This document shows positions 1-64,000 of a DNA stretch of 64,000 bases, piece by piece; position 1 is the stretch's first letter; the number at the start of each line of letters is the position of its first letter. This DNA comes from Chloroflexota bacterium. Its GTDB lineage: Bacteria > Chloroflexota > Dehalococcoidia > UBA2247 > RBG-13-53-26. The position numbers and the translations under genes are program-made. The DNA is taken from the NCBI GenBank assembly GCA_026389585.1, contig JAPLHP010000036.1, positions 41,366 through 105,365 of the forward strand, in the 5' to 3' direction. Under the pieces are notes generated by a model. It worked only from the letters and a program-made list of their open reading frames with translations. It searched no databases and was not told the DNA's origin.

Positions 1-1726
1 CTTCTGGCTGCTTATCTGGACGTCGTTCCCCGGCGCAGTGCCGGTCGTAACCGCGAAGCGCAGGGCATCAGCACCATAAGCATCAATTGCCGTCACAGGG
101 TTGATGACATTCCCTTTCATCTTGCTCATCTTCTCCCCTTTCTCGTCCCTCACCAGGCCATGAAGGTAGACCCAGCGAAAGGGGATATCGCCCGTATTCT
201 CAATACCCATCATGATCATCCTGGCTACCCAGAAGAAAAGGATATCATAACCTGTTTCCATCACAGTGGTAGGATAAAAATATCGGAAGTCCTCCGTATC
301 CTCAGGCCAGCCCAGGGTGGAGTGAGGCCAGAGTCCGGAACTGAACCAGGTATCAAGAATATCCGACTCCTGATAGATATTGGTTGAGCCACAATGAGCG
401 CATTCCCCGGGCTGATCGACAGTAACCGTGGGTTGGCCGCAGGCTTCACAATACCATACCGGGATCCGGTGACCCCACCAAAGCTGGCGGCTGATGCACC
501 AATCACGGATACTCTCCATCCAGTGCAAATAGACCTTGGTGAATTGCTCAGGGATGATGGTTATCCGTCCTTCCCTCACAGCCTTAACAGCCGGTTCGGC
601 TAAGGGCTGAGTTTTGACGAACCACTGCCGACTGGCCCAGGGTTCAACGATGGTGCCGCACCGGGTACAGTGCCCTACGGACTGAAGATGTGGTTCAATC
701 TTCAGCAGGAGCCCGTCCTTCTCCAGCCGGGCCAGCAAGGCTTTGCGGCAATCGAAACGGTCGTATCCATCATAAGGCCCTGCTTCCTTATTCAGGGTAG
801 CATCGGCGTTTAATATGTTTACCGAAGGCAGTTTATGCCGCTGGGCCATCTCAAAATCCACGGGGTCATGAGAGGGAGTAACCTTCAGTGCGCCTGTACC
901 AAAGGCCGTGTCCACAGCTTCATCAGCGATAACCGGTATGGGGCGGGAGATCACGGGAATGGCCACACTCTTGCCTACCAGGCTGCTGAAACGCTTGTCG
1001 GCAGGATTGACCGCCACAGCAGTATCGCCGAACATGGTCTCGGGACGAGTGGTGGCTACAGTGACGTGGCCCGGCTCACCAACCACGGGGTAGTTGATGT
1101 AATAAAGATGCCCTTCTATCTCTCGATGTTCCGTTTCCAGGTCGGAGAGCGCCGTCCGGCAGCGGGGACACCAGTTGATAATCCGCTCCCCTCGATAGAT
1201 AAGTCCCTTCTCGTATAGACGAACAAAAGTGGTGGCCACCGCACGGCTGGGCTTCTCATCCATAGTGAACATCTCCCTGGTCCAATCGCAGGAGGCGCCC
1301 ATTCTTCTATGTTGCTCTCTGACAGTCTCCCGGCATTTGTTGGCCCATTGCCATGCCCTTTGCAAGAACTTCTCTCTCCCCAGGTCGAACCGGGTTGATC
1401 CCTCCGCAGCCAGTTGCCGCTCCAGTACCACGTGAACCGCAATGCTGGCATGGTCAACCCCCGGGAGCCAGAGAGCCTCCTCCCCTTTCATGCGATGCCA
1501 GCGGACCATGATGTCCTCGATGGTAGCTACCAAAGCATGCCCCAGATGCAATTCACCGGTAACATTGGGTGGGGGCATGATAATGGTGAAGGGTTTCCTG
1601 TTGCGGTCTATCCTGGGGGTGAAGTAGCCTTTCCTGGACCAGAATTCGTAGATCCTACCCTCAACCTGACCAGGTTCGTAGGCTTTAGGTAGCTGTTCTG
1701 CCTGGTCTATTCCCTTAACACTCATC
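1..1726 (-). CDS. valS: valyl-tRNA synthetase, N-terminal ~575 aa (3' end lies outside window)
   Basis: Minus-strand translation from ATG at 1726 gives MSVKGIDQAEQLPKAYEPGQVEGRIYEFWSRKGYF...; HIGH-type class I signature (PPPNVTGELHLGHA) and KMSKMKGN motif near position 1-120. Not in the ORF table because no stop falls inside the window. Confidence 0.9.
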
Positions 1727-1777
1727 CCTTTTTGTCCACGCCTTTCGCAGCATGCCTATCCACTTTCGAGGCCACTT

Positions 1778-1880
1778 CCCTTCAGTAGGGACAGACCTTC
1801 AGGTCTGTCCACTAATCTCCGGCTTCAGACCTCGGACAGCATTAGCAGACTCCGGACAGAGCTAAAGCTCTGTCCCTACA
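1778..1880. repeat. REP-like palindromic element, left flank of RAYT gene
   Basis: Contains the palindromes GGGACAGACCTTCAGGTCTGTCC and GGACAGAGCTAAAGCTCTGTCC. A near-identical copy lies at 2458-2571 in the same orientation. Confidence 0.7.
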
Positions 1881-1970
1881 AGACCATACCGCATTACAGG
1901 CCCCATACAGGCTATAGGCAGCATGGCCATCCAGGGTTGCACCTGCAAACCTGAATATCCCATATTGTAA

Positions 1971-2456
1971 CTAACCTAATCCTCCAGCATCAGGGACAAA
2001 CGATCCTAAAAGTGAATAGTCCTCGTAACTGTCTACCAATCCCTTCCGCACTGGATTATTGAAGATGTACAGGGCTACATCCTGTAGTGCTTCTTCCTTC
2101 CTCAGAATATGGTCATAGTAACTTCTCTGCCATAGAGAATCACCATAAGCTTTCTTGAAGGCTACCCCACTCCTCTGCTTAAAGAGCTTCATGAATTTAG
2201 GTAAGGAGGAATCTTCCTTGCCAACGATTAGAAGATGAAGGTGATCGGGCATAAAGCAGTAGGCATAAACACTGAACCCAGCTCGTCTGGATGTCTCTTC
2301 AAGAGCAGGGAGGAGGCTATTGACAATGTTCTTGTGTTTGAAGTAGGGCTTCCCCTGTTCTGTAGAGCAAGTTATAAAATAGGCATAAGAACCGGCGTAG
2401 TCAAAGCTTCTAAGCCTCGGTGAGGAATTTCGTCGTCTCAAGTGATCTTTGATCAT
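1971..2456 (-). CDS. REP-associated tyrosine transposase (RAYT, IS200/IS605-like Y1 transposase TnpA_REP)
   Basis: 161 aa. HxH-type motif (PDHLHLLI) and C-terminal Y-containing region typical of Y1 HUH transposases. Flanked on both sides by REP-like palindromic repeats. Confidence 0.75.
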   Translation of the reverse strand: MIKDHLRRRNSSPRLRSFDYAGSYAYFITCSTEQGKPYFKHKNIVNSLLPALEETSRRAGFSVYAYCFMPDHLHLLIVGKEDSSLPKFMKLFKQRSGVAFKKAYGDSLWQRSYYDHILRKEEALQDVALYIFNNPVRKGLVDSYEDYSLLGSFVPDAGGLG

Positions 2457-2457
2457 T

Positions 2458-2571
2458 TCCCTTCAGTAGGGACAGACCTGAAGGTCTGTCCACTAATCTC
2501 CGGCTTCAGGATTCGGACAGCATTAGCAGACTTCGGACAGAGCTTCGGACAGACCTAAAGGTCTGTCCCTA
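2458..2571. repeat. REP-like palindromic element, right flank of RAYT gene
   Basis: Direct copy of the 1778-1880 element (CTTCAGTAGGGACAGACCTGAAGGTCTGTCCACTAATCTCCGGCTTCAGG...) with one extra GGACAGACCTAAAGGTCTGTCC palindrome. Confidence 0.7.
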
Positions 2572-2594
2572 CAACTCCAGACCCCTACAGGCTG

Positions 2595-3797
2595 CTAGGC
2601 TGCCAATAAACTGACAACCTTGTCCAGAATCCTGTGAGCCACCTCCGATTTTGGCATCAGGGGCAGCTCATCCACATTACCTTGAGCATCGATCAGGGCC
2701 ACCTTATTGGTATCAGCTCCAAAGCCGCTGCCCGCCTCAGTGATATTGTTAGCCACGATAAGGTGGAGCCCCTTGTTCTTCAGCTTAACAGTCGCGTTTT
2801 GCACCGCGTTCTCGCTTTCAGCAGCAAACCCCACCTTGATGAGATTTCCCTTTACTTCGCTGATGATATCGGGATTCCTGATCAAATCCAACTGCATCAG
2901 GGGGAACTCCTCTTTTTTCAGCTTGCTCTTAGCGGCGGTCGCCGGGCGATAATCGGCCACAGCTGCCGCCATGATCAGGGCATCTGTCCCAGGAACAACC
3001 TTCAGGACCGCTTCCCGCATCTGGAGCGCTGTTTGAACCTGGACCATCTCCACCCCGTCAGGAGCAGGGAGTGTGGTAGGAGCACTGATCAAGGTTACCT
3101 TTGCCCCCCGTTCCCGGGCAGCCTCGGCCAGAGCGTAACCCATCTTGCCCGAGCTCCTGTTGCAGATAAGACGAACCGGATCAATAGGCTCCTGGGTACC
3201 GCCTGCAGTAACAACGACATGCTTCCCCGCCAGATCGCTCTTCCTATCGAGAATCCGGCGAATGGCCGCCAGAATATCTTCAACATCGGCCAGACGCCCC
3301 TTGCCCGTCTCCCCGCAAGCCAAAGCGCCATAGCCCGGTTCCACGATCTTGAATCCCCTGTTGCGGAGCTTGGTCAAGTTCTCCTGGGTAATCGCATTTT
3401 CCCACATATGCACGTTCATCGCCGGCGCCAGGACAACAGGCGCCTTTGTGGCCAGTACCGTACAGCAGAGCATATCGTCGGCGATACCTGCCGCCAGCTT
3501 GGCCATGATATTAGCCGTAGCCGGGGCGATGACCACCACCTCAGCCCGTTCAGCCAGGGCAATGTGTTCGATATCGTATTCGTCGGGGTTGGCAAACATG
3601 TCGGTAGCCACCGGCCGGTGAGTGATGCTGCGAAAGGTCAGCGGAGTGACGAACTCGGTGGCACATTTGGTCATGACCACGTCCACTTTGGCCCCGGCCT
3701 GCGTCAGCTTGCTGGCCAGTTCTGCCGCCTTATAGGCAGCAATACTGCCAGTCACACCCAGAACTACCGTCTTATCCTTTACCATACCGGACTCCAT
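2595..3797 (-). CDS. coaBC: bifunctional phosphopantothenoylcysteine decarboxylase / phosphopantothenate-cysteine ligase
   Basis: 400 aa. N-terminal flavoprotein domain (VVLGVTGSIAAYKA) and C-terminal DFP/CoaB ligase domain. Confidence 0.9.
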   Translation of the reverse strand: MESGMVKDKTVVLGVTGSIAAYKAAELASKLTQAGAKVDVVMTKCATEFVTPLTFRSITHRPVATDMFANPDEYDIEHIALAERAEVVVIAPATANIMAKLAAGIADDMLCCTVLATKAPVVLAPAMNVHMWENAITQENLTKLRNRGFKIVEPGYGALACGETGKGRLADVEDILAAIRRILDRKSDLAGKHVVVTAGGTQEPIDPVRLICNRSSGKMGYALAEAARERGAKVTLISAPTTLPAPDGVEMVQVQTALQMREAVLKVVPGTDALIMAAAVADYRPATAAKSKLKKEEFPLMQLDLIRNPDIISEVKGNLIKVGFAAESENAVQNATVKLKNKGLHLIVANNITEAGSGFGADTNKVALIDAQGNVDELPLMPKSEVAHRILDKVVSLLAA

Positions 3798-3859
3798 ATT
3801 AACCTAATGATTCTGAAAACGCCATACTTTTGGCCTCTGAATCCCCTGGTGCGACAGGG

Positions 3860-4627
3860 TCAGGATCGATTCAAGTCGTAAATCAACTGCAGCCCGAGCA
3901 GGGTCAGGTGGCGGTTTACCACCTCTATTACCTTCGTCTCCCTGGCAATGACCTCCGCATAGCCGCCAGTGGCAATCACTTTGGCCTTTCCCCCCAACTC
4001 CCGGCTGAGGCGACCCACCAGACCTTCAACCATCCCAACGTAGCCAAAAATGACCCCTGACTGCATGGCAGCAACGGTGCTCTTGCCAATGGCATTTGGG
4101 GGACGGATCAGTTCTATTCGAGGCAACCTGGCCGTGCGGGTAAATAGCGCTTCCGTAGCTGTCTCCATACCAGGCGCTATAGCTCCGCCAAGATAAGTAC
4201 CGTCCTCAGAAATGACGTCGAAGGTGGTGGCAGTGCCCATATCAATGACGATCGCCGGCCCACCGTAGAGTCGATACGCAGCGGCCGCGTTGACTATCCG
4301 ATCGCCACCAACCTCCCGGGGATTGTCCATATTGATGCGCACTCCAGTCTTTAGCCCCGGCTCCACTACCAGCAACTTTACCCCGAGATAACGCTGGCAG
4401 AGCTCCTCAAACACAGTAGCCAGGGGAGGCACCACACTGCACATAATGGCCTCTTTTATGTCATCCTTGGCCACACCGTGGTGCGGCAACAGATTGATCA
4501 ACAAAGAGGCGTATTCGTCCGACGAGCGGTGAATACCGGTGGCTATAGAGAGGTGGGTCTTCAGTTCCCCGCCATCGAAGATACCGTAGGCAACCTTGGA
4601 GTTTCCGACGTCAATAGCTAGTAGCAT
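3860..4627 (-). CDS. coaX: type III pantothenate kinase
   Basis: 255 aa. MLLAIDVGNSKVAYGIF N-terminus and ASKHA-fold motifs typical of CoaX. Confidence 0.85.
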   Translation of the reverse strand: MLLAIDVGNSKVAYGIFDGGELKTHLSIATGIHRSSDEYASLLINLLPHHGVAKDDIKEAIMCSVVPPLATVFEELCQRYLGVKLLVVEPGLKTGVRINMDNPREVGGDRIVNAAAAYRLYGGPAIVIDMGTATTFDVISEDGTYLGGAIAPGMETATEALFTRTARLPRIELIRPPNAIGKSTVAAMQSGVIFGYVGMVEGLVGRLSRELGGKAKVIATGGYAEVIARETKVIEVVNRHLTLLGLQLIYDLNRS

Positions 4628-4652
4628 CTGTTACCCTCCGATTAGCCCCACT

Positions 4653-6269
4653 TCATAGAGAATCATCCTTGAGCCTGCTGATAACTACTGGCAGAACAGG
4701 CAAAAGGTCGCTGGCCAGCATTCCCGCATCCCCCAGATCCTTTCTCACCAGCTCCCCGGCCTGGCTGTGAAGGAATACCCCTGCAACAGCAGCATCGAAG
4801 AGGCTGAGCCCCTGAGCTACCAATCCGGCGATCGCTCCGGCGAGCACATCTCCCGTCCCTGCTGAAGCCAGCCCCGGGTTCGCTGTGGGGTTGATCACCA
4901 TCCTGCCATCCGGAGCAGCCACTATAGTATAGGCTCCTTTGAGCACAATAGTTTTCTGCCATGAAACGGCTGCCTCCCTGGCCACGCTCAGCCGCCTGGA
5001 CTGGATTTCATCCACAGAGCGTCCAGTGAGCCTCGACATTTCCCCAGGATGCGGGGTGAGTACAGCATCGCAAGGCAGCTTTTGCCACCATTGGGATATC
5101 CCGGCCAATGTGTTGAGAGCATCCGCATCAAGAACCAGGGCAGGCAAGTCGGCCGAAGAAAAAAAGATTGTTTTCATAAACTCAACCACAGAAGGACTTT
5201 GGCCAGAGCCACACCCCAGGAGAAGGACATTATAGTTAGCCAGTGACGGCCGAATGGTCTCAAACGCATCAGCCGTCACAATTCCCGGCTCTGATTCCGG
5301 CAATGGAGCATAGATCACCTCTGTCAACTTCGAAGCCAGGATAGGCTGAAGGCTGCGAGCAGTGGCGAGCGTCACCAGTCCCGCCCCCACCCTGGCAGCG
5401 GCGGTGCAGGCAAGATAGACTGCGCCTATGTAATTGATTGAGCCGCCGACTACAAGAACCCTGCCAAAGGTACCCTTATTGGCATCCGGCAGGCGCTCTG
5501 GAAGCAACCCCCTTACCTTCTCGCGGGTAACCACCTCTGTGGGAATATCCTCTGCCAGCTTTGACGGTATGCCAATATCAGCCACAACAAGCCTGCCAAC
5601 CTTACCCGCACCGGGGAAAGCAAACAACCCATGCTTGGGATAACCAAGCGTCACAGTAAAATCAGCGGCAGGGCAAGCAGCATCAACAGCCCCTGTATCT
5701 GCATTAAGTCCTGAAGGAAGGTCAACAGCGACAAGCCGGAGATTTCTATTCTTCTCCTTCGCCTCCATCACCTTCAACAATGCCTGTTTGAAAACACCCT
5801 CTATGGGTCTCGTCTTGCCAGTACCGAAGAGGGCATCGACAACTACCTCTATTGATGGCAGCAGACTATCGAGGGCAGCCAGACTATCATGCTTGATAGC
5901 AGCTATGGTAGGAATGCTCCTCCTCTGAATAAGCTGATAATTGATATCGGGATCCGCACGCTTTCCCGGGAAGTAGACATAAACGTCGGCCCCCCAATCG
6001 TGCAGGTGCCGGGCAGCTACCAACCCATCACCACCGTTATTCCCCGGGCCTACCAGAACCAGGATACGGCGTCCGGCAACACCACCCAGCCACCCTCTCA
6101 CCTCCCGTGCCACAGCCAACCCGGCCTTTTCCATCAGCACTTCCGAGGGCAGACCTATTGCAGCAGCACGCTGCTCGATCTCTCGCATCTGCTCGCTGGT
6201 AACAACTTTCAAAATATTTCTCCTGAGCGACACAATTATATCAGATGGCTTTTCCCCGGGACAACGCAC
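4653..6269 (-). CDS. nnr: bifunctional NAD(P)H-hydrate epimerase / ADP-dependent dehydratase (YjeF N+C domains)
   Basis: 538 aa with YjeF_N (GPGNNGGDGLVAARHL) and carbohydrate-kinase-like YjeF_C (AGTGDVLAG) domains. True start may be slightly downstream of the first ATG. Confidence 0.8.
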   Translation of the reverse strand: MRCPGEKPSDIIVSLRRNILKVVTSEQMREIEQRAAAIGLPSEVLMEKAGLAVAREVRGWLGGVAGRRILVLVGPGNNGGDGLVAARHLHDWGADVYVYFPGKRADPDINYQLIQRRSIPTIAAIKHDSLAALDSLLPSIEVVVDALFGTGKTRPIEGVFKQALLKVMEAKEKNRNLRLVAVDLPSGLNADTGAVDAACPAADFTVTLGYPKHGLFAFPGAGKVGRLVVADIGIPSKLAEDIPTEVVTREKVRGLLPERLPDANKGTFGRVLVVGGSINYIGAVYLACTAAARVGAGLVTLATARSLQPILASKLTEVIYAPLPESEPGIVTADAFETIRPSLANYNVLLLGCGSGQSPSVVEFMKTIFFSSADLPALVLDADALNTLAGISQWWQKLPCDAVLTPHPGEMSRLTGRSVDEIQSRRLSVAREAAVSWQKTIVLKGAYTIVAAPDGRMVINPTANPGLASAGTGDVLAGAIAGLVAQGLSLFDAAVAGVFLHSQAGELVRKDLGDAGMLASDLLPVLPVVISRLKDDSL

Positions 6270-6378
6270 ATGTGCGCAGTGTCCAGGGCATACTATGCAG
6301 TTTTTGGGCTATTCGTGGCTGGTCGTAACAGCGAGGCGTGTGGGGATGAGCCCGGGGATTTATCCCTTGCTCTGGGTT

Positions 6379-6801
6379 TCAGGCTAACTTTATCTTCTTC
6401 CTGGCACGGCTATCCAGGTAATGCTGCAGACGTTCCTTCGTAGTTACCCACCTGCCACCGAGCCTCATCGCCCATAGCCTTCCCTTCTCTGCCTGTGCCC
6501 TCAAGGTAACTGATGCAAGGCCCGAGAGCCGCGATGCTGCCCTCAAATCAATGAGCTCATCGATGCTGCAGGCAGCCAATTGCCCCGCAGGAAAGCGCTT
6601 GCTAGCATCCATGATCTCTACCGAAGAAAGGCTGTCATCTTTGGTGTAGTTCAGGATCACCCCCGGCTCTGCCTCTCTGCTATAGTTCAATGCCATCTCG
6701 CGATCCCTAAGATAAACTGTAAGCATATCAACCTCAGGCTCATACTCAATATTCAGGGTGCTCTTCGCCCTTGCTTCAGCCTTTGCCTGTTTCATCATGT
6801 G
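6379..6801 (-). CDS. DUF2283-domain protein fused to C-terminal excisionase-type HTH (putative antitoxin)
   Basis: Sequence EYEPEVDMLTVYLRD matches the DUF2283 core. C-terminal GRLWAMRLGGRWVTTKERLQHYLDS resembles excisionase/MerR-type HTH. Start taken at the internal MMKQAK, which overlaps the upstream DUF4258 stop. Confidence 0.6.
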   Translation of the reverse strand, partial: HMMKQAKAEARAKSTLNIEYEPEVDMLTVYLRDREMALNYSREAEPGVILNYTKDDSLSSVEIMDASKRFPAGQLAACSIDELIDLRAASRLSGLASVTLRAQAEKGRLWAMRLGGRWVTTKERLQHYLDSRARKKIKLA

Positions 6802-6806
6802 CCCCC

Positions 6807-7007
6807 CTATCTCATCTTGATCACAGTCACCACGAAGGTATACGAGCCTATCATCAGCCAGATGACTTTCAACTTCCCGTGACGGGATTCCCACTTGTCG
6901 CCTTTGGGCAACCGTTCTCCTGCCTTAACAGCTTCCTCAACCTCATCTAGAGTCAGCTTGTACAGCCGCATCTTGTTCTTAGCATGGCGGCTGAATTGCA
7001 CCTCCAT
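6807..7007 (-). CDS. DUF4258-domain protein (putative toxin of a DUF4258/DUF2283 pair)
   Basis: 66 aa, MEVQFSRHAKNKMRLYKLTLDEVEEAV, typical DUF4258 N-terminus. Gene overlaps the start of the DUF2283 gene. Confidence 0.6.
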   Translation of the reverse strand: MEVQFSRHAKNKMRLYKLTLDEVEEAVKAGERLPKGDKWESRHGKLKVIWLMIGSYTFVVTVIKMR

Positions 7008-7224
7008 CAGGGTTATTATAAGCGCAATCGCTTATGACTGTCAACGCCTGCGCTCAGTAGCCAGGATAATATCGTGGTTTGTGCAATTTAATACTAGGAG
7101 TGTGTCCGAGTAATACCTATGCTGAGCGTGGGCGACCTTGATTTTTGACTTCTTCTAGGCACGGCCAACCTATTACTCAGACAGGCTCCTAGTGCCTGGT
7201 TGCACAAGTAAGCGTAGCAATCGA

Positions 7225-7460
7225 GATTCTTCGCTGCGCTCAGAATGACACAATGGCCAAGCAGAATGCCACCTAAGAGCCTGTCATCATGACAGTGGGC
7301 GACATGTTACCATGACGGTGGGCAATATGTCAGAATGACATGTGGTAGTTCTAAGATAATGACACCCATCAATGGTTCTGTGAAAATGTCACCCTGAGCC
7401 GAAGCCGAAGGGTCTCCCCTCACAAAGCGAATGACGCTTATTCTTGCAACTAAGCACTAG
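7225..7460. repeat. dispersed repeat family copy A (GATTCTTCGCTGCGCTCAGAATGACAC head, AATGACA-type tandem units, GTCACCCTGAGC...GCGAATGACGC tail)
   Basis: Shares head, internal tandem units and tail with 55764-55975. Head also present at 51577 and 60872. Confidence 0.7.
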
Positions 7461-7560
7461 GCCCACAGAGTGTCATGGTCATGCCCCAGCGCAGCACTCT
7501 CACGGAAACTGGTATAATATCAAGCACTACACAAAGAAATCTGACTGGCCGGAGGACACC

Positions 7561-8148
7561 ATGGATGACATCAAGAGCGCATTTGAGAGAGCAATGGAGA
7601 GAATAGCGAACCTCGAAGAGCCATCAAAAGATGAGGTTATGCAATGGAAGTATACGCCTGAGGGGCAAAAACTGGCGGTAAAGTATTTCAAAGAGGACAT
7701 CAACCTGATCGCCGAGCTAGGAAAATTCAAGGAAGAAGAGAAACGCTTTGTTGCCAAAGGAGCAGAGGAGGTTCTGCTGAGAAATATAACCCTCCCCGCT
7801 AATGAGCCTGCCAAGAAAACCACGAAGAAAGCCATGGAGGCCCTTAAGGCCATTAAAAGGGATAAGGGCGCCCTGGAGAACGTTTACAGCAAAATGAGGC
7901 GCGTTTTTGATCACTATGCGCAAGAGGGAGAGCAGCAGAGAAGGCAGGCTTATGAGATGCTAAAACAGGACTTTCAGATGAGGATGCAGCAAGCCTTACA
8001 GCAGCAGGGCCTGCCGCCCGGATCAAAGATCAACATAGAGAGCCAGCCGCAATTCCAGGAGGAGTGGCACAGAACCATGGCCCACCTGGACTCTCAATAT
8101 AGCCAACTACTCGATGAATACAAGCAGGAGGTAGAGGGTTTACGCTAA
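7561..8148 (+). CDS. hypothetical coiled-coil protein
   Basis: ORF 7444-8148, but the first 117 nt overlap the repeat element. Internal ATG at 7561 (MDDIKSAF) is preceded by GGAGG. Glu/Lys/Gln-rich, no recognisable domain. Confidence 0.5.
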   Translation: MDDIKSAFERAMERIANLEEPSKDEVMQWKYTPEGQKLAVKYFKEDINLIAELGKFKEEEKRFVAKGAEEVLLRNITLPANEPAKKTTKKAMEALKAIKRDKGALENVYSKMRRVFDHYAQEGEQQRRQAYEMLKQDFQMRMQQALQQQGLPPGSKINIESQPQFQEEWHRTMAHLDSQYSQLLDEYKQEVEGLR

Positions 8149-8314
8149 GGAACCGACCATCTCCCCGAAGCTCCCTGGCATCGCCAGCAAGATCCGAGAG
8201 GCCTATCTCTCGGGTTCTGTCTATGGACCAAAATGGTTCACCAGACTTAACCCATCCACACCAAAAAGTCGGGGCATTCCTTGAGGTTGCCATAACACAC
8301 ACTGCGGGCTGGAC

Positions 8315-9178
8315 ATGAGAATAAGGGATATTATTAAGCATAAGCAGAAGGGTATTTCGTTTGAGTTTTTCCCACCGAAGACGGAAGCGGGTGAGAAGCA
8401 GCTTTTTGATACTATTCGAAGGTTGCAGGCCTTCGAGCCCGGTTTCGTTTCCGTAACCTACGGAGCCGGGGGTAGTACTCGCAAGAATACCCGACATGTG
8501 ATTGAACGGATCGTGCAGGAAACCGCCCTCAGCCCGATGCCACACGTGACCTGTATCGGTGAAAGCGATGAGGGCTTGAGGGGTATGCTACGAGACTATC
8601 AGGAATTGGGCGTGGAGAATATTCTCGCGCTCAGAGGGGATCTCCCGGAGGGGGAGACGGGGTTGACCGCCGATGCCACCAGCCGCCACGGCATTGACGT
8701 GGTGAAGCTGGCAGCATCGTTCAAGGCATTCTCCATAGGGGTCGCTGTGTATCCTGAAGGGCACGCCGAGGCCTCCAGTCTTGAGAGTGACCTGCTCTAC
8801 ACCAAGCAGAAGATCGAAGCAGGAGCCGACTTTGCCATCACTCAGATGTTCTTCGACAACCGCTTCTTCTACGATCTTGTGGAAAAGGCAGGGGCAGTCG
8901 GGATTCGGATTCCGATTATCCCAGGCATTATGCCCATAACAGATGTGGCAAAGATAAAGCGGTTTACCCAGACCTGCGGGGCGACGCTGCCGACTACGCT
9001 CATCCACCGGATGGAGAACGCTGGTTCCCCGGATGAAGTGGAGAGAATGGGCATAGAATTCGCCACCAGGCAGTGTGAAGATCTATGGCAAAACGGAGTC
9101 CGCTTCTTCCATTTCTATACGCTTAACCGCGGTGAGGCAATCACCCGGATTCTTCACAACCTCTCTTTGAATACATGA
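8315..9178 (+). CDS. metF: 5,10-methylenetetrahydrofolate reductase
   Basis: 287 aa, FEFFPPKT...VTYGAGGSTR...HVTCIG motifs of MetF. Confidence 0.85.
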   Translation: MRIRDIIKHKQKGISFEFFPPKTEAGEKQLFDTIRRLQAFEPGFVSVTYGAGGSTRKNTRHVIERIVQETALSPMPHVTCIGESDEGLRGMLRDYQELGVENILALRGDLPEGETGLTADATSRHGIDVVKLAASFKAFSIGVAVYPEGHAEASSLESDLLYTKQKIEAGADFAITQMFFDNRFFYDLVEKAGAVGIRIPIIPGIMPITDVAKIKRFTQTCGATLPTTLIHRMENAGSPDEVERMGIEFATRQCEDLWQNGVRFFHFYTLNRGEAITRILHNLSLNT

Positions 9179-9207
9179 GGTGGGCACCGCAACTCGAACG
9201 ACATCGG

Positions 9208-10053
9208 TCATGATTCCGTCCAGCTCAGGATATACCCGGTATCCCCCACGTCCAGATCAGGTTTCGCCACCGCCCATCTCCCGGTGAGGCCCGTCTCCCT
9301 GGCCGCAAGCTCGAATTGACACATGGCAATCCCCATATCCACACGTTGAAGGTCTAAGCCCCTCAAGAGCTTATCGTAACCCCTCGTCCGTTTCAGATAG
9401 AAGTGAAGGGCAGCCCGGTCTTTCTGTTTGACAATTCGCCAAGGCTGGTTGTTTGATGCGGAAGGGCCCAGCCTCACGCAATCAAGCACCAGGGCATATT
9501 TGCCTGCTGAGTCTCTCGCCAGAGGGGTATTCATATCTCCATCAAAGAACAGTTGCTCCCAGGGCTTTCGCTGGTCGGATCCGGCAAAGCGCCTGAGTAC
9601 CCTTTCTCTGGCAGTCCTTTTCTCACGTGCATACCCAATCGGGCTAATCGCAGGGACAACTTCGTCATCTGAGACGTTTATCCTCGAAGCGAAATTGGCT
9701 CGCTTGAATGTGCCGCCCAGCCAGCAGGTTCCTAAACCTAGAGAGGTCGCCACCAGTATCACTCTCTCGAAGCAATACCCCAGATCCTCCATTGCTCCCA
9801 CATCTTCCTTGATGGCCCCCACGATGAATGATCTCGCCCCTCTGATAAACCCATAGGTTCCAAGCGTCTTGATCTCACTCCTCTCCATCTCCGAGAAATC
9901 AACGAGATCAAATCTCACTCCGTGACCGAACGGACCTTTGTGGCCTGAGTGGAGCAAATCGATTATCCTTCGCTTCTTTTCCGCTTCGATCGGCTGATCT
10001 GTGTATGTTCTTACAGAGACACGGTTGTTGATGGCTTCAATCATGGAGTCCAT
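9208..10053 (-). CDS. nitroreductase-family protein (two-domain)
   Basis: 281 aa with NADH-oxidase/nitroreductase fold motifs (SVRTYTDQPI, SNNQPWRIV). Confidence 0.7.
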   Translation of the reverse strand: MDSMIEAINNRVSVRTYTDQPIEAEKKRRIIDLLHSGHKGPFGHGVRFDLVDFSEMERSEIKTLGTYGFIRGARSFIVGAIKEDVGAMEDLGYCFERVILVATSLGLGTCWLGGTFKRANFASRINVSDDEVVPAISPIGYAREKRTARERVLRRFAGSDQRKPWEQLFFDGDMNTPLARDSAGKYALVLDCVRLGPSASNNQPWRIVKQKDRAALHFYLKRTRGYDKLLRGLDLQRVDMGIAMCQFELAARETGLTGRWAVAKPDLDVGDTGYILSWTES

Positions 10054-10144
10054 CTGATTCCTCCTTTTTCCGCTTCGGGGTAAATGCCCACACCCATACT
10101 AGATACTATCACGTCACTCCATGGTATGCCACCGAGTTCTACTG

Positions 10145-10318
10145 ACCCAAATCCGTGGATTCCTCCCAAAGTGGGTGTCATCCTTCTGCGGAAGGACGAC
10201 CTGACCACGTCATTCCTGCGTAGGCAGGAATCCAGAGAGTACCATACCCCTTGGCCTCCCCCTGGATTCCCACGTTCGTGGGAATGACATTAATGTGAAG
10301 TAGTCCACGGATTAGGGA
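10145..10318. repeat. nested palindromic element (MITE/REP-like)
   Basis: Outer inverted repeat AAATCCGTGGAT...TCCACGGATT. Inner hairpins GTCATTCCTGCGTAGGCAGGAATCC and GGATTCCCACGTTCGTGGGAATGAC are mutual reverse complements at their ends. Confidence 0.6.
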
Positions 10319-10398
10319 CTGACAAGAAGATAAGCAGTGCCAGGCCAGTTGTGAGATATGGCGTCGTGCTGAGAGGCCAACCTTCTCAGCCGAGATAC

Positions 10399-10965
10399 CT
10401 ACTTCCGCGCTATCAGCGAGAGGAATTCGGCCCTGGTGGCTGCTTTGCGCCTAAAGACTCCTCGATTGGCCGAGGTGACGATGTTGCTCCCAGGCTTCTT
10501 TATCCCGCGCATAATCATACAGAGGTGCTCCGCCTCGATGACCACTGCCACCCCATCAGGTTGGAGAGCCTCGACAATGGCCTCAGCGATTTGGGTAGTC
10601 ATGCGCTCCTGTATCTGAGGGCGGTGGGCTACTATCTCCACCACCCTGGCCAGCTTGCTGGCACCAACGACCCGACCATTGACATTGGGAATGTAACCAA
10701 CATGGGCCGAGCCATAGAAGGGCAGAAGGTGGTGCTCACAGAGGGAATAGAAGGGGATGTCTTTTACTATCACCATTTCCCGATGTCCCTCGCCAAAGCC
10801 GGTCGCCAGTTCCTGCTTGGGGTCTTTGTCGATGCCACTGAAGAGCTCGGCATACATTTCCGCAACGCGCTGCGGCGTACCCGCCAGACCCTCCCGCTTC
10901 GGGTTCTCGCCGATGGCCTCGATAATAGAGATAACTGCCCGCTCAATTTTGGCTTGGTCAAGCAT
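10399..10965 (-). CDS. folE: GTP cyclohydrolase I
   Basis: 188 aa, ...CEHHLLPF...HVGYIP... motifs. Confidence 0.9.
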
Positions 10966-10982
10966 ATCGCCCTCCCTGCACT

Positions 10983-11657
10983 TTAGATTATCCGCCCATC
11001 CCTCATCTTGAGAGACCGGCTGGCTACCTCAGCCACTGCCTCATTATGGGTGATCAGCATAATAGACATGCCGTATTCACTGTTCACACGCCTGAACAAA
11101 AGGCCAACCTCTTTCGTGGTCTTGGAGTCAAGATTCCCGGTTGGCTCGTCAGCGAGCAATATTGCCGGGTTATTGGCCAGAGCCCGGGCTATGCCAACCC
11201 GCTGATTCTCCCCGGCGCTCAGTTCCCGCGGCTTGTGGTGCAGCCTTTTGGGCAATCCAACCCACTCCAGCAACTCGATGGCGCGCTTGATCTGCTCCTT
11301 TTTGGGAACCCCGGCCATCTCCATGGGAAACATCACGTTCTCCAGCGCTGTCAGTATGGGCATAAGGTTGAATCCCTGAAAGACAAACCCGATCTTCCTC
11401 ATCCGCAGACGGTCCAAACTGGTCTCCTTCAACTCCGATACGTCCTGGCCTTCAAAGCGTATTGCCCCGCCCGTGGGATGATCTATGCAGCCAATGAGGT
11501 TGAGGAGGGTCGTCTTGCCGGAGCCAGAGGGGCCCATGACGCTGACAAAGTCCCCCTTGTCTATCACCAGGTCAATGTTGTCAACAGCCCTGATCTCCTC
11601 GCCACCCATCATATACACCTTTGACAGGTGGGTGACCTCTACTATCGCATCACTCAT
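10983..11657 (-). CDS. ABC transporter ATP-binding protein (MacB/LolD-like)
   Basis: Walker [10 protein letters not shown], signature LSAGENQRV, Walker B ILLADEPT. Confidence 0.9.
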
Positions 11658-12822
11658 ATCTGAGGGCCTCCACTATGTTTATCTTAGAGATCCTCCAGGC
11701 AGGATAAAGGCCAGCCAGGACTCCGATGAGCACGGCGATCAACAGCCCCGCACCAAAGATACCGGGGCTGACCACAGCCTGGAGGAAGGCCACACCGGCA
11801 AACCGATGTATGGCCCAGGTTATCACCTTGGACAGGCCAACGCCTCCCAGGCAGCCCAACCCCCCCGCTATGAGGCAGGTAATCAGCGATTCAGTAATAA
11901 TGAGCCGGAATATGGTCGCCCGGCGCACACCCATTGCCCTCATGGTGCCTATTTCCTTCGTCCGCTCGCTTACGGCCATCAGCATAGTAGAGAGGATAAA
12001 CAGAACGCCTATAAGTAAGGCGATAGAGGCCACACTGAGGTGGATGGCACGGGCCATGGACAGGAGATTCCTCACCACCCCCGCCAGTTCCTCGGTTGTC
12101 CGACCCACAATGTCCTCTGGATGAAGAGCAGTGATAGCGACGGCTGTCTCCTCAGTCTTGTTGCGGTCCTTTACAGTCACTGCGGCGCTGGTGATGCGGC
12201 CCAGCTCATTTAGTGCCAATTGCACATCTTGAAGGGGTGCATAGGCAATCATATCCTCAAAGCCGCCGGTGGACTTGAGAATGCCGACTATCTTGATTTC
12301 GCGGCCTTCCACCCCAAGAGGAAAAGTATCCCCCACTTCCAGACCCTGAGCCTTAGCCACCGCCGCTCCAACCACAATGGTACCTTCGTCCCCTTCTTTG
12401 AAGAGTTCTCCGTCCTCAAGTTCCAAGGAAGGCCTGAGGTCGGGCAGGAACTGCGGAGTTACCCCATTCAGCACAACAAAATTCCCCATCATAGAGTCGG
12501 GGGCATCTCCGAGGTAGATGGTGCGGGTATATATGGGGTAGACAGCCTTCACATTATCGATATTCAGAATATCGTTGACGTAGGCTTGAGAAAATGCAGC
12601 CCCAGTGGACTCAAGCAGAGGGCTGGTACTGCCTCCTGCCTGCCTGGGCAGGACATAGATATCCTCTTTCCGTTCCCTGGTTGTTTGATTAAAGCTGTTC
12701 ATAAAGCCTTCAGTGATGCTCAGCAGGCCGACGGTGAAGGTGATGGCAACAGCTACCCCCAGAATGGTAAGCAGGGTTCGGGTGCGCCGCCTAGTGAGGT
12801 TCCTCAGCGCCAGCTTAATCAT
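11650..12822 (-). CDS. ABC transporter permease, FtsX/MacB family
   Basis: 390 aa. N-terminal TM, periplasmic MacB_PCD-like region, C-terminal FtsX 4-TM domain. Overlaps the ATPase gene. Confidence 0.8.
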   Translation of the reverse strand: MIKLALRNLTRRRTRTLLTILGVAVAITFTVGLLSITEGFMNSFNQTTRERKEDIYVLPRQAGGSTSPLLESTGAAFSQAYVNDILNIDNVKAVYPIYTRTIYLGDAPDSMMGNFVVLNGVTPQFLPDLRPSLELEDGELFKEGDEGTIVVGAAVAKAQGLEVGDTFPLGVEGREIKIVGILKSTGGFEDMIAYAPLQDVQLALNELGRITSAAVTVKDRNKTEETAVAITALHPEDIVGRTTEELAGVVRNLLSMARAIHLSVASIALLIGVLFILSTMLMAVSERTKEIGTMRAMGVRRATIFRLIITESLITCLIAGGLGCLGGVGLSKVITWAIHRFAGVAFLQAVVSPGIFGAGLLIAVLIGVLAGLYPAWRISKINIVEALRYE

Positions 12823-12870
12823 GGCAGTTCCTCACGCAGAAATGACTGAAGAGAGAATAGTGGATACGCT

Positions 12871-13929
12871 TCAACCCCAGCCGAGAGCCTTCTCTATCTT
12901 GTCAAGTTCAGGGGGCAGTTCCATAAAAGAGGGAGCGCCTTTCATGGCAGTGTCCGGGTCTTTCAGGCCACTGCCGGTCACTACGCAGACCACCCTTTTC
13001 CCCGATAAATCCAGGCGGGGGGCCCACTTAATGAGACCGGCGACAGAAGCTGCCGACGCCGGTTCACCAAAGACACCTTCTCTGGTGGCCATGCGGCGAT
13101 ATGCTGCCAGAATCTCGTTATCGCTCACGCAGTCAATAATGCCCCCGGACTCATCCCGGGCTGCCACCGCACCCTTCCAACTGGCCGGATTGCCGATGCG
13201 TATCGCTGTGGCCACCGTCTCAGGGTGGGCAATCTTCTCGCCTCTGACTATGGGCGCCGCTCCTTCCGCTTCGAATCCCATCATCTTCGGAGTCTGTCTG
13301 GCTTTGCCCGCCCGGTGATATTCTACAAATCCCTTCCAATAGGCGGTGATATTGCCGGCATTGCCCACCGGGATAAACAGGTAATCAGGAGCCTCACCCA
13401 GGACATCGACGACTTCAAACGCAGCCGTCTTCTGTCCCTCAATACGATAAGGGTTAACTGAATTGACCAGAGTGACAGGGTGCTTCTCCACTAATGTGCG
13501 CACTATATCGAGGGCCTGGTCAAAGTTGCCGCCGATGGTCACTATTCTGGCACCATACACTATGGCCTGGGCCAGTTTACCCAAAGCGATATTCCCTTTG
13601 GGAACCACAATGATGGTGTTGAGCCCGCACCGCGCTCCGTAGGCTGCTGCCGAGGCGCTGGTGTTTCCGGTGGAAGCACAGATAATGGCCGAACTCTTCG
13701 CCTCCAGCGCTTTGGCCACTGCCACCACCATACCACGATCCTTGAAGGAGCCGGTGGGGTTGCACCCTTCCAGTTTGAAATATAGCTCCCCGCAGCCTAT
13801 CTCCTTCTCCAGGTTCTGGGACCTGACCAGGGGAGTATCCCCTTCACCCAGGCTAATACGAGGAGTAGCAGGAGTAACAGGGAGCAAATGACTGTACTTT
13901 ACTAATACACCAACGCCCATTGTCTCCAT
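12871..13929 (-). CDS. thrC: threonine synthase
   Basis: 352 aa, PLP-lysine motif [10 protein letters not shown]. Confidence 0.9.
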
Positions 13930-13932
13930 CCA

Positions 13933-14139
13933 TCAGAGAAACGTCTCTATCTCGCGCCCCTTCTCATCCTTTCTCTGCTTCAAATATCCCCTGGCCCAGG
14001 AACACTTTTCGCACAGACGTAATACCGGTTTCTCGTCCTCAGAGACATAGGCATACCTCTCAGGGTGTCTCATAACCCTGCCACATCCATCACACTCTAT
14101 CTCACCAGTGACAATGACTCCCGAAGTCCAAGCCGTCAT
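13933..14139 (-). CDS. small CxxC...CxxC zinc-ribbon protein, hypothetical
   Basis: 68 aa with CDGCGRV...CEKC; sits between hom and thrC in the same operon. Confidence 0.4.
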   Translation of the reverse strand: MTAWTSGVIVTGEIECDGCGRVMRHPERYAYVSEDEKPVLRLCEKCSWARGYLKQRKDEKGREIETFL

Positions 14140-14150
14140 TCGATAACCAC

Positions 14151-15443
14151 CTACCCTTCAACTCTGATAAGATTACATATTTCCTTAACAGCGGGAAGCT
14201 TCCCCATGTCGTTTAAGGATTGCTGCATGAACCGCTCTCGAGCCGGATGAGTCATGATCACTATCTCCGCCGTTTGAGTGGCAGCATTCGCCTCTTTCTG
14301 TATGACGGAAGCAATGCTGATAGAGCGATCACCGAGTATTTTGGCTATCTGGGCAAGAACGCCGGGGCGATCAGCAATGCTCATCCTGAGATAGTAGCGG
14401 GTCTCCAGTTCTGAAATGGGCTTGATGGCCTTCGGCCGGAGTGGCCTCGGCTGTACAGAGCCCTTCTTCGCTGAACTTACGGCCTGTCCAATAGCGATGA
14501 CATCTGAAATGACTGCACTGGCCGTGGGCTGGGCGCCAGCTCCCCTGCCGTAGAAAATCACCTTGCCTACCAAGTCCCCCTCTATCTGCACAGCATTATA
14601 GACTCCGCCCACCTTAGCCAGTAGAAATTCGGCCGGAATGAAGACGGGGTGTACTCTAACCTCAACCACCCCACCCCCCTGCTTTGCAATGGCCAGGAGC
14701 TTTATCTCGTAACCCAGTTCCTTGGCATAACGAAAGTCTGACTCGCGCAGGCAGGCAATACCCTGGCAGTAAACATCCTCAGGGCGAACATCAGTATGAA
14801 AGACAACGGTAGCCAGGATAGCCAGCTTATAGGCAGCATCTCTCCCCTCAATATCGTTAGAGGCATCTGCCTCGGCATAACCCAGCTCCTGAGCCTTCTT
14901 CAGTGCAGTGTTGAAGTCTACCCCTTCACTGGACATCCTGGTAATAATATAGTTGGTAGTTCCATTGATGATGGCATATATCGTGGTTATCTCATTGGCC
15001 AGCAGGCCGTGCTGGAGAGGAAGCAACAACGGAATGCCTCCACCCACGCTCGCCTCGTAGAGGAGGGATAATCCCTTCTCTTGGGCAATTCCCAGAAGCT
15101 CCATCCCATGCTTGGCAATTACTTCCTTGTTCGCAGTCACCACGTGCTTGCCATTCAGCAGTGCTTCCCTAATGTACTCCAACGCCGGGTGCTCGCCCCC
15201 GATAACCTCGATCACAATATCTATCTCCGGGTCAGCCAGGATCTCCCGCGGGTCAACGGTGAGAAGACGAGGGTCCACCTGCGCTGAACGTGACTTTACC
15301 AGATCGCGGACCAAGACTTTCCTCAGCACGAGCGGGCGGCCCACCTCCTCAGTTATAGTCCTGTCCTTTTCCAAGAGGGCCCTGACTACCCCTCCGCCTA
15401 CCACCCCAAGCCCCAGCAACCCGATGCCGATGCTTTTCTTCAC
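14151..15443 (-). CDS. hom: homoserine dehydrogenase
   Basis: 430 aa, NAD-binding GLGVVGGGV, catalytic domain, C-terminal ACT domain. Confidence 0.9.
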   Translation of the reverse strand: MKKSIGIGLLGLGVVGGGVVRALLEKDRTITEEVGRPLVLRKVLVRDLVKSRSAQVDPRLLTVDPREILADPEIDIVIEVIGGEHPALEYIREALLNGKHVVTANKEVIAKHGMELLGIAQEKGLSLLYEASVGGGIPLLLPLQHGLLANEITTIYAIINGTTNYIITRMSSEGVDFNTALKKAQELGYAEADASNDIEGRDAAYKLAILATVVFHTDVRPEDVYCQGIACLRESDFRYAKELGYEIKLLAIAKQGGGVVEVRVHPVFIPAEFLLAKVGGVYNAVQIEGDLVGKVIFYGRGAGAQPTASAVISDVIAIGQAVSSAKKGSVQPRPLRPKAIKPISELETRYYLRMSIADRPGVLAQIAKILGDRSISIASVIQKEANAATQTAEIVIMTHPARERFMQQSLNDMGKLPAVKEICNLIRVEG

Positions 15444-15461
15444 TCTTCGCTCAATCTCTCC

Positions 15462-16472
15462 CTATGTCTGGATATGGTCCAGAGCCCAGGAGATCTTCGG
15501 GTCATCCAGATAGCTCACCATGTTATTGGCTTCGGCACTCTTCGCATCCGTAAGCCACTTGCCAAACACGTCGCCGATCAACGTATCTCTGTCACCCGCA
15601 CTGAGCAGCCTCAACCCCTTTTCCAACACCTTTATAACCCAGTAGCTCTCCGAGCCTTCGCTCTCAAGAATCGGCTCACTCACTGTGCTGTTCTCAGACC
15701 CCTCGGCAAAGGCATAGTCATCAAAGGCAGTACTCTCAATGCCCCGGGGTATCCATTCTACCGTAGTGTTATCCGAGGAAGTATTCGGGTAATACTTGGA
15801 CGGCGAGTAGTCGGTGACCAGTGTATTGAAATCCTCGTCCGCTAGCCATCTATCTCTCACTGCAGTGGCATTATCTGCACCTACTACAAGCATGGCTTGA
15901 ACCCTGACGTGCTCAAACTCCCGATCCGCGGGGTAATCCCGGTCACCAATTCCCTGCCGCAGACCAGACTGCACCAGGGATGGCTTTATGTACATTTGTT
16001 TGAAATCCTCCACCGAAATCCCTGCCGTGGCGAGATTCGTCTTGAGCTTTTCAACAGTCATACTGGACGAACTCAATATCTCCTGTAACTTCTCTTCGAT
16101 AGCCCCGTCACTGATGACAACGCCAAAATCCTTCTTCAGCCCCTGCTTCATCAATTCATTATCCTGGATATACGTCGCTATTGATTCAACATCGCTAGCA
16201 GTTGAAGTGGAGCTCATCCCCTGCAGGCGAAGCATCTTCACCAAATAGCCCATATCAAACACAGTATCATTTACTCTCACTATGGGCTGGCGCCAGGGTT
16301 TGATCCGGGTGTCATAATAGCCATAACCAACTATCGCCGGAACGGCAATAATAGTCAGTACGATTATGGCCTCGATGGTGTACAGCCACCTCTTCTCCCT
16401 CCCCCACCTGGAACGCCCGCGCGCAGGCGCTCCCTTACGAGTCAAACCTTCAGTCTTTGGTTTCTTGTCCAA
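15462..16472 (-). CDS. membrane-anchored SurA-N-like / chaperone-like protein, hypothetical
   Basis: 336 aa, one N-terminal TM helix, periplasmic-type domain without clear PPIase motif. Confidence 0.4.
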   Translation of the reverse strand: MDKKPKTEGLTRKGAPARGRSRWGREKRWLYTIEAIIVLTIIAVPAIVGYGYYDTRIKPWRQPIVRVNDTVFDMGYLVKMLRLQGMSSTSTASDVESIATYIQDNELMKQGLKKDFGVVISDGAIEEKLQEILSSSSMTVEKLKTNLATAGISVEDFKQMYIKPSLVQSGLRQGIGDRDYPADREFEHVRVQAMLVVGADNATAVRDRWLADEDFNTLVTDYSPSKYYPNTSSDNTTVEWIPRGIESTAFDDYAFAEGSENSTVSEPILESEGSESYWVIKVLEKGLRLLSAGDRDTLIGDVFGKWLTDAKSAEANNMVSYLDDPKISWALDHIQT

Positions 16473-16545
16473 GTCTTACCTCTGCAAAAGACTAGAACTC
16501 TGATGAGCGAGAGAATGGATTGGGTACACGCAGGTAGGAAAGCAG

Positions 16546-16854
16546 CTACCCTCGTAGACTGGCAACCCCCATTTTACGCATATGCGCTGGCGTGAAGGGT
16601 AGCAGTGCTAGATGACGCGCCCTCTTAATTGCCAGGGCCAGAGCTCGCTGATGTTTAGCGCAATTGCCAGTCCTGCGTCGCGGCTCAATCTTGCATCGAT
16701 CCGAGACGTAACGACGTAGCAGAGCCGGGTCTTTATAGTTTATGTCATCTATCTTATCAGCACAGAAAATACATGCCCTCCGTTTGGGGAGATACTTCGG
16801 CCGAACTGGCCTTCTAGTTGTCCTCGCTCCTCTCATGTCTGCCATTTTTGCCAC
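16546..16854 (-). CDS. rpsR: 30S ribosomal protein S18
   Basis: [15 protein letters not shown]...[32 protein letters not shown], canonical S18. Confidence 0.9.
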
Positions 16855-16860
16855 CTTTCC

Positions 16861-17274
16861 CTAGAATGGGAGATCCTCTTCCACCACCGCCTCATCAACC
16901 TTATCAACCTTCGCTTCGCCTTCCGGGAGTGGGGCAGCAGCAGCCTGCCTGTCAAGGGAGAGTACCCTATCTGCCACTATCTCCACACGGCTCCGCTTCT
17001 GTCCATCCTGTCCTTGCCAACTGCTCGTTCGCAGCCTGCCCTCTACGTAAGCCAGCTTACCCTTAGTCAAGAACTGGTTACAGCTCTCAGCCAACTTATT
17101 CCAGGTAACTACGGTAAACCACTCCGTCTCTTGTTTCCGTTCACCTTCGGGACTATTGAATATTCTGTTGGTAGCAATACGAAAGCTGGTCACCGCGCTT
17201 CCATTGGGAGTAAATCGCATCTCTGGATCAGCCCCCACGTTGCCAATAATCATCACCTTGTTCAAATTAGCCAT
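16861..17274 (-). CDS. ssb: single-stranded DNA-binding protein
   Basis: 137 aa, OB fold (MANLNKVMIIGNVGADPEMRF) and acidic DLPF tail. Confidence 0.9.
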   Translation of the reverse strand: MANLNKVMIIGNVGADPEMRFTPNGSAVTSFRIATNRIFNSPEGERKQETEWFTVVTWNKLAESCNQFLTKGKLAYVEGRLRTSSWQGQDGQKRSRVEIVADRVLSLDRQAAAAPLPEGEAKVDKVDEAVVEEDLPF

Positions 17275-17287
17275 CGGCTCTTCCCTC

Positions 17288-17572
17288 TTACTCCAATCTC
17301 ACTAACAAGAACCGCAATATCTGCTCTGAAGTCCGCAAGTTCCTCTCCAGCTCCAATGCCATTTCGGGCTGAAGTTTGAACGGGGTCAGCACATAATTCC
17401 CCTCTCTGTATTTCTTTATCGGATACGCCAGTTTCCTTCTGCCCCATCGATTAACTTCACCAACAACACCACCTTTTTGAGTGATGAACTGCTTCACCTT
17501 CTCGATTTCGGCAGGCAGAGCCTCCTCAGTAATCTCAGGACTGAAAATCACTGTCACTTCGTAATCGTGCAA
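17288..17572 (-). CDS. rpsF: 30S ribosomal protein S6
   Basis: HDYEVTVIFSPE... matches the S6 N-terminus. Probable TTG start at 17572; the ORF-table ATG at 17632 adds an unlikely Cys-rich extension. Confidence 0.8.
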   Translation of the reverse strand: MHDYEVTVIFSPEITEEALPAEIEKVKQFITQKGGVVGEVNRWGRRKLAYPIKKYREGNYVLTPFKLQPEMALELERNLRTSEQILRFLLVRLE

Positions 17573-17650
17573 CTTCTCTACTCCCTCCACTGCCAATGAA
17601 ATGCAGGTTGTCGGACAAACTATAACACACAAATGGCTGAATCCACAAGC

Positions 17651-18886
17651 TCAGGGCAGCGGAAAGCGTCGGGTGATCCCATCCACTTCCTGAGAGGCCT
17701 CAAGTTTTATCTTCTCATTCCCGAGATTGGTCAACACTCTATGGATTAGCGAGGCTATTTGTCTCATCTCCTGCGGACCGAGTCCCCTTGTAGTCACCGC
17801 AGGAGTCCCAAGCCTCAATCCGCTAGTGGTTTGCGGTGGAAGAGGATCAAAGGGGATGCCATTCCGGTTGGTAGAGATGCCAACACTATCAAGGGCTTCC
17901 TCCGCTACCCTCCCCGTTATCCCTGCCCCACGAAGATCAATAAGGAGGAGGTGGTTATCTGTGCCTCCGCTAACGATCCGGAAACCCAACTTCTGTAATT
18001 CATCAGCCAAAGCCTTGGCATTCTCCACGATATTTTGCTGGTAAGTAACAAACTCGGGTTGCATTGCCTCATGGAAACAAACTGCTTTCGCTGCAATGAC
18101 GTGCATTAGAGGGCCACCCTGCGTGCCAGGGAAAACAGCAGAGTCCAGGATTTTGCCCAACCCCTGCTTAGCGAGAAGAAAGCCACCCCGGGGGCCACGC
18201 AGGGTCTTGTGTGTGGTCGCAGTGACTACCTGCGCCCAGGGTACCGGTGAAGGATGTACTCCAGCAGCCACCAGGCCAGCTATATGAGCCATATCGACCA
18301 TAAGCTGTGCCCCCACCTCTTCAGCAATATGATGAAACCTCTCAAAGTCAATAATTCTGGGATAGGAACTGGCTCCCGCCACAATCAGCTTTGGTCTATG
18401 TTCTTTGGCCAGGCGCTCCACCTCGTCATAGTCAAGCCGCTCCGTTTCCCGGTTTACTTCATAATGAATGAATCTATATAACTTTCCAGAGAAACTGACC
18501 GGACTTCCGTGGGTGAGGTGTCCCCCATGAGCCAGGCTCATGCTCATTACCTTATCCCCAGGGTTGAGCAAGGCAAGGTAAACCGCCGCATTGGCCTGAC
18601 TTCCACTGTGAGGCTGAACATTGGCGTACTCAGCATGAAAGAGCTCCTTCGCCCTGAGAACTGCTGTTCTCTCCACTTCATCTACTTCCTGGCAACCACT
18701 GTAGTAGCGGCGCCCCGGGTAGCCTTCGGCGTACTTGTTGGTAAGGACAGAGCCCTGTGCCTCCAGTACCGCCCGAGTGGTGTGGTTCTCAGCAGCGATG
18801 AACACCAGCTTGCGTTGCTGCCGTTCCTCTTCTCTCTTAATTAGTGAGGCAATCTCTGGATCTTTCTTCGGCAACTCTTTCATATT
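17651..18886 (-). CDS. glyA: serine hydroxymethyltransferase
   Basis: Start at [13 protein letters not shown]. The ATG overlaps the comF stop (ATGA). PLP-Lys region [11 protein letters not shown]. Confidence 0.9.
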
Positions 18887-19608
18887 CATACTTCCCTGGC
18901 TAAGGCCAAACCCCAAACAGAGCTGGCGCCAGATCCCTTCAAGGCGATGGCACAGGAATTCAACGTGGCCCCTGTGGTACACACATCATCAACGAGAAGG
19001 ACCCGTCTCCCTTTCAAGCTCTCATTTTGGCAGCCAAAGGCCCCCAGTACATTACCTCGACGCTCTTCGGCGTCGGGAGTCCTGGCTTGAGCCCGCGTGT
19101 CCCGAAGCCTGACCAGCGAATCCTCTACGACTGGAAGGCCAAGCAGTTTCCCGAGTTCCCGAGACAAGAGCCCGGATTGATTATACCCTCGCTCACGCAA
19201 CCGACGGGAATGAAGCGGGACCGGTACAAGAACATCCCCAGGCAGGGGCTTGGTTCCCAAATACTGAGCCAGCAACTGCGAGAGTGGAAGAGCCAGCGCC
19301 CTAAAGTTCCTGTACTTGAACTGATGAATGGCCCGACGCACCATGCCCTGAAAAACGAAGGGTGAACGGATACCATCGATCTCCAGTCTCAACCTCCGGC
19401 AAGAGGGACAATAATCTTCCTGAAGTAATGGCTTGCTGCACATGGGACAGAGCGGGGGCGTAAGGCGAGCGATAGTCCCGCAACAGGGCGAGCAGATGAA
19501 AGCACCATCCTTCCCGCAGCCAACACAACGAGGTGGAAAGACTAGATCGATAAACTTGCCCTTAAACTCGCCTACCCGGGCCCACCAGATCACATTCTGA
19601 AAGATCAA
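18886..19608 (-). CDS. comF: ComF-family phosphoribosyltransferase-domain protein
   Basis: 240 aa, N-terminal double CxxC zinc finger and C-terminal PRTase motif [13 protein letters not shown]. Confidence 0.8.
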
Positions 19609-19614
19609 TATAGT

Positions 19615-19869
19615 CTAACGTGCTCGGGGATTATGCATTGCCCCACTGATAACCGGCTCGTTTATATAAACGTCACCATTCCTTATCTTCAAGTTGAACC
19701 CACAATCGGGATTGGTACATACCCATGCCTTGTAATGGATCGGCGCGCCCTGGCTACCGAAATCAGATAGAGGCACCAGATCGCCACTACTGCACTTCTG
19801 ACATTTGGGCAGCACTAAATGCTCCACAAAACCACCTCCCAAACGAAAATCAAGATTAGTATATCCCAT
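19615..19869 (-). CDS. small zinc-ribbon protein, hypothetical
   Basis: 84 aa, CQKC...CTNPDC. Confidence 0.4.
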   Translation of the reverse strand: MGYTNLDFRLGGGFVEHLVLPKCQKCSSGDLVPLSDFGSQGAPIHYKAWVCTNPDCGFNLKIRNGDVYINEPVISGAMHNPRAR

Positions 19870-19908
19870 TACGTGTCAGTTTACAATTTGGGGATGTTCA
19901 GGCTACTC

Positions 19909-20613
19909 TTAATCTATACGTGCCGCGAGCTTTGCCAAGTCCCAACTATGTTCATACAGATGCATCCCACTGCTGATGCAGATCAACTCACCGTCAGGAA
20001 CCCCGATCTCGGTCGCCATATACTCCTTCATAAGTTGCAGCGCGGCAAGATTGGACGGGAAGCCTCCCCATAGGTCCCAGGATCTGAAGTAAACGACAAA
20101 GTGGAAACGACCATAACGGATTCTGGTGTGTATGCCTCTCAGGCATTGTGGATCCCCCAGATAGATAGATTCCCGGCTGCCCACCGCCATGTACGCCTGA
20201 TTAGTATTGTGGCCGCCCTCCTTATACATCCGGATTACTTCAGGAATCTGCGACTCAAGATCCTCTCCGTAAGTGTACTGCTCGCCTTTTTCTTTGCAGG
20301 AAGTCATGAGGTAGGGTAAGTAGGTCTCGACATACTCCATAGTCGTTGGCGGGGGAACACCCTGCGGTACATCAGGTACCAGCGGCCGTATACCCGGTTG
20401 TCGTATCTGAACTACAGCCAAGTCAAGTTCCCTTCTGCGCTGCCCCTCAAAACTCCCTCGATCTATACGGTACTCATAACCCTCCGCGAGAACGCTGCGC
20501 AAACAGAGAAACCAGGCTTCCGGCAGGTCCCTAGCTTCAATCAAGGTTACACGCATAGACTTCTCAGTCATAGTCATAAGCCTTTCAAGACCCGGCTTTC
20601 GGTTCGCCTCCAC
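19909..20613 (-). CDS. thyA: thymidylate synthase, short archaeal-type ThyA
   Basis: DPQCLRGIHTRI...FHFVVYFRSWDLWGGFPSNLAALQLMKEYMA parallels ThyA catalytic Cys and the Q-YQRS-D-GLPFNIAS region. Adjacent to dut. Confidence 0.65.
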   Translation of the reverse strand: MEANRKPGLERLMTMTEKSMRVTLIEARDLPEAWFLCLRSVLAEGYEYRIDRGSFEGQRRRELDLAVVQIRQPGIRPLVPDVPQGVPPPTTMEYVETYLPYLMTSCKEKGEQYTYGEDLESQIPEVIRMYKEGGHNTNQAYMAVGSRESIYLGDPQCLRGIHTRIRYGRFHFVVYFRSWDLWGGFPSNLAALQLMKEYMATEIGVPDGELICISSGMHLYEHSWDLAKLAARID

Positions 20614-20714
20614 TTTTCAGTAGCTTCTGACCCAGGGCTCCCAATCAGAAACGAGGGGAGCTAACAATCGGTCTTCACCAACAAGAATAAAACTTGGAAC
20701 GATATACCTAGAAC

Positions 20715-21170
20715 CTAGTGGCCAGTCGAACCAAACCCTGATGACCCTCGCGCCGTTTCTCTAATATCAGTCACTACACTTACTTCAACGTCCACAACCG
20801 GTAGTACCATTAATTGAGCGATACGGTCTCCCTGGTTGATGCGGTAGGGATTCGAACCGAAGTTCTTCAATTCCACCATAACCGTTCCGCGGTAGTCACT
20901 GTCGATCCACCCGGCTCCCACCTCTATATTCGCCCTAACTGACAGCCCAGACCGGGATGCTATCCTGCCAACCGTTCCATGAGGCAATTCTATAACAATT
21001 CCTGTCGATACAAGGGATCTGCCAACTTCAGCGCGCCCATCGGGCTCGCAATGAGTAGGCGGAACCTCCATACTTTCCGCTGCATAAAGGTCAAAGCCGG
21101 CACTCCCTGGAGTCATCTTCCCGGGTGGCTTCGCGGCCGGATGAACCAACTTGACTGCAAGCGTAGGCAT
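20715..21170 (-). CDS. dut: dUTP diphosphatase
   Basis: 151 aa, motifs GSAGFDL, RSGL, GWIDSDYRG. Confidence 0.85.
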   Translation of the reverse strand: MPTLAVKLVHPAAKPPGKMTPGSAGFDLYAAESMEVPPTHCEPDGRAEVGRSLVSTGIVIELPHGTVGRIASRSGLSVRANIEVGAGWIDSDYRGTVMVELKNFGSNPYRINQGDRIAQLMVLPVVDVEVSVVTDIRETARGSSGFGSTGH

Positions 21171-21281
21171 AGTGATTAACTAGAGTAGTCTAACTTAGAT
21201 GGAGTTCGATTCCCTAATACTCCCGGTTAAACCAGCCAGTAGATTATAGGGTTCAGGGCAGGCTTCATCAACTTGATCAGC

Positions 21282-21896
21282 CTACACAACCCCGGGGGAT
21301 ATATATAATCTATGGTCCAGGATATACTTTTCCACAGCTCCAGGTACCATCCGGCGAATGGAAGCCCCCTGTGCTACCCGGCGTCGAATATCAGAGGCGC
21401 TGACATTTACTTGCGGCACCTCTACGAAGGTAACATGCCTGGAAACACCCGTGATACATGATTCGAGCCACTCCAGTGGAGGAGGGGCAAAACCCGGTCT
21501 GGTGAATGCTACCAACTGGCAAATCTGTATGAGGCGGGACGGCTCCTTCCATCGCGGCAGGTCTGAAAGCACGTCACTCCCTAAAATGAAACTCAGTTTT
21601 GCTCCAGCGCCCAGCTGCCTTTGCAGTATATCAATGGTATCAACAGTAAAGGAGGGGCCAGGTCTATCGACCTCAGTAGTAGATACCTGGAAGTATCTCT
21701 TCCCAGCAATGGCAAGGCGTACCATCTCCACTCGGTGTCTCGCCGAGGAAATAGGAACATCTGCCTTGAGCCAAGGCTGCCCTGCCGGGACAAAAAAAAT
21801 CGTCTCTAAGCCAAGAACACTTTTCACCTTTTGCGCCGCAGCAATATGCCCACGGTGGACGGGGTCAAAGGTGCCTCCAAACACACCTATATTCAT
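21282..21896 (-). CDS. nadD: nicotinate-nucleotide adenylyltransferase
   Basis: 204 aa, GGTFDPVHRGH HxGH motif. Confidence 0.9.
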   Translation of the reverse strand: MNIGVFGGTFDPVHRGHIAAAQKVKSVLGLETIFFVPAGQPWLKADVPISSARHRVEMVRLAIAGKRYFQVSTTEVDRPGPSFTVDTIDILQRQLGAGAKLSFILGSDVLSDLPRWKEPSRLIQICQLVAFTRPGFAPPPLEWLESCITGVSRHVTFVEVPQVNVSASDIRRRVAQGASIRRMVPGAVEKYILDHRLYISPGVV

Positions 21897-22093
21897 GTCA
21901 GTCCTACTGCTTTACAGGCCATCTGCACAATTTCCGCATAATACCGACCTTCCTACCAACTCTCAAAGTAGTAGCCTGTAGCACATGAACTACACGTGAC
22001 TGCACTTATTGGATGCAGGGAATCTTATTGTGTATTAGTAGTCTAGTAGAGTAGATGATGTTTGGATAATAGATAGTAATAATAGTAGTAGGC
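21897..22093. promoter_or_regulatory. AT-rich region downstream of dnaA, candidate DNA-unwinding element / DnaA-box region of oriC
   Basis: TAGTAGT-rich stretch with near-consensus DnaA box TTTGGATAA. Lies at the strand-switch next to dnaA. Confidence 0.4.
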
Positions 22094-23410
22094 CTATGTG
22101 GGAAGATTAGCCACAATCTGGTGGATGTTTCTCTGCATTGCGGGATCAGTAGAAACTACGCCGGCTATTCTATGATAGCCCCTGAGAATGGTGGAGTGGT
22201 CTCTGCCGCCAAGCAACTTGCCGATATCCTGCAGGGGGCAATTTGTCTTCTCTCGTACAAGGTAGATGGCAATCTGGCGCGCCATGGCTAATCGATTGTC
22301 TCTCTTACGGCCTTTCAGGGATTCTAAACTTATCTGGAAGTGGTCGGCCACTGCCTTCAATATCGATGCTGGGGTGGTAGCATATGAGCCTAAATTATCC
22401 GAAGGCATATCGCGCAGAGCCTGCTGCGCCAACTCCAGTGTAGGATGCTGCTGTGCCATCTTTGCATCGGCGATAAGCGCAGTCAGGGCTCCCTCTAGTT
22501 CCCTGATATTTCGCTGGCAGCGCTGGGCGATGAAATCAAATACAGCTTCGTCGATGACAACCTGCTGTTTCTCGGCTCTTGCGTGAAGGATGGCCAAACG
22601 TGTTTCCAGGTCTGGTGCTTCAACCTGGGCAATAAGCCCGCATTCGAGGCGGGAACACAAGCTGCTCTCCAAGGTAGTCATCGCCTTTGGAGGGCGATCG
22701 CTGGTGATAACCAACTGGCGGTCAGTGTCCTGCAGTTCATTGAAGGTGTGAAACAGTGTTTCCTGTGTCTGCGGTTTGCCAACCAAGAACTGGATGTCCT
22801 CTATGACGAGAATGTCAGCGTTCCTGAATTTGCTGCGAAACTCCTCTGTCTTTCTCTCCCTGATTGAACTTATGAACTCATTGGTAAATTGCTCACTGCC
22901 AGTATAAACGACCTTGAATCCGTTTTCGGAAGCTTCATTCCCTATCGCGTGTGAAAGATGGGTCTTTCCCAGACCAGATCCACCGTGGATGAAAAGCGGA
23001 TTGTACTGCCGCCCTGGCTCCTCAGATATTCCCAAGGCAGCAGCGTAGGCAAGACGGTTTGAACTCCCAACGACGAAGTTTTCGAAGGTATACCTCGGGT
23101 TGCCCACTGGTGGTGGCAGCTTCGATTGTGAGTGGTTCTGGCCCTGCCAGACAGAGTCCTGGTCCGGGCAGACCTGGAACAGAACCTCAACCTCATGCCC
23201 TACAAGGCTGATGAGCACCTTTATTACCAAAGAATGAAGACGCTTTTCCAGCCATTCCTTGGCGAAAGCGCTGGGAGTTCCAATTACAAATTGATTTCCT
23301 TGGTGACTGATCCCTACAGTGTCCTTTAGCCAGGTTTCGAAGTTGGCTTTGCTAACCTGAACCTGAAGGGCACCTTTGGCAGTCTCCCAAGTCTCTTTAG
23401 CTGTTTTCAT
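22094..23410 (-). CDS. dnaA: chromosomal replication initiator protein DnaA
   Basis: 438 aa, AAA+ Walker A GGSGLGKTHL, sensor motifs, C-terminal DnaA-box binding domain (LQDIGKLLGGRDHSTI). Confidence 0.95.
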   Translation of the reverse strand: MKTAKETWETAKGALQVQVSKANFETWLKDTVGISHQGNQFVIGTPSAFAKEWLEKRLHSLVIKVLISLVGHEVEVLFQVCPDQDSVWQGQNHSQSKLPPPVGNPRYTFENFVVGSSNRLAYAAALGISEEPGRQYNPLFIHGGSGLGKTHLSHAIGNEASENGFKVVYTGSEQFTNEFISSIRERKTEEFRSKFRNADILVIEDIQFLVGKPQTQETLFHTFNELQDTDRQLVITSDRPPKAMTTLESSLCSRLECGLIAQVEAPDLETRLAILHARAEKQQVVIDEAVFDFIAQRCQRNIRELEGALTALIADAKMAQQHPTLELAQQALRDMPSDNLGSYATTPASILKAVADHFQISLESLKGRKRDNRLAMARQIAIYLVREKTNCPLQDIGKLLGGRDHSTILRGYHRIAGVVSTDPAMQRNIHQIVANLPT

Positions 23411-24035
23411 ACCCCCCTTTATGGGCTAAAAAGTCTTGTTCTGCGACGTGAGGATTCGGAATTATTTAAGAAGCGAGAAATTACTGAACAAAGCCTTCTC
23501 CCCGAGGATGTGGCTGGATAAGTATAGAACTGCCCTCCTTGGGCTGGTCAAGGGCTTAACTTTATGTTGCGTTGCTCTTGAGGATTGGCCCCACTTATAT
23601 TTAGAAGGGTTGCCCCCGAAAAGCCTTTTATGAGTTTACAACCGTCCCTGTTTCCCAGGTCAAGGGGTTTACTTTATGTCTTGTTGGCTGATGTGAGATT
23701 CTCCCTGTAGTGACACACTCGATCTGTAAAATACCAACCAATGCCGTTTCATGTGTCAGCAAGTTGTTAGCAGCCTTGCTGCTAACAACGTTCCTGAGAC
23801 CTCTGCCTCGTCTATGCGTATCTTTGTGTGCTTGCACAGATATTTCACAAGGTTATTTGCGGTACCGGCATCAGCCTAGACTCCGCAATCCCGAGGTAAC
23901 GTGCCGACAACTTCCGGGTACCACTTGACAACCCCGTTTTCCCATGGTATTATGCAGTGCATAGTAGTATCAGCATAACAATACCCCTTCCCGGAGTCGC
24001 TGAGAGGAACGAGAAAGCAGACGAAATCGAGGTCA
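23411..24035. promoter_or_regulatory. dnaA upstream / divergent intergenic region: candidate oriC and promoters
   Basis: 625-bp gene-free region between divergent dnaA and PadR genes. Perfect palindrome TTGTTAGCAGCcttGCTGCTAACAA (~23761-23785). TTGACA-17-TATTAT promoter (~23925-23955) upstream of the PadR operon. Confidence 0.5.
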
Positions 24036-24440
24036 GTGAGCATGTGGGGAAACAAGAAGAACGTTGATGAGACAGAATCGGCTGACAAGAAGTTTCAGAA
24101 GGAGCTCGTTTCGGGTGTGGCTGCGCTGGTTCTCCTGAGCATCCTCAACGAGGCGAAGGAGCCCATGTACGGCTATCAGATTGCCAAGGTCATCGACGGA
24201 CAGGCAGAAGACGCGGCCGTGCTGAAGCAGGGAGCTCTCTATCCGGTCCTTCGATCACTGGAGAGCAGCGGGCTACTGGAAAGCCGCGTCGAACCGTCCG
24301 TCTCCGGGCCCCCGCGGCGGTACTACCAGATCACGGAGTTGGGTCGGGGCACACTGGCGCGCTGGCGGGAGATGTGGAACCAAATGAGAACCTTCGTGGA
24401 CACCGTGATGAAAGGAGAGGGCAATGATAAAGAGCGTTGA
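24036..24440 (+). CDS. PadR-family transcriptional regulator
   Basis: Winged helix MYGYQIAKVI...GALYPVLRSLESSGLLES typical of PadR. Confidence 0.85.
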   Translation: MSMWGNKKNVDETESADKKFQKELVSGVAALVLLSILNEAKEPMYGYQIAKVIDGQAEDAAVLKQGALYPVLRSLESSGLLESRVEPSVSGPPRRYYQITELGRGTLARWREMWNQMRTFVDTVMKGEGNDKER

Positions 24441-25332
24441 TGAGTATTTGAGTCTGCTCAGGAAGGAATTAGCTGGAAGCGACGCTGCTGTGGTCCAAGA
24501 TGCCCTCGCCGATGCTGAAGAGCATCTCCGAACGGCACTGGCCCAGGCCATCAATGGCAATCCCAACGCCTCAGAGGCAGAAGCCCTCCCGGCGATCGCC
24601 GAGAAGTATGGATCACCGCAAGAGATTGCGGCAGCCTACAGGCAAATGGAGGCCCGCCTTCCTGCCGGCCTGGGCAGGTACACATACGCGGGGCATCGAT
24701 CAGTCTTCTCCCGCTTCTTTGGTGTGTTGGCTGATCCCAGGGCCTGGGGTGCACTCCTCTATCTCCTTCTCTCCCTGGCCATCGGCATTGTGTTTTTCAC
24801 GTGGGCAGTCGTCGGTGTGTCTCTATCGCTCGGGCTGTCGGTTCTCATCGTCGGGCTGCCGTTTGCCGTTCTCTTTCTCCTGTCCATCCGCGGCATCGCC
24901 TTCATCGAAGGCCGCATGGTTGAGGCCTTACTCGGAGTCCGTATGCCCCGCAGGCGGATGTTCTCCGATGACAGAACCGGATTCTGGAAGAGAATCAAGG
25001 ACTTGTTCACACAAAGGATCACCTGGACAGCACTGGCATACTGCATATTGCGGCTAGGTCTCGGCATTGTCTACTTCGCCGTCTTCGCCGTTCTGGTTGG
25101 CCTCTCAATCTACCTCATCGCGATGCCAATTACCGTGGGTATTCTGGACATGCCGGCCTACATCATTCTGGGAAACACTGAGTATCTGGCCACTACTTGG
25201 TCCATACCCTTCTTCTTCCTGTTGGGCATGCTCCTGCTCACGGCCACCATGCACTTGACAAAGTTGGTGGGTAGGGTGCACGGGGCGCTGGCCAAGTTCA
25301 TGCTGGTGTCGAAGAAGGACTGGGAGGATTAA
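24424..25332 (+). CDS. DUF1700/HAAS-type membrane sensor-like protein (PadR-associated)
   Basis: N-terminal MIKSVDEYLSLLRKEL...EAEEHLR (DUF1700 family), then a multi-TM C-terminus. Overlaps the PadR stop. Confidence 0.6.
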   Translation: MIKSVDEYLSLLRKELAGSDAAVVQDALADAEEHLRTALAQAINGNPNASEAEALPAIAEKYGSPQEIAAAYRQMEARLPAGLGRYTYAGHRSVFSRFFGVLADPRAWGALLYLLLSLAIGIVFFTWAVVGVSLSLGLSVLIVGLPFAVLFLLSIRGIAFIEGRMVEALLGVRMPRRRMFSDDRTGFWKRIKDLFTQRITWTALAYCILRLGLGIVYFAVFAVLVGLSIYLIAMPITVGILDMPAYIILGNTEYLATTWSIPFFFLLGMLLLTATMHLTKLVGRVHGALAKFMLVSKKDWED

Positions 25333-25391
25333 AGGTTGTCGCGCGTCGTGAGCAAAGACAGAGGAGCATCGGATCAAAGAGGAGGAGACAG

Positions 25392-26312
25392 ATGAGGAAG
25401 TCACTGACTGGCCATCTTGCAGGAAGGCAACAGAAGCCCTGGGTGCATCGCATAGGGCAGCCATTGAGCCCCATCCCCATCATGCTCATCGTTACCCTCG
25501 CCTCCCTGGTCGGCTTGATGGTGCTGGCTTCCTCCGCATGTACGACGCAGTCAGCCGTAAGCACCAAGACCAATAACTTCAACGTCGGTGACTCTCTCAC
25601 CCTCAATGTAACCACGCTGGGCGGGCGGATCGAGGTCAGTGCCGGCTCAGACAACGTTGTCACGGTGAGGGCCGAACTAAGAGACATCCGCCGGATCAAG
25701 TACCTAGCCATTCAGAGTGGCAATGAGGTCACCATTACGGCTGAAAAGACAGGGAAGTGGTGGTTCCCTGCCGGCAATACCAGGGCAGACATCTATGTGA
25801 CTGTGCCCCCTCACACGGCCCTGAAGCTGAGTACCAGCAACAGCAAGATCGAGGTCCAGGGAACAACCGCCGGTGGTATCCTCGAGACATCGAACGAATC
25901 CATAGTCCTCGACAATGTCAAAGGTGACTATGTTGCCACAACCAGCAATGGCGACGTTGCGATCTATACCATAGAAGGCAGTGCCTACGTCAAGACATCC
26001 AACGGCGAGGTAGGATTGAACGAAGCCAAAGGGGAATTCAACGCCACAACCAGCGGCGGAAACGTGTCCTTCAGCGGCCAGATGACGCCCGGAGGAAGCA
26101 ACCGTCTGGTCACCAGCAACGGGTTCATTGAGGTAGCGTTGGCCGGAACGCCCAGTGTCCAGCTTGACGCCTCCACCACCAACGCAAAGGTCGAGTGTGC
26201 GTTGCCGATACTGGCCACGAAGACCGATACACACCACCTCGTAGGAACAATCGGTGCCGGAGAAGCGAATCTTTACATCGAGACTTACAACGGGAACGTG
26301 ACCATCAAGTAG
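25392..26312 (+). CDS. DUF4097-family beta-repeat protein (putative adhesin-like, LiaG-like)
   Basis: 306 aa, signal/TM then repeated TSNG.I.V/NGNV beta-strand units. Confidence 0.6.
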   Translation: MRKSLTGHLAGRQQKPWVHRIGQPLSPIPIMLIVTLASLVGLMVLASSACTTQSAVSTKTNNFNVGDSLTLNVTTLGGRIEVSAGSDNVVTVRAELRDIRRIKYLAIQSGNEVTITAEKTGKWWFPAGNTRADIYVTVPPHTALKLSTSNSKIEVQGTTAGGILETSNESIVLDNVKGDYVATTSNGDVAIYTIEGSAYVKTSNGEVGLNEAKGEFNATTSGGNVSFSGQMTPGGSNRLVTSNGFIEVALAGTPSVQLDASTTNAKVECALPILATKTDTHHLVGTIGAGEANLYIETYNGNVTIK

Positions 26313-27048
26313 CCACCCAGCAGATATCCCAAGAGGCAAGACAGCCTCGACAGCAGGGTCCACGACCAAACCCTCAGAGTCGAAGAACAGGAGCAGCAGA
26401 CGACATGCACAGACCACGCGCCTGAGCATCAATAGACCACAGCCCTATGAGGACCATGGTGCATCTAGCTAGAGTTCTTCATGGCGTTGCCTAATGCATG
26501 AGGCTTCACTCTGAGGCTTAAAGACAGCACACCCTGTTGTGGCGTCCATCAATCCTGCAGGGGGTGTTTCTGGCGTCAACGTAGCCTGGTCAAGGCAACC
26601 CCCTCGCAAGCAAGGCGTCTCGGGCGCTTTTTTGTAGGACATAGTGGTAGGCACCCTTCGACGGCCTTGACCAGGCGGGGCGTTGGAACAAGCGTCGAAC
26701 CAAGAGGGCTTCGCCCTCTTGCCTGGAACCGCGCACCCCCATCGTCCCTCGTATCCCTCTCTCGATCTTGGGCCTGGTAGAGCAGTGCACCTTAGTGGTG
26801 TCATGAGTATCACTACACCTTGTCTTTTCATTCCGTAGATCAAGAAAAAACTATTTAGTGGTAATAGTACGGCAGATGCTATTGTGCAACAGCGATGGCT
26901 GATAGGGGTGGCCCAAAGCTACGGGAAGGTGTGCAAAAGAGGTGCATAGAATCGGCGGGCTGTGCATGGTGGTTAGCAAATTGTTAGCAAAAGTGTCAGA
27001 ATATGCTGAGGGTTGACATGGATCAGGGGGCATTTTGTGAGGGGAAAG

Positions 27049-27125
27049 TGGCGCGCCTAGAGGGATTCGAACCCTCGACCCTCGGTTCCGAAGACCGATG
27101 CTCTGATCCGCTGAGCTATAGGCGC
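27049..27125 (-). tRNA. tRNA-Arg (anticodon TCG)
   Basis: Minus-strand GCGCCTATAGCTCAGCGGATCAGAGCATCGGTCTTCGGAACCGAGGGTCGAGGGTTCGAATCCCTCTAGGCGCGCCA folds as a cloverleaf. Anticodon loop CTTCGGA, CCA encoded. Confidence 0.85.
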
Positions 27126-27202
27126 TGGGGTGGACGGAGGGATTCGAACCCTCGATCTCCAGGGCCACAACCTGGCGCCTTAAACCACTGGGCTACGCCC
27201 AC
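27126..27202 (-). tRNA. tRNA-His (anticodon GTG) with G-1
   Basis: Minus-strand GGTGGGCGTAGCCCAGTGGTTTAAGGCGCCAGGTTGTGGCCCTGGAGATCGAGGGTTCGAATCCCTCCGTCCACCCCA. Anticodon loop TTGTGGC, extra 5' G pairs with C73. Directly abuts tRNA-Arg. Confidence 0.85.
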
Positions 27203-27221
27203 CACGAGGCCATTTTAGCAT

Positions 27222-27950
27222 TTGCAGGAGGCGATTATCAAGCTGAGAAAGCTACCCCGGGAGAAGGTGGGGGCTGTTGTTGCTGCCGCTGGCAATAGCC
27301 GGCGGATGGGTGGAGTGGACAAGATTTTTGCGGACCTCGCTGGCAAACCGGTCCTGGCTCATGTGCTTGAAGTGTTTGAGAAATGTGGTGCAGTGGATCA
27401 GGTGGTGGTCGTGCTGAATGAGGTGAGCCTGGAGCGAGGGCGAGAGGTGGTAAAGGAAGGAAGGTTTCACAAGGTGGCGCAGGTATGCGGCGGTGGAGAA
27501 CGGCGCCAGGATTCGGTAGCCGAGGGGCTGAAAGGGCTGGGAGGGTGCCACTGGGTGGTGATTCATGATGGGGCGCGTCCTTGCATCACTCCTGATCTGA
27601 TAGAGCAGGGGTTAGAGGAGGCCTCTCAGACTGGGGCGGCTATTGCCGCGGTACCTGTGAAGGAAACCGTAAAAATAGTTGAAGCCGAGGGGACAATTCG
27701 GAATACCCCTCAGCGAGAAAACCTCTGGATGGCACAGACCCCGCAGGTGTTTCGCTTCGATATAATAATGGAGGCATACAGGCAGGCTAAAGGGGAAGTG
27801 ACGGATGATGCTGCTCTGGTGGAGGCACTTGGGTATAAGGTCAGAGTCTACATGGGCTCCTATGATAATATTAAGATTACCACGCTAGAGGACTTAGCCC
27901 TGGCAGAGATCATTTTGAGGAGGAGACATGAGGGTTGGCATCGGCTATGA
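27222..27950 (+). CDS. ispD: 2-C-methyl-D-erythritol 4-phosphate cytidylyltransferase
   Basis: VVAAAGNSRRMGG...DGARP motifs. True start likely a GTG near 27264 after GGAGAAGG. Confidence 0.85.
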   Translation: MQEAIIKLRKLPREKVGAVVAAAGNSRRMGGVDKIFADLAGKPVLAHVLEVFEKCGAVDQVVVVLNEVSLERGREVVKEGRFHKVAQVCGGGERRQDSVAEGLKGLGGCHWVVIHDGARPCITPDLIEQGLEEASQTGAAIAAVPVKETVKIVEAEGTIRNTPQRENLWMAQTPQVFRFDIIMEAYRQAKGEVTDDAALVEALGYKVRVYMGSYDNIKITTLEDLALAEIILRRRHEGWHRL

Positions 27951-28419
27951 TGTTCATCCTTTAGTGCAGGGAAGAAGGCTTCGGTTAGGGGGTATAGAGA
28001 TACCCTTTGACAAGGGGCTTGATGGCCATAGCGATGCCGATGTTCTGGTGCATGCCATTATCGATGCTTTGTTAGGCGCGGCTGGTTTAGGGGATATAGG
28101 TATTCACTTTCCCTCCTCTGATCCGAGGTATAAGGACATCTACAGTATCACGCTTCTTCGCCAGGTAGCCACGCTGCTCCAAACGGAAGGATGGCAGGTG
28201 TGTAATATTGATGCTACCATAGTGGCGGAAAAGCCTCACCTGTCCCCCTTTGTCCCTCAGATGCGGAAATTGATCGGCCAGACCCTGGGTATCGGCATAG
28301 AGCAAGTGGGGGTAAAAAGCACTACTTCTAAAGGGCTCGGCTTTTTGGGGGAAGAGAAGGCGATAGCTGTATATGCTGTGGCCTTAGTGGACAAGGTCGC
28401 ACATGAGGTCAAAACCTGA
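27928..28419 (+). CDS. ispF: 2-C-methyl-D-erythritol 2,4-cyclodiphosphate synthase
   Basis: MRVGIGYDVHPL...GHSDADVLVHA canonical IspF; overlaps the ispD end. Confidence 0.9.
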   Translation: MRVGIGYDVHPLVQGRRLRLGGIEIPFDKGLDGHSDADVLVHAIIDALLGAAGLGDIGIHFPSSDPRYKDIYSITLLRQVATLLQTEGWQVCNIDATIVAEKPHLSPFVPQMRKLIGQTLGIGIEQVGVKSTTSKGLGFLGEEKAIAVYAVALVDKVAHEVKT

Positions 28420-28477
28420 GAACACTGAGAGTCTATTCGGGCTATTGATATTAAACAGTCCAGGTTAGGGAGCGATC

Positions 28478-29857
28478 GTGAAGATATATAACACTCTTTC
28501 AGGGCGGGAAGAAGAGTTCGTGCCTCAGGGTGAGGTGGTGAGGATGTATGTCTGTGGTGTTACTCCTTACGCTGAGTGCCATCTTGGCCATGCCATGAGC
28601 TATGTAGTCTTCGACGTGGTGCGACGCTACCTGGAGTTTAAGGGATACAAGGTGAAGCATGTGCAAAACTTTACCGATATTGACGACAAGATTATCGATC
28701 GAGCGCACAAATCGGGCACTTCTCCTGCCGAGTTGGCTGAAAAGTTTATTTCCCAATACTTTGTTGATATGGATAAGCTGAATATTAAGAGGGCTCACGT
28801 GTATCCTAGAGCTACTGAAGAGATACCCAAAATCATTGAAGTAGTTCAGGGCCTGGTTGACAGGGGGCATGCCTACCAGGCAGGTGGCGATGTCTACTTC
28901 AGGGTGAGCAGTGCTCCGGATTATGGAAAGCTCAGCCACCAGGGCCTTGAAGCCCTGCAAGCGGGGGCGCGTGTAGAAGTAGGAGCCGGCAAGGAATATC
29001 CTCTTGATTTTGCCTTGTGGAAGGCGGCGAAGCCCGGTGAGCCGTGGTGGGAAAGCCCTTGGGGCAGGGGGAGACCTGGCTGGCACATTGAATGCAGCGC
29101 CATGTCCCTGAGACACCTGGGTGAGACCTTAGACATACATGGCGGAGGACAGGACCTGATCTTTCCGCATCATGAGAATGAGATAGCCCAATCGGAAAGC
29201 TTTACTGAGGTCACCCCCTTCGTCAAGTACTGGATGCATAATGGTTTCGTGCAACTGGGTGGAGAGAAGATGAGCAAGTCCCTGGGGATTCTTGTTACCA
29301 TCAAGGAGGTCTTGGAACGCTTTACTCCTGATGCAATACGGTTCTTCATCCTGAGCTCCCACTATCGTAGCCCGATCAGCTTCAGCGAGGAGAACCTGGC
29401 GGCTGCGGAAAAGGGTGTGGAAAGACTGCGGCAGTCAGCCCTTGACAATGGTCAGTGTGAGGTGAAAGGATCGACAGGGGCAATTGACGCCGAATTGTTT
29501 CGGCAGAGGTTCATCGATGCCATGGATGATGACTTCAATACAGCTCAGGCCGTGGCGGCCTTGTTCGACCTGGCCAGGGAGATTAACCGGGCTACAAGTC
29601 AAGGTGCTGATGTGCGGCAGGCTCGAGAGAATTTGATTGAACTGGGAAACGTTCTGGGGTTTACCTTTCAAGAGAAGGAAATCAAGTTGGCTGCCGAGCC
29701 CTTCATTGACTTGCTGATTTCGATTCGTGCTGAGCTGAGGAACGAGAAGCAATGGCGGATGGCTGACAGAGTCCGCTCGTGCTTGAAGGATCTGGGGATA
29801 GTTCTCGAGGACACGCCTCAAGGAACTATTTGGAAGTATGAGAAACCGATGGGGTGA
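28478..29857 (+). CDS. cysS: cysteinyl-tRNA synthetase
   Basis: 459 aa, HIGH (CHLGHAMS) and KMSKS (KMSKSLGI) motifs. Confidence 0.9.
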   Translation: MKIYNTLSGREEEFVPQGEVVRMYVCGVTPYAECHLGHAMSYVVFDVVRRYLEFKGYKVKHVQNFTDIDDKIIDRAHKSGTSPAELAEKFISQYFVDMDKLNIKRAHVYPRATEEIPKIIEVVQGLVDRGHAYQAGGDVYFRVSSAPDYGKLSHQGLEALQAGARVEVGAGKEYPLDFALWKAAKPGEPWWESPWGRGRPGWHIECSAMSLRHLGETLDIHGGGQDLIFPHHENEIAQSESFTEVTPFVKYWMHNGFVQLGGEKMSKSLGILVTIKEVLERFTPDAIRFFILSSHYRSPISFSEENLAAAEKGVERLRQSALDNGQCEVKGSTGAIDAELFRQRFIDAMDDDFNTAQAVAALFDLAREINRATSQGADVRQARENLIELGNVLGFTFQEKEIKLAAEPFIDLLISIRAELRNEKQWRMADRVRSCLKDLGIVLEDTPQGTIWKYEKPMG

Positions 29858-30013
29858 GGGGTGGTTGCGGATTCAGGCTTCATTCTCGCCGTGACCCTGA
29901 TTTCTCTATAATGTCTGTAGCCATTGCAGACATGCTGTTGCAGATGTGCTTGACGAACACTCAAGTATGTGCTAGTCTCAGCACAAATCTAGCTGAAAAG
30001 GAGGGTTTAGACT

Positions 30014-30157
30014 ATGTCACAGGCTTACTGCGTGAAGTGCAAGAAAAAGGTGGAGATCCTGACCCCAAAGCAGATCATCATGAAGAACAAGCGTCCTGCG
30101 ATCCAAGGTTTGTGCCCGAAATGCAAGACCAAGGTATTCCGCATAGGTAAGGGCTAA
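30014..30157 (+). CDS. 47-aa double-CxxC zinc-ribbon protein, hypothetical
   Basis: MSQAYCVKCKKKVEILTPKQIIMKNKRPAIQGLCPKCKTKVFRIGKG. AAGGAGGG RBS 6 nt upstream, TTGACG-17-TAGTCT promoter upstream, stem-loop downstream. Below the ORF-table size cutoff. Confidence 0.55.
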   Translation: MSQAYCVKCKKKVEILTPKQIIMKNKRPAIQGLCPKCKTKVFRIGKG

Positions 30158-30167
30158 TCTCAGTACT

Positions 30168-30194
30168 ACGGGGGTCACTTGAGGTGGCCCCCGT
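30168..30194 (+). terminator. stem-loop after small zinc-ribbon gene (possible terminator, no U-tract)
   Basis: ACGGGGGTCAC-ttgag-GTGGCCCCCGT inverted repeat 11 nt after the stop codon. Confidence 0.35.
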
Positions 30195-30359
30195 ACTTCA
30201 CCTGCCACCATAGCCTGCTTGGCGGCCTCTATAGGCGTTGCGGAAAGCCTCATGGCTGTCCCTGGCTGTAGAACGAGGGCTCTCGCATAGAGCACACCCC
30301 TCGTTTTTCTGGTCTGTGCGCTGTAGAATGCAGACACTCTACTGGACGGGAGGTTATTC

Positions 30360-30542
30360 GTGAAGAATGTTCAGCTTTCCGTAGACGGCAACACCCTCAC
30401 TATCACGGTGGACTTGACCAAGGAGTTTGGGCCATCGTCCTCTGGTAAAACCATCATCATTGCCTCAACCGAAGGGAATTTCCCGCTGCTCGGGCGCACT
30501 GAAGTAATTGGCCTGAACGTCTATCGCAAGAAGCAGCGGTAA
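30360..30542 (+). CDS. 60-aa hypothetical protein (GTG start)
   Basis: Extended -10 TGTAGAAT at ~30332 and GGGAGG RBS 7 nt before GTG. Sequence MKNVQLSVDGNTLTITVDLTKEF... with no recognisable domain. Confidence 0.45.
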   Translation: MKNVQLSVDGNTLTITVDLTKEFGPSSSGKTIIIASTEGNFPLLGRTEVIGLNVYRKKQR

Positions 30543-30794
30543 TCCACGGATTGGGGTCTATTGCCCTCCAACACGGTTGGCCGCCCGTCACCGCTTCCTG
30601 GGATGTAGTTTGTCAGCACACCAATCTTCTATGATACTTATGCCGCATATACGTCATCTAAAACACAGGTCTACACCCTGCTAACCCTATTTCCGGTGCG
30701 CAGTATTGAAGATGGGTCCATACCAGTAACATGTGGGTTGAGGACAGATCAGAGTTCTACAAGACGCTGGTGGGGTGAGAGGACAAACAAGAAA

Positions 30795-30829
30795 GCCCAC
30801 CTGATGCAGGTGGGCCTCTGTTGCCTTAG
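30795..30829 (-). terminator. rho-independent terminator of sensor kinase/response regulator operon (hairpin is symmetric)
   Basis: GCCCACCTG-atg-CAGGTGGGC hairpin. On the minus strand it is followed by TTTCTTGTTTGT, just downstream of the kinase stop. Confidence 0.6.
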
Positions 30830-30909
30830 AAAGGGGGGTAACCTCTCATGAGCACCTTCAGTATAGCGGGCGAAGCTTAGGCCTGGATGGGAAAATGCTT
30901 ATAAGATGA

Positions 30910-32292
30910 TTAGAGTTTCAGCCAGATGGTGAATATGCTGCCTTCGCCTGGCTCACTGGTCACAGTAACCCTTCCCCCGTGCTGCTCAACAATTCCCTTG
31001 ACAATAGCCAGCCCCAGACCTGTCCCCCCGCTGGCTCTGGAGCGGGCCTTGTCGGCCCGATAGAAACGGTCGAAGATATGCGGCAGGTGCTCAGGAGATA
31101 TTCCTATTCCGGTATCAGCCACCTTCAAGAGCGCCCAATCACCGTTCTGAAACAGTGCCAGGGTGATGGTGCCTCCCTCCGGGGTATACCTGATGGCATT
31201 GTCTACCAGATTCCTCAAGACCTGCCCCAGTCTGTCTACATCTCCCTTTACCCACAGGTCCTCCTGACGTTCTATCACAATCCGCCGGTCTCCGGCCAGG
31301 TGCGTTGCCCGTTCCCCGGCATCAAGAAGCATTTCCTTCAGTGAGACCATTTCTTGCCGTTCTGACTGACCTGACTCAAGTTCGGCCAGAACGAGAAGGT
31401 TGCTCATTATCTTGGTCATTCTCGTTGTCTCTGCCTCAAGAGCCCTCACCGATTCCCGGCGGTCTTCCTCACTGAGGTTACGTTTCAGCAAATCCAGATT
31501 GCCCTGAATGACAGTCAGTGGACCTCTCAGCTCATGGGAAGCATCGGCCACGAAGTCCTTCTGAGATTGAAAGGCTCTATCCAGGCGCTCGATCATGTGG
31601 TCGAAGGTAGTGGCGAGTTGTCCAATCTCATCTGCCGGGCCGCGGTAGCCAACCCGGCGGCTGAGATCAGAGCTTGAGGAGATACCCTGAGCCGTGGTGG
31701 TGATACGTCTTACGGGAGAAAGCGCCCGGCGAACCAGAATCGCCCCCGATATCAATGCCAGTGTCAGAATCACCACCATACTAACCAAAACAGCCAGTCC
31801 GATACGTCCAATAGCGGCATCTGTGGAGGCCAGGGACTGCGCTACCTCCAGAACAAGAATCTGGTCCTTCAGATACAAAGGCGAAACCATAGTACGGATC
31901 CTGGTATTGCCAGAAGAAACCGTTTGAATAGCCTCCTGTCCACTCAATCCCGTTGCTATCAACGACGAGGCAGCTGGCAGCTCCTGATCCTGAAGGTTGT
32001 CCGATTTCACCACCACATTGCCATTGCTGTCTATAATCTGGACAAAAATCCCTGGAGAAACGATCTCATTTATGGGAGGCAAACTAGAGTGGATAACGTC
32101 GTAATCGAGAGGCCCGGTGGTTTCATCGGAGTGCAATGTACTGTGCACTTGTGTTGCATAGACCCTCAGGTTGCCATCTACCTGTGTAATAAGCCAGTTC
32201 TGCAGCGCGGCGTAGAAAAAAGCCCCGAAGAGCAGAATGATAACGCCCAGTATGAGGGTAAACCACAGAGTCAATCGCCAGCGAATTGACAT
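30910..32292 (-). CDS. sensor histidine kinase (TM-periplasmic-HAMP-HisKA-HATPase_c)
   Basis: 460 aa, H-box ASHELRGPLT, N/G boxes (DTGIGI, GGTGLGLAIV). Confidence 0.85.
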   Translation of the reverse strand: MSIRWRLTLWFTLILGVIILLFGAFFYAALQNWLITQVDGNLRVYATQVHSTLHSDETTGPLDYDVIHSSLPPINEIVSPGIFVQIIDSNGNVVVKSDNLQDQELPAASSLIATGLSGQEAIQTVSSGNTRIRTMVSPLYLKDQILVLEVAQSLASTDAAIGRIGLAVLVSMVVILTLALISGAILVRRALSPVRRITTTAQGISSSSDLSRRVGYRGPADEIGQLATTFDHMIERLDRAFQSQKDFVADASHELRGPLTVIQGNLDLLKRNLSEEDRRESVRALEAETTRMTKIMSNLLVLAELESGQSERQEMVSLKEMLLDAGERATHLAGDRRIVIERQEDLWVKGDVDRLGQVLRNLVDNAIRYTPEGGTITLALFQNGDWALLKVADTGIGISPEHLPHIFDRFYRADKARSRASGGTGLGLAIVKGIVEQHGGRVTVTSEPGEGSIFTIWLKL

Positions 32293-32296
32293 GCCC

Positions 32297-32962
32297 CTAT
32301 TCCTTTAGAACGTAGCCAACGCCGCGAACCGTATAAATCAACCTGGGCTGGCCTCCGGCCTCCAGTTTTGAACGCAGGTAGCGCATATAGACCTCTATGA
32401 CATTGGATTCGCCGCCAAAGTCATATCCCCACACCTTCTCATAGATCATGTCCCTCTTAAGCACCTGCCGCGGATGGCGCAGGAAAAGATCGAGCAGCTC
32501 GAACTCCTGGGCAGTAAGGTGTATCAAGTCATTTCCGCGCCTTACCTCTCTGGTGGCGGTGTTCAATGAAAGATCCATGAACCGAAGGACTTCTCCTTCT
32601 GTGGGCCGGCCGCGCCTGAGCAAAGCCCTTAACCTTGCCAGCAGTTCATCAAAGGCAAAAGGCTTGACCAGGTAGTCATCCGCGCCGCTGTCGAGCCCGG
32701 CCACCCTGTCAGTGACGGTGCTCTTCGCGGTAAGCATCAGGATGGGTATCTCACCTGCCTGACGGAGTCGCTTGCTCACTTCTATGCCATCAATCCCGGG
32801 CATCATGACATCCAGGATGACAAGGTCAGGTTCTCTCTCAAGGACTTTGGCTAACGCCTCGGTACCGTCACCGGCTGTGTCGACGGTATAGCCCTCGTAC
32901 GTCAGGCCCCGTCTGAGGAAGCTCACGATTTCAGGATCGTCGTCGACAACTAGAATACGCAT
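32297..32962 (-). CDS. OmpR-family response regulator
   Basis: Start at [13 protein letters not shown]. Receiver domain plus winged-helix trans_reg_C ([10 protein letters not shown]). Confidence 0.85.
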
Positions 32963-33501
32963 GTTATCCCCCACGCTGACTGCGCATGTATTCTGTGCTC
33001 CGCCCCGTTGGGGGCAATGATAGACCACGGCAATATCCAGGTCAAACAACCTGCAATGGGCCACGCCCGGCATGCACGGTGCTGATGCAGAGGCTGGACA
33101 CAAAATGGCCTCGCAGGGACCACTCGAGGGGCATGAGCTTCCATCACATCCTCCATTTCCACAAGTCCCCGCCGGGATGATTGCTTTATAGACAAGAAGA
33201 AAGCCCAGCTTTTCGGATGGGCTTTTCTTATCTTAGAGTGGGGGGGGTGTCCTCTCTAAGACATCCTCAGTATAGGGAACGAAACTCCACCTTGCATTGG
33301 AAACAGATTAGAGAATGCTTAGAAAATGATTAGAAATTTTAGCTCACGAGGTCCGTCATGTTCAGGGATAGGGTGAAGGCGGGTATCCCTGCTTGTCTAT
33401 GAGGGGTTACCTGACAGAATGGCATCACCTATTTGCCAACTTGACAGACAGGACGATGTTATTCATACTATGGTATGAAACTGGTATGAAGAGGTGATGT
33501 C

Positions 33502-33759
33502 ATGTCCAAGACAACCAAGATTGCCATCAGCCTTCCGGAGGAATTGCTCGATGCTGTGGAGAGAGAGAGAGAGGAAAGCGGTGAGAGCCGCAGCCAGTTC
33601 TTCCGCCGTGCCGTAGAGATAATACTCCGTCATCGGCGGGAGCAGGAAATGAGCGAGCAGTACATCCGCGCCTACCAACAGGCACCTGAAACCAGAGAAG
33701 AGGTTACAGCCGCACGTCGATCCGCCAGTAGCATTCTGGGTGAGGAGCCCTGGCAGTGA
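33502..33759 (+). CDS. mazE: ribbon-helix-helix antitoxin (MazE/CopG-like)
   Basis: 85 aa, IAISLPEELLDAVEREREESGESRSQFFRRAVE RHH fold. Stop overlaps the mazF start. Confidence 0.7.
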   Translation: MSKTTKIAISLPEELLDAVEREREESGESRSQFFRRAVEIILRHRREQEMSEQYIRAYQQAPETREEVTAARRSASSILGEEPWQ

Positions 33760-34070
33760 GAAGAGGTGAGATATGGTGGGCAGAACTGGAACCGCCGGCC
33801 GGGCGGCGGCCCGTGGTGCTCCTGTCCCGTGATGAAGCATATGTCGTTCGCTCTCTGGTTATTGTGGCGCCAATCACTACCCGCATCCGCTACATACCTT
33901 CCGAAGTGCTTTTGGGAGTTGGTGATGGGATGCCCCAGGAATGTGCAGCCAATCTGGATACCATTACCACTATCCCCAAAGACTGCCTCCGTAGCCGGCT
34001 GGCCACCATAAGTGTGAAGAGGCTGAAGGAGATTGAGGCGGCTATTCACTTCGCTCTTGGTCTGGAATAG
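33756..34070 (+). CDS. mazF: MazF/PemK-family endoribonuclease toxin
   Basis: MRRGEIWWAELEPPAGRRPVVLLSRDEAY...ANLDTITTIPKDCL typical of PemK/MazF. Confidence 0.8.
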   Translation: MRRGEIWWAELEPPAGRRPVVLLSRDEAYVVRSLVIVAPITTRIRYIPSEVLLGVGDGMPQECAANLDTITTIPKDCLRSRLATISVKRLKEIEAAIHFALGLE

Positions 34071-34075
34071 GTGAA

Positions 34076-34131
34076 GGGGGGCAGACACAGCTTCCGCTGG
34101 GGAAGGCCATCCTTCAGCCAACCGACGCAGC
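34076..34131 (+). repeat. 52-bp direct repeat R1 (left boundary of HEPN-like/NTase cassette)
   Basis: GGGGGCAGACACAGCTTCCGCTGGGGAAGGCCATCCTTCAGCCAACCGACGCAG is ~90% identical to 35463-35518. Confidence 0.7.
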
Positions 34132-34169
34132 GTGCTGCTGCCGTCGATGATATCATGAGTGGGCACTGG

Positions 34170-34493
34170 TCACTCCTTCAGAAGCTCCGGGTGATTCTGA
34201 CGCAGCCATCTTTCCACAGACTGACGGAGGGTCTTGGCCAGACCTAGCATCTCCCCTACTTCTTGTTCAGAAACCATACCGATCATCTCATAATCACTGA
34301 TATTGCGTTTCTTGCGAAGCTTATCCAGTTTCTCAATTGTTGCACCATCGAGATGCATGGTGAAGGCCAGGGACTGGATAGTCCAGTAATGGTGACCTTC
34401 TTGTGGTGCCCTGTAGCCGCTGGCAGCCAGAGCCGCCGTAGCAGACTGGAGGGCAGCGTTATACGCGGTAGCAAACCTCCTGTCTGCGCTCAA
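34170..34493 (-). CDS. HEPN-like / NTase-partner small protein (putative toxin of MNT-HEPN-type pair; motif degenerate)
   Basis: 107 aa all-helical. RKKRNISDY resembles but does not exactly match the HEPN Rx4-6H motif. Sits downstream of the nucleotidyltransferase gene in the classic MNT-HEPN order. Confidence 0.4.
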   Translation of the reverse strand: MSADRRFATAYNAALQSATAALAASGYRAPQEGHHYWTIQSLAFTMHLDGATIEKLDKLRKKRNISDYEMIGMVSEQEVGEMLGLAKTLRQSVERWLRQNHPELLKE

Positions 34494-34565
34494 GTCGTGT
34501 ATCTGGGCATCCGCCAGATCGCGATCAGCTACCGCCAGAGTCGGACGATCTCGCGACTACCTGTT

Positions 34566-35198
34566 TTATGTGTTCTTAACCGCCCGTTTTTCAACCAGTC
34601 TTGCAAGCTCACCTTCATCACCTATGAGAAAAATCTTATCACCCTCGAGTACTATCTTCAGGAAGTGATGGTTCTCCCGCATTTTCTGCTTGAATTCGGA
34701 GGTAGGGTAGACAACCGGATTTACCTCTCTTCCCAGCGTCTTTTGAGACGGACTGATGAGTGAGACGATTTCCGAAAAGGTTGTCTTGCCTATTACCATC
34801 ATATCTATATCACTTGTTCTTTGTTCCGCTCCGCTGGCGATGGAACCGAAGATAAAGGCAACCTGTATCTTTCGCGCCGCCGGTCCTAAACTTTGCCGTA
34901 GCACGTCCGCCACTCCGAACGTCTTGGTTACAATACTCTTAAGCTCTGCGTAAATGGGACAACTCTTGTTTGCCCGGTAATAAACTTGCCTTCCCTGCAC
35001 CTCGCGGCTGATGATGCCGGTGTCCGTCAGGTTTTTCAGCTCCCGCTGTACCGTTCCGCGACCAGTTTTAACGGCATCCAGTATTTGTTTCGTATAGAAG
35101 GAGCTATCTGTTTGGCCGTAAAGAAATGCCAGGACTGCCTGCCGGGTTTTGCCGAAAAGGCCGCTGCATAATGAACTATCAGTCATATTCTTACCCAT
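34566..35198 (-). CDS. winged-HTH + minimal nucleotidyltransferase (MNT) fusion protein
   Basis: N-terminal ArsR-like wHTH (GKTRQAVLAFLY...GTVQRELKNLTDTGII), then NTase motif FGSIASG...SDIDMMV. Confidence 0.7.
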   Translation of the reverse strand: MGKNMTDSSLCSGLFGKTRQAVLAFLYGQTDSSFYTKQILDAVKTGRGTVQRELKNLTDTGIISREVQGRQVYYRANKSCPIYAELKSIVTKTFGVADVLRQSLGPAARKIQVAFIFGSIASGAEQRTSDIDMMVIGKTTFSEIVSLISPSQKTLGREVNPVVYPTSEFKQKMRENHHFLKIVLEGDKIFLIGDEGELARLVEKRAVKNT

Positions 35199-35245
35199 TC
35201 AGGGTATTATCTTACCCATTTTGGGTAACAAGGTCAAGTATTAGA
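35199..35245 (-). promoter_or_regulatory. promoter/operator of MNT operon
   Basis: Minus-strand TTGACC-17-TAAGAT with palindrome TTACCCAAAATGGGTAA between the -35 and -10. GGGTAAG repeated at the start codon. Confidence 0.5.
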
Positions 35246-35462
35246 CACCCCCTGCTTTTTTCAGCCGCGCCGATGTAGGACTTCCCCAGGCCTACCACAT
35301 CAGCAATGAAGGCTCCGCCAGGCTGGTATCGGGGCCATCCTGGCCATGGATGATAGGAGCCTGAAAGCCCGGTTGAGGCAGGCAAACGCCCTGGGACTGC
35401 CTCAGGCTATCATTTTGGCAAAGAAGAGGTAAGATCAGGCAGCGATACTGAGAGGCATGGGG

Positions 35463-35518
35463 AGGGGGCAGACATAGCTTCCGCTGGAAAAGGACATCCT
35501 TCAGCTAACCGACGCAGG
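35463..35518 (+). repeat. 52-bp direct repeat R2 (right boundary of HEPN-like/NTase cassette)
   Basis: GGGGGCAGACATAGCTTCCGCTGGAAAAGGACATCCTTCAGCTAACCGACGCAG. Confidence 0.7.
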
Positions 35519-35879
35519 ATGATGAGCAAACTCGGATTTCGCACCATGTGAATAGGCTAAAACTGAGTCCGGTCCGCGATAGTGAGCCACGCGGTTCAAT
35601 ATATAGAACTCCAGAACTGACCTTCAAGGCCGCTTTCGCTTTCCCCCTGAAGGCTCGGGCATTGTCCCAACGATATGCCTCCAGATAACAGAGCAAGCCC
35701 AGAGGCTTTGCCGCTTTCCTGGTGGAGACGGGGAAGAGTCGAAATCACATCTTCAATATTTGCAGCGGGGCTCTATCCCGTATGTGTCTAGTCGGACCTC
35801 ATCCAGATGGATCATACATTTCAAGCTTCTGTGTGATGCAACAATCTGGACTTTTGTTACCGCCTCTATTAAGTTCCAC

Positions 35880-36077
35880 ATCTCAGCCACCAACTGCCTT
35901 CTGAATGGTGGTGACGTGCTCTCTTTGCAGCAGATACTCGGGCACTCAAGCCTGGAGATGGTGCGGAGGTATGTGACGTTAGCGTCAGCCCGGGTCATGG
36001 TGCAACACAGGAAGTTCTCGCCGATGGACAGAATGAATCTTGGCAGAATGTGGCTGACTCGAGTGCCTCGCAACTAG
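35880..36077 (+). pseudogene. tyrosine recombinase/integrase C-terminal remnant
   Basis: LLNGGDVLSLQQILGHSSLEMVRRYVTLA matches the integrase C-terminal LGHsss.tT..Y.H region with catalytic Tyr. Upstream catalytic R/H boxes are degraded; only ~65 codons remain. Confidence 0.65.
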
Positions 36078-36952
36078 GGCAGGGACGCACGCAGAGCGGC
36101 AATGATTCGTTCTCCCTTGTTGGGGTCTTCACCAGCCGCACGCTTCTTGGCGACATATTCTTCGAGAATGCCCAGCGCTGCAACGTTTGAAACGTAGCGG
36201 AACAGGCCCGTTGCCCAAGCTGTCGAGCCTGGATTATGTGGATTCGTGTGATATTTCCAGAAATCGATCTCGTATCCTAGCATATCGTCCAGTGCACTGC
36301 TCTTGTCTCCAAAGATCTTGGTTTCTCTGCCAGGGTCTTCAACAAGCTTGGTGATTGCGAAAGCGCCCACCACAAAGCGGTCTCTGCGGTCTGGAGGCTC
36401 GGTGGTGAGAAGGGCTATCTTGCCTACTCTCGCGCCCCTGATCTTTCTGGGGCGGATCATCGTGCCATGTTCATCGGAGTCCCATCCCGCTGCGAAGTAG
36501 AAATCAATCAACGCTGTCGACTCATAGCATGGACTCCGTAGAGCTAGGTCCTGACCAACAAAATCTCTGCATCTGCTGAGTAGGCAGTACGGTCCTCCGA
36601 ATCTTAAATTGTGGACGTATGCTTTGTCACTGCATATGCCCTTGTATCCCTTATCATTCCAGTTGCACTTGAAGGCAATATTGCCATCCTCTTTCTTGCC
36701 AACTTCGCGGCGCTGCAATCCATCCTCGATTTCTCGCGCCAGAGTCTCGATCCTACAGCGCCGGTTCTCAACTATTGTCCGATGTATCTCATTACTGGGA
36801 TTGGCTGCTTCCTGGAGGCGTTGGAACGTCTCCTCCGCCGTTGAAAGGTGTTCTGCTGCCTGTTGGTAGACGAGACCATGGATCAGAGCCCCAATGTTGT
36901 TTAGTTGCTGATCCAGGGACTCGCGGATAGTGCGTAGATCGTCATTGCCCAT
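36074..36952 (-). CDS. hypothetical cysteine-rich protein, last gene of defense operon
   Basis: Start at MGNDDLRTIRESL overlaps the GmrSD stop. Cys cluster CNWNDKGYKGICSDKAYVHNLRFGGPYCLLSRC. No domain recognisable by eye. Confidence 0.45.
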   Translation of the reverse strand: MGNDDLRTIRESLDQQLNNIGALIHGLVYQQAAEHLSTAEETFQRLQEAANPSNEIHRTIVENRRCRIETLAREIEDGLQRREVGKKEDGNIAFKCNWNDKGYKGICSDKAYVHNLRFGGPYCLLSRCRDFVGQDLALRSPCYESTALIDFYFAAGWDSDEHGTMIRPRKIRGARVGKIALLTTEPPDRRDRFVVGAFAITKLVEDPGRETKIFGDKSSALDDMLGYEIDFWKYHTNPHNPGSTAWATGLFRYVSNVAALGILEEYVAKKRAAGEDPNKGERIIAALRASLP

Positions 36953-38858
36953 TAGTTCGTTCCGGATATGCCCACAACCTAACCGCCAAGTCGGCCAGTC
37001 TCTCGCTACGCGTCCTGATCGTAGTCTCGTTCCACACATCGTCATCGGAAAACTGCTGAAAATAGGAGTTGAGGATCAGCAGGCTCTGTTTTGTGATTTC
37101 CGCGCGCTTTGCCCTGAAGGGGCCGTTGCTGACTTCAGAATTGAGCGGTTGGGTCAGCAGTGTCAGGTTGCCGAGGCTGTGAATGGAAGACCAACGCCTC
37201 GATTCCATCTCCTTTTTTTCAGCCGCCTGATGTTCTGGGTAGGGCCATTCTTCTGGCTTGAACTTCTGGGGCATTATGTGCTCAATCGTCAGATTGTTGT
37301 TGATCGGCACAGGTGAAAGCTGCGATTCCTGACTTGGGGTCCGGTTGGCCAATTCGAGGGCAGTGAGAACCATGCGCATCCTCTTGGGGCCGAGGGAATC
37401 GTACAACGGTTCGTACATAAGGCTCTTTAGGAACGCCTCGTTGCCTGGCCAAACAGAGCTATCCCCCTCCAATGAAAGCAATTCGCGACGCACAGACACA
37501 TGACTCGGCATTCCTTCTCTGCTCAGCTTGGTAAGAAGACCAAGAAAAATGCGGTTGTAATTCTTGGGCGTCAGCCTGCATATGGCCCTTCGAACAATGT
37601 AGGACTCAATGTCAGCCAGTATGCGGGCAAACTCCTCTGCTGCTATCTGGTCTCGGTCTTCACACAGCCAGAGCATGAACGGGTAGACGGTTGTCGTGTC
37701 CAGTGCCCGAAGTCTCTGGGCCAGTATTCCTAGCCGACTGGTGTCATCTGCCTCCAGAAGTGAGCGGAATACTGAGCTCGACCGCTTGGCTGTTTCCAGC
37801 TCCAGTTCTAGGGAGCGCTCGGTCAACTCACCGTCCCACCACTCTTTGAATTCCTGGTAAAGATGTCCCATCTTGATCTCGTGACCTGCACGATACGTGA
37901 GATAGTGAAAGAAGAACAAGTCCAGCCGACTGCGGAACAACCTCCCTTGCCTTTCCTTTTCCTTCCAGAACTTGCCTGTCGACCCACCCGCTTCGTCATA
38001 ATCCTTCCACCATTGGTTGTATAGGGCATTCACATCCTTGTTCTGCCTACTGGCATACAGGAAGATGAAGTTCCTGATCAAGTCGGAGGGTTCGAGTGGG
38101 ACACCTCTATAGTTGAGGGTCTCGAATATCACCTGTGGATCGTCCTCCACGTCAAGTTGTATCTCGACGATTTGCACATAACGCATTACCGCTTCAAAGA
38201 GTAAGTTAGCGAGTTCTCTCATCGACTCTTGGCTAGACGTTTGGCTCGGTAGCGCCTCCTCCTCATCAATGCCACTTAGGAATCTCTTGATGACATCGTG
38301 GAAGTAGAAATAGGCTTCGACCAAGGCCGGGCGCGGGGGAACTAGCTTCTTCCGATGGAGCTTCTGCGGATATTTGGCTGCAAGTGCTTCGGCGGATCCT
38401 GCCTTCATCACATTCTTGACATCTTCTTGATAGGCATTCGTGGGCCACACCTTGAATTGCTCATCGGCGTTGTAGAATGGGCCGGGATTACCAGTTAGGC
38501 GGCCGAGCTGCATCTTGAGGTAGTCATCGCCCGACTCGACCACTGCATCTCTAAAGGCAGCCAGGAAGACTTGTAGGGTGAGCAATCGCTGTTGCCCATC
38601 TATGATTTCAGAAGCAGGCATTTGCCTGATCACGGTGGGCACCTGGCTCAGAACAATGGCACCAAGGAAATGCTTGCGAATTGTGTTCCTTGAAGCTCCC
38701 TTATGAACCTGCACCAACCTGGCCTGTTCCGCTATGTCACCCCAAAGCGGTTGCCATTGCTGGTCTTGTGTCCAAACATACCCACGCTGAAAAATCGGCA
38801 CCAGGTAGCGCCGCTGCCTTTCAAATAGATCGAATACGGTGATCTTATCTGTCTTCAT
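36942..38858 (-). CDS. GmrSD-family type IV (modification-dependent) restriction endonuclease, DUF262 + DUF1524
   Basis: 638 aa. N-terminal ParB-like DUF262 with IIDGQQRL motif. C-terminal HNH-like DUF1524 (NNNLTIEHIMPQK...NLTLLTQPLN). Confidence 0.8.
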   Translation of the reverse strand: MKTDKITVFDLFERQRRYLVPIFQRGYVWTQDQQWQPLWGDIAEQARLVQVHKGASRNTIRKHFLGAIVLSQVPTVIRQMPASEIIDGQQRLLTLQVFLAAFRDAVVESGDDYLKMQLGRLTGNPGPFYNADEQFKVWPTNAYQEDVKNVMKAGSAEALAAKYPQKLHRKKLVPPRPALVEAYFYFHDVIKRFLSGIDEEEALPSQTSSQESMRELANLLFEAVMRYVQIVEIQLDVEDDPQVIFETLNYRGVPLEPSDLIRNFIFLYASRQNKDVNALYNQWWKDYDEAGGSTGKFWKEKERQGRLFRSRLDLFFFHYLTYRAGHEIKMGHLYQEFKEWWDGELTERSLELELETAKRSSSVFRSLLEADDTSRLGILAQRLRALDTTTVYPFMLWLCEDRDQIAAEEFARILADIESYIVRRAICRLTPKNYNRIFLGLLTKLSREGMPSHVSVRRELLSLEGDSSVWPGNEAFLKSLMYEPLYDSLGPKRMRMVLTALELANRTPSQESQLSPVPINNNLTIEHIMPQKFKPEEWPYPEHQAAEKKEMESRRWSSIHSLGNLTLLTQPLNSEVSNGPFRAKRAEITKQSLLILNSYFQQFSDDDVWNETTIRTRSERLADLAVRLWAYPERTNGQ

Positions 38859-38910
38859 GAGTCATACACCAAGAAAATACTATGCAGAGAACAGCGTCGG
38901 CTGAGCCCGT

Positions 38911-39084
38911 CTACTTGCGCTTCGGAATCGTGTACGTTCCCTTTGCACCTTGATAGACGTTGAACTTCGACTTGCAGCTTTCGCACTCATAGCGCTTAAC
39001 ATCAGAGCTCCCGTACTTCCACGACCGAATGGGCTTGGTCGAGACAGGTCGACTACATATGGGGCAGTTTGTTGCAGTTACCAT
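38911..39084 (-). CDS. 57-aa zinc-ribbon protein inside the defense operon
   Basis: MVTATNCPICSRPVSTKPIRSWKYGSSDVKRYECESCKSKFNVYQGAKGTYTIPKRK. AAGGAGG RBS 7 nt upstream of the ATG. Below the ORF-table cutoff. Confidence 0.55.
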   Translation of the reverse strand: MVTATNCPICSRPVSTKPIRSWKYGSSDVKRYECESCKSKFNVYQGAKGTYTIPKRK

Positions 39085-39210
39085 ACAGACACCTCCTTGC
39101 CTGGTCCCTTATGGGTTGTCTACGTGACATATGGATGTATATTACTCTTCCTAAGAACAATTCTGCCAGTACCGCTCTGTAGGCCCGGATCGCGTTCTTG
39201 AATTCACTCG

Positions 39211-41976
39211 CTACCATGGCCGCATCAATGCTTCCCTCTTCGCAGCTCCGCTCAAGACCTGGGCACAGGACTCCCAGTCTGTGCGCTCGATTTTCTGATA
39301 ACGGATCTCGAACGGGTGCTTCTCAGGAACGGCATCAATGATGCGCTTGGCTTGCTCCTCCTCACCGATAGCAACGTCAATCCAGACATCTTCAAGTACG
39401 TCAGGAATCTGCCCAAACAGGCTAAATATACTCTGAAGCCTAATGGACAATAATTGGTGAACGCGATCCTCGACAGATCCCAAGTAGCGCATGTTGTAGA
39501 CGTATACAATATCGTTGAGCTGCCCGATACGCTGTATCCTACCTTTGCGTTGTTCGAGACGCGTGGGATTCCATGGAAGGTCCAGGTTGATGAGCGTGCC
39601 GAGTCTCTGAAGGTTCAGCCCCTCAGATGCGGCGTCAGTCCCGAGCAGGAGGCGGATCTGCCCATTACGCACGCCAGCCTTAATCTCCTCCCGGTCGACC
39701 GGCGTGAATGAGCCGTCCTTCCACATGCCGGATTTACCGCTGCCTGCGTAAATAGCGATTGGCTCGTCGGGGAAGTCAAGGACGAGTTCTTTGGCCAGCC
39801 ACTGCACTGAATCATAGTACTGGCTGAAGACGATGCACCCCTTATCGAGCCAGCTTCGCCCCCGGAGGCAATCAAGGACTACGGAGTACTTGGGGTCTCG
39901 CTCCTGATTGGCTTCAAGCGCCTTGACGAATCTTTCGAGCAATACCCGCTCCTCATCGGTCAGAGTCTTTAACGTGCTCAGGGATGCGGCAGGATTCTCA
40001 TCCTCGCTCTCCGCGTCCGAATCCAAGGTGAACGAGCCGAGGTCTCGCCACGACGCCAGCATGGTCTCGGCTGTGGCTTTGCCTGCCGCGATACTGCTGC
40101 CCACCCGGCGCAGGAGGAGCGTGCGAAGAAAACCTGAGCCCTTCATGCGGGCACCAAGCTGCCGACAGAACTCCTCAGCCAGTTGGTATGCATCTCTGAG
40201 GAAGAGGGGTAAGCGGATGGCATCCTCGTCGCGATCCCCTAGAAGTTCGACACGGATCGGTTTTAGGTACGGCTCGCCGGTTTCAGGGTCGATTGTCTCC
40301 TCAAGATACTTGCGGCTCCGCCGTACGATATGGCGGATGAACGGATTATGCTGGTCAACAAAACGAGGGAACATGGCGTGCACACGGGCCTTGTCGGGAG
40401 GATTAAGACGGTCCCAATCGCTGCCGCCGGCAGACACTTCCATGTCGGTCATTCCCAGCGACCGACGCAGGATCTCGAAATCTCGATGCTCGGAGGATGG
40501 GGGTAATGGTGTGCGGACCCATTGCCACATGTCCAGTTCATCCTCCAGCTGTCTCGCCGTGCCCAGTACCAGCGGCAGGGCTCTTTCGGCATGGTGCCAC
40601 TCACTCCATGCGCCACCAAGGACAGCCTCGCTACCACGGCTCAGGATGTCAAGGAGATCCCAAGCCTCCACAGGGCGGATCTGAACGGGTGTCGCAGTCG
40701 CCAGGAGCATGCTCTTGGTGTGCTTTGACAGTTCATAGAGGAATTGAAGCAAGTTGTTCGGATCAGGTTTCTCCCCGTCACGACCTTCGCCCAAGTTTCG
40801 ACGGCGGGCGTTGTGTGCCTCGTCAACGATGATGCATTCATAGTCAAGGTGTTTGAGGTGCTCAGAATCCTCGCACTGAAAGACGGCCCTTGAAGTAGGA
40901 ACAATGCCAACGCGCCGCGGACAATTGCGTATTGCCTGGGGACCAACAGAAGGGTACTCGACACCGCGCTCATCCACCCATTGCTTCCCTGTCCATACGG
41001 CGGAGGGCATGTCAAGCAGGTCGTTGAGCTCATCCCGCCACTGCCAGACAAGCGCTTTCGGTGCGAGCACCAGGATTGGTTTGGTGCTGCATAGGGCCAT
41101 CAGCTCAGCCGCCATGGCGAGCTGAATGGTCTTGCCAAGGCCGACCTGGTCGGCGAGAACAAATCGCGCTCCTCCGGGGCTATTGAGATGTGCATCGAAC
41201 GCCAGCTTCACGAAGAACTTCTGGTGCTCCCAGAGACCCGCCTGCTGACGATAGACCGATGCCTCGATAAAGACCGATGCAGGTGTTGGAGCCACTGGCA
41301 ACGTGCCTGAGGGCCTCGCCCAGTCCTCCACCGAACTTATGACAGAGCGTTTGCTGAGGCGAGCGACATCTTCGATGACAAATTCCGCAAGCGGCACCGC
41401 GGCATGGTGAGTCCATAGGGCATCAAACTCTTCTTGGACCCAGGCCACAGCCTCCGGCGATGAGTCTTCCCACAGAAGTTCGTAATTCAGTGTCCATGCT
41501 GACCGTGATTCATTGACGCTGCCCAAGAAGGCAGTGCGACTCCCATCAGCAAGCATGATTACCCCGGCCTTGCCGTGAACGAGCCCGAAGTACTCATCCG
41601 GGAGCACTCTCACTTGTAGCTTCCCGCTGCGCAGGAACTCGTGAAGACGCGAAAAGCGGTTACGAGTTGCCTCTCCCCCAGATTCGACCAGCGTCTCGGG
41701 ACGCGAGCTACACCACTCCTGTCGAACGGCTGCAGCGGCGGCTCGAGCTGTGGCAACGTCTTGAGGTCGCAGCCCCGAGTTGCACACGATGCGTACAAGT
41801 CCGGTCACGCTCTCAATGGCTTCGCCAGCCACCTCAAGGATAGATCCGGAGAAGTATCCGGCGATGCGGTCATAAGCTTGCGCACCATGCAGGCGGTCTG
41901 TGAAGAATGACCGGTCCAGTCGTTGCCGCCTGGAGGAAAAACGCCGAATTTGGCTGTGGGCAACAGGGTCGTTCAT
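39211..41976 (-). CDS. PLD-family nuclease domain fused to SNF2/DEAD-like helicase
   Basis: N-terminal HKD motif (HGKAGVIM...GSVNES). Helicase motifs: Walker A GLGKT, DEAH box IIVDEAHNARR, C-terminal helicase motif LLLGTDAASEGLNLQ, motif VI QRKGRIQRIGQ. Start taken at MNDPVAHSQ. Confidence 0.8.
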   Translation of the reverse strand: MNDPVAHSQIRRFSSRRQRLDRSFFTDRLHGAQAYDRIAGYFSGSILEVAGEAIESVTGLVRIVCNSGLRPQDVATARAAAAAVRQEWCSSRPETLVESGGEATRNRFSRLHEFLRSGKLQVRVLPDEYFGLVHGKAGVIMLADGSRTAFLGSVNESRSAWTLNYELLWEDSSPEAVAWVQEEFDALWTHHAAVPLAEFVIEDVARLSKRSVISSVEDWARPSGTLPVAPTPASVFIEASVYRQQAGLWEHQKFFVKLAFDAHLNSPGGARFVLADQVGLGKTIQLAMAAELMALCSTKPILVLAPKALVWQWRDELNDLLDMPSAVWTGKQWVDERGVEYPSVGPQAIRNCPRRVGIVPTSRAVFQCEDSEHLKHLDYECIIVDEAHNARRRNLGEGRDGEKPDPNNLLQFLYELSKHTKSMLLATATPVQIRPVEAWDLLDILSRGSEAVLGGAWSEWHHAERALPLVLGTARQLEDELDMWQWVRTPLPPSSEHRDFEILRRSLGMTDMEVSAGGSDWDRLNPPDKARVHAMFPRFVDQHNPFIRHIVRRSRKYLEETIDPETGEPYLKPIRVELLGDRDEDAIRLPLFLRDAYQLAEEFCRQLGARMKGSGFLRTLLLRRVGSSIAAGKATAETMLASWRDLGSFTLDSDAESEDENPAASLSTLKTLTDEERVLLERFVKALEANQERDPKYSVVLDCLRGRSWLDKGCIVFSQYYDSVQWLAKELVLDFPDEPIAIYAGSGKSGMWKDGSFTPVDREEIKAGVRNGQIRLLLGTDAASEGLNLQRLGTLINLDLPWNPTRLEQRKGRIQRIGQLNDIVYVYNMRYLGSVEDRVHQLLSIRLQSIFSLFGQIPDVLEDVWIDVAIGEEEQAKRIIDAVPEKHPFEIRYQKIERTDWESCAQVLSGAAKREALMRPW

Positions 41977-41983
41977 GGTCTCC

Positions 41984-44974
41984 TCATACGTTGTCCTGCC
42001 GGTTCCGTAACGCACCAGCTAGCAACGCCGCCGCCTCGGCATCCTTGTGCCAGTGAACCAACGAAGTGTGATGGCGCAGCGCTGCGAGAAACTCCAGTAT
42101 GTCGATCAGGCGGGCTCGGTTGCTGGCGTAGTCTTTGATCTCCGTGGTGAACCATGTGATGGCTTCGCGTGTGCTGTCCATTTCTGTGGTCATGAAGACT
42201 CCGAACAATGCGTGGCGCACTAATGTGTCGCCGAAGCCATCTCCACCAAGATCCTTACGGCCGAATTCGCTGGCGGTTTTGAGGCGAGTCTGGTTGGCCT
42301 TCGTGCTGGCCAGAAGCGGTTTGTACTCCCTGACGCCGAAGCCGCGGGCGAGTTCTTGATATACCCCATTTCGATACTCACCGTGGCTCTCCATCTCCAA
42401 ACCCTTGAGGTAAAGCCGCTCAACAGCGGCCAAAGATTTCCACAAATGCCTATCAATGCCACGTGGCACCAAGTGGTCGCAGGCGATGGCCACAGCCTTG
42501 CGGATGACATCTTCTACTGGCGATACTTCTCCGCGGGCGCGAGTGCGGGTAAGCTCGTAGTTGACATCTATCTCTTCGATATTCTTGGAGGTGAGCACGC
42601 GTAGGGCAGCAGCATAGGCGGCAAGCTGGTAGTCTGTGTCGGCAAAGCTGGGGTCTCTCTCGTCGTCCATGGCGAGCATCGAGTCGAGCTGGTGTCGGAC
42701 CTCTGTTTCGACCTCAGGGTACACTTCGTCAAGGAAAGATGCCCCCTGCGGGCTCTGCTTGCGGAGGATCAGCAGCACAGTGCCTTGCACATAGTTGCCT
42801 TCCTTAAGAGGTGAGGATGTCTCGGTGGCGATGCACCAAGCTGCGGTTACGCGCAGTCCTGCGGCCCACAGGATGAGAGCCAGATCAGCCCACACGCCAG
42901 CGTCCTGATGGGTGAACATAACAACCTGCAGGCCGTTGTCAGGCATGTGCTGAGCCATGTTGCGGTAGCAGTCGACCATCGCCTTGCGAAAGCTGTCGTC
43001 ACTGCCCTTCACCGCCAGAGCTCGTTTAGAATCTGCATACCATTCTGGAAAGAGTTTGACAAGGTGAGTCTCGTACCAAGCAAGGAAGTATTCGGAGAGT
43101 TCATCATATTGAATGGCATCACCGTACGGGGGATCGGTGATCCACAGATCAGATACGTAGCCGCACTGACGAGCGTCAAGTGCCAGCACTTTGCCGCTGC
43201 CCACCACTTGCGCCCGGTTGATTAGGGCCATCCAAGTTGTTTGGAGGGCTGGCAAAGGCCTGACCCCAAAGTTGGATAGAGTGTTCAAAGCTTGGTTGCT
43301 GAAAGTCTGTTCAGTCTTCTCATTTGCTGCATTGGAGTGCCAACGGCAAAGCCGTGAGTTCCAGTCACTGCACCGGCCTATTGCCAAGACAAGAGCTGCT
43401 TCTTCCGCCGGAGAAGCTCCGGCATCGGCCGCAGCAGCGGCAAGCAAGCCGTTGACGAGAAGTTGCCTCGGTGTGAAGAGGTGGTGCCAGTGTGTCCAGC
43501 CACGCGTCCGAATGGGCTCGTCTGTCTTCACGCCCGGCTCGATCCGGCGACTTGGGATGAAGCCCTTCTGCTGCCAGTCCGTAAAATGCTCCATCAGGAG
43601 ATCCAATACACGCTGCTCACGCGCAAGGTCCTTAGCTGTCGGTGAGCGATAGTACCGCGCGCTGTGCTCCTTCCCTCCCACGTCGGTCCAGGTGTCAACC
43701 CAGCGGATGCAGTATAGGCGCTCGCCGAAAACATCACCATCGCGTGGAACGATATCGCCATTCTCCCAGCCTCTGAGCAAGCTTCTACTCTCGCTGAAGG
43801 TTCCGCGTCCATCTCCCCGTATCGCGCGAATCGGGGTGGGGTGAGCTTTGCACTGCGGGCAAATCAGTTCTGATTCCTTGGCTGTACCTGCTCGGTGTGC
43901 GGCTTCCAGCGCCTCATCCAAGACGCCTTGGACTATCTCGAAATCATAGCAGCAACGCTTGTCATTTGGCACAAGGCGTGCAATCGTTCTGCTGCCCCTT
44001 CCAATAACCCAGGAGGATGCAAGCGGTATGCGCCAGTTGCACTCGGGACACGTGACCTCGACACAATACAAGTAGGCATCGGCCCGCCAGCGTCGGCCCG
44101 TTTTGGGATCAGGCTCGCTGTGTTCAATGCCCCATGCGGTCACTTGGCGATCAACTTGTTCGAAAACAGTTCGCTGGATTCTCTGGACTCCTTCTGCTAC
44201 CTTTGGCACACCCCCCACGATCTTCAACGCGGCCCACGTAAGCAGTGCCGCCACCGGGTTCAAGTCGCTGCCATAGGCCTCACAGCCAATGCGGGCCGCC
44301 TCAAAGGGAACCGACCCGCCACCACAAAAGCAGTCGCCCACCCGAGGGACATGGCCAAAGCGGTTCTGGCCAAGCTCGGCAACTAAGTCAGCAAGCGAGG
44401 CGGCATGGGTACCAAGATGGGCATTGATAATCCGCCACGATTCGGCAGATGGTCCATCAACTTGCTCCGGGCGGACGCAGTATTCCTGCTGTTCGTCGTA
44501 CGATAGGCCGAGGAAAACTCGATGCTGCAGCTCATCCTTCTCGTGGCTTGTAATGCCTTTCTTGAGTTTGGGTTCCGTATCCGTAGAGCCAAGGTCGAAG
44601 TAGCGGCTTTGATCTGTGGGCCCAAGACATCGAAACAACTTGGCCGCCGGTATGTTCTTTGACTTGCGGCCGAGCATTCCGTCTTCATCCATAGTCATCA
44701 GTCGTAGGAAGACTTCTCGGTCTCGGGCTGCGTCAGTAGTTGCGGGCAAGAGCAGACCCAGGATTGTGGCTCGGCAGAGCACAAGGGGTTTACGCCCCCA
44801 CCACTTCCCCAGGCCGGTCAAAGTCTGGCTCTGTTTTGCGGTCCGCTCAGCATAACTCTCCTTCGAGAGCTTCGAGACGGGAAACTGAGTCTCAATTAGG
44901 CATAGCTCGGAACGCTGGAGCGATGCCGTGTGTTGTGCCGTTTCTGTGACTGTGGTCGGCATGTCTCTATTCAT
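41984..44974 (-). CDS. DUF1156 (COG1743) Zn-ribbon-containing DNA amino-methyltransferase
   Basis: 996 aa. N-terminal ETQFPVSKLSKESYAERTAKQ...GKWWGRKP is DUF1156-like. SAM-MTase motif IV WITDPPYGD. Cys clusters CPEC...CPQC. Confidence 0.75.
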   Translation of the reverse strand: MNRDMPTTVTETAQHTASLQRSELCLIETQFPVSKLSKESYAERTAKQSQTLTGLGKWWGRKPLVLCRATILGLLLPATTDAARDREVFLRLMTMDEDGMLGRKSKNIPAAKLFRCLGPTDQSRYFDLGSTDTEPKLKKGITSHEKDELQHRVFLGLSYDEQQEYCVRPEQVDGPSAESWRIINAHLGTHAASLADLVAELGQNRFGHVPRVGDCFCGGGSVPFEAARIGCEAYGSDLNPVAALLTWAALKIVGGVPKVAEGVQRIQRTVFEQVDRQVTAWGIEHSEPDPKTGRRWRADAYLYCVEVTCPECNWRIPLASSWVIGRGSRTIARLVPNDKRCCYDFEIVQGVLDEALEAAHRAGTAKESELICPQCKAHPTPIRAIRGDGRGTFSESRSLLRGWENGDIVPRDGDVFGERLYCIRWVDTWTDVGGKEHSARYYRSPTAKDLAREQRVLDLLMEHFTDWQQKGFIPSRRIEPGVKTDEPIRTRGWTHWHHLFTPRQLLVNGLLAAAAADAGASPAEEAALVLAIGRCSDWNSRLCRWHSNAANEKTEQTFSNQALNTLSNFGVRPLPALQTTWMALINRAQVVGSGKVLALDARQCGYVSDLWITDPPYGDAIQYDELSEYFLAWYETHLVKLFPEWYADSKRALAVKGSDDSFRKAMVDCYRNMAQHMPDNGLQVVMFTHQDAGVWADLALILWAAGLRVTAAWCIATETSSPLKEGNYVQGTVLLILRKQSPQGASFLDEVYPEVETEVRHQLDSMLAMDDERDPSFADTDYQLAAYAAALRVLTSKNIEEIDVNYELTRTRARGEVSPVEDVIRKAVAIACDHLVPRGIDRHLWKSLAAVERLYLKGLEMESHGEYRNGVYQELARGFGVREYKPLLASTKANQTRLKTASEFGRKDLGGDGFGDTLVRHALFGVFMTTEMDSTREAITWFTTEIKDYASNRARLIDILEFLAALRHHTSLVHWHKDAEAAALLAGALRNRQDNV

Positions 44975-44988
44975 GGTTCATCCCGAGT

Positions 44989-45732
44989 CTATTGAGAGCG
45001 GCTCGAATCTGACCCAAAGCCCAGCTGATTCGCCGCTTTTGCTCGCCGCGTTTTCCGTGACTTCCTGGCACTCCCTGTTGAGCTATGGGCTGTGCCCTCT
45101 TGAGCTGTAAGCTGGTCGGATTCGCTCATTGACTGGCTCACTAAGCGGAAGAACTCTGGCACAATCGGCTGATCGGGAGGACGGTCAGAGACCGGGTTCT
45201 CAGTCAGGGCAAATCGCACTGCCTTGCGCCAACCTCGCCCTCGGCCATCGGCGTAGCTGCCGGTAGCCGCCGCCGTCATGGTGTATAGCCACCAGCGCTC
45301 CTCGGGTGTCAGTCCCCGCCAGTTGGCGACCGCCGTAGGTATGAGGGCAGGGTCAGCATCTTCAAGAGCCCAGGTGAGGAGGGTCAGTTCTTTACCCAGC
45401 ATGCGGCTAACCGTATTGTAACCAGCTTTCCAGCGCCCCGGACGTTTGCCCTCTCTCTTGAGGCGCAAGTTGAACTCCGCGCGCACCAAGTCGGCGACTG
45501 CGTTCCATTTCGGCCGATCAAGTTGGCTTTTCACCTGGCCATCAAGACGCTCACCGTAGTGAACCGAATCGGCGATGCGATCGGGATCCCACGACAGATG
45601 TTCACTGATTGTGATGGGTTGCGTCGTGCCAGCAGGAATGTGAACCAGGAAATGGGAAACTGACTGGTTGGGGTCAAAGCCGAAAGTGTCGACAAGCACG
45701 TCCGGACTAGGTTTCTGGTTACGTTCAGCCAC
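44989..45732 (-). CDS. DUF3780-like protein (inferred from position between DUF499 and DUF1156 genes)
   Basis: 247 aa. Position and size match the DUF499-DUF3780-DUF1156-helicase arrangement predicted in defense islands. Family call relies on synteny, not verified motifs. Confidence 0.45.
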   Translation of the reverse strand: MAERNQKPSPDVLVDTFGFDPNQSVSHFLVHIPAGTTQPITISEHLSWDPDRIADSVHYGERLDGQVKSQLDRPKWNAVADLVRAEFNLRLKREGKRPGRWKAGYNTVSRMLGKELTLLTWALEDADPALIPTAVANWRGLTPEERWWLYTMTAAATGSYADGRGRGWRKAVRFALTENPVSDRPPDQPIVPEFFRLVSQSMSESDQLTAQEGTAHSSTGSARKSRKTRRAKAANQLGFGSDSSRSQ

Positions 45733-48700
45733 TATTGCCTCACCTCTGAAGCCTGATAGTCGGTCTTGTTCTCATTGATCCAGTCGAGGAACCCCTGCCC
45801 GCGCTCAAAGTGGAGGGCCGATACCTCGATACCGAGTTGACCTTCGTTGGTGAGCTTGCGGACGGCATCGGCGGCCTCCCGCAGGGCATCCGCACCAAGT
45901 TGGATCTTCTCATGCAGAGTGAGCTCAGCCCAACGGTTGCCCGTCACGCTGACCTTGATTCCACTCATGGACATGGGATGAGCCTTCAGTCTCTCCAGGA
46001 AACCATACGACTCGAGCGTGGTGTTAAACTCATGACGCCTGGTCCACGTCAGGGGTCTATCGGGGTCAATTTGCTTGTCCGTGTCGGGTCTGTCCCAAAG
46101 TATCTCGGCAGTCAACACTTCCGAGACGACGTCGCCGTGCATCGCTACCGCCAGGACGAACCGCGTGCCACGATGGACCTCGAAAGGCTCCTCGTAAGTA
46201 CCACCGGAAACCTTGGGGTCTGAGCCATCCGTGGTGTACTTGATCTCGGTGCGCCCGTCCTTGTTGGGGGCAGCTCGGAGCTCAACAATCTTGTTCCCTC
46301 TCTTGCCCGCGTAGGTCTTGTATTTCAAAGTCAGGCGGTTGCGCCACTTGTGATCCGGGCCAGAAGCATGCGTTCGCGTAGAATCCACGGCCAGAAACGA
46401 GACCTCCATTTCGCTCGTTCGATAAAGACCCTGCTCGACCTTCTGGGAGGCTTCCGTCGCATCAGCGCCGACTTCGGCGTACACAGTGTCGCCGTGCACA
46501 GGCGTAACCTTCAACTCCACCTCTCCAGTATCTTCATGGCGTGAGCGCTCCTGTATCTGCACCGAAGTGGTCTTGGGTGGTGGTGGGTTCCGGTCAACGT
46601 AGCCCGCCGGATCCTCGCGCCAGACCTCACGGTATACAAGATCATCCTTGATAGCATCGAGCGCCTCGCGACGGTGCCACTGCCACTGAGGGTTCATGGC
46701 AGCACGTCGCTTGACTTCGCTCCACAACATAACGGGTGTCGTAAACAGACGCGCTTCAATCTTCTTGCGGAATGTATCGCTCGTAACGTCTTCGGTGTAC
46801 TTCTGCTTGTCCTTCAAGACCTGGATGACCTGGTCCTCGCCGTTGTACTTGTTCCCCTCGTACTTCATCAGGAAGTCAGCAGAAAGGAAGACATCCGTAT
46901 CATTTTGACGGAAGGGGTAGTACAGAGTCGAGAATGTCTCTTTGACCGCTGAGAGGAACTGGCCCAGAATGCGATCCCGGAGTTCATCTGCCTGCTTGAA
47001 CTGAGGGTCCGTCTGAGGAGTCTTGTCCGCCTCCATTTCGTCGAGAATATGTTGGATAGCCTTGAGCCGCTTGGCGCTGTCGATTAGTGTGTCGAAGGTA
47101 TTGCGCGAACCCGTCAAGACGGCGATACGATTCTTGAAGGGAGTCTGCCCGTAGAATTGGACGAGTTGGGGGTTCAGACCCTGGCCAACGTAGGGCTCGG
47201 AGATGACGAGAGAGATGCGATCCTGGAACACTTGAATCTCGTCGATGGACGGCAGCACCAGTACTTCCTGATAGCACCAGCCCATCGGCGGTTTGAAAAG
47301 GGTCTTGAGGCGCTCTCTGAGTTCTTTCAATGCCTGTTCTCGGACATATGCAGTGGACAGCGACTCCAGCTTCGCGACGAGGTTCTGGACGTTCTTGAAG
47401 AACAGCCTGCCGTCACGATTGGAGTGGAGGTACCAGGCTGCAGTGGCAAGCTTCTCGAGAATATCGCTCTTGAGACGGGCCAGATTCCTACCGGGCGCGC
47501 AGAGGTAGCCCACCACTTCCGGGATGGTTAGGCCGACAACAGCATTCGGGACATTGGCCAGCGAAGACATGAAGATGAGCCGACATGCGTCCTGCGTGTC
47601 ATTCGTGCCCAGGTTCTGATCCATGACTTCGGCGACTGCTTTCCCCTGAGATGCAATATCGTGGGCCACGGCGTTGTCCAGTGTGGGGTTGATCTGGCGG
47701 ATTTCCGACAGGGTCTCGGGGTCGTTCAAGTCTATGTTGTGCACGCCAATGAGATACACCTTCTCCGCTTCCCCCGATTGCCACAGTCGCGAGGTGATGA
47801 TGCGCATCAGGCGGATCAGTGCACGGGTCTGCTGGAATCCGGGATTTTCACGAAAGCGTGCATACAGGTCTTTGATCGAAGGGTGGAACGGGTAACTGTC
47901 TTGGATGAACTGCGCAAACTTCTCTGGCGACTGGGCCGTAATGTCCATCTGTCGCGCCTCGCGGATGGCCTTGGCATATGCTTGGGCGACCTCTGTCACC
48001 TCCTCGTTTGGTGGCAGGTCCTTGAACAGGCGCTTCCGCAGGATGTGATAGAACTCATCTGTGTTGATTTGAACCGGCGTCAGGTTCATCGAGTGCCTTT
48101 GGGCCTCGCTCTGAAGCTGCTTCAGCAGGTCGGCGATCTGGGCACTAGCTTCGGCATAAGTGCCGACAAGGTCAGTCAGCACGATGCACACGTTGGCTAG
48201 CTCTTTCTCTGCGACTGCTTCGAAAAGGTTGGTCAGTGCTGTGGCCGTGACGTGCGAAAGATCTGAGTTGCCGACGGCGATTGACTTGGCGTTATCGAGG
48301 TAAGGTGGCAGTTCGTCGAGGAGTATCAGGGTAGGCTTGCCTTTGAGCAGGTTTATCCAGGCTGAGCGGCCCGGAGCCTTCAGCGGCGAATAGTAGTCCT
48401 TGAAGTCGGCATGTCTACCTATCTGACGCGCTATCTCTCCCCAGATACCGTGTGGAACGTCGGTTTCGCGGCCTGAGAAGGCAATGACTCGCACGGGTGG
48501 CAGCGCCTTCGCGCTTGGCAGTCCGGGCAGAACAGCTGCACGGAGTTCCGGATGCTTCGCCAACAGGCCAAGAGTGATGAGGTTATGTGTCTTGCCCCCA
48601 CCCATCGCCTGGGTGAGTTTGAATACTGCCTGCTCCGAACGACCCTCAAGTCGCCGGAGGGCCTCCATAAGCAGAGTTCGCATCCCGTCCGTGACATAGT

Positions 48701-48833
48701 TCTCTTCGAGGAAGGCCCTAGTGTCGATCTTGTCTTCGGCCAGATGCATCAGGTTGAGAACGGTGTCGCGACGAGCCGCGTCGAAGACGCTCTCGCGTGG
48801 TGTGCATAGGGTCTTGATCGATTTCATTTGCAC
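45732..48833 (-). CDS. DUF499 / BrxC-PglY-like P-loop ATPase
   Basis: 1033 aa, Walker A AMGGGKTHNL near the N-terminus, Walker B ILLDELPP. Size and architecture match DUF499. Confidence 0.7.
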   Translation of the reverse strand: MQMKSIKTLCTPRESVFDAARRDTVLNLMHLAEDKIDTRAFLEENYVTDGMRTLLMEALRRLEGRSEQAVFKLTQAMGGGKTHNLITLGLLAKHPELRAAVLPGLPSAKALPPVRVIAFSGRETDVPHGIWGEIARQIGRHADFKDYYSPLKAPGRSAWINLLKGKPTLILLDELPPYLDNAKSIAVGNSDLSHVTATALTNLFEAVAEKELANVCIVLTDLVGTYAEASAQIADLLKQLQSEAQRHSMNLTPVQINTDEFYHILRKRLFKDLPPNEEVTEVAQAYAKAIREARQMDITAQSPEKFAQFIQDSYPFHPSIKDLYARFRENPGFQQTRALIRLMRIITSRLWQSGEAEKVYLIGVHNIDLNDPETLSEIRQINPTLDNAVAHDIASQGKAVAEVMDQNLGTNDTQDACRLIFMSSLANVPNAVVGLTIPEVVGYLCAPGRNLARLKSDILEKLATAAWYLHSNRDGRLFFKNVQNLVAKLESLSTAYVREQALKELRERLKTLFKPPMGWCYQEVLVLPSIDEIQVFQDRISLVISEPYVGQGLNPQLVQFYGQTPFKNRIAVLTGSRNTFDTLIDSAKRLKAIQHILDEMEADKTPQTDPQFKQADELRDRILGQFLSAVKETFSTLYYPFRQNDTDVFLSADFLMKYEGNKYNGEDQVIQVLKDKQKYTEDVTSDTFRKKIEARLFTTPVMLWSEVKRRAAMNPQWQWHRREALDAIKDDLVYREVWREDPAGYVDRNPPPPKTTSVQIQERSRHEDTGEVELKVTPVHGDTVYAEVGADATEASQKVEQGLYRTSEMEVSFLAVDSTRTHASGPDHKWRNRLTLKYKTYAGKRGNKIVELRAAPNKDGRTEIKYTTDGSDPKVSGGTYEEPFEVHRGTRFVLAVAMHGDVVSEVLTAEILWDRPDTDKQIDPDRPLTWTRRHEFNTTLESYGFLERLKAHPMSMSGIKVSVTGNRWAELTLHEKIQLGADALREAADAVRKLTNEGQLGIEVSALHFERGQGFLDWINENKTDYQASEVRQ

Positions 48834-49247
48834 ATCCCTCCTGCCCCGGTCCCATCAGATTGCTCTGGCTGGGCGACCGCGGGCCGATTGTCAATTGTAT
48901 GCCTGATCACGAAATCCTGGCGAAAGCGGCAACATAGCGAAAACAAGGCCTTCTGACAATGCGAATTCTACGACTACCCTTGCTATTGTGCAAGGGATAC
49001 CCTTTTTGGAGCGTGCTCTCCAGGACGCAGATGAAGGGAGTTTGCAGGTAACGAAACAGCGAATTGTTGGATCACAATCTGGACTATTGTTCAACGTTCC
49101 AGCGCTCCGAAACGGCAGCTCTTCTCTTGAACTTGGCAATGATGTAGTATGCATGTAGAATTGGCCAGCACTAAGACGATTGCATTGAAGAGAAGATCGT
49201 AAACAGCGCCGTAATCTTCAGGGAAGATCGGAGGCAGCTAGTAGAAT

Positions 49248-50600
49248 ATGGAAGTGAGAGATCCTCTGTACGGTTTGGTGGAGTATGGGACAGATGAAGA
49301 GAAGATAATAAACAGCATCGTACTTCAGAGGTTGCGAAACATAAAGCAGCTTGCATTGGCTAGCGCTGTCTATCCTGGTGCACATCACTCGAGGTTTGAA
49401 CATAGTATTGGCACCATGCATTTGGCTGGGATGGTAGCGAAGAGGCTGGGGCTAGAAGCGGAAAGGCCTGTTCTGCGACTCGCTGGACTGCTGCATGATG
49501 TTGGGCATGGGCCGTTCTCTCATGTCTCTGAACAAGTTATGGAGGGATATGCAAGTGACATCATGGCCAAATATCATGCAGATGGCGTACACGAATTGAT
49601 CAGTATGATGCTTATTGAGAGGCTTGGCAGCTTGGCAGGAGTGACACTCGAAAGCGGTGTTACATCCGGGATATGCGAGCTTCTCAAGAAACAACCTAGA
49701 AGGTCTTTGCAGCAAGGCATCATCTCGGGTCCGTTGGATGTCGACAAACTTGACTATCTTCGGAGGGATAGCTACTTCGCCGGGGTTCAGTACGGAGCCT
49801 TTGATCTCGATAAGGTGATTCATAGCCTCACCAGGATAAGGATCAGTAGTGAAGAAGAACAACTAGGTTTTCATGAGGAGGGTGTCCATGCAGTTGAACA
49901 GCTCCTACTTGCAAAGTACCACATGAATGTGCAGGTCTATCAGCATAGGATTAGGCGCATAACTGATGCAATGCTGGTTAGTGGCATTAGGTTTGCCTTA
50001 GAGGAAGGAGTTGGTGAAGTCCAAAGGCTTTTCACTGTGGAGGATTCTGATGCTTACCTGCAGTACTATATCTCGAACAATGATAATACTCTCATGGACA
50101 CAGTCCTACAGAAAGGCAAGGAAGGGTCGAGAGAGCTGTTTCAGCGCATAAAGGAGCGCAAACTTCTGAAACAAGTGTTTTCACTCGAGATAAGCAGAGA
50201 CAACTTTCCAGACGCAGTTCAGATGGACAACATATTGCGCTTGTCTGATGCACAATTGCACCAGATAGCACAACGGGCAGTGGAACTCTATTCTGCAACA
50301 GATAGCAGGCTGGATCCAAACCTGGTCATAGTGGACAAACAGACCATCTCTAATCCAACCTTCAAATCACCTCAGACCAGCATTGATCAAGGCACGATAA
50401 TGGTAAAGACGAAGTCTGGACAGAGAAAGGCTTTCCCAGACATATCCACTATCTTTCGGAACCCTAGCATAGATCCCAAAGTCGAGGTTCTCTACGTCTA
50501 CTTGCCTCTGGATTGGCTCGGAAGCAAGGGGGACAGGGATGCGTTCATCAACCAAAGATATGATACAATGGCTGAACAAGTGATGGAGGTGGTCAAATGA
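49248..50600 (+). CDS. HD-domain phosphohydrolase of the dGTPase/SAMHD1-like family
   Basis: HSRFEHSIGT...LLHDVGHGPFSH...DKLDYLRRDSYFAGV motifs of dNTP triphosphohydrolase-type HD proteins. Confidence 0.75.
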   Translation: MEVRDPLYGLVEYGTDEEKIINSIVLQRLRNIKQLALASAVYPGAHHSRFEHSIGTMHLAGMVAKRLGLEAERPVLRLAGLLHDVGHGPFSHVSEQVMEGYASDIMAKYHADGVHELISMMLIERLGSLAGVTLESGVTSGICELLKKQPRRSLQQGIISGPLDVDKLDYLRRDSYFAGVQYGAFDLDKVIHSLTRIRISSEEEQLGFHEEGVHAVEQLLLAKYHMNVQVYQHRIRRITDAMLVSGIRFALEEGVGEVQRLFTVEDSDAYLQYYISNNDNTLMDTVLQKGKEGSRELFQRIKERKLLKQVFSLEISRDNFPDAVQMDNILRLSDAQLHQIAQRAVELYSATDSRLDPNLVIVDKQTISNPTFKSPQTSIDQGTIMVKTKSGQRKAFPDISTIFRNPSIDPKVEVLYVYLPLDWLGSKGDRDAFINQRYDTMAEQVMEVVK

Positions 50601-51196
50601 GATTGGACGATCTCGTCATACTGACGCTGCATTTCAGCGACAACAAGATGATTGCTGGTCGGACCCTCCTACAAAAGACCCTCTACTTCCTTAACGCAAA
50701 GCTTAATCTGGGCGTGGAATTTGCGTCTCACTACTATGGTCCCTATTCCTCCGACGTTGCTGAGTCAATTGCCCGTCTGAATTCTGCTGGTATTCTGGAG
50801 GAAAGCATTGAGTACCTCCAACCGCTGAGTTTTGGAGTGACTTTCGAGCCCAGAAGGTTTACATACAGGCTTACAGACACTGGAAAGAGCATAGCAGAGA
50901 TTGCCGAAAGACGGAATGAGACCGAAGCCGAAGCGATCAAGGGAATCCTTGATCGCATGAAGAATCTAGGCGTTGTGGATGACTACAAGAGCCTGTCTAT
51001 TGCAGCAAAGATGCACCGTATATTGAAGATCGAGAAGAAACCTATGACAGCCTCGCAGGTTCTGGAAGAGGCCAAAGCCTTAGATTGGAGAATAGAAAAG
51101 GGAGATGCTGATGGAGCAGTGGTTTTTCTCAAGGGGATGGACTTAGTCATGGAATTCGAGCATCCTGCTGCAGCGAATACAGCAACCACGGCTTGA
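50597..51196 (+). CDS. Panacea (DUF4065/SocA-like) domain protein, putative antitoxin
   Basis: LLQKTLYFLNAKLNLGVEFASHYYGPYSSDV matches the DUF4065 core (L.KLLYf...g..l....f.aw.yGPv...vy). ATGA overlap with the HD gene. Confidence 0.55.
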   Translation: MRLDDLVILTLHFSDNKMIAGRTLLQKTLYFLNAKLNLGVEFASHYYGPYSSDVAESIARLNSAGILEESIEYLQPLSFGVTFEPRRFTYRLTDTGKSIAEIAERRNETEAEAIKGILDRMKNLGVVDDYKSLSIAAKMHRILKIEKKPMTASQVLEEAKALDWRIEKGDADGAVVFLKGMDLVMEFEHPAAANTATTA

Positions 51197-51576
51197 GTTG
51201 CAAGTAAGCCTCCAGTTGAAATTGTGTTGATCTTGAACTAGTGATGACCTGTGTTAGGGGTCGGTTGCGCCTACACGCAGGACATTGAAGTCCATCCTCG
51301 GGCTTCTATGAGTTGACAAGACCACCCCACCAAGTGCATCCATTAGGAAGTCCTTGTATATTGGCATGCCATATTCCACATCGTCACGCGCTGTCTCTCA
51401 AGAGATGCTCCTTTCGGAGCAGCGACAGGGTCATTGGGTAATGCCAGTCTTTGGATGAAACAGGCTTCCGCAGGCTGGGTGTTGACCAGAAGGAGACAGA
51501 TTTGATCCTAGAAGAGATTACTGGGTAAGCCGAAATACGTGGATTCAGAAGCATAACGTTCTACATCCCCCACTGA

Positions 51577-51690
51577 GATTGCTTCGCTGCGCTCGCAATG
51601 ACACCGGCGGCTAACCCGCAATGACACCAGCGGCCAACCGGAATGACACGGCACACAAACCCCTGAGCCATAAGCGAGAAGAAATACGAT
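51577..51690. repeat. dispersed repeat family copy C (head plus three ~22-bp GCAATGACACCGGCGGCTAACC units)
   Basis: GATTGCTTCGCTGCGCTCGCAATGACAC head, then tandem units as in 55764-55975. Confidence 0.65.
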
Positions 51691-51727
51691 ATGTTCGGAG
51701 ATGTTTCCTAGCCATGGGTCAGCCCCA

Positions 51728-52228
51728 TTAGTCATGGGCCAGGCGGCGTATCGTTGCGTTTATGGAGTTGCTCTCACCTTGGGTGATCAAGCCGTCACGG
51801 ACCGCCAGCTTCAACAGGTCTCCTGTACCAAAGACAGCAATAGATAAACTCACAGCCTTACATGCTTCGCGTGCAAGGCCATCATCTGTCGCTATATCGT
51901 AGCCCCTGTTGCAGGCGATGGCTATTGACGCGGATTCGCCCAGCCCCAGCCTCCTTCCAAGGAGCAGGTTAGCATATATCGAGATTTCTTCCCCGGAGGA
52001 TTCATCAAGAGTAACCACGCAGATGGTACCGTCAACCTGCATCTGTGTTAGAAGAGCTATGAGATATTGCCCTCTACCGGGCCAGCGTGAGGCTTCCTGA
52101 AGGACCTGGCCGGTGATGCAGAAAGTGCCCTTTGGCCAGATTCCCAGCACTCGAGCTAGAGCTCCGGCAGAATACAGTCTTGAGACAACGTCGTTATCGA
52201 GGACAACAGGTCTGTTGAAAGGCGACAT
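51728..52228 (-). CDS. PIN-like domain protein (DUF4411-like), putative toxin partner of ImmA/IrrE
   Basis: 166 aa. N-terminal VVLDNDVV plus downstream acidic residues fit a PIN fold. ATG directly follows the ImmA stop. Confidence 0.5.
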   Translation of the reverse strand: MSPFNRPVVLDNDVVSRLYSAGALARVLGIWPKGTFCITGQVLQEASRWPGRGQYLIALLTQMQVDGTICVVTLDESSGEEISIYANLLLGRRLGLGESASIAIACNRGYDIATDDGLAREACKAVSLSIAVFGTGDLLKLAVRDGLITQGESNSINATIRRLAHD

Positions 52229-53377
52229 TCAGGCATCGCCTTCCTTACTTTCTCCACTAAGCTCGTCTCTGAGTTCGTAGTAGTTCCTCCTCAGGAGTTC
52301 GGCCAGCTTCTCAAATGAGACAAGTTTCGCCTTGTAAGCCTCGTATGCCAGATATTTGTAATGACGAGGAAGCATGTCAGGGGGATCCTCTCTGTCACAA
52401 TATCCCAGCAGGATGGCGATAGGTGATGTGGTGACTCGTTGAGTCATAATGCCTTGCCATCTGGAAAGCGAGAGCTTCCTGAGAGATACCAACCTCCAGC
52501 CGGTTGCTTCAAAGCTGGTGCCGAAATAAGTCGCTAGATGAAAGACGACCTCAGCCGTTGGGGCAGTTGTCTGTTTGGATACAAACTGGCTCAACATCTC
52601 ATTCATGGCGCGTCTGGGCATCAGGAAAGCAGCGGCAAATGCATTGGCGAAACGTTCGTGAGGACGCCGTGTCACAAATCCAGTGTCGGTGTCAATGTGA
52701 GCATGGGCTAACTGATTCCGATGGGCAATGCAGTGCCCATACTCGTGTGCCACAGTAAATGTGCGCCTCCGCTGAGGATGAAGTGAGTTGATTAGCAAGC
52801 AGGCGCCAAGGTCCTTGTCACACGCAAAAGCGCCGGAGAACCCTTGTGATTCCTCCGGCAGGTGAAATATCTTCACCCCCCTCTTCTTTTCCAGTAAGTC
52901 GCAAATATCCTTTATGGGCTGACTATCAAGGCCCATTGAGCTTCGCTCAGCCACTGCCAGGTCTTCGGCCTGTTCCAGTGTTGTTGGAGAAGCACTTGAG
53001 TAGTCAGGCGGCCCCGGCATCTCTGGCGCTCCCACGAGCTGCATCAGGTCTCGGTAGTCTTTGCATAAGTCTTGAAATCCGATGATTGTCTCCCGGGGAA
53101 CAGCTGCTGCTGAAGCAGCTCGGAGTAGAACGGAGAAGCAGGCACTGGACTCGTCCTGGTCAAAGAAGAAGGTCAGGGGACGATGATATAACTTGGCGAA
53201 CTTGTATAACTCTACGGCCGAGACACGTCGCTTCTGACTCTCAATGTCTGAGACGGTGGATGTTGCGAGGCCCATACTCTCGCCGACCTGGCTGAGAGTG
53301 AGTCCCAAGGCTGTTCTGGCTTGCCTCAGCATACGGCCGACTGCGACAGGCAAATCCGTCGTTGCACTAACAACCAT
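52229..53377 (-). CDS. XRE-HTH + ImmA/IrrE-family (COG2856) zinc metallopeptidase
   Basis: N-terminal HTH (LGLTLSQVGESMGLATSTVSDIESQKR). HExxH motif HEYGHCIAH. Confidence 0.75.
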   Translation of the reverse strand: MVVSATTDLPVAVGRMLRQARTALGLTLSQVGESMGLATSTVSDIESQKRRVSAVELYKFAKLYHRPLTFFFDQDESSACFSVLLRAASAAAVPRETIIGFQDLCKDYRDLMQLVGAPEMPGPPDYSSASPTTLEQAEDLAVAERSSMGLDSQPIKDICDLLEKKRGVKIFHLPEESQGFSGAFACDKDLGACLLINSLHPQRRRTFTVAHEYGHCIAHRNQLAHAHIDTDTGFVTRRPHERFANAFAAAFLMPRRAMNEMLSQFVSKQTTAPTAEVVFHLATYFGTSFEATGWRLVSLRKLSLSRWQGIMTQRVTTSPIAILLGYCDREDPPDMLPRHYKYLAYEAYKAKLVSFEKLAELLRRNYYELRDELSGESKEGDA

Positions 53378-53489
53378 GTTTGCCCTCCTTCAGCCGACTT
53401 CGGAAAAGTACAACATTATTGGATTCGAGAGCATTTTATCACACGAATTTTCGGAGGTCAACATTTGTTGCATTGCGCCAGAGGCACAT

Positions 53490-53629
53490 AGCAGCCGTTC
53501 CTGTCACTTCAGGGCGGCGACGACTTTATTGGTTTGTCTTTCTAAGGCTTCCAAGGAAGACTCGTTGGTGATAGTGAAGTCTGCCATGGCGATGGGCCCA
53601 CCTTTGTTGAGCTCCTGTATCTCCATCGC
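53490..53629 (-). pseudogene. diverged remnant of the 3' end of the UPF0200 kinase gene (att-like scar)
   Basis: Encodes MEIQELNKGGPIAMADFTITNESSLEALERQTNKVVAALK, ~88% nt identical to the 3' end of 58694-59236 including 14 bp past the stop. Starts right at the AbiEii stop. Confidence 0.7.
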
Positions 53630-54523
53630 TCAATTTCCTTCTGAATCGGTTTCGGCTCTTGCGGGAAAGAGTTCCTTCAGGGCTGACATAAATTCATCAA
53701 GCTGCAAACCGGGGCGATAATAAGGGCTTTCCCTCAATCGGATCATGCCCGGATGGTCGAGGGCGGAGAAGTGTTTCAAGACCAGACGTCCTGCCTCCAT
53801 AATGTATGGATCGTCTCCGTACTGATGGCGCAATTCAAGGGCATGTTTCCACTCCGTCTCCATGGTCGTCGCCAGGATGGTGTACATATCCAGGGCATGG
53901 TAGCGACCGAATTCCTTGTTGGCATCGTTGAGCCGGTCCTTGAAGGCGAATAGTTTCATCATCAGGAACGTGTAGGGTTGCGGAAGAAAGACCTCAGCTT
54001 GCCAGGGCTCGCCTGAACTGAGTTTCCCATTCAGCGTTTCCGGCAACAGCCCTTCTTCCAACGTCGGAACTTCGTCGACGGGATGGGCGTGAATGCCAAC
54101 GGAAGGATCGGGCCGGGCACGGCGGGTGTCCGTTTTCACCCGTGTGCCCTCAAAACGGCTTTGCGGACCGGTAAGGATGTCTATCTTGACGCTGCCTGCC
54201 TGAGCGCCTCCAGGACCGAGCTTCATAAACTGGTATTTCTCTGCGCCGCGAACAACCTTATAGCCCAGCCTGGCAATGGCCTCTGCCAGTGGTTTCAATT
54301 TTGCTGACTGGATGAGCAGTTCCGGACGTAGAAACAAATCAAGGTCGTTGGTGGAACGTGCTTCAGGCCATTCACGGAAGAGTGTTGGCGCACCGAGGCG
54401 GCGCACGTAATCGGCCTTGAGGTAGATGCCAAAACCGCCGCCAATGATGAGTCTGATATCCGCGCCTTGCACTTCGTAGAGCAGATCGAGCAACGCCGTT
54501 TGAAGGTCGGGGATCGTGATCAT
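53630..54523 (-). CDS. AbiEii/DUF1814-like nucleotidyltransferase (type IV TA toxin family)
   Basis: 297 aa, NTase motif IIGGGFGIYL...NDLDLFL. Overlaps the upstream gene by 4 nt. Confidence 0.55.
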   Translation of the reverse strand: MITIPDLQTALLDLLYEVQGADIRLIIGGGFGIYLKADYVRRLGAPTLFREWPEARSTNDLDLFLRPELLIQSAKLKPLAEAIARLGYKVVRGAEKYQFMKLGPGGAQAGSVKIDILTGPQSRFEGTRVKTDTRRARPDPSVGIHAHPVDEVPTLEEGLLPETLNGKLSSGEPWQAEVFLPQPYTFLMMKLFAFKDRLNDANKEFGRYHALDMYTILATTMETEWKHALELRHQYGDDPYIMEAGRLVLKHFSALDHPGMIRLRESPYYRPGLQLDEFMSALKELFPARAETDSEGN

Positions 54524-55671
54524 TGCTGCTCTCGGTGAAGATTCACCAAGAGGAACGACTTCACCTGTTCGGCAGTCTCCCGGTCACGCTTGTCGCCGGC
54601 CATCAACTCCAAATACACCTGCACAGGGGAGGCCCACCAGAAGTTTCCCTCCTGCCGGGCATCGAAGTAGACCGTTTCATCCTCTGTCTCGACGACTTCA
54701 AGGTTCGGGAAGCGATCCGACTGACTCCCAGACAGCCGCTCCAGCAGCATCTCCAAACGCGGGCAGTAGACAGAGAACAGATCCCCTCGCTGCATCACGG
54801 CATATTGCGCCACCGATGATGTCCCTGCAGCCACAAGGGGCAGGCCCAATTCCAGCGACTGCTTTTGCAGCGATTCCCGGATCGTTCCGTTCCCTTCCGA
54901 GACTTTGAGGCGGACTCGCTCCCTGATTTTCGGAGGGACATAGTTGTCACTCAGTTTTTCCAGAAGTTTGTCGGGTTGCAGCAGGCAAATGGTACTCTTG
55001 CGCTCGACGACCAAATCCTCCCCCAACGTCTTCAACACTTTCGACACCGTCGACAGGCTCATGGGCCTCGTAGCCCAACGGTTCACCAGCATGTTTCGCC
55101 GGTTGATCTCGGCGCAAATCTCTTGAACGGTGTCGTAGCTGGAACGGGCGAGGAAGACCCTGCCAACCATGGAACTGTTCTTCCGATAGATGTTCTTGAT
55201 CGGTGCTGAGGAGGAAAAACAGTTCTTCTCGCCGCTGCGGAACAGGGCAAACATGCCCGGCACAACCACCACGCCGTTACCGCACAGGTCTATGCCGCTG
55301 ATGCCTTCCCGCTCCAGCTCCTGCAGTTGCCGTTCACTGAGGAAAGGCATGATAAGCATAGGCCGGTAGCTCTTCGGGAGCGACAATAGTTTCAGCAGGT
55401 TGAGCCCATCCTGAAACGCCTTGGGCGTCGATAGGGATTTGCATTCGACGGCGAACTTTGCCGTGCTCTCACGCCATGATACCTCAATCAATGCATCGAG
55501 GCGACGGTTTCCGCCTGCTTCAGGCTGACTCTCCAGGAAGCGAAAAGACAGCGGAGGCAGTGAGACTTTACCTCTCCGAAGCTGTTCAATCATCTCCCTC
55601 TCTGTTGTCATTTTCCTGATGCTTTTCATTTTCCTAAACAAGAAAATAGCAGTTTTTAGGAAAACATGCAA
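54520..55671 (-). CDS. putative AbiEi-like antitoxin/regulator (hypothetical)
   Basis: 383 aa, upstream of and overlapping the NTase gene as in AbiEi/AbiEii pairs. No motif verified by eye. Confidence 0.35.
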   Translation of the reverse strand: MHVFLKTAIFLFRKMKSIRKMTTEREMIEQLRRGKVSLPPLSFRFLESQPEAGGNRRLDALIEVSWRESTAKFAVECKSLSTPKAFQDGLNLLKLLSLPKSYRPMLIMPFLSERQLQELEREGISGIDLCGNGVVVVPGMFALFRSGEKNCFSSSAPIKNIYRKNSSMVGRVFLARSSYDTVQEICAEINRRNMLVNRWATRPMSLSTVSKVLKTLGEDLVVERKSTICLLQPDKLLEKLSDNYVPPKIRERVRLKVSEGNGTIRESLQKQSLELGLPLVAAGTSSVAQYAVMQRGDLFSVYCPRLEMLLERLSGSQSDRFPNLEVVETEDETVYFDARQEGNFWWASPVQVYLELMAGDKRDRETAEQVKSFLLVNLHREQQ

Positions 55672-55679
55672 GTCTTATC

Positions 55680-55763
55680 TTACGGGTTACGGCTCAGGGC
55701 TGCGATGACTTTATTGGTTTGCCTTTCCAGGGCTTCTAGAGAGGATTCGTTGGTGATAGTCGA
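55680..55763 (-). pseudogene. second remnant of UPF0200 kinase gene 3' end
   Basis: Encodes ...TITNESSLEALERQTNKVIAALSRNP. Closer to the 53490 remnant than to the intact gene. Confidence 0.65.
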
Positions 55764-55975
55764 GATTGCTTCGCTGCGCTCACAATGACACCAGCGGCTA
55801 ACTGCAATGACACTGCGGCTAACCAGCAATGACACCGGCGGCCAACCAGCATGACACGGTGACCAACCGGAATGACACAGTGGGCAATATGCCACCATGA
55901 CACTCATGCAGTTTGTCACCCTGAGCGAAGGCGAAGGGTCTCCCCTCACAAAGCGAATGACGCCTATTCCTGCAT
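55764..55975. repeat. dispersed repeat family copy D (longest tandem array)
   Basis: GATTGCTTCGCTGCGCTCACAATGACAC head, ~6 tandem 21-23-bp CAATGACACNGCGGCTAACC units, GTCACCCTGAGCGAAGGCGAAGGGTCTCCCCTCACAAAGCGAATGACGCCTATTCCTGCA tail shared with copy A. Confidence 0.7.
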
Positions 55976-55991
55976 CCAGGCACCAGGCGTC

Positions 55992-56696
55992 CTACTGTTT
56001 CGCTGCCTGCGCGGGTATTCTGTAGGGACAGGTTGCCCTGAGGTTGCAGTGAGCACACACGTCGGCCTGTGTCCAGGTCGACATCCGTGGGCCTATGCCA
56101 ATGACCATGGAGAGGGACTTCAGCGGAATCATCATCCCTGTGGAGGTCAGACTGACTCCGATTTCGTTAGCAGGCACCAGCCCGAACAATTGCTGCTGTT
56201 CCGAAAGGGGAAACCCAGGCATGCCCGGGTTGAGAGGACTGCTGGCCTGGCAATTGCGGAATGATGCCTCACGAGTCACGATACGGCACACCTCCAGGTT
56301 CAAAGCATCCACAGCAGCACTTCCGATGCCATCAAGCAGCAGCCCCCGCAAGGGTTCACTCTTGCTGAAGCACATCTTTGACTCCTGCTCCAACCTCGGA
56401 CCAATAGTGCAGACCGCGACAGCAAGCTCCCGAGCCTCCGGAAAAAATGAAGGAACCAGCGGCCCATGAACGACTGTGCTCCCCTGCAGTGTCAACTGGT
56501 CATGGGTTTTCTCAGTTATGGGGTGGATTTCATAGGCGACGGCTGGCTCTAACAGATGCTCACAGTCTACTTTGGCCAGCAGCTCATTGACTAACTTGCC
56601 AATCTCAGGCCTCAGCCGAGAGTATTCGCTCACTCCTTCCCGACGAAACACTGCCTGGGTTGTCAGGCTCAGGGTGATATCACGTACTACAGTCAT
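55992..56696 (-). CDS. methionine-synthase B12 activation-domain-like protein (putative corrinoid activation/accessory protein)
   Basis: 234 aa, in an operon with a corrinoid protein and an MtaA-like methyltransferase. C-terminal Cys motif CAHCNLRATCP. Family assignment tentative. Confidence 0.35.
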   Translation of the reverse strand: MTVVRDITLSLTTQAVFRREGVSEYSRLRPEIGKLVNELLAKVDCEHLLEPAVAYEIHPITEKTHDQLTLQGSTVVHGPLVPSFFPEARELAVAVCTIGPRLEQESKMCFSKSEPLRGLLLDGIGSAAVDALNLEVCRIVTREASFRNCQASSPLNPGMPGFPLSEQQQLFGLVPANEIGVSLTSTGMMIPLKSLSMVIGIGPRMSTWTQADVCAHCNLRATCPYRIPAQAAKQ

Positions 56697-56881
56697 CCCT
56701 TTACCCTTCCATTGGCTGAGGGGCAGTCCACGAGAAGCATTCCTGCGAGGATACCTCTCGTGGCAGACACGAACCGGAATCAGGCACGAAAGCCATCCTG
56801 ACAGTACGGCCTTTCCAACACAATCGAACCGGTGGCGCTCTCTGGCATCGAAGACCTTTCACTGCTCACGCAGTGAGGAAG

Positions 56882-58030
56882 CTATCTTCCAGACAATTCG
56901 TAGCTCTTAGCAGTCTCAATCATAGCCCTGAAGTTTTCCGGCTTGCAGTTGGGTGGTGTAGCGCAACCGGTCCCGAGGATGAACCCTCCCCCTTTGCCAA
57001 CTTCATCAATGAGCTTCCGGCAATAGGCTGCCACCTCCTCCGGCTTGCCCAGGGACAGCAGCGACGCCGGAACGTCACCGTAAATGCAGAGGTGGTCCCG
57101 CAGGATTTCCTTGGCCAAGAAGATGTTGGTGGTACTGTCGAGCCCCACCACCGCGGACCCCTTCGGAAGCTTCCGCAAGTAGGGAAGGTTCTTGTTCCAG
57201 CATGTATCCAAGTGAAAGATGGTAGTGATCCCCTCGGACCAGAAAGCGCCAATGATCTCCTGCGTGTAAGGCCACCAGAACCGCTCGAAGACGGACAAAG
57301 GGTAGTTTAAGCCGGAGGCTCGCTCATCAACGAACAGCCATGACTTCATGCCAAACGCTTTACAGACACCGATCTGCTTCGGAATCAGTTCGGCCGTCAT
57401 CTTCTTCATGGCTCTTTCCACCGGCGCGGGATTGTAATAGATGTCTTTGGTAAACGGGATCATAGAGCGCATAAGCGACAGCCTGAAGAATGGGTGAAAC
57501 TCATGGGCAGCAAGGAACGGTTCGATCCGCCTCTTCTTCAGTTCCTCGGTGTATGTACCCCAGTTTGTCAGCGTTTCCCACAGGTGAGTCTGCAGCTCGT
57601 CGGGCCGGAAGCTGGCGATCCGCCACAGATAGTCCTTGTAGTAGAACGCGTCAGCCCCCATTTCACAAAGCTTCTCGTAGTCCTCAGGTTTCATAACTTC
57701 TTCTTCCAGGAGCTGGAACATATAGTCGTCGGGCAGGTCCTTTCCTGGAATCCGCATCTTCATCGGATATATGTTGGCTGCCTGCGATTGAACCGGTGTG
57801 ATCGGTCCGCCATAAGCACAGTCCCAACCTCCACAATCATCGAACACTTTGAAGAACGCCGCCTGTGCCATCTTGGCGTCATTGCTGACCTGAGCCATGG
57901 TCATGCCTGCAAGATGCGCTGCGGGCTCCGGGCTGAGGAATGGGACTATGGGGACGCGGTCCGTTTTCTCCAGTCTGGTGGCCGCCCACGTTCTCTCGGT
58001 GGAGGTCATGGTTTCCCTGGCCATCTTCAC
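56882..58030 (-). CDS. uroporphyrinogen-decarboxylase-family (MtaA/CmuA-like) corrinoid methyltransferase
   Basis: 382 aa URO-D fold protein adjacent to a B12-binding protein. Confidence 0.6.
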   Translation of the reverse strand: MKMARETMTSTERTWAATRLEKTDRVPIVPFLSPEPAAHLAGMTMAQVSNDAKMAQAAFFKVFDDCGGWDCAYGGPITPVQSQAANIYPMKMRIPGKDLPDDYMFQLLEEEVMKPEDYEKLCEMGADAFYYKDYLWRIASFRPDELQTHLWETLTNWGTYTEELKKRRIEPFLAAHEFHPFFRLSLMRSMIPFTKDIYYNPAPVERAMKKMTAELIPKQIGVCKAFGMKSWLFVDERASGLNYPLSVFERFWWPYTQEIIGAFWSEGITTIFHLDTCWNKNLPYLRKLPKGSAVVGLDSTTNIFLAKEILRDHLCIYGDVPASLLSLGKPEEVAAYCRKLIDEVGKGGGFILGTGCATPPNCKPENFRAMIETAKSYELSGR

Positions 58031-58659
58031 TTCCCTCCTATCACATTCAGGCAGTAGGCTACGCCTTCCATGGCGTCCAGAGTCTGGAAGTCAGCTCCGA
58101 CGTAGTCCCTCGTCATGGGGGTGGTCACTCCCCCTCCGATCATCAGTTTCGTATTTTTCCTCAGCCCGGCTTCTTGAAGCATCCGGGCAGCCTCCTTCAT
58201 GCTGGGGAAAGCCGTGGTGATGAGCGCTGAGAACCCGACAAACCGAGGCTTGACCTTCTTCACCTCCACCAGCACGCGGGACGGCGGCACGTCCACGCCC
58301 AGATCGTGCACTTCAAAGCCGTGAGCCTGCAGCAGGGTAGCCACGATATCCTTGCCCAGGTTGTGGATGTCGCCCTGCAGCGTAGCCAGCACGACCCTGG
58401 CCAGGGGCTTTTCAGGACGCAACCTGGCCAGGTGCGGTTGCAGTATATTCATCGCTTCTTTGAAGATTTCGGCGGAAAGCATCAGTTCGGCCAGAAAGTA
58501 ATCGCCTTTCTGAAAGCGCTCGCCAACAGTGCTCATGCCATGACGGCATTCTTCCAGGATCCGGAGGGGTTCCTCGCCTTTCTCCAGCCTGGATCTGACA
58601 GCCTGCACCGCCTCATCACGCTTCAACTCGACAATAGCCATGCTAAGTTCTTCAGACAT
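58027..58659 (-). CDS. corrinoid (cobalamin-binding) protein, MtaC-like
   Basis: 210 aa. B12-binding motif GDIHNLGKDIV (DxHxxG). N-terminal helical cap domain. Confidence 0.8.
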   Translation of the reverse strand: MSEELSMAIVELKRDEAVQAVRSRLEKGEEPLRILEECRHGMSTVGERFQKGDYFLAELMLSAEIFKEAMNILQPHLARLRPEKPLARVVLATLQGDIHNLGKDIVATLLQAHGFEVHDLGVDVPPSRVLVEVKKVKPRFVGFSALITTAFPSMKEAARMLQEAGLRKNTKLMIGGGVTTPMTRDYVGADFQTLDAMEGVAYCLNVIGGK

Positions 58660-58693
58660 TTGGCCTCCTTGTTTCCTCAGGCAGCCGTTCCTG

Positions 58694-59236
58694 TCACTTC
58701 AGGGCTGCAACGACTTCTCTGGTCTGTCTTTCCAGGGCTTCTAAAGAAGATTCGTTGGTGATGGTGAAGTCTGCCATGGCGATGGGCCCACCTTTGCTGA
58801 GCTCTTCGATCTCCGCCATGTCCCGGCCGGCAGCTTCATCAAGCGTCAGGGGGCGGATGGGCCTTTTCGTCAACCTCTGATATCGTGTCTGGGGAGAGGC
58901 CCAAACTGCCACCACGGTAAAACGGCCGCCGTAGCGGTCCTTCAACAGAGTGTATTCTTCCCATGAGTAGAGGCCGTCCACAACGACATCAGCCGATTTG
59001 AGGAGGCGATCAATCCTGGGCAGGCTGAGCCTGGCATAAGCTGACATTCCATGCTCTTTTCTGAGTTGTCCCCTGACATACCGTTCGTTTTTCTCGTTCA
59101 GCTCGAGCCCTCTTTCCCTGACCTCTTCATCGGTAATATCGCCGAACCTGACTCTCACAAAGCCGCTATTTTCAAATACTCTGGCTACCTCTGATTTGCC
59201 CGAGCCTGCCATACCAACAATCGATACCACTTTCAT
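58694..59236 (-). CDS. UPF0200-family P-loop nucleotide kinase-like protein (archaeal dephospho-CoA-kinase-like)
   Basis: 180 aa, P-loop VGMAGSGKSEV. Its 3' end has diverged copies at 53490-53629 and 55680-55763. Confidence 0.6.
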   Translation of the reverse strand: MKVVSIVGMAGSGKSEVARVFENSGFVRVRFGDITDEEVRERGLELNEKNERYVRGQLRKEHGMSAYARLSLPRIDRLLKSADVVVDGLYSWEEYTLLKDRYGGRFTVVAVWASPQTRYQRLTKRPIRPLTLDEAAGRDMAEIEELSKGGPIAMADFTITNESSLEALERQTREVVAALK

Positions 59237-59239
59237 GGT

Positions 59240-59806
59240 TTACTTCTTCTCTTTAGTTTTGGGCTGAAGACTCCTTTTTATCTCCTCTTCCTCCTGAGCA
59301 AGCAGCTCCTTCAACTCTGCGACATCATAGCTCTTTACCCCGACACCCCGCTCTCTCATGTGCACCCTGGTGATCCCGGCGTTAATGATCAGTTTCTTGC
59401 AGATCAGACAGGGCCCGTAGATTCGATCATTTTCTCCCCGGCTGGCATCATAGGCATCCTTATTTCTTTCACTGGAAATATACATTTCCCCACCGACTAT
59501 GCTGATGCCCGTCCTGGCGGCATTGATTATGGCGTTTTGTTCTGCATGGACACTGCGGCACAATTCGTACCGTTGACCGGGCGGAATATTGAGTTCCCTC
59601 CTGAGACATATTCCGGTGTCAATACAATGGGCTGTCGTTCTGGGAGACCCCACATAGCCTGAGCTAAGCTCTACACCATCCTGGCCGACAATAATCGCCC
59701 CTATCTTTCTTCTGAGACAGGTACTCATTTCCGATACAACCTCTGCCCGGTTCAAGAAGTGCTCAAACTTGTCAGGTCTTTTCACCTTAGGCCAGCGAGT
59801 AGTCAC
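59240..59806 (-). CDS. dCMP deaminase-family zinc deaminase (ComEB-like)
   Basis: 188 aa, VHAEQNAI and PCLICKK zinc-binding motifs. Confidence 0.8.
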   Translation of the reverse strand: MTTRWPKVKRPDKFEHFLNRAEVVSEMSTCLRRKIGAIIVGQDGVELSSGYVGSPRTTAHCIDTGICLRRELNIPPGQRYELCRSVHAEQNAIINAARTGISIVGGEMYISSERNKDAYDASRGENDRIYGPCLICKKLIINAGITRVHMRERGVGVKSYDVAELKELLAQEEEEIKRSLQPKTKEKK

Positions 59807-59990
59807 GAATCACCCCCTTAATTTCAGGAACTGCTTACAGCAGTCGCGGACATGGCTGGGATAGCTGTGCGAATCGTACATGGGAGGTGGGGAGGGTGTC
59901 AAGAAGGTGGGGGACACCCCCAAGCCCCCGACAAAGGGGCTTCTGCCCCTCTGCACTCCCCAAGGATACGTCAAGGGCTGAACCTGAGAG

Positions 59991-60215
59991 TTACCTTTCC
60001 GGGTGGTACTTGAAGGAGAGCTTCAGCTTGGTGCGGTAGGCACGGACCTTCCCGTTGTCGATCTGCATATCCATCTCGACGACCTCAGCAATGCGGAGGT
60101 CCTCCAATGTCTTAGCAGCCGTCTCCACTGCTACTGCAGCAGCCTTCTCCCATGATTGGGTACTGGTGCCAATGACCTCGATTACGTCGTATACGCTGCC
60201 TGCTCCATCCGTCAT
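59991..60215 (-). CDS. dodecin-family flavin-binding protein
   Basis: 74 aa, VYDVIEVIGTSTQSWEKAAAVAVETAAKTLEDLRIAEVVEMDMQI matches the dodecin fold consensus. Confidence 0.7.
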   Translation of the reverse strand: MTDGAGSVYDVIEVIGTSTQSWEKAAAVAVETAAKTLEDLRIAEVVEMDMQIDNGKVRAYRTKLKLSFKYHPER

Positions 60216-60315
60216 GTCCCCTCCCTTTCTCCTCGTGGACTCTGGTACGCTCCCCGAAGATCAATCGTGCTCTGCATCTTACAGGATATGTTCTGAATAT
60301 GTCAAGGAAGCCGCT

Positions 60316-60801
60316 TCACCTGGCGCCAGCCTTCCTGATCAGGTCCGACAGCACCTCCGCTGCCTGTCTCCGCTTTTCTCTGTTGGCAGTGGTAACGTCG
60401 ATGTACTGGAGGGCTTTTGTTTCACAGAACTTCGCGCACGCCGGTTCACCATCACAGAGGTCACATTTGATGATTTTTCTGGCAGCAGGATCGAAACCCA
60501 TAGCGCCGAAGGGGCAGACTGCCACGCAGAACCTGCAGCCGATGCAGAGATCATAATTTACCGCCACCCTGCCAACGTCTTCGTCCCTGGCGAGAGCCTT
60601 CACCGGACACACCGCCATGCAGGGGGCCGACTCACACTGCTGGCAGAGCATGGGGATGGCGATGCAGTCCTGGTCCCACTTGACGACGGCGACCATGGCC
60701 CTGCCTGGATTCACCGTCCCATTCTTGTTGACAGAGCAGACCACCTCACAGAGCCTGCAGCCGGTACATTTCGAATGGTCTACGATCAGCATTTTCTTCA
60801 T
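60316..60801 (-). CDS. 4Fe-4S dicluster ferredoxin-domain protein (electron-transfer subunit for AOR)
   Basis: Start at MKKMLIVDHSKCTGC. Four CxxCxxCxxxCP motifs. Confidence 0.8.
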   Translation of the reverse strand: MKKMLIVDHSKCTGCRLCEVVCSVNKNGTVNPGRAMVAVVKWDQDCIAIPMLCQQCESAPCMAVCPVKALARDEDVGRVAVNYDLCIGCRFCVAVCPFGAMGFDPAARKIIKCDLCDGEPACAKFCETKALQYIDVTTANREKRRQAAEVLSDLIRKAGAR

Positions 60802-60871
60802 CGTTCGCGCCCTCCCTGCTGAAGTATTGACATGACCGGTGCAACCAGGCACCAGTCAGCGTAACAACCGA

Positions 60872-60921
60872 GATTCTTCGCTGCGCTCAGAATGACACCC
60901 ATTTCTGCCACCAAGCACTAG
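60872..60921. repeat. dispersed repeat family copy E (50-bp miniature: head + tail only)
   Basis: GATTCTTCGCTGCGCTCAGAATGACAC joined to ...CCAAGCACTAG, matching the head and tail of copy A (7225-7460). Confidence 0.6.
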
Positions 60922-62801
60922 ATAATATGCGAAGGTTCCTGGTCCAGGCCTAACCTTACCAGGGTCTCTGATTTGGGTACTCCATTCCTGTCCCAGCCAT
61001 ACACCTCATAGTATTCATCGAGCAACCCTTCAAACTTTTCTCTGTCTATCGTCCTGTCCTTGAACCCGGGCGGGCCGAGAGGAGTCGGTTCCACAAAGTA
61101 GCGCTCGGGCAGAGTATCATCTTTCCTCTTTGCTCCCTCACGATTGTTGAACATCCTCTCCAGGGTACAGATTCGTTCGGCTATTTCCATCATCCCCGAT
61201 GGTGACAGATCAAGGCCCGCGATGTAGTGAACCAGCTTGCAGTAATCCTCGTAGCCAATGCTGGAGGGGCTCATGAAGAGGGGGTAGAATTTGCATGTCC
61301 CCAGAGCATCGGGAATAGCATATAGAAGCTCATGCCACCGGATTAACCTGCCGCTCCCCTCATAGGCATTCATCTCCGGTACCGGGAAACCGAACAGCTT
61401 GTCTCTGATCTCCGGGGGCAGCAGGTGGGCATCCAGGCCAGGGCGGTTTCTCAGGTGGTCAGCACCCCTCGTGGCCACAGCTATGCCTAATGAATGGCTG
61501 GGTGTGGCCCTTTCGTCCGTGTGGAGGCAGCTCATGCCCTTGATGTGAACATTGTAGTAGCGGGACTTTTCTCCCAGCTTCTCTATGGCTCTGAGGGGGC
61601 CCTCAGCCAGAATGTCTCCCAGTCCCTGCCTTTTGGCAATCCGGTGCACCATTTCGTACAGCACCTGCTCGTTGCCCCACTCCAGCTTCAGACCATCAGT
61701 AACCCTGTCATCAATGATGCCTTTCTCATACAGCTCTATCGCCCAGGAGACCATGCTGCCAAGCTCCAGGGAGTCAACGCCGTACTTGTTGACCAGGTAA
61801 TTGCCAACAAGAGCAACTTCCATTCTTTTACAGTCGACCTCTGCAGTGAGGGCCGCCAGCGTACTCCATTCCGGCCCTTCCATGTATTTCCCTTTATCAG
61901 GGCCTTCCGGGACCATATATCTGTGGCGACAGTGAACCGGGCAGCCGAAACAGGCAGCCATCCCTATCGAGAATTTGAGCATGTTCTCGGCATACAGACT
62001 CCCCCCATCCGGAACCTGATTGCGTTGGAAGTTCCTGTTCCTGACGCGGCCGATCATGTCCGAGGTATCGTGCCACGCAGGAGTGCCCAGTCTGGAGAAC
62101 TCTTTCATCGCCGGGCTGTTCCTTAACAGCCCCATAATATGCTCCAGATACCCCATAGCCTCCTTGGTATAGGAAATGCCCAGATCCTGAGTACCCCTCA
62201 CCGCGATGGCCTTCAGCTTCTTCGAGCCCATGACGCAGCCCATTCCCGTCCGGCCGGCGGCGTTCTTCAACCCTCCCAGAACGCAGGCATACCGGACCAG
62301 GTTTTCCCCGGCCAGACCAATGCAGGCCACCTTTATCTCGTCATCCTGATGGCCCTTTCTGATAATGGCCGGCGTCTCGAATGTGTCTTTGCCCCACAGA
62401 TGGGCGGCATCCCGGATCTCAATGTCTCCGTCATGGACCCAGAGGTAGACCGGCTTCTCCGCTTTTCCCTTGATCACCAGATGGTCAAATCCGGCGAACC
62501 TGAGCTCGGGAGCAAAGAAGCCCCCCATGTTGGAGCTTCCTATGAAGCCTGTCAGCGGAGACTTCGCCCCTATGTGACATCTGCCGCTGGATGGAGCCAG
62601 AGTTCCTCCCAGCAGGCCGGCGCTGAAGGTCAGGACGTTTTCCGGGCCCATGGGGTCGCTGCCGGGAGGGATGTGGTTGTACATCAGATACACATCGATA
62701 CCCCTGCCGCCGAGATACATCCGGCGCATTTTCTCCGGAATGGGCTGTTTCTGGATATGGCCGCTCGATAGATCGATATACGCTATCTTCTGTTCCTGCA
62801 T
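60918..62801 (-). CDS. aor: aldehyde:ferredoxin oxidoreductase (tungsten/molybdopterin AOR family)
   Basis: Start at MQEQKIAYIDLSSG. AOR_N and AFOR_C domain organisation, ~627 aa. Confidence 0.85.
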   Translation of the reverse strand: MQEQKIAYIDLSSGHIQKQPIPEKMRRMYLGGRGIDVYLMYNHIPPGSDPMGPENVLTFSAGLLGGTLAPSSGRCHIGAKSPLTGFIGSSNMGGFFAPELRFAGFDHLVIKGKAEKPVYLWVHDGDIEIRDAAHLWGKDTFETPAIIRKGHQDDEIKVACIGLAGENLVRYACVLGGLKNAAGRTGMGCVMGSKKLKAIAVRGTQDLGISYTKEAMGYLEHIMGLLRNSPAMKEFSRLGTPAWHDTSDMIGRVRNRNFQRNQVPDGGSLYAENMLKFSIGMAACFGCPVHCRHRYMVPEGPDKGKYMEGPEWSTLAALTAEVDCKRMEVALVGNYLVNKYGVDSLELGSMVSWAIELYEKGIIDDRVTDGLKLEWGNEQVLYEMVHRIAKRQGLGDILAEGPLRAIEKLGEKSRYYNVHIKGMSCLHTDERATPSHSLGIAVATRGADHLRNRPGLDAHLLPPEIRDKLFGFPVPEMNAYEGSGRLIRWHELLYAIPDALGTCKFYPLFMSPSSIGYEDYCKLVHYIAGLDLSPSGMMEIAERICTLERMFNNREGAKRKDDTLPERYFVEPTPLGPPGFKDRTIDREKFEGLLDEYYEVYGWDRNGVPKSETLVRLGLDQEPSHII

Positions 62802-62894
62802 TTCAGCCTCCTCGTGCCCCAGACCGAATCGAGAGCACAATCATTTCCGGCAGTGAAACTGCTGCCCCATATCGTTTCTGCAGCCGATCAACGG

Positions 62895-64000
62895 TTACGC
62901 TTTAAGGCCATAGGCTTCCTCCAGCATCTGAACAGGGTGTGTGGCCTTGATCCCGGTGCCCGCCTCTATCTGCAACTGGCAGGCGGCGCAACTGGTGATG
63001 ACCCTGTCCGCCCTGGCCATCCTGATCTCGGTGAAGAGCTTGCCACCGATCTCCATAGCCAGGTCCGAATATTCCTTCTTGTAGCCGTGATAGCCGGCCA
63101 TGCCGCAGCAGTTGGCGTTCACACGGCTGATAGATAACCCCGGGATGAGGTGCATCAGCTCGAGTGAGTCCCCGGCGCTGTCTTGAACCTTGAGGTGACA
63201 GGGAAGGTGATAGAAGGCCGACTGTGCTATCTCGGCCATATCGCTGTTGAGGTGGCCTTCACGCTTTAAGTGCATGAGGTATTCGTCCACATAGTAAGTA
63301 TGACTGGAGACCAGCCTGGCCATATCGCTGTCACAGAGACCCGGATACTCCCGTTTGATCATGAGGGCGCAACTGGGACAGGTGGCCACGATATCGCAAC
63401 CGTCGGCGATCATGGCAGCCAGGGAGTGGATATTATACTCCGCATTTCTGTGAAAGGCACGCCTGTTCTTGTTGGCCATCATGGGCATGCCGCAGCACTT
63501 CTGGCGGGGAATCAGTACCTCAACGCCGTTTCTTTCCAGGACCCTGACCATGGCCTGGGCCACCTCCGGGCGGTAATAGTTGGCAAAACAGCCGACGTAG
63601 CAGGCCACTTTTCTATGGGCTGCTGTCTTCGGGCTGCGTCCACTTTGCCTGGCAAACCAGTGCTGGAACGTCTCACGGCCAAACCGGGGCAACTGCCTCC
63701 TCGCATCGAGGCTGAGGCCCGCCTTGATTATGGTTCTCCCCGGGTCAACGTTGATCACAGCATTGGAAACGGGTGCAGCGACGGACCCCACCCTGGCAAG
63801 AGCCTCCGGGTTCCCCAGGATGCGGTCACGCAGGCTCCGCCCGTGTTTGGCAGCCCAATCTGCCTGAGCTTGCCACATCAATGACGGAAGGTCAATCGAT
63901 AGAGGACATTCCACACGGCACGTTTCGCAGTGAAGGCACGTGTCCATTAATGGATTCTGGCCCAGGAGGAACGTGAAGAGGTGATCCCGGGGACTCCAGA
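62895..64000 (-). CDS. Fe-S cluster-binding protein with two CCG domains (GlcF / heterodisulfide-reductase-like), probably 5'-truncated by window edge
   Basis: CxxCxxCxxxCP at the ORF start is the second half of a 2x[4Fe-4S] region. Two cysteine-rich CCG motifs (CCGMPMM, CCGMAGYHG). Confidence 0.7.
   Translation of the reverse strand, partial: WSPRDHLFTFLLGQNPLMDTCLHCETCRVECPLSIDLPSLMWQAQADWAAKHGRSLRDRILGNPEALARVGSVAAPVSNAVINVDPGRTIIKAGLSLDARRQLPRFGRETFQHWFARQSGRSPKTAAHRKVACYVGCFANYYRPEVAQAMVRVLERNGVEVLIPRQKCCGMPMMANKNRRAFHRNAEYNIHSLAAMIADGCDIVATCPSCALMIKREYPGLCDSDMARLVSSHTYYVDEYLMHLKREGHLNSDMAEIAQSAFYHLPCHLKVQDSAGDSLELMHLIPGLSISRVNANCCGMAGYHGYKKEYSDLAMEIGGKLFTEIRMARADRVITSCAACQLQIEAGTGIKATHPVQMLEEAYGLKA

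Follow-up and report, generated by a model that had tools for sequence, protein, structure and literature searches.

A conserved gene pair of a SAMHD1-like HD phosphohydrolase and a free-standing homologue of the DarG C-terminal domain in a bacterial defence island

The stretch of DNA that we analysed, hereafter the window, is 64,000 nucleotides long and harbors a two-gene locus encoding an HD-domain phosphohydrolase and a small double winged-helix protein. We found that the HD gene and the small gene constitute one obligate, co-inherited module. Judged by its sequence, the HD protein belongs to the SAMHD1/EF1143 clade of dNTP triphosphohydrolases, with its catalytic residues intact, and the small protein is a free-standing homologue of the DarT-sequestering C-terminal domain of DarG. 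We tentatively suggest, as a quite possible reading, that the small protein holds a dNTPase effector in check by binding it, and that an infection cue releases dNTP depletion as a defence.

In brief, the HD gene is encoded at positions 49248-50600 and the small gene at positions 50597-51196, both on the forward strand, and their products are 450 aa and 199 aa long, respectively. Both are genuine genes, since the small protein has database homologues and the HD protein has Pfam and PDB matches. The original prediction had described open reading frames of these lengths joined by an ATGA overlap, which agrees with our reading: the start codon of the small gene (ATG, 50597-50599) overlaps the stop codon of the HD gene (TGA, 50598-50600) in the ATGA at 50597-50600. 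A Shine-Dalgarno-like GGAGG is found at 50585-50589, inside the HD gene and 7 nt 5' of the ATG of the small gene, and completes a translational-coupling junction at 50585-50600 on the forward strand. A promoter and terminator scan found one promoter-like site, TTGGCA-17-TAGAAT, at 49133-49161 (forward strand). It is a candidate sigma-70-like promoter of the pair and lies within the 414-nt divergent intergenic region (48834-49247) that the pair has in common with the DUF499 operon. The site agrees with the consensus at 10 of 12 positions and is a consensus match only, promoter-like sites being no more numerous in this region than in shuffled sequence.

The HD protein, the presumed effector, matches the Pfam families HD (1.3e-11) and HD_assoc_2 (2.5e-17). 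Its matches in the PDB include 2hek (3.7e-42), EF1143 (2o6i, 4e-30) and SAMHD1 (about 1e-25), and its HsRFeHS, LLHDvGHGPFSH, HE and DVDKLDYLRRD motifs align with EF1143 and SAMHD1. The protein has the H...HD...D metal site of its family together with the H-E dyad of catalysis and a DxDKxDYxxRD motif. Among 56 paired orthologues, the residues R49, H52, H83, D84, H87, H92, H115 and E116, as well as D164, D166, D169, Y170, R173 and D174, are at least 95% conserved; the same 14 residues are invariant in an alignment of 16 sequences. The enzyme lies on the SAMHD1/EF1143/Aq_1910 branch with the HD_assoc_2 region, and not on the Dgt branch, and dNTPs are its probable substrate. Bacterial members of the SAMHD1-like HD group, EF1143 among them, are ordinary dNTPases with no known toxicity.

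The closest PDB relatives of the HD protein, 2hek and 2q14, are structural-genomics entries titled 'hypothetical protein' and 'phosphohydrolase'. We also considered the anti-phage dGTPase family. The PADLOC dGTPase model gave a partial match (2.2e-10) covering residues 12-103 only, and the NCBIfam model NF041026 gave 0.005, scoring 16 bits where the cutoff is 400. A full-length match above cutoff was reached with neither model, and this assignment was rejected.

A database search with the 199-aa protein, the presumed binding or regulatory partner of the HD enzyme, gave 154 homologues at E<=1e-3, with a best non-self match of 2.5e-68. Many homologues are named 'uncharacterized protein YwgA' by JGI. 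The YwgA-like family comprises 2,677 clusters at 50% identity and is not covered by Pfam. A sequence search using a Bacillota family member as query did not reach a named Bacillus YwgA.

The DarG models of PADLOC (9.9e-7, model positions 177-304 of 329) and NCBIfam (antitoxin_DarG, 1.8e-5, model positions 182-318 of 338) both match the 199-aa protein, at scores far under their full-length cutoffs because the match is limited to the C-terminal domain. The family profile matches 7yk3_B, a DarG, with an E-value of 2.6e-4, and its hhalign comparison with the Macro-DarG of the darT-darG locus L075 gave a probability of 97.2% (E 3.8e-11). The 199-aa protein has the three-dimensional fold of the DarG C-terminal domain over the whole domain, and a QK..YF...F.P..YGPYS motif is found in both. 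A polar motif, G-R-T-L-L-Q-K...Y-Y-G-P-Y-S, is invariant across the small-protein family and partly present in DarG; as the partner of DarG is a different one, the two may share a ligand or function that goes further than sequestering a particular partner. No Macro domain was found in the 199-aa protein in a Pfam search. According to the title of the 7yk3 structure paper (Deep et al. 2023), inhibition by the DarG C-terminal domain is reportedly a matter of ssDNA mimicry. The pI of the small-protein family spans 4.5-9.6, and its net charge is very variable, often acidic and not consistently basic; this wide range does not support a uniform DNA-mimic mechanism, nor does it separate DNA binding from DNA mimicry.

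The N-terminus of the 199-aa protein had originally been assigned to Panacea (DUF4065), and this assignment did not hold at the sensitivity of the searches used. Following Kurata et al., we took a match to PF13274 (SocA_Panacea) at the Pfam gathering cutoff as defining Panacea membership. Neither the 199-aa protein nor 31-32 family members gave a PF13274 match at E<=1 in Pfam searches; eight of eight phage proteins used as positive control did, the best with 8.1e-25. Comparing the family by hhalign with eight Pfam-verified Panacea proteins gave a probability of 4.3% over 35 columns, and the best local alignment falls on 'LQK..Y...F..YGP', the motif behind the earlier Panacea call. None of the top 50 BFVD Foldseek structural matches carries the name Panacea, DUF4065 or GepA, although many of them are nameless. 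The match to the DarG C-terminal domain is far better.

The HD gene is adjacent to the small gene and on the same strand in 64 of the 79 genomic loci with a small gene (58 with the HD gene first, six reversed). The two are thus conserved neighbours, on which the original prediction had depended, and pairing with one HD clade is not the promiscuous pairing typical of Panacea. Bacteria with the pair belong to the Poribacteria, Chloroflexota, Clostridia, Nitrospinota, Acidobacteriota and Gammaproteobacteria, and archaea with the pair to the Methanosarcinales, Thermoplasmata, Nitrososphaeria and Thorarchaeota. Intergenic gaps in the 58 HD-first loci are mostly -17 to +47 nt, and the -4 overlap is also found in seven related loci. 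Seen from the HD gene, all 12 of the closest metagenomic HD relatives that could be evaluated have the small gene beside them, and 44 of 49 more distant SAMHD1-like HD relatives do not. Most unpaired relatives cease to align at the extreme C-terminus of the HD protein. The two proteins co-diverge (r = 0.95), a value equalled in none of 2,000 Mantel permutations.

About 10 small genes are orphans without any HD remnant, and no orphan HD gene was found in the close clade, among the 12 evaluable nearest HD relatives. This asymmetry is typical of toxin-antitoxin pairs, and the locus agrees with the generic description of a type II system, i.e. a tight two-gene operon in which the antitoxin may occur alone and the toxin rarely does. 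In the remaining small-gene loci the small gene is an orphan, and wide gaps separate it from neighbours that vary. Partner swapping, with TIR, AbiEii-like ATPase, JAB, GNAT or type IIG proteins as new partners, was considered and rejected. The gaps in question are 150-380 nt and the same Poribacteria islands do contain the HD gene where they occur elsewhere, and we therefore read the orphan loci as HD loss and not as new pairings. Fusions of the HD and small proteins (Rosetta stone) were not found among the 120 and 150 best matches listed. More than one copy of the pair per genome, in tandem or multiple, was found (L019, L020, and L059 + L068).

The region upstream of the pair encodes GmrSD, a PLD-helicase, a DUF1156 methylase, DUF3780 and DUF499, and downstream follow an RmrA-like XRE-M78 gene and its small partner. 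The pair is thus located in a defence island, as had been claimed. We observed such placement in the window and in no fewer than four further phyla; defence neighbours in Poribacteria and other phyla are type IIG RM, HKD-Snf2, TIR, Schlafen, PDC-M50A and PDC-M41B. Three- and four-gene versions, for example L025 and L029, combine the pair with type IIG RM, with or without HKD-Snf2. At 44 loci outside Poribacteria the flanking genes are of mixed kinds, not uniformly related to defence, and include many housekeeping genes. Synteny beyond the pair itself is not conserved among the small-gene loci compared, and association with a methylase is seen in a minority of loci, mostly from one phylum. Searches with the small protein gave no match in 72,556 plasmids, none in 50,697 phages, and one match in the 2.9 million contigs of IMG/VR, an orphan small gene. 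This near-absence from mobile elements makes the pair unlike many toxin-antitoxin modules.

Based on these observations, we propose the following mechanism. The HD protein would be the effector, a catalytically competent (d)NTP triphosphohydrolase of the SAMHD1/EF1143 type, and translational coupling would ensure that the small protein is made whenever the enzyme is made. As a free-standing DarG C-terminal domain, the small protein would bind the enzyme directly and keep it inactive. An infection-linked cue would release or override the inhibition, perhaps because the small protein is lost or titrated away, or because a phage protein or nucleic acid binds to it. The released enzyme would deplete dNTPs and thereby block phage DNA synthesis, as an abortive or bacteriostatic defence. 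We infer the physical binding, inhibition as the direction of regulation, and the defence role of the pair.

The role of the small protein as a clamp is suggested by its homology to a domain with an established toxin-binding and neutralising function; the DarG C-terminal domain alone binds and neutralises DarT (PMC7003065). The effector-first, binder-second order and the style of overlap, as in locus L075, lend further support. In L075, the one darT-darG locus examined, DarT (3.3e-50) and Macro (2e-21) were detected and the genes nearly abut. The conserved adjacency seen from both sides, the co-divergence, the retained catalytic residues and the defence context support a gated-dNTPase module. 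Speaking against it are the ordinary dNTPases of the EF1143 type, the core-gene-like co-evolution of B. subtilis ywfO with polC (PMC3814617), the near-absence from mobile elements, the mixed flanks, the invariant polar motif found in part in DarG, and the variable net charge. The gated dNTPase as originally interpreted was wrong in the partner family, which is not Panacea, and right in the neighbourhood of the genes. From the sequences, it is still plausible that a gated dNTPase serves as a switch of the defence or toxin-antitoxin-like kind, and this is arguably on firmer ground, as the genes are very strongly conserved neighbours.

The pair resembles DarTG in that the small protein shares its fold, sequence homology and a YGPYS-type motif with the DarG C-terminal domain (PDB 7yk3), and in that in both systems the binder gene follows the effector gene and overlaps or abuts it. 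It is, however, not a full DarTG system. The partner is an HD phosphohydrolase and not the DarT ADP-ribosyltransferase, there is no DarT gene nearby, the binding is predicted, and the small protein has no macrodomain and hence no enzymatic reversal arm. With the dNTPases of nucleotide-depletion defence (the dGTPase of Tal et al., human SAMHD1 and the Vdg octameric dGTPase) the HD protein shares the catalytic motifs of the HD superfamily, and its gene is located in a defence island, but the dGTPase models match it weakly and partially and it has an obligate small partner. Defence effectors of the dNTPase type are toxic when unrestrained, and in Clover the dNTPase CloA is restrained by the nucleotidyltransferase CloB (PMC12265719). 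The two-gene logic, a dNTPase held by its operon partner against self-toxicity, is presumably the same here, whereas the partner is a non-enzymatic winged-helix protein that would act by protein-protein contact and not via an inhibitory nucleotide such as p3diT.

A serious rival to the gated defence module, although we regard it as rather unlikely, is that the HD protein is a housekeeping triphosphohydrolase of the YwfO/EF1143 type, controlling dNTP pools or sanitising nucleotides. The YwgA-like protein would then be a subunit that regulates, stabilises or targets this enzyme, and neither immunity nor toxin-antitoxin function would be involved. Many homologues carry the YwgA name, and in Bacillus subtilis ywgA presumably lies directly after ywfO, which encodes an HD phosphohydrolase. 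YwfO is, like our enzyme, an HD phosphohydrolase (PMC4993169), and ywfO co-evolves with polC in the manner of a core gene (PMC3814617); we found no demonstrated function of YwfO or YwgA in the literature searched. The lack of matches in the plasmids and phages searched, the many housekeeping neighbours outside Poribacteria and the deep distribution in Bacteria and Archaea with co-divergence also favour a housekeeping role. It is harder to reconcile with the unconserved synteny beyond the pair, the defence islands in the window and at least four other phyla, the multiple copies per genome, the orphan small genes, and the majority of SAMHD1-like HD proteins that do without the partner. In addition, among the relatives of the small protein only an antitoxin domain has been characterised (PMC7003065), and no named Bacillus YwgA was reached.

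A role of the small protein as sensor or activator is also unlikely. In this reading, on recognising a nucleic acid or a phage protein it would turn the HD enzyme on, or recruit it to DNA, instead of inhibiting it, and in some lineages the pair would assist restriction-like systems of the methylase/helicase kind. The experiments on the homologous domain show only inhibition by sequestration (PMC7003065), the family pI is not consistently basic, and methylases accompany a minority of loci, mostly of one phylum. The winged-helix fold and the promoter-like site in the divergent intergenic region would suit a transcriptional autoregulator of the operon that does not bind the enzyme. We consider this very unlikely, as the co-occurrence is tight and clade-specific, the gene order is reversible and yet the genes are always adjacent, beyond what a generic regulator would require, the homology points specifically to an antitoxin domain that binds protein, and the pI is often acidic. 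A new PanAT pair, in which the HD protein is a toxin and its neutralising partner a PanA (Panacea/DUF4065) antitoxin, is highly improbable. PanAT (PMC8832971, PMC10440598) likewise combines a small globular antitoxin-like domain with an enzyme in variable gene order, Panacea pairs with many toxin folds (PMC8832971), and the likeness in the short motif LQK.lYf...F..YGP is genuine. However, the 199-aa protein and 31 homologues do not match PF13274, which all controls do, the hhalign probability is 4.3%, none of the top 50 BFVD matches carries a Panacea name although many are nameless, DarG fits far better, and the family, unlike Panacea, pairs almost exclusively with a single HD clade.

We found no description of an HD and YwgA-like pairing in the literature searched. 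It is possible, if doubtful, that the DarG C-terminal domain is one member of a widespread family of free-standing YwgA-like effector clamps whose main partner is a dedicated clade of SAMHD1-like dNTPases. The pair would then be an undescribed protein-gated nucleotide-depletion immune or toxin-antitoxin system of Bacteria and Archaea, operonic with type IIG restriction-modification in some lineages, and DarG would have arisen by fusion of a clamp to a macrodomain. If the clamp is real, it adds control by a protein inhibitor to nucleotide-depletion immunity, beside the inhibitory nucleotide of Clover and the allostery of SAMHD1. It would also give a function to about 2,700 sequence clusters outside Pfam (the 'YwgA' of JGI) and explain the origin of the second, non-enzymatic neutralisation domain of DarG. 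Since the pair is found in both Bacteria and Archaea, this way of regulating a potentially self-toxic enzyme would be an old one. If instead the enzyme has a housekeeping role, the small protein is a regulatory subunit dedicated to a single clade of dNTPases in prokaryotes.

The HD gene encodes a 450-aa protein (49248-50600, + strand) and is followed by an ORF for a 199-aa protein (50597-51196, + strand), here called the small protein. The TGA of the HD gene (50598-50600) overlaps the ATG of the small gene (50597-50599), and a GGAGG is located within the HD gene, 7 nt upstream of this ATG. Judged by its sequence, the junction is one of classic translational coupling, as claimed in the original prediction. 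Both ORFs are real genes; for the small protein, a database search returned 154 homologues at E<=1e-3 and an identical entry from a Chloroflexi MAG. The HD protein has Pfam matches to HD and HD_assoc_2, and its PDB matches are Aquifex Aq_1910 (2hek, 3.7e-42), 2q14, the dNTPase EF1143 (2o6i, 4e-30) and SAMHD1 (about 1e-25). The motifs HsRFeHS, LLHDvGHGPFSH, HE and DVDKLDYLRRD all align with these relatives. Based on the matches and aligned motifs, the assignment to SAMHD1-like HD proteins, also part of the original prediction, is correct.

There is good support for the pair as a conserved module of two genes. We recovered 79 small-gene loci in reference genomes, and in 64 of these an HD homologue adjoins the small gene on the same strand, with HD first in 58 and the order reversed in six. 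The gaps are mostly between -17 and +47 nt, and seven loci share the -4 overlap of the window pair. Catalytic residues are kept in at least 95% of the paired HDs. Among the 15 loci without an adjacent HD, five are weak matches (L075-L079), and L075, the one examined, is a true DarTG locus. The 79 loci occur in Poribacteria, Chloroflexota, Clostridia, Nitrospinota, Acidobacteriota, Gammaproteobacteria and Verrucomicrobiota, as well as in Methanosarcinales, Thermoplasmata, Nitrososphaeria and Thorarchaeota. Tandem duplicated pairs are seen at loci L019 and L020 and two small genes in a row at L038, and a 2.7-Mb Nitrosopumilaceae genome (OZ241884.1) has two separate pairs (L059 and L068).

Metagenomes were also scanned with the HD alignment. 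A small gene lies 0-72 nt downstream in all 12 evaluable closest HD relatives (tblastn E<=3e-53), whereas 44 more distant SAMHD1-like HDs have none and only five have a weaker small-protein match; for most of these distant relatives the alignment ends between about residue 310 and 400. Partnership with the small protein thus marks one specific HD subclade. Pairwise identities of HD and small proteins from 46 pairs correlate with r = 0.95, a value reached by none of 2,000 Mantel permutations; this comes partly from shared phylogeny alone, yet argues against partner swapping. Some ten small genes (L006, L023, L024, L030, L045, L049, L051, L065, L069 and L088) are orphans whose loci contain no trace of an HD gene at E<=1, and the metagenome scan turned up no orphan HD in the close HD clade. 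Such asymmetry is typically seen in toxin-antitoxin pairs. Where annotated, the orphans have as neighbours an AbiEii-like AAA ATPase, a type IIG methylase, GNAT, a JAB protein, a ThsB-like TIR and an AIR-synthase-like protein. Among IMG/VR viral contigs, L088 alone carries the family.

The small protein is related to the C-terminal part of the antitoxin DarG, which its residues 15-162 match in two independent HMM libraries (PADLOC, 9.9e-7; NCBIfam, 1.8e-5). The AlphaFold2 model, computed with 32 homologues, has high confidence (pLDDT 87.5, pTM 0.83) and predicts two winged-helix-like units with helices joining them. In a Foldseek search of the PDB with this model, the top hits were the DarG chains of the M. 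tuberculosis DarT-DarG complex (7yk3; E 7.4e-5, TM 0.61/0.64), and the family profile found 7yk3_B from sequence alone (E 2.6e-4). The genome scan with the family motifs also retrieved L075 (DarT 3.3e-50, Macro domain 2e-21), where the C-terminal half of DarG aligns with the small-protein family in hhalign (97.2% probability, E 3.8e-11). The DarG C-terminal domain alone suffices for binding and neutralisation of DarT (PMC7003065), an inhibition that the title of the 7yk3 paper puts down to ssDNA mimicry.

An exhaustive profile search gave 2,677 family clusters at 50% identity (E<=1e-3). The best 150 of these range from 123 to 265 aa, almost all of them close to 180-200 aa, and are too short to be HD fusions. 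Many homologues are labelled "uncharacterized protein YwgA" by JGI, and a literature search on YwgA found no functional account. The PADLOC model PDC-M19A, a candidate defence protein of 294 positions, weakly matches 50657-50830 (E 0.01; residues 21-78, the motif region); that candidate system may contain the domain as well.

The small protein had originally been taken for a Panacea (DUF4065) protein, which does not hold. Neither it nor any of 32 aligned family members matches PF13274 in Pfam at E<=1, and the weak Pfam matches of the family are to winged-helix families, e.g. RTP and HARE-HTH. As a control, eight phage proteins retrieved by means of a consensus-like probe all matched PF13274 (best 8e-25). 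Their alignment compared with that of the small-protein family gave a profile-profile probability of 4.3%, with a sole aligned stretch of 35 columns over "LQK..Y...F..YGP", the motif recognised earlier. Named Foldseek hits among viral predicted structures were only generic winged-helix proteins. The motif likeness is therefore real, yet not evidence of family membership, and we find a Panacea model barely credible.

The reading we tentatively favour over its rivals is binding of the dNTPase by the small protein, which would hold the enzyme back, and release during infection would then deplete dNTPs. This reading is supported by homology to the DarG C-terminal domain, the only characterised member of the superfamily, by the effector-first overlapping gene order common to the pair and L075, by the orphan asymmetry, and by Clover, whose dNTPase effector becomes toxic if its operon partner does not restrain it (PMC12265719). 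That the two proteins bind, which way the regulation runs, what the substrate is and that the module serves immunity are all inferred. It should be noted that the polar motif GRTLLQK...YYGPYS, invariant in the family, is partly common to DarG, whose partner differs. This fits simple partner-specific sequestration poorly and may point to a ligand or function that both have in common.

A housekeeping dNTPase with the small protein as regulatory subunit is somewhat unlikely, but is consistent with the YwgA label, the co-evolution of ywfO with polC (PMC3814617) and the mixed genomic contexts of the pair. The module is directly testable, and this ordinary explanation stands beside the defence reading. 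Isoelectric points across the family (4.5 to 9.6) give no uniform DNA-mimic or DNA-binding character. We regard it as unlikely that the winged-helix small protein is a sensor, activator or DNA-targeting factor, possibly tied to methylase/helicase systems, and as quite improbable that it is a plain transcriptional autoregulator.

Nucleotide-depletion defence and antitoxin clamps are already known. Within the literature searched, neither the pair of HD and DarG-C-terminal-like proteins nor the homology as such has been described. In their main texts, the papers on Panacea and NetFlax name no HD/dNTPase partner and no DarG-C-terminal-like antitoxin, and a 2026 survey of dGTPase architectures has fusions to SAM, NLR, TIR, death and SIR2 domains, the HD/small-protein partnership not among them. 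In Clover the partner of the dNTPase is a nucleotidyltransferase, unlike the small protein.

The pair lies in a defence island, as had been proposed. The upstream genes (36942-48833, - strand) encode a GmrSD type IV restriction enzyme (36942-38858, - strand) and then a four-gene set of PLD-helicase, DUF1156 methylase, DUF3780 and DUF499 ATPase (PADLOC 1e-239 to 1e-44); this set and the HD gene are transcribed divergently, with 414 nt of intergenic sequence in between. Directly downstream of the pair (51728-53377, - strand) are a 382-aa XRE-HTH and M78 (ImmA/IrrE) peptidase gene (PADLOC RmrA, 6e-29) and a 166-aa gene (PDC-S70, a weak 9e-8), which we liken to Rosmer. Island ORFs of 297, 383 and 323 aa (53630-55671 and 36074-37045, - strand) have no Pfam or PADLOC match at E<=1e-3. 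Adjacent tRNA-Arg(TCG) and tRNA-His(GTG) genes (27049-27202, - strand), about 10 kb upstream of GmrSD (36942), the first annotated defence gene, could mark an integration hotspot. The GC content is 0.49 at 50001-52000 against 0.56-0.59 in the adjacent 40-48 kb methylase/helicase block, which suggests that neighbouring modules were acquired separately.

Outside Poribacteria, the genes around the pair show no synteny from genome to genome. A type IIG (Eco57I-like) restriction-methylase of 1,076-1,249 aa is located directly upstream in Poribacteria, Nitrospinota and Gammaproteobacteria (L025, 34-5230, where it overlaps the HD start; L029, 478-6564; L027, L032, L034-L036 and L039), with fragmentary or more distant copies at a Limisphaerales (L037) and a Terriglobia (L019) locus. 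It is often beside an HKD-Snf2 helicase gene, and these may form a three- or four-gene system with the pair. Further companions are TIR, Schlafen/AlbA_2, nucleoside deoxyribosyltransferase-like, DUF5131/PDC-M41B and PDC-M50A genes. The flanks of 44 further loci gave 134 proteins in 189 Pfam families; these include many housekeeping enzymes, with defence genes only a minority. Plasmid and phage collections do not contain the small protein, and it is all but missing from IMG/VR. The context therefore supports a defence role in the window and several phyla, though not everywhere. The PLD-helicase and large methylase beside the pair in the window echo the helicase/methylase neighbours of other loci.

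Follow-up and report, generated by a model that had tools for sequence, protein, structure and literature searches.

Genes that join a helix-turn-helix (HTH) domain to an M78 peptidase and stand beside toxins are among the commonest uncharacterised toxin-antitoxin (TA) and defence architectures. A pair of this kind lies on the minus strand of the 64,000-nucleotide Chloroflexota stretch analysed here (the window), and it raises the question of whether the two genes form such a module and how it would be controlled. The earlier note had described an XRE-HTH::ImmA/IrrE metallopeptidase gene followed stop-to-ATG by a gene for a 166-aa PIN-like protein, and the list of open reading frames (ORFs) and the sequence agree exactly with that layout. 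Two abutting ORFs, both starting with ATG, occupy 52229..53377 (382 aa) and then 51728..52228 (166 aa), and at their junction (...GAT GCC TGA ATG TCG...) the TGA of the first abuts the ATG of the second with 0 intergenic bases. Neither ORF has arisen by chance, and both are real genes, since homologues in metagenomes and metagenome-assembled genomes number more than 200 for the 382-aa protein (best E 3e-252) and 64 for the 166-aa protein (best E 4e-97). The features of the cassette are:

52229..53377, minus strand: gene for a fusion of XRE-HTH and M78 (ImmA/IrrE, COG2856) zinc peptidase (XRE-M78), predicted autorepressor and antitoxin/sensor, RmrA-like (Pfam, PADLOC, homologues, AF2 model)
53165..53329, minus strand: HTH DNA-binding domain, residues 17-71 (Pfam HTH_3 and HTH_31; Foldseek)
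52490..52888, minus strand: M78 metallopeptidase domain, residues 164-296 (Pfam, invariant zinc ligands, PDB sequence and Foldseek matches)
51728..52228, minus strand: gene for a 166-aa PIN-fold nuclease (COG2405/DUF3368-like, PDC-S70-related), predicted toxin/effector
53433..53461, minus strand: sigma-70-type promoter, TTGACC, 17 nt, TG-extended TAAAAT (10/12 consensus matches)
53449..53455, minus strand: box 1 (TCCGAAA), candidate operator abutting the -35 hexamer
53398..53404, minus strand: box 2 (TCCGAAG, one mismatch), candidate second operator in the 5' leader, 51 nt downstream of box 1
53383..53391, minus strand: Shine-Dalgarno sequence GAAGGAGGG, 5 nt before the XRE-M78 ATG (from the sequence)
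52239..52246, minus strand: Shine-Dalgarno-like sequence AAGGAAGG within the 3' end of the XRE-M78 gene, 10 nt before the PIN ATG (from the sequence)

The peptidase fusion and its PIN-fold partner

Pfam HTH_3 matches residues 17-71 of the 382-aa protein (E 1.3e-11) and Peptidase_M78 (PF06114) matches residues 164-296 (E 1.2e-21, score 77.2 bits with the cutoff at 22). The zinc motif FTVAHEYGHCIAHRNQ (HEYGHCIAH), already pointed out in the earlier note, occupies residues 211-219 (nt 52747-52721), the third zinc ligand is E241 (nt 52655-52657), and H211, E212, H215 and E241 are invariant among 30 homologues, down to 38% identity. The proposed fusion is thus borne out with its HExxH...E site intact, and by Pfam match and zinc site the protein is classed as an ImmA/IrrE M78 metallopeptidase with a predicted role in repressor cleavage. 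In PADLOC, 14 RmrA models match residues 17-303 (best E 6.2e-29), alongside capP (E 2e-24) and capH (E 1e-5). Sequence matches in the PDB include 9vzy_A (E 7e-8), the nearest HTH-M78 protein of solved structure, and IrrE 3dte (E 1.8e-4), and NCBIfam gives weak RamB and PuuR matches to the HTH. Foldseek with the AF2 model (pLDDT 79.5) aligned the HTH domain to those of ImmR, SinR, CapH and C-protein (target TM 0.8-0.87) and also returned CapP 7t5t and DdrO; a full-length search with the three-domain model gave weak per-domain matches only. Residues 300-380 form a conserved C-terminal helical region of ~80 aa, which could be a toxin-binding part.

For the 166-aa protein, Pfam and NCBIfam gave nothing usable, the sole Pfam match being TPM_phosphatase (E 0.19). 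A structural search with its AlphaFold model (pLDDT 94) found SSO1118 (PDB 2mdt) as the best match, with VapC toxins also close. SSO1118 represents COG2405/DUF3368, some members of which, 2mdt included, are thought to be catalytically impaired (Matelska 2017, PMC5499597). In the window protein's close family D11, E45, E98, D115 and D116 are invariant, and they are at least 90% conserved across 62 diverse relatives; they align with D7, E42 and D98 of VapC in a low-probability hhalign comparison with an approximate VapC sequence. Fold and conserved acidic residues uphold the PIN-like description, the catalytic acids being present on alignment, and the protein is assigned a PIN fold with these residues intact and with predicted nuclease activity.

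The further label of DUF4411-type has to be replaced. PF14367 (DUF4411) did not match the window protein even at E<=10, nor any of 25 close relatives at E<=1 or of 62 wider relatives at E<=0.01. Because these sequences leave PF14367 unmatched, while 10 of the 62 match PF11848 (DUF3368; best E 7e-8) and 14 match PIN, the family is placed by sequence as probably COG2405/DUF3368/PDC-S70-related and not as DUF4411. Most close homologues of the window PIN carry a precomputed PF11848 label; the protein itself has no PF11848 match and falls below the Pfam thresholds for PF11848 and PF01850. The PADLOC model PDC-S70 matches it partially (residues 86-151, E 8.7e-8), and two relatives (from loci L006 and L007) match almost over their full length, the latter at E 3e-10. 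No other PADLOC models were matched by the window PIN and its relatives, and the RmrT models gave no match to the PIN even at E<=10; defence annotators would therefore not call the pair Rosmer. Searched against PDB sequences, a profile of the wide PIN alignment found only a weak PIN match (1o4w, E 0.002), and a close-family profile found vinculin matches only, which are spurious.

Pairing across genomes and genomic surroundings

A survey of co-occurrence placed the XRE-M78 gene directly upstream of the PIN gene in 15 of 15 distinct Chloroflexota loci examined and, in distant Actinomycetota, co-directional and just upstream of it in 7 of 10 loci, with PIN identity of only ~38%. The two genes abut in the window (gap 0 nt), and across the 15 Chloroflexota-type loci measured the gap ranges from 0 to 64 nt; the identities of the two proteins fall in parallel (XRE/PIN 67/59, 56/53, 53/38 and 41/36%). 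Flanking genes differ between loci and include tRNA synthetases, hydantoinase, Prim-Pol and DXP synthase. The pair is therefore a conserved unit from Chloroflexota to Actinomycetota, set in unrelated neighbourhoods. The pair shows the layout that defines the predicted three-component TA systems: a fused HTH-DUF955 gene and a PIN-like gene on the same strand, less than 100 nt apart and recurring in diverse genomes. Decaying copies of the cassette also occur (L004/L005/L016 and L009). In L009 (JAFNFZ010000080.1) the XRE-M78 gene has two apparent frameshifts beside an intact PIN gene, and should these prove genuine and not artefacts of assembly, cells can tolerate the PIN in the absence of XRE-M78. 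No close relatives were found in 2.9 million viral contigs, and no integrase, phage or conjugation genes adjoin the pair in the window or in the 15 related loci.

The window copy sits in a defence island, as had been proposed, and profile matches identify a GmrSD-like enzyme, a DUF1156 methyltransferase/DUF499/DUF3780/PLD-helicase group, an HD pair and an AbiE-like pair around it. The name Panacea given to one neighbour (50597-51196) did not hold, as the encoded protein has no Pfam match above threshold and resembles the C-terminal portion of DarG only weakly. The two genes and the AbiE-like pair do not form a conserved block of four, because identity is only 24% for the AbiEi-like proteins where the XRE proteins reach 66%. 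Dispersed repeats bracket a four-gene block (51575-55878); their interpretation as att sites was rejected, since further copies of the core lie at 7228 and 60875. No RNA element emerged from an Rfam search or from folding the downstream repeat as RNA (z 0.45).

Promoter, operator-like boxes and translational coupling

In most homologous loci the TTGAC and extended -10 elements of the promoter keep their spacing to the ATG. Eleven of 15 loci retain a YSCGAAA box at position -78 relative to the start codon, and 19 such boxes occur in total where shuffles give 0.36 expected. Furthermore, the spacing of 51-52 nt is kept in 8 loci, with two or more boxes expected in 0.004 loci in shuffles, and the box consensus ATTTCCGAAAT forms a palindrome (5+1+5). 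The conserved promoter thus carries two operator-like YSCGAAA boxes at a spacing of 51 nt. Boxes are found at the cassette's own promoter only, and the 64-kb window shows no enrichment of the TTTCCGAAA motif, which makes a regulon extending further in this region unlikely.

At the level of translation, GGAGG is kept at the Shine-Dalgarno position of XRE-M78 in homologous loci, and a junction motif (AGGAAGGCRATGnnTRRATG, gap 0) is kept in 9 related loci. The internal Shine-Dalgarno sequence together with the TGA-ATG junction indicates translational coupling of the PIN. A search beyond the end of the PIN gene revealed no intrinsic terminator.

Likeness to known systems and proposed function

The architecture of the pair was already predicted by Makarova 2009, Matelska 2017 and NetFlax 2023, and no new principle is added to it here. 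A link of Xre-COG2856 to PIN and RelE was described by Makarova, Wolf & Koonin 2009 (PMC2701414), HTH-DUF955 fusions upstream of COG2405 or DUF4411 PINs were described with a Geobacillus example (Matelska et al. 2017, PMC5499597), and NetFlax paired an ImmA node with PIN-like toxins and confirmed RmrA as an antitoxin (PMC10440598). The COG2856(DUF955)-Xre plus PIN three-component TA has exactly the same layout, a small PIN-like gene being preceded immediately, on the same strand, by a fused HTH-M78 gene, and Matelska et al. name COG2405 among the PIN partners. The predictions (PMC2701414, PMC5499597) are purely computational. The window copy comes from a clade centred on Chloroflexota, and its PIN scores below the PF11848 and PF01850 thresholds. 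Literature searches found no experimental work on an XRE-M78/PIN pair or on a Rosmer mechanism, in keeping with the earlier remark that such modules are predicted but few are characterised. The operator-like boxes and coupled junction are apparently unreported, as far as could be found.

RosmerTA (RmrT/RmrA; Millman et al. 2022) shares with the window an antitoxin-type gene of HTH and Zn-peptidase, a two-gene cassette and a defence-island setting, and a construct with rmrA deleted could not be transformed (bioRxiv 10.1101/2022.05.11.491447). It differs in its toxin, as the RmrT proteins that have been characterised either depolarise membranes or have no known function and the predicted window toxin is a PIN; moreover, the window order is antitoxin first, and the last ~80 residues of XRE-M78 lie outside the RmrA profile match. 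VapBC and COG2405-UPF0175 systems (COG2405 PINs usually pair with UPF0175 antitoxins; PMC5499597) likewise have a PIN-fold effector with acidic residues in a small operon with an upstream gene in the antitoxin position. In the window, however, the partner is a 382-aa enzyme-repressor fusion instead of a small RHH/AbrB/Phd/UPF0175 antitoxin, which implies that proteolysis is controlled by a signal, in place of a passive turnover of the antitoxin. One PDC-S70 PIN representative protected E. coli from T4, T5 and T7 (bioRxiv 10.1101/2024.09.26.614923), and PDC-S70 is mostly archaeal as reported (PMC12988326). It is defined as a single gene, whereas the window PIN is obligatorily paired with XRE-M78 and matched over residues 86-151 only. 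CapH/CapP, ImmR/ImmA and DdrO/IrrE also combine an XRE-type HTH repressor with an M78 metallopeptidase expected to cleave it on a signal, but as two separate proteins controlling large operons (CBASS, ICEBs1, DNA repair); in the window both functions reside in one polypeptide and the PIN gene is the sole cargo.

The cassette unites its domain make-up and intact catalytic residues with pairing across phyla, coupling signals, a promoter with boxes and a defence-island site. With moderate confidence we read it as a self-contained two-gene operon of the class of an HTH-Zn-peptidase antitoxin plus toxin, that is, an autorepressed Rosmer-like TA or abortive-infection module, and an anti-phage role is probable. 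For its working we infer repression, toxin neutralisation, self-cleavage, a trigger, an RNA target and phage protection. The operator-like boxes and the parallel divergence of the two proteins bear indirectly on autoregulation and on binding of the toxin, as expected of a type II TA system. XRE-M78 would bind the two TTCCGAAA-type boxes, one abutting the -35 and one 51 bp downstream, and repress its own promoter. The PIN would be made through translational coupling and held harmless by limited expression and, as we consider more likely than limited expression alone, also by direct binding of XRE-M78. Candidate triggers, by analogy with ImmA, IrrE and CapP, are a phage product and damage to nucleic acids; the trigger would turn on the M78 peptidase, which would then cleave, in cis or in trans, the repressor/antitoxin part that carries the HTH. 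The cut would derepress or free the PIN nuclease, and cleavage of cellular or phage RNA would lead to growth arrest (abortive infection). Against this TA reading we count the intact PIN beside the frameshifted XRE-M78 in L009, the mismatch in box 2, the lack of an RmrT match, the lack of close relatives on viral contigs and the possible impairment of some COG2405 members.

The same L009 locus is easier to tolerate if the PIN needs coupled translation and XRE-M78 is a transcriptional switch only, either a self-cleaving LexA-like repressor or a fused ImmR-ImmA/CapH-CapP one, with the PIN gene silent until a damage or phage signal and the PIN protein never touched. The conserved promoter with two operator-like boxes, the strong capP and capH matches and the return of CapP, DdrO and ImmR by Foldseek agree with such a switch, as does the failure of AlphaFold to give an RmrT-RmrA complex in NetFlax (PMC10440598). 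Coupling, however, makes PIN whenever the repressor is made, so that some post-translational control seems necessary; moreover, the C-terminal helical region could bind the toxin, and the tight co-variation of XRE and PIN identities is expected of interacting partners. We consider a switch of this kind somewhat unlikely.

Distinctly less likely is a non-defensive stress regulon like those of IrrE/DdrO or RamB/PrpR-type regulators, in which XRE-M78 would control other genes and the PIN would act in RNA processing or regulation, specifically and without killing the cell. The IrrE match in the PDB, the weak RamB and PuuR matches, the many loci among housekeeping genes and the possible inactivity of some COG2405 PINs (PMC5499597) fit it, but the restriction of the boxes to the cassette's own promoter, with no motif enrichment in the window, does not. 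Selfish or defence cassettes typically show the patchy spread, changing neighbourhoods and decay of copies that this pair has, the acidic active-site residues of the PIN are strongly conserved, and the window copy is inside a defence island.

That the peptidase itself is the toxin, with a harmful M78 domain restrained by the fused HTH and the PIN as an accessory, is very unlikely. COG2856 was listed as a predicted toxin and Xre as antitoxin (Makarova 2009, PMC2701414), and a Brucella ZnMP/HTH-Xre pair has been discussed likewise (PMC10538038), but RmrA-type HTH-peptidases act as antitoxins (10.1101/2022.05.11.491447; PMC10440598), the PIN fills the toxin slot held by COG2405 PINs in UPF0175 pairs (PMC5499597), and it is the partner kept without exception among the loci. 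Least likely of all is that the pair serves a prophage or an integrated mobile element as its immunity or regulation module, in the manner of ImmR/ImmA in ICEBs1. The commonness of M78-HTH modules in prophages (PMC2701414) and the bracketing repeats might point to this, but no mobility genes adjoin the pair in the window or in the 15 related loci, the 2.9 million viral contigs gave no relatives, and the repeat is a dispersed genomic one, not an att pair.

Within the favoured TA reading, a more specific proposal is held only tentatively: the cassette may represent a separate defence subtype of the Rosmer type, with one polypeptide serving at once as repressor, sensor-protease and antitoxin. Phage attack would cause it to cut itself between HTH and peptidase, derepressing the operon and releasing the COG2405-type PIN RNase, and a repressor in looped or tetrameric form would occupy the two boxes, which lie 51 bp apart.

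The main gains of the analysis are the probable reassignment of the PIN family to COG2405/DUF3368/PDC-S70, away from DUF4411, and the documentation of the pairing from Chloroflexota to Actinomycetota. As a compact conserved pair with a high-confidence PIN model, clear mutable catalytic residues in both enzymes, a sharply defined promoter and two candidate operators, the XRE-M78/PIN family is a reasonable experimental entry. If the Rosmer-type subtype is true, it would be the first mechanistic model for COG2856-Xre/PIN three-component systems and would link these systems to the PDC-S70 PIN defence candidates.

The gene pair and the XRE-M78 protein

The earlier note described an ImmA/IrrE gene carrying FTVAHEYGHCIAHRNQ that runs, stop to ATG, into a 166-aa gene, and this arrangement was borne out at exact coordinates.

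Elements of the cassette
53461-53433, minus strand: predicted sigma-70-type promoter (TTGACC, 17 nt, TG-extended TAAAAT; 10/12 matches)
Upstream of the XRE-M78 ATG, minus strand: strong Shine-Dalgarno sequence, GAAGGAGGG
53377..52229, minus strand: XRE-M78 gene, 382 aa, ATG start (ORF listing)
52228..51728, minus strand: PIN gene, 166 aa, ATG start (ORF listing)

Both open reading frames are real genes, as each has many homologues (more than 200 for the 382-aa protein, best E 3e-252; 64 for the 166-aa protein, best E 4e-97). In the raw sequence the junction reads ...GAT GCC TGA ATG TCG..., the TGA stop abutting the ATG start, and in the nine closest loci it takes the form AGGAAGGCRATGnnTRR-ATG with a gap of 0. 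The Shine-Dalgarno-like sequence inside the upstream gene at this junction implies that translation of the PIN is probably coupled to that of XRE-M78.

The 382-aa protein consists, from N- to C-terminus, of an XRE HTH (Pfam HTH_3, residues 17-71, E 1.3e-11), a helical linker, an M78 domain (Peptidase_M78, residues 164-296, E 1.2e-21, 77 bits vs a gathering score of 22) and a conserved helical stretch at the C-terminus, about 80 residues long, that matches no family. The catalytic site of the peptidase is intact, with H211, E212, H215 and E241 invariant alongside an FLMP motif. Fourteen PADLOC models of the Rosmer antitoxin RmrA match the protein (best E 6e-29), as do those of CapP (E 2e-24) and CapH (E 1e-5). 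Foldseek with the 382-aa model matched CapP, DdrO, ImmR, SinR and C-protein HTH domains, and the nearest solved sequences are IrrE and PDB 9vzy_A (E 7e-8). The latter is a 393-aa 'HTH cro/C1-type domain-containing protein' for which no descriptive paper was found; its match spans the HTH and peptidase parts of XRE-M78.

Family and active site of the PIN protein

The 166-aa protein matched nothing in Pfam or NCBIfam, and DUF4411 was absent even at E<=10. PADLOC returned no match to its RmrT (Rosmer toxin) models; only the single-gene PIN defence candidate PDC-S70 matched (E 8.7e-8, residues 86-151). A confident AlphaFold2 model built from 25 homologues (pLDDT 94, pTM 0.88) placed VapC toxins at the top of a Foldseek search of the PDB (3tnd, E 1.3e-4, probability 1.0). 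Within the close family D11, N12, D13, E45, E98, D115 and D116 do not vary. When 1.84 billion representative proteins were searched exhaustively with a profile, 608 relatives emerged, and in an alignment of 62 of these, reaching down to about 22% identity, G97-E98 is invariant and conservation of D11, E45, D115 and D116 is 90% or higher. Thus the acidic residues on which the PIN-like reading of the earlier note hinged are retained. In the model the conserved residues occupy the positions of PIN catalytic residues: where strand 1 ends, within helix 40-46, where helix 96-108 begins and beyond strand 111-113. They also aligned with D7, E42 and D98 of Shigella VapC, in a low-probability hhalign comparison with a single VapC sequence.

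The DUF4411-type label proposed earlier is wrong. When the 62 relatives were searched against Pfam one by one, 14 matched PIN (PF01850), 10 matched DUF3368 (PF11848; best E 7e-8) and none matched DUF4411. The protein, a predicted PIN nuclease whose active site is intact, therefore belongs to the COG2405/DUF3368/PDC-S70 neighbourhood. The structural representative of COG2405/DUF3368 is 2mdt (Matelska et al. 2017, PMC5499597).

Conserved pairing and the surrounding defence island

To examine pairing, all fetched homologous loci were searched by tblastn with both window proteins. In each of the 15 distinct Chloroflexota-type loci XRE-M78 lies directly upstream of PIN, on the same strand. It is also just upstream of PIN in 7 of the 10 distant Actinomycetota loci; the matches there are weaker (PIN about 38% over the C-terminal half only, XRE about 27%). 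Among the three exceptions, one match lies too close to the contig start for an upstream gene (L021) and another covers 26 residues only (L028). In searches outward from XRE-M78, the next gene to relatives at 66, 53, 42 and 41% identity was a DUF3368-labelled PIN. XRE and PIN identities drop in parallel (67/59, 56/53, 53/38 and 41/36%). The flanks are wholly different between loci (tRNA synthetases, hydantoinase, Prim-Pol, DXP synthase and dapB/asd among them), so both genes move as a cassette. A scan of 2.9 million viral contigs turned up no relatives. Decayed copies also occur: L004 (5434-6486; L005 and L016 are the same) keeps only the C-terminal half of XRE-M78 and a PIN shortened to 151 aa.

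Locus L001 (1613-6495; Chloroflexi MAG JACPQD010000068.1) holds two divergent XRE-M78/PIN-like cassettes pointing apart and separated by a DUF433 and PIN_10/DUF5615 pair; an HD protein lies alongside. The 183-aa partner of its second XRE-M78 has no match in Pfam or PADLOC and is PIN-like by hhalign (90.8%, E 1.2e-6).

In the window, the cassette sits in a defence island.

Surroundings of the cassette
36942-38858, minus strand: GmrSD-like type IV restriction enzyme (PADLOC)
39211-42015, minus strand: PLD_helicase (PADLOC, E 1e-239)
41984-44974, minus strand: DUF1156 methyltransferase (PADLOC, E 3e-291)
44989-45732, minus strand: DUF3780 (PADLOC)
45732-48833, minus strand: DUF499 (PADLOC, E 1e-208)
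49248-50600, plus strand: HD-domain protein (HD and HD_assoc_2; weak PADLOC dGTPase match)
50597-51196, plus strand: 199-aa gene, 4-nt overlap with the HD gene; weak similarity to DarG, confined to its C-terminal part
51575-51651 and 55762-55878 (long, same orientation), also 7228-7250 and 60875-60897: dispersed repeat copies
53513-53596 (minus strand) and 55694-55769: direct repeat, 76 nt, 82% identical
53630-55671, minus strand: weak AbiEi/AbiEii-like pair, overlapping 383-aa and 297-aa genes directly upstream of XRE-M78

The stretch 36942-48833 forms one large defence operon. The Panacea label in the HD-Panacea pair named in the earlier note is unsupported, since the 199-aa protein has no Pfam match above threshold and no Panacea domain was detected in it (its DarG similarity is PADLOC E 1e-6, NCBIfam E 1.8e-5). 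Matches of the AbiE-like pair are borderline (AbiEi_2 E 0.005; AbiEii E 0.006-0.012). An AbiEi_2 and 282-aa pair also precedes XRE-M78/PIN in loci L008 and L013, the AbiEi-like proteins being 24% identical to those of the window and the XRE proteins 66%.

In the dispersed repeat, 22-nt tandem sub-repeats, GCAATGACACCRGCGGCYAAC, come after a core, GCTTCGCTGCGCTCRSAATGACA. Four copies of the core occur in the window vs 0.01 expected, and the long copies bracket the four-gene block AbiEi-like/AbiEii-like/XRE-M78/PIN; RNA folding gave no special fold and Rfam no match. Between the AbiEii-like gene and the promoter of XRE-M78, the first copy of the 76-nt repeat forms a 27-aa mini-ORF, MADFTITNESSLEALERQTNKVVAALK; the second copy, upstream of the AbiEi-like gene, is fused to the dispersed repeat. 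The fetched loci contained no homologue.

Promoter boxes, proposed mechanism and known systems

Alignment of the upstream regions of 15 loci on the XRE-M78 start codon revealed a recurrent layout, in which a YSCGAAA box immediately follows TTGAC at -78 from the ATG and a second box lies 51-52 nt beyond, at -27, with the consensus ATTTCCGAAAT, a 5+1+5 palindrome. Nineteen boxes were observed vs 0.36 expected from shuffled sequences, and eight loci carry at least two (0.004 loci expected); intergenic sequence outside the promoter and boxes is not conserved. These boxes are candidate operators of the HTH domain. Elsewhere in the 64-kb window the motif shows no enrichment, which argues for autoregulation and against a larger regulon in the region.

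The best-supported reading places XRE-M78/PIN in the 'HTH-Zn-peptidase antitoxin plus toxin' class, as an autorepressed cassette that is TA-like or acts by abortive infection. Of this reading, the analysis shows the architecture, both intact catalytic sites, the obligatory pairing, the signals for coupled translation, the conserved promoter with its boxes and the setting in a defence island. By analogy with the families involved, the XRE-M78 protein would repress the promoter and hold the PIN harmless; a trigger would activate the M78 peptidase, as in ImmA/ImmR, IrrE/DdrO and CapP/CapH, the activated peptidase would cut the HTH-bearing part, and the PIN would thereafter degrade RNA. RmrA-type proteins are antitoxins (bioRxiv 10.1101/2022.05.11.491447; PMC10440598), and an rmrA deletion was not transformable (bioRxiv 10.1101/2022.05.11.491447). 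PIN-like toxins pair with ImmA-node antitoxins (NetFlax, PMC10440598), COG2405 PINs are otherwise partnered by UPF0175 antitoxins (PMC5499597) and one PDC-S70 PIN shields E. coli from T4, T5 and T7 (bioRxiv 10.1101/2024.09.26.614923). The main competing reading is a switch at the level of transcription alone, in which neither protein neutralises the other, and the decayed copy L009 (1145-2749) leans towards it if its frameshifts are real: XRE-M78 lies there in three frames (two apparent frameshifts) beside an intact PIN 70% identical to that of the window.

The architecture is not new. Fused COG2856-Xre genes (COG2856 being the M78/DUF955 peptidase) often lie in one operon with a PIN or RelE toxin, and a three-component TA system has been proposed (Makarova et al. 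2009, PMC2701414). COG2405 and DUF4411 PINs have been noted downstream of HTH-DUF955 fusions (Matelska et al. 2017, PMC5499597), and such pairs fall in the Rosmer/ImmA zone (NetFlax 2023, PMC10440598). In literature searches, no XRE-M78/PIN pair was found to have been studied experimentally. The cassette departs from RosmerTA in one membership feature because it holds no RmrT-family toxin, and it is best filed as a predicted COG2856-Xre/PIN system that may work like Rosmer.

To summarize, the cassette is real, well conserved and ordinary for its class. To these predicted systems the present analysis adds the correct family assignment of the PIN, a demonstration that the two genes pair strictly from Chloroflexota to Actinomycetota and the conserved dual-box promoter of the cassette.

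Follow-up and report, generated by a model that had tools for sequence, protein, structure and literature searches.

Nested remnants of a kinase gene end in a strain-variable, defence-rich insertion hotspot of an uncultured Dehalococcoidia lineage

Displacement arrays are known from the effector-immunity loci of the Vibrio cholerae T6SS (PMC5361080) and, as far as Jackson et al. 2009 is cited there, from Rhs loci. The mechanism of a homologous anchor combined with an illegitimate join has a published precedent, homology-facilitated illegitimate recombination being rare in experiments (PMC5361080). In the ssrA islands of Dehalococcoides the repeat is fixed at 20 bp, insertion is at a single nucleotide, and a conserved integration module includes the DsiB serine recombinase (PMC3146451); accretion of ICEs and CIMEs has been reviewed (PMC5704250). 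ICE/CIME arrays occur at fda. Core defence hotspots with conserved flanks are described in Pseudomonas aeruginosa (cDHS, PMC10250203). Here we analyse a locus within a 64,000-nt stretch of a Dehalococcoidia contig (the window), in which two pieces of a kinase gene end lie among cargo blocks.

The anchor of this locus is an intact P-loop kinase gene of 180 aa (58694-59236, minus strand), which passes Pfam AAA_18 and AAA_17. With more than 5,800 homologues, and conserved in the 160 Dehalococcoidia loci retrieved, it is, judged by sequence, the conserved anchor of the hotspot. The initial annotation called it a UPF0200 kinase, but the family cut-off is not reached (NCBIfam PRK08356, 52 bits vs. 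189); relatives are named ‘dephospho-CoA kinase’ by JGI. A dCMP deaminase gene lies upstream (59240-59806), and downstream are the first 24 nt of the native flank (58670-58693, minus strand; CAGGAACGGCTGCCTGAGGAAACA), as identified by blastn against the related loci L001, L081 and L180/181. Between strains the kinase has 88–93% nucleotide identity, below the 94–96% of the upstream deaminase and dodecin genes, and the L001 and L181 copies are 96.7% identical in the final 121 nt vs. 88% mid-gene. By these alignments the kinase gene is mosaic between strains, and raised diversity combined with mosaic alleles is the mark that homologous crossovers within an anchor leave.

Downstream of the kinase the order is corrinoid genes with a truncated MITE, remnant B of the kinase end, an AbiE-like pair, remnant A, an RmrA-like pair and the original flank. 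Recurrence of the kinase 3′ end at 53490-53629 (~88% identical) and over ~70 bp at 55680-55763 had been noticed before, and the repeat search, MAFFT alignment and tblastn agree on it. Remnant A (53491-53624, minus strand) corresponds to kinase positions -120 to +13 relative to the stop codon (MAFFT) and matches 58681-58814 as a 134-nt repeat of 88% identity (family D3). The in-frame 40-codon remnant reported earlier is present as ORF 53504-53626, which reads MEIQELNKGGPIAMADFTITNESSLEALERQTNKVVAALK. Remnant B (55694-55763, minus strand; kinase codons about 158–179, -66 to -3 by MAFFT) has an alternative tail, SRNP* (55680-55693). A three-copy repeat family (D2, 76 nt, 82–84%) joins 53509-53584, 55694-55769 and 58699-58774, and the 63-nt segment from -66 to -3 is common to all three kinase copies. 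When the kinase protein was compared with the window by tblastn, both remnants were found far beyond chance (E=4.5e-16 for A, E=2.7e-5 for B).

Remnant A differs from live alleles by 8–11 synonymous and 2–5 non-synonymous substitutions (P=1.5e-4 against neutrality, given 27 synonymous and 90 non-synonymous sites) and from remnant B by nine synonymous and one non-synonymous. Its left part (-120 to -67) has zero non-synonymous differences from a live allele. The peptide EIQELN...KVVAALK of remnant A is that of the natural alleles P0241-P0245, and KVIAAL of remnant B is that of natural allele P0242. Both remnants are nearer to the L001 allele (91%) than to the window's own kinase (84–88%). Because the differences are mostly synonymous and the peptides match natural alleles, the remnants are, on sequence grounds, evidently the ends of different, once-functional kinase alleles and not decayed local duplicates. 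That both remnants have QTNKV where the intact gene has QTREV had been noticed before and is real, but L001, the closest relative, also has QTNKV, so the motif belongs to an allele of the population and is not peculiar to the remnants.

The block next to the kinase (unit 3, 55764-58669, minus strand; Pfam, NCBIfam) carries genes for a B12-binding corrinoid protein (58027-58659) and a URO-D/MtaA-like methyltransferase (56882-58030), a weak Met_synt_B12-like ORF (55992-56696) and a 5′-truncated MITE-like repeat (55762-55988) fused straight to remnant B. The truncation follows from the alignment of copies and from the full copy at 7190-7459, which has terminal inverted repeats of 26 nt. The independent P0242 contig has the same junction of kinase, 34 nt and B12-binding gene. 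A corrinoid methyltransferase ‘trio’, as first proposed, is not a coherent unit: in L177-L179 the B12-binding and URO-D pairs come without a third gene, and similarity ends directly behind the stop codon of URO-D.

Unit 2 (53623-55690, minus strand) is a two-gene pair, distantly AbiEi/AbiEii-like, that encodes a protein of 357–383 aa (54520-55671) and a nucleotidyltransferase-like protein of 297 aa (53630-54523), the genes overlapping by 4 nt. Pfam matches fall below thresholds (AbiEii, PF08843, E=0.012, 16 bits vs. 22.5; AbiEi_2, E=0.005, 17.6 bits vs. 21), PADLOC gives AbiEii at E=0.006, and NCBIfam and PDB sequence searches returned no match. The AF2 model, with a pLDDT of 49, is too poor for use. 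The earlier AbiEi/AbiEii assignment therefore holds as a distant likeness and not at the family level, the Pfam scores lying under the cut-offs. Since the weak matches are to cognate partners, in the right order and in overlapping genes, ‘AbiE-like’ seems a reasonable name for a pair whose sequences miss the AbiE thresholds. Homologues number more than 1,000 at 75–86% amino acid identity. In 16 other contigs the nucleotide homology (82–87%) extends exactly from 55690/55672 to 53623, and none of the 16 has kinase-like flanks around the pair.

Unit 1 (51710-53490, minus strand; Pfam, PADLOC, promoter scan) consists of an RmrA-like protein with XRE-HTH and M78 peptidase domains (52229-53377), its 166-aa partner (51728-52228, PADLOC PDC-S70) and a promoter-like site (53461-53433). 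It was inserted into the original flank, after +13 and before +17, with no kinase sequence duplicated; on its distal side the flank simply continues, without a kinase repeat. This displaced flank (51644-51709, minus strand; +17 to +64/+84 after the stop) begins with AGGAAACA, which is also the end of the flank at 58670-58677. Aligned locally with the flank of L001 it scores 56, vs. a shuffle maximum of 28, the L081 alignment covers +21 to +84, and a blastn match supports it as well. The displaced flank continues into a partial MITE copy (51575-51655).

Five strain-level relatives, with kinases of 88–94% nucleotide identity, keep the kinase and 24–60 nt of flank, beyond which come five different cargoes. 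An RT island follows the kinase in L001, a type II RM system in L081 and a type I RM system in L180-182; B12-binding genes follow it in the P0242 contig and in the window. Collinearity with L001, L081 and L180/181 stops at 58670-58674 of the window (blastn), and the closest relatives lack the window's blocks and have other DNA at the same place. The strain-variable stretch comprises the whole of ~33.4–58.67 kb. Over the close strains the defence content includes RM, RT, GmrSD, toxin-antitoxin pairs and a DUF499/DUF1156 system. Immediately downstream of the kinase there is thus a hotspot of insertion that varies between strains, with mostly defence genes as cargo; as in core defence hotspots, the flanks are conserved and the defence-rich content is strain-specific. 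The initial annotation had read the region as serial insertions, with kinase-derived remnants delimiting separately acquired blocks, and this reading stands. Relatives were checked for an unchanged gene order and the remnants for an origin in some unrelated repeat, and neither was found. The earlier division into two units needs extension by a third unit, the displaced flank and the rest of the variable stretch. The region is near dnaA, which is located in the window; the plastic regions of Dehalococcoides are also near the origin. A study of E. coli defence islands reportedly also describes hotspots flanked by conserved genes.

Similar scars are found at the far side. The last 71 codons of hisS recur at 35310-35526 (plus strand; tblastn of L001 HisS, E=3e-15; repeat family D7) and a second hisS remnant of 68 nt lies at 34070-34137; the far-side junctions of the relatives map to window positions 35398 (L001), 35443 (L180) and 34137 (L081). 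Adjoining the hisS remnants is a decayed tyrosine-recombinase fragment (35802-35972, plus strand, within the stop-to-stop ORF 35607-36074). All that remains is the C-terminal end of ~57 residues, LGH...Y motif included, matching positions 134–170 of 172 of Pfam PF00589 (E=5.9e-5) and 216–272 of 274 of a purpose-built HMM. In L180/L182 a 30-nt duplicated kinase start, its two copies being different alleles, flanks a ~495-nt repeat cluster, and L081 has a remnant of a Fer4 gene end.

We favour, with a probability of roughly 0.55, sequential displacement, in which each block arrived by a homologous crossover in the kinase/deaminase side and an illegitimate join at the other end. At least three cargo additions next to the kinase 3′ end probably took place in the window's lineage. 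First, the RmrA-like pair would have entered the native flank at +13/+17. An incoming kinase allele, its last codon fused to the AbiE-like pair, would then have replaced the resident down to -120, leaving the resident's last 120 nt and flank as remnant A. Finally the present allele, bringing 24 nt of flank together with the corrinoid genes and a partial MITE, would have replaced the resident gene down to -66 and left remnant B. On this interpretation remnant B would be the displaced end of a previous resident in which the AbiE-like block had taken the place of the last codon, and remnant A that of an allele older still. In each event the conserved kinase/deaminase side would serve as the homologous anchor and the far end as a non-homologous (microhomology) join, a process of homology-facilitated illegitimate recombination that would need no dedicated integrase or fixed att site. 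Neither the state in which the AbiE-like pair directly follows kinase...SRNP* nor the state of kinase, flank and RmrA-like pair was found in the loci fetched, so we can only infer the order of events, and we likewise infer the recombination mechanism; the kinase-B12-binding state is present in another strain (the P0242 contig). Features expected of displacement are seen here: an anchor followed by same-orientation orphan 3′ ends amid older cargo, ends that derive from different, formerly functional alleles, signs of homologous crossovers within the anchor, and non-homologous distal joins at variable positions with little or no microhomology. Against displacement speak the missing intermediates and the need for three joins of an experimentally rare kind in the space of 120 nt at a single gene end, as do the possible crossover core in the shared segment from -66 to -3, the recombinase fragment in the island beside a hisS remnant, and junction microhomologies so short (2–8 nt) that they could be chance.

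The initial annotation had instead attributed the remnants to site-specific integrative elements that bring a replacement 3′ end. In its best form, tandem accretion of integrase-less, cis-mobilizable elements with a core in the kinase 3′ end, this is a possible but distinctly less probable explanation. Direct repeats of the target 3′ end do bound units 2 and 3, as integrative-element accretion/CIME requires and as is classical for tandem cargo; the 63-nt segment common to the three copies leaves room for a common core; purifying selection on the gene-restoring arm would also account for mostly synonymous differences; a decayed recombinase lies in the same island; and the same bacterial class offers a precedent, including integrase-less tandem islands attributed to accretion (PMC3146451). 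The junctions rather suggest otherwise. In the window the gene-proximal ones are found at -3, +13 and +24, in relatives at about +29 to +60, and the islands of relatives begin in the flank (+24 to +60) and not inside the kinase, with no repeat of it on their far side; the distal ones lie at -120 (joined to the NTase stop plus 6 nt) and -66 (joined to the truncated MITE, cut internally). Repeat boundaries vary between units and strains, whereas the ssrA repeat is fixed at 20 bp. Junction sequence in common is at most 2–8 nt, with 2–4 nt (‘ATGG’/‘GG’) between blocks and remnants and GGCT and AGGAAACA at the flank junctions.

We found no evidence for a dedicated integrase as the agent. Both units lack one, as first noted, with none in 51.7–58.7 kb; none lies within 15 kb of the remnants, and the fragment at 35802-35972 is the window's sole trace. 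A tyrosine-recombinase HMM seeded with an XerD sequence, and covering tyrosine recombinases only, found none adjacent to the kinase in the ORFs of the 160 related loci; serine recombinases were checked through Pfam on large ORFs. The viral contigs searched had no kinase-like att sequence. Accretion is further weakened by the arrival of unit 1 without a kinase repeat, by the AbiE-like pairs elsewhere without kinase-like flanks and by the trio that is not a conserved unit. The -120 to -67 part of remnant A would never have been translated under accretion, yet it has no non-synonymous difference from a live allele.

Campbell-type insertion without an integrase, in which circles looped out of a donor array by RecA re-insert by a single crossover in the kinase 3′ end, would yield exactly the architecture seen, a duplicated homologous segment flanking each block, and would fit the intragenic mosaicism and the functional-allele origin of the remnants. 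It is improbable, as it needs a pre-existing repeat-flanked array and so leaves the first event unexplained, together with unit 1 and the relatives' islands that have no kinase repeats; moreover, homology of just 63–134 nt at 82–91% identity is a poor RecA substrate. To a similarly small degree we credit an unrecognised, possibly dedicated process that would add compact cassettes at housekeeping gene ends and regenerate each end. The ends affected would be the kinase 3′, hisS 3′ and Fer4 3′ (L081) ends and the kinase 5′ start (L180), and the outcome would be cassette arrays resembling those of integrons, but with neither attC sites nor an IntI integrase.

Local duplication of the kinase end, for example by template switching during insertion of a block, with later decay of the copies, is very unlikely. 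Duplication of the target on either side of an insert is a natural outcome of template switching, and the junctions do have short microhomologies, but neutral decay would be mostly non-synonymous, whereas 11 of the 16 differences from live alleles are synonymous (P=1.5e-4), and the near-absence of non-synonymous change between the remnants, their natural peptides and their proximity to the L001 allele argue the same way. An assembly chimera, in which stretches from co-occurring strains were wrongly chained at the kinase end they have in common, is hardly credible even for a metagenome-assembled genome with several related strains, since it needs shared k-mers where the joins of the truncated MITE to -66 and of the NTase stop plus 6 nt to -120 share 2–4 nt, and independent contigs confirm the kinase-B12-binding and MNT/hisS-remnant adjacencies.

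Under sequential displacement, the build-up of a defence hotspot in an uncultured, streamlined lineage could be read from this locus with unusual clarity. The stacked remnants and displaced flank would give the order of three acquisitions, each with a different flanking core-gene allele. This supports the view that small defence and toxin-antitoxin modules, and in this case corrinoid methyltransferase genes too, may spread in Dehalococcoidia through recombination between strains and not through self-mobile elements. Strain-variable defence cargo of this class can be mined with the kinase/deaminase pair as anchor, and a repeated gene 3′ end alone does not prove an integrase-borne element.

Sequential displacement is a known kind of event. 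As in Rhs and T6SS arrays, a conserved 5′ anchor is followed by same-orientation orphaned 3′ ends of earlier alleles amid retained cargo, and a homologous anchor with an illegitimate join is proposed without involvement of an integrase. Unlike in those arrays, the anchor is a small housekeeping-type kinase instead of a polymorphic toxin, the displaced pieces measure just 70–134 nt, the cargo is of toxin-antitoxin/defence type with corrinoid methyltransferase genes in place of immunity genes, and the orphan ends have no obvious selective reason for retention. With the ssrA islands and ICE/CIME arrays the locus shares tandem blocks between direct repeats of a single-copy gene's 3′ end, some of them integrase-less, and with the Dehalococcoides islands also the bacterial class and a highly plastic region. 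It differs from the ssrA islands in its varying repeat boundaries, the lack of an integration module and the start of the relatives' islands in the flank. Like core defence hotspots, many of which have no detectable mobility gene and for which transfer by homologous recombination in the flanks is proposed, it has constant flanks and defence-rich content that differs between close strains. Unlike them, it lies in an uncultured Dehalococcoidia lineage and holds a metabolic (corrinoid) module, and its internal scars, gene-end remnants and a displaced flank, would record the order of acquisition.

The window comes from an uncultured Dehalococcoidia (Chloroflexota) bacterium, and the gene that anchors the locus, on the minus strand at 58694-59236, encodes a 180-aa P-loop kinase (Pfam AAA_18 and AAA_17). 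A repeat search of the window paired 53491-53624 with 58681-58814 (134 nt, 88% identity), and a three-copy repeat family, 76 nt at 82-84%, brought in 55694-55769. In alignments the first of these displaced pieces, remnant A, spans -120 to +13 relative to the kinase stop codon, and the second, remnant B, spans about -66 to -3 before running into a different tail (...AALSRNP*). When the kinase protein was searched against the window by tblastn, remnant A was recovered at E=4.5e-16 and remnant B at E=2.7e-5. Repeat matches, alignments and tblastn thus confirm the two remnants reported in the initial annotation, including the 40-codon ORF in remnant A. The QTNKV/QTREV difference that it held to separate the remnants from the intact gene is also present, but QTNKV is an allele carried by L001, the closest relative of the window, as well.

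Synonymous and non-synonymous differences were counted over the last 39 codons, which hold 27 synonymous and 90 non-synonymous sites. Set against the live alleles (those of the window and of the related strains' loci L001, L081 and L181), remnant A has 8-11 synonymous changes and 2-5 non-synonymous ones; under neutrality, the probability of at least 11 synonymous among 16 changes is 1.5e-4. Between the two remnants there are nine synonymous changes and one non-synonymous change. In the protein database, the remnant peptide EIQELNKGG...KVVAALK matches the natural alleles P0241-P0245, and KVIAAL matches P0242. The synonymous bias and these peptide matches show that the remnants are the ends of different kinase alleles, each functional up to its displacement. 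On a hybrid origin of remnant A from two alleles, the differences speak neither way: they cluster in the last 50 nt, but do so among live alleles too. Using tblastn with a word size of 2, no further kinase remnants were found within 10 kb in 160 related loci. Rfam at gathering thresholds returned only two tRNAs; no riboswitch was among the matches, and neither the remnants nor the MITE-like family described below matched a known RNA.

The kinase itself shows some further features. An exact-sequence look-up of the window kinase returned no record. In L001 (10001-10544) a 1-nt insertion (CAAACCCAATAA) cuts it to 173 aa, either through a sequencing error or because the gene is inactivated. Residues 79-178 of the window kinase weakly match the NCBIfam 'anti-phage dCTP deaminase' model (E=2.7e-7). 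A dCMP deaminase gene always adjoins the kinase in Dehalococcoidia. It comes in two types (37-42% versus 81-98% identity) and two alternative gene orders; most of the class, the more distant members, have a second type directly after the kinase. The deaminase-kinase pair (58694-59806) could serve either nucleotide salvage or defence.

Collinearity with L001, a Dehalococcoidia MAG contig with about 94% nt identity, extends from window position 63998 to 58670, takes in the kinase and 24 nt past its stop codon, and breaks off there. The next ~50 nt of the L001 flank are found again at window 51709-51655 in kinase orientation, with a local alignment score of 56 against a shuffle maximum of 28, and positions +21..+84 of the L081 flank align to window 51707-51644. 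The octamer AGGAAACA (+17..+24) closes the flank at 58670-58677 and opens the displaced flank at 51702-51709. From the end of L001 collinearity, the displaced flank and the shared octamer, the locus can be read in gene orientation as follows: the kinase with its flank to +24 (to 58670); unit 3, with B12-binding, URO-D-like and Met_synt_B12-like genes and a MITE (58669-55764); remnant B (55763-55694); unit 2, the AbiE-like pair (55690-53623); remnant A (53624-53491); unit 1, with a promoter, an RmrA-like XRE/M78 protein and a small partner (53490-51710); the original kinase flank, displaced (51709-51644); and a partial MITE (51655-51575). The initial annotation listed the two remnants and missed the fourth piece, the displaced flank. 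Unit 1 interrupts the flank between +13 and +17, with no kinase sequence duplicated, and its promoter-like site was the sole match of a terminator/promoter scan.

In gene orientation, the junctions read GCAATCTCGACTATCACCAACGAATCC (MITE/remnant B), GCAGCCCTGAGCCGTAACCCGTAAGATAAG (remnant B/AbiE-like pair), GGAAATTGAGCGATGGAGATACAGGAGCTC (NTase stop/remnant A), GGAACGGCTGCTATGTGCCTCTGGCGC (remnant A/unit 1) and CCCATGGCTAGGAAACATCTCCGAAC (unit 1/original flank). Distal junctions lie at -120 and -66 and proximal ones at -3, +13 and +24, with those of the relatives at +29..+60, so that the position is different in every event. Only 6 nt separate remnant A from the NTase stop codon, and the shared sequence there is just ATGG/GG. 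In the MITE copy at 55762 the first ~32 nt are missing and the remainder is joined to position -66 of the kinase, which places the unit 3/remnant B junction inside the MITE; the full MITE-like copy at 7190-7459 bears 26-nt terminal inverted repeats. The family is ~270 nt long, has internal ~22-nt 'AATGACAC' sub-repeats and no Rfam match, and includes, besides the full copy, those at 55762-55988, 51575-51655 and 60849-60909 and at 2400-2860 of L180. Its copies are strain-polymorphic, the one at 60849-60909 being missing in L001 and a cluster of them lying between deaminase and kinase in L180 and L182.

In five strain-level relatives (kinase 88-94% nt identity), the kinase is retained with 24-60 nt of flank, and the DNA beyond it differs: a ~4-kb island with a reverse transcriptase in L001, a type II restriction-modification system in L081 and an 8-kb type I restriction-modification system in L180, L181 and L182. 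The contig of the natural allele P0242 has the kinase, 34 nt and a B12-binding gene, arranged as in the window. In the window, the kinase flank is followed by ~23 kb of cargo, which beyond the three units includes an HD/dGTPase-like gene, a DarG-like gene, GmrSD, two small toxin-antitoxin pairs and a DUF499/DUF3780/DUF1156/PLD-helicase system. GmrSD (36942-38858) and this four-gene system (39211-48833; DUF499, DUF3780, a DUF1156 methyltransferase and a PLD-SNF2 helicase) make up a defence block at 36942-48833 with very strong PADLOC matches (694-967 bits). Collinearity on the far side restarts at window 35398 in L001, 35443 in L180 and 34137 in L081; one strain-variable hotspot therefore reaches all the way from about 33.4-35.4 kb to 58.67 kb, and the two units first described are its kinase-proximal layers. 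No kinase repeat was found at the far end of the relatives' islands. The variable region starts about 10 kb away from dnaA (22094-23410), which makes it probable that the hotspot lies close to the replication origin. The high-plasticity regions of Dehalococcoides genomes are also near the origin.

Displaced gene ends are not confined to the kinase. Compared with L001 HisS, the window holds hisS 3'-end remnants at 34070-34137 (last 20 codons) and 35310-35526 (last 71 codons), which bracket a HEPN/MNT pair; one of them sits immediately behind the stop codon of MazF in an RHH/MazF pair. The kinase-side pattern is thus mirrored at the far side of the island, and intact hisS is absent from the window. 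In L081, a ~70-97-nt copy of the 3' end and flank of a Fer4 gene (window 60378-60309) lies at 684-780, ~100 nt downstream of the kinase and before the restriction-modification island. A scar of this type also marks the kinase start in L180 and L182: 30 nt of it are present twice, as two different alleles, on the two sides of a ~495-nt cluster of repeats that separates deaminase from kinase. Elsewhere, 31 nt at 20846-20876 resemble a tRNA 3' end (AGGGATTCGAACC...) shared with two tRNA genes at 27049-27202; the stretch overlaps a dUTPase ORF (20715-21170) and may be either an att scar derived from a tRNA or a coincidental match.

The AbiE-like pair belongs to a very large and highly conserved family: >1,000 homologues, 75-86% identical in aa, occur in Chloroflexota and Deltaproteobacteria, in unrelated contexts that include toxin-antitoxin arrays, a sugar-transport locus and a BREX operon (in L163, with an Eco57I-family (PF07669) methylase-like gene on one side and PglZ on the other). 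In 16 other contigs, 82-87% nt homology to the pair ends at CDS boundaries and no kinase-like flanks surround it. At this identity non-coding flanks would diverge anyway, so the boundaries show only that no kinase-like flank travels with the pair and do not define element ends. The AbiEi/AbiEii label has sub-threshold matches to both partner families behind it, but no Pfam, NCBIfam or PADLOC model scores above threshold; PDB sequence searches were empty, and an AF2 model of the NTase from a shallow alignment (pLDDT 49) was too poor to use. The corrinoid trio proposed as a unit does not hold as a conserved one, as B12-binding and URO-D pairs in other contigs (75-94% nt identity) lack the third gene and diverge directly after the URO-D stop.

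How were these layers assembled? The initial annotation attributed them to site-specific integrative elements inserting at the kinase 3' end, which is a possible explanation since positions -66..-3 are common to the three kinase copies and the island contains an integrase fragment; ssrA islands provide an integrase/accretion precedent in the same bacterial class (PMC3146451). Several observations nevertheless count against a dedicated integrase at a fixed site: junctions vary, the MITE is cut internally, and sequence shared between the NTase stop and remnant A is minimal. No recombinase gene lies in 51.7-58.7 kb, and the sole recombinase trace in the window, at 35802-35972 and just right of the hisS remnants, is a C-terminal piece of a tyrosine recombinase, 57 residues long (Pfam PF00589, E=5.9e-5). 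A tyrosine-recombinase HMM, seeded with an E. coli XerD sequence and iterated on locus ORFs, found no integrase beside the kinase in 160 related loci; its only hits were a few fragments and, in one of the loci (L051), a XerD-like gene at a distance of 6 kb from the kinase. The annotated left half of the window, with dnaA, housekeeping genes and one IS200-like transposase, has no serine recombinases, and viral contigs contained neither kinase-like DNA or protein nor an AbiE-like NTase. Direct repeats of 91 nt (1773-1863 and 2454-2544), made of GC-rich hairpins, border the Y1 transposase gene (1971-2456), and pieces of this hairpin repeat also occur in the L180 cluster; 1773-2583 looks like either an IS200/IS605 element or a REP-associated tyrosine transposase. 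An assembly chimera is unlikely, since no k-mers are shared across the junctions and independent contigs confirm two adjacencies. Local duplication followed by decay is rejected on the synonymous bias of the remnant differences.

Sequential displacement at the hotspot is the best-supported reading. Strain-to-strain identity of the kinase (88-93%) is lower than that of the deaminase and dodecin genes just upstream (94-96%), and the gene is mosaic, L001 and L181 being 96.7% identical in the last 121 nt and 88% mid-gene. On these comparisons, kinase divergence, mosaicism and recurrent gene-end scars favour homologous exchange anchored in the kinase. Incoming DNA of related strains would recombine homologously on the kinase/deaminase side, while its other end would join illegitimately within the last 120 nt of the resident kinase; each event would install a new kinase allele with new cargo and push the old gene end and its cargo downstream. 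Serial insertion marked by displaced gene ends is thus supported and extends to three units and a displaced flank; site-specific integrative elements as its mechanism are not supported.

The same displacement mechanism has been proposed for Vibrio cholerae T6SS immunity arrays and Rhs loci (PMC5361080), and turnover by recombination in the flanks has been proposed for core defence hotspots (PMC10250203). This kind of locus is already known, and the one described here is another example, in which the way a hotspot was assembled in uncultured Dehalococcoidia is recorded at good resolution.
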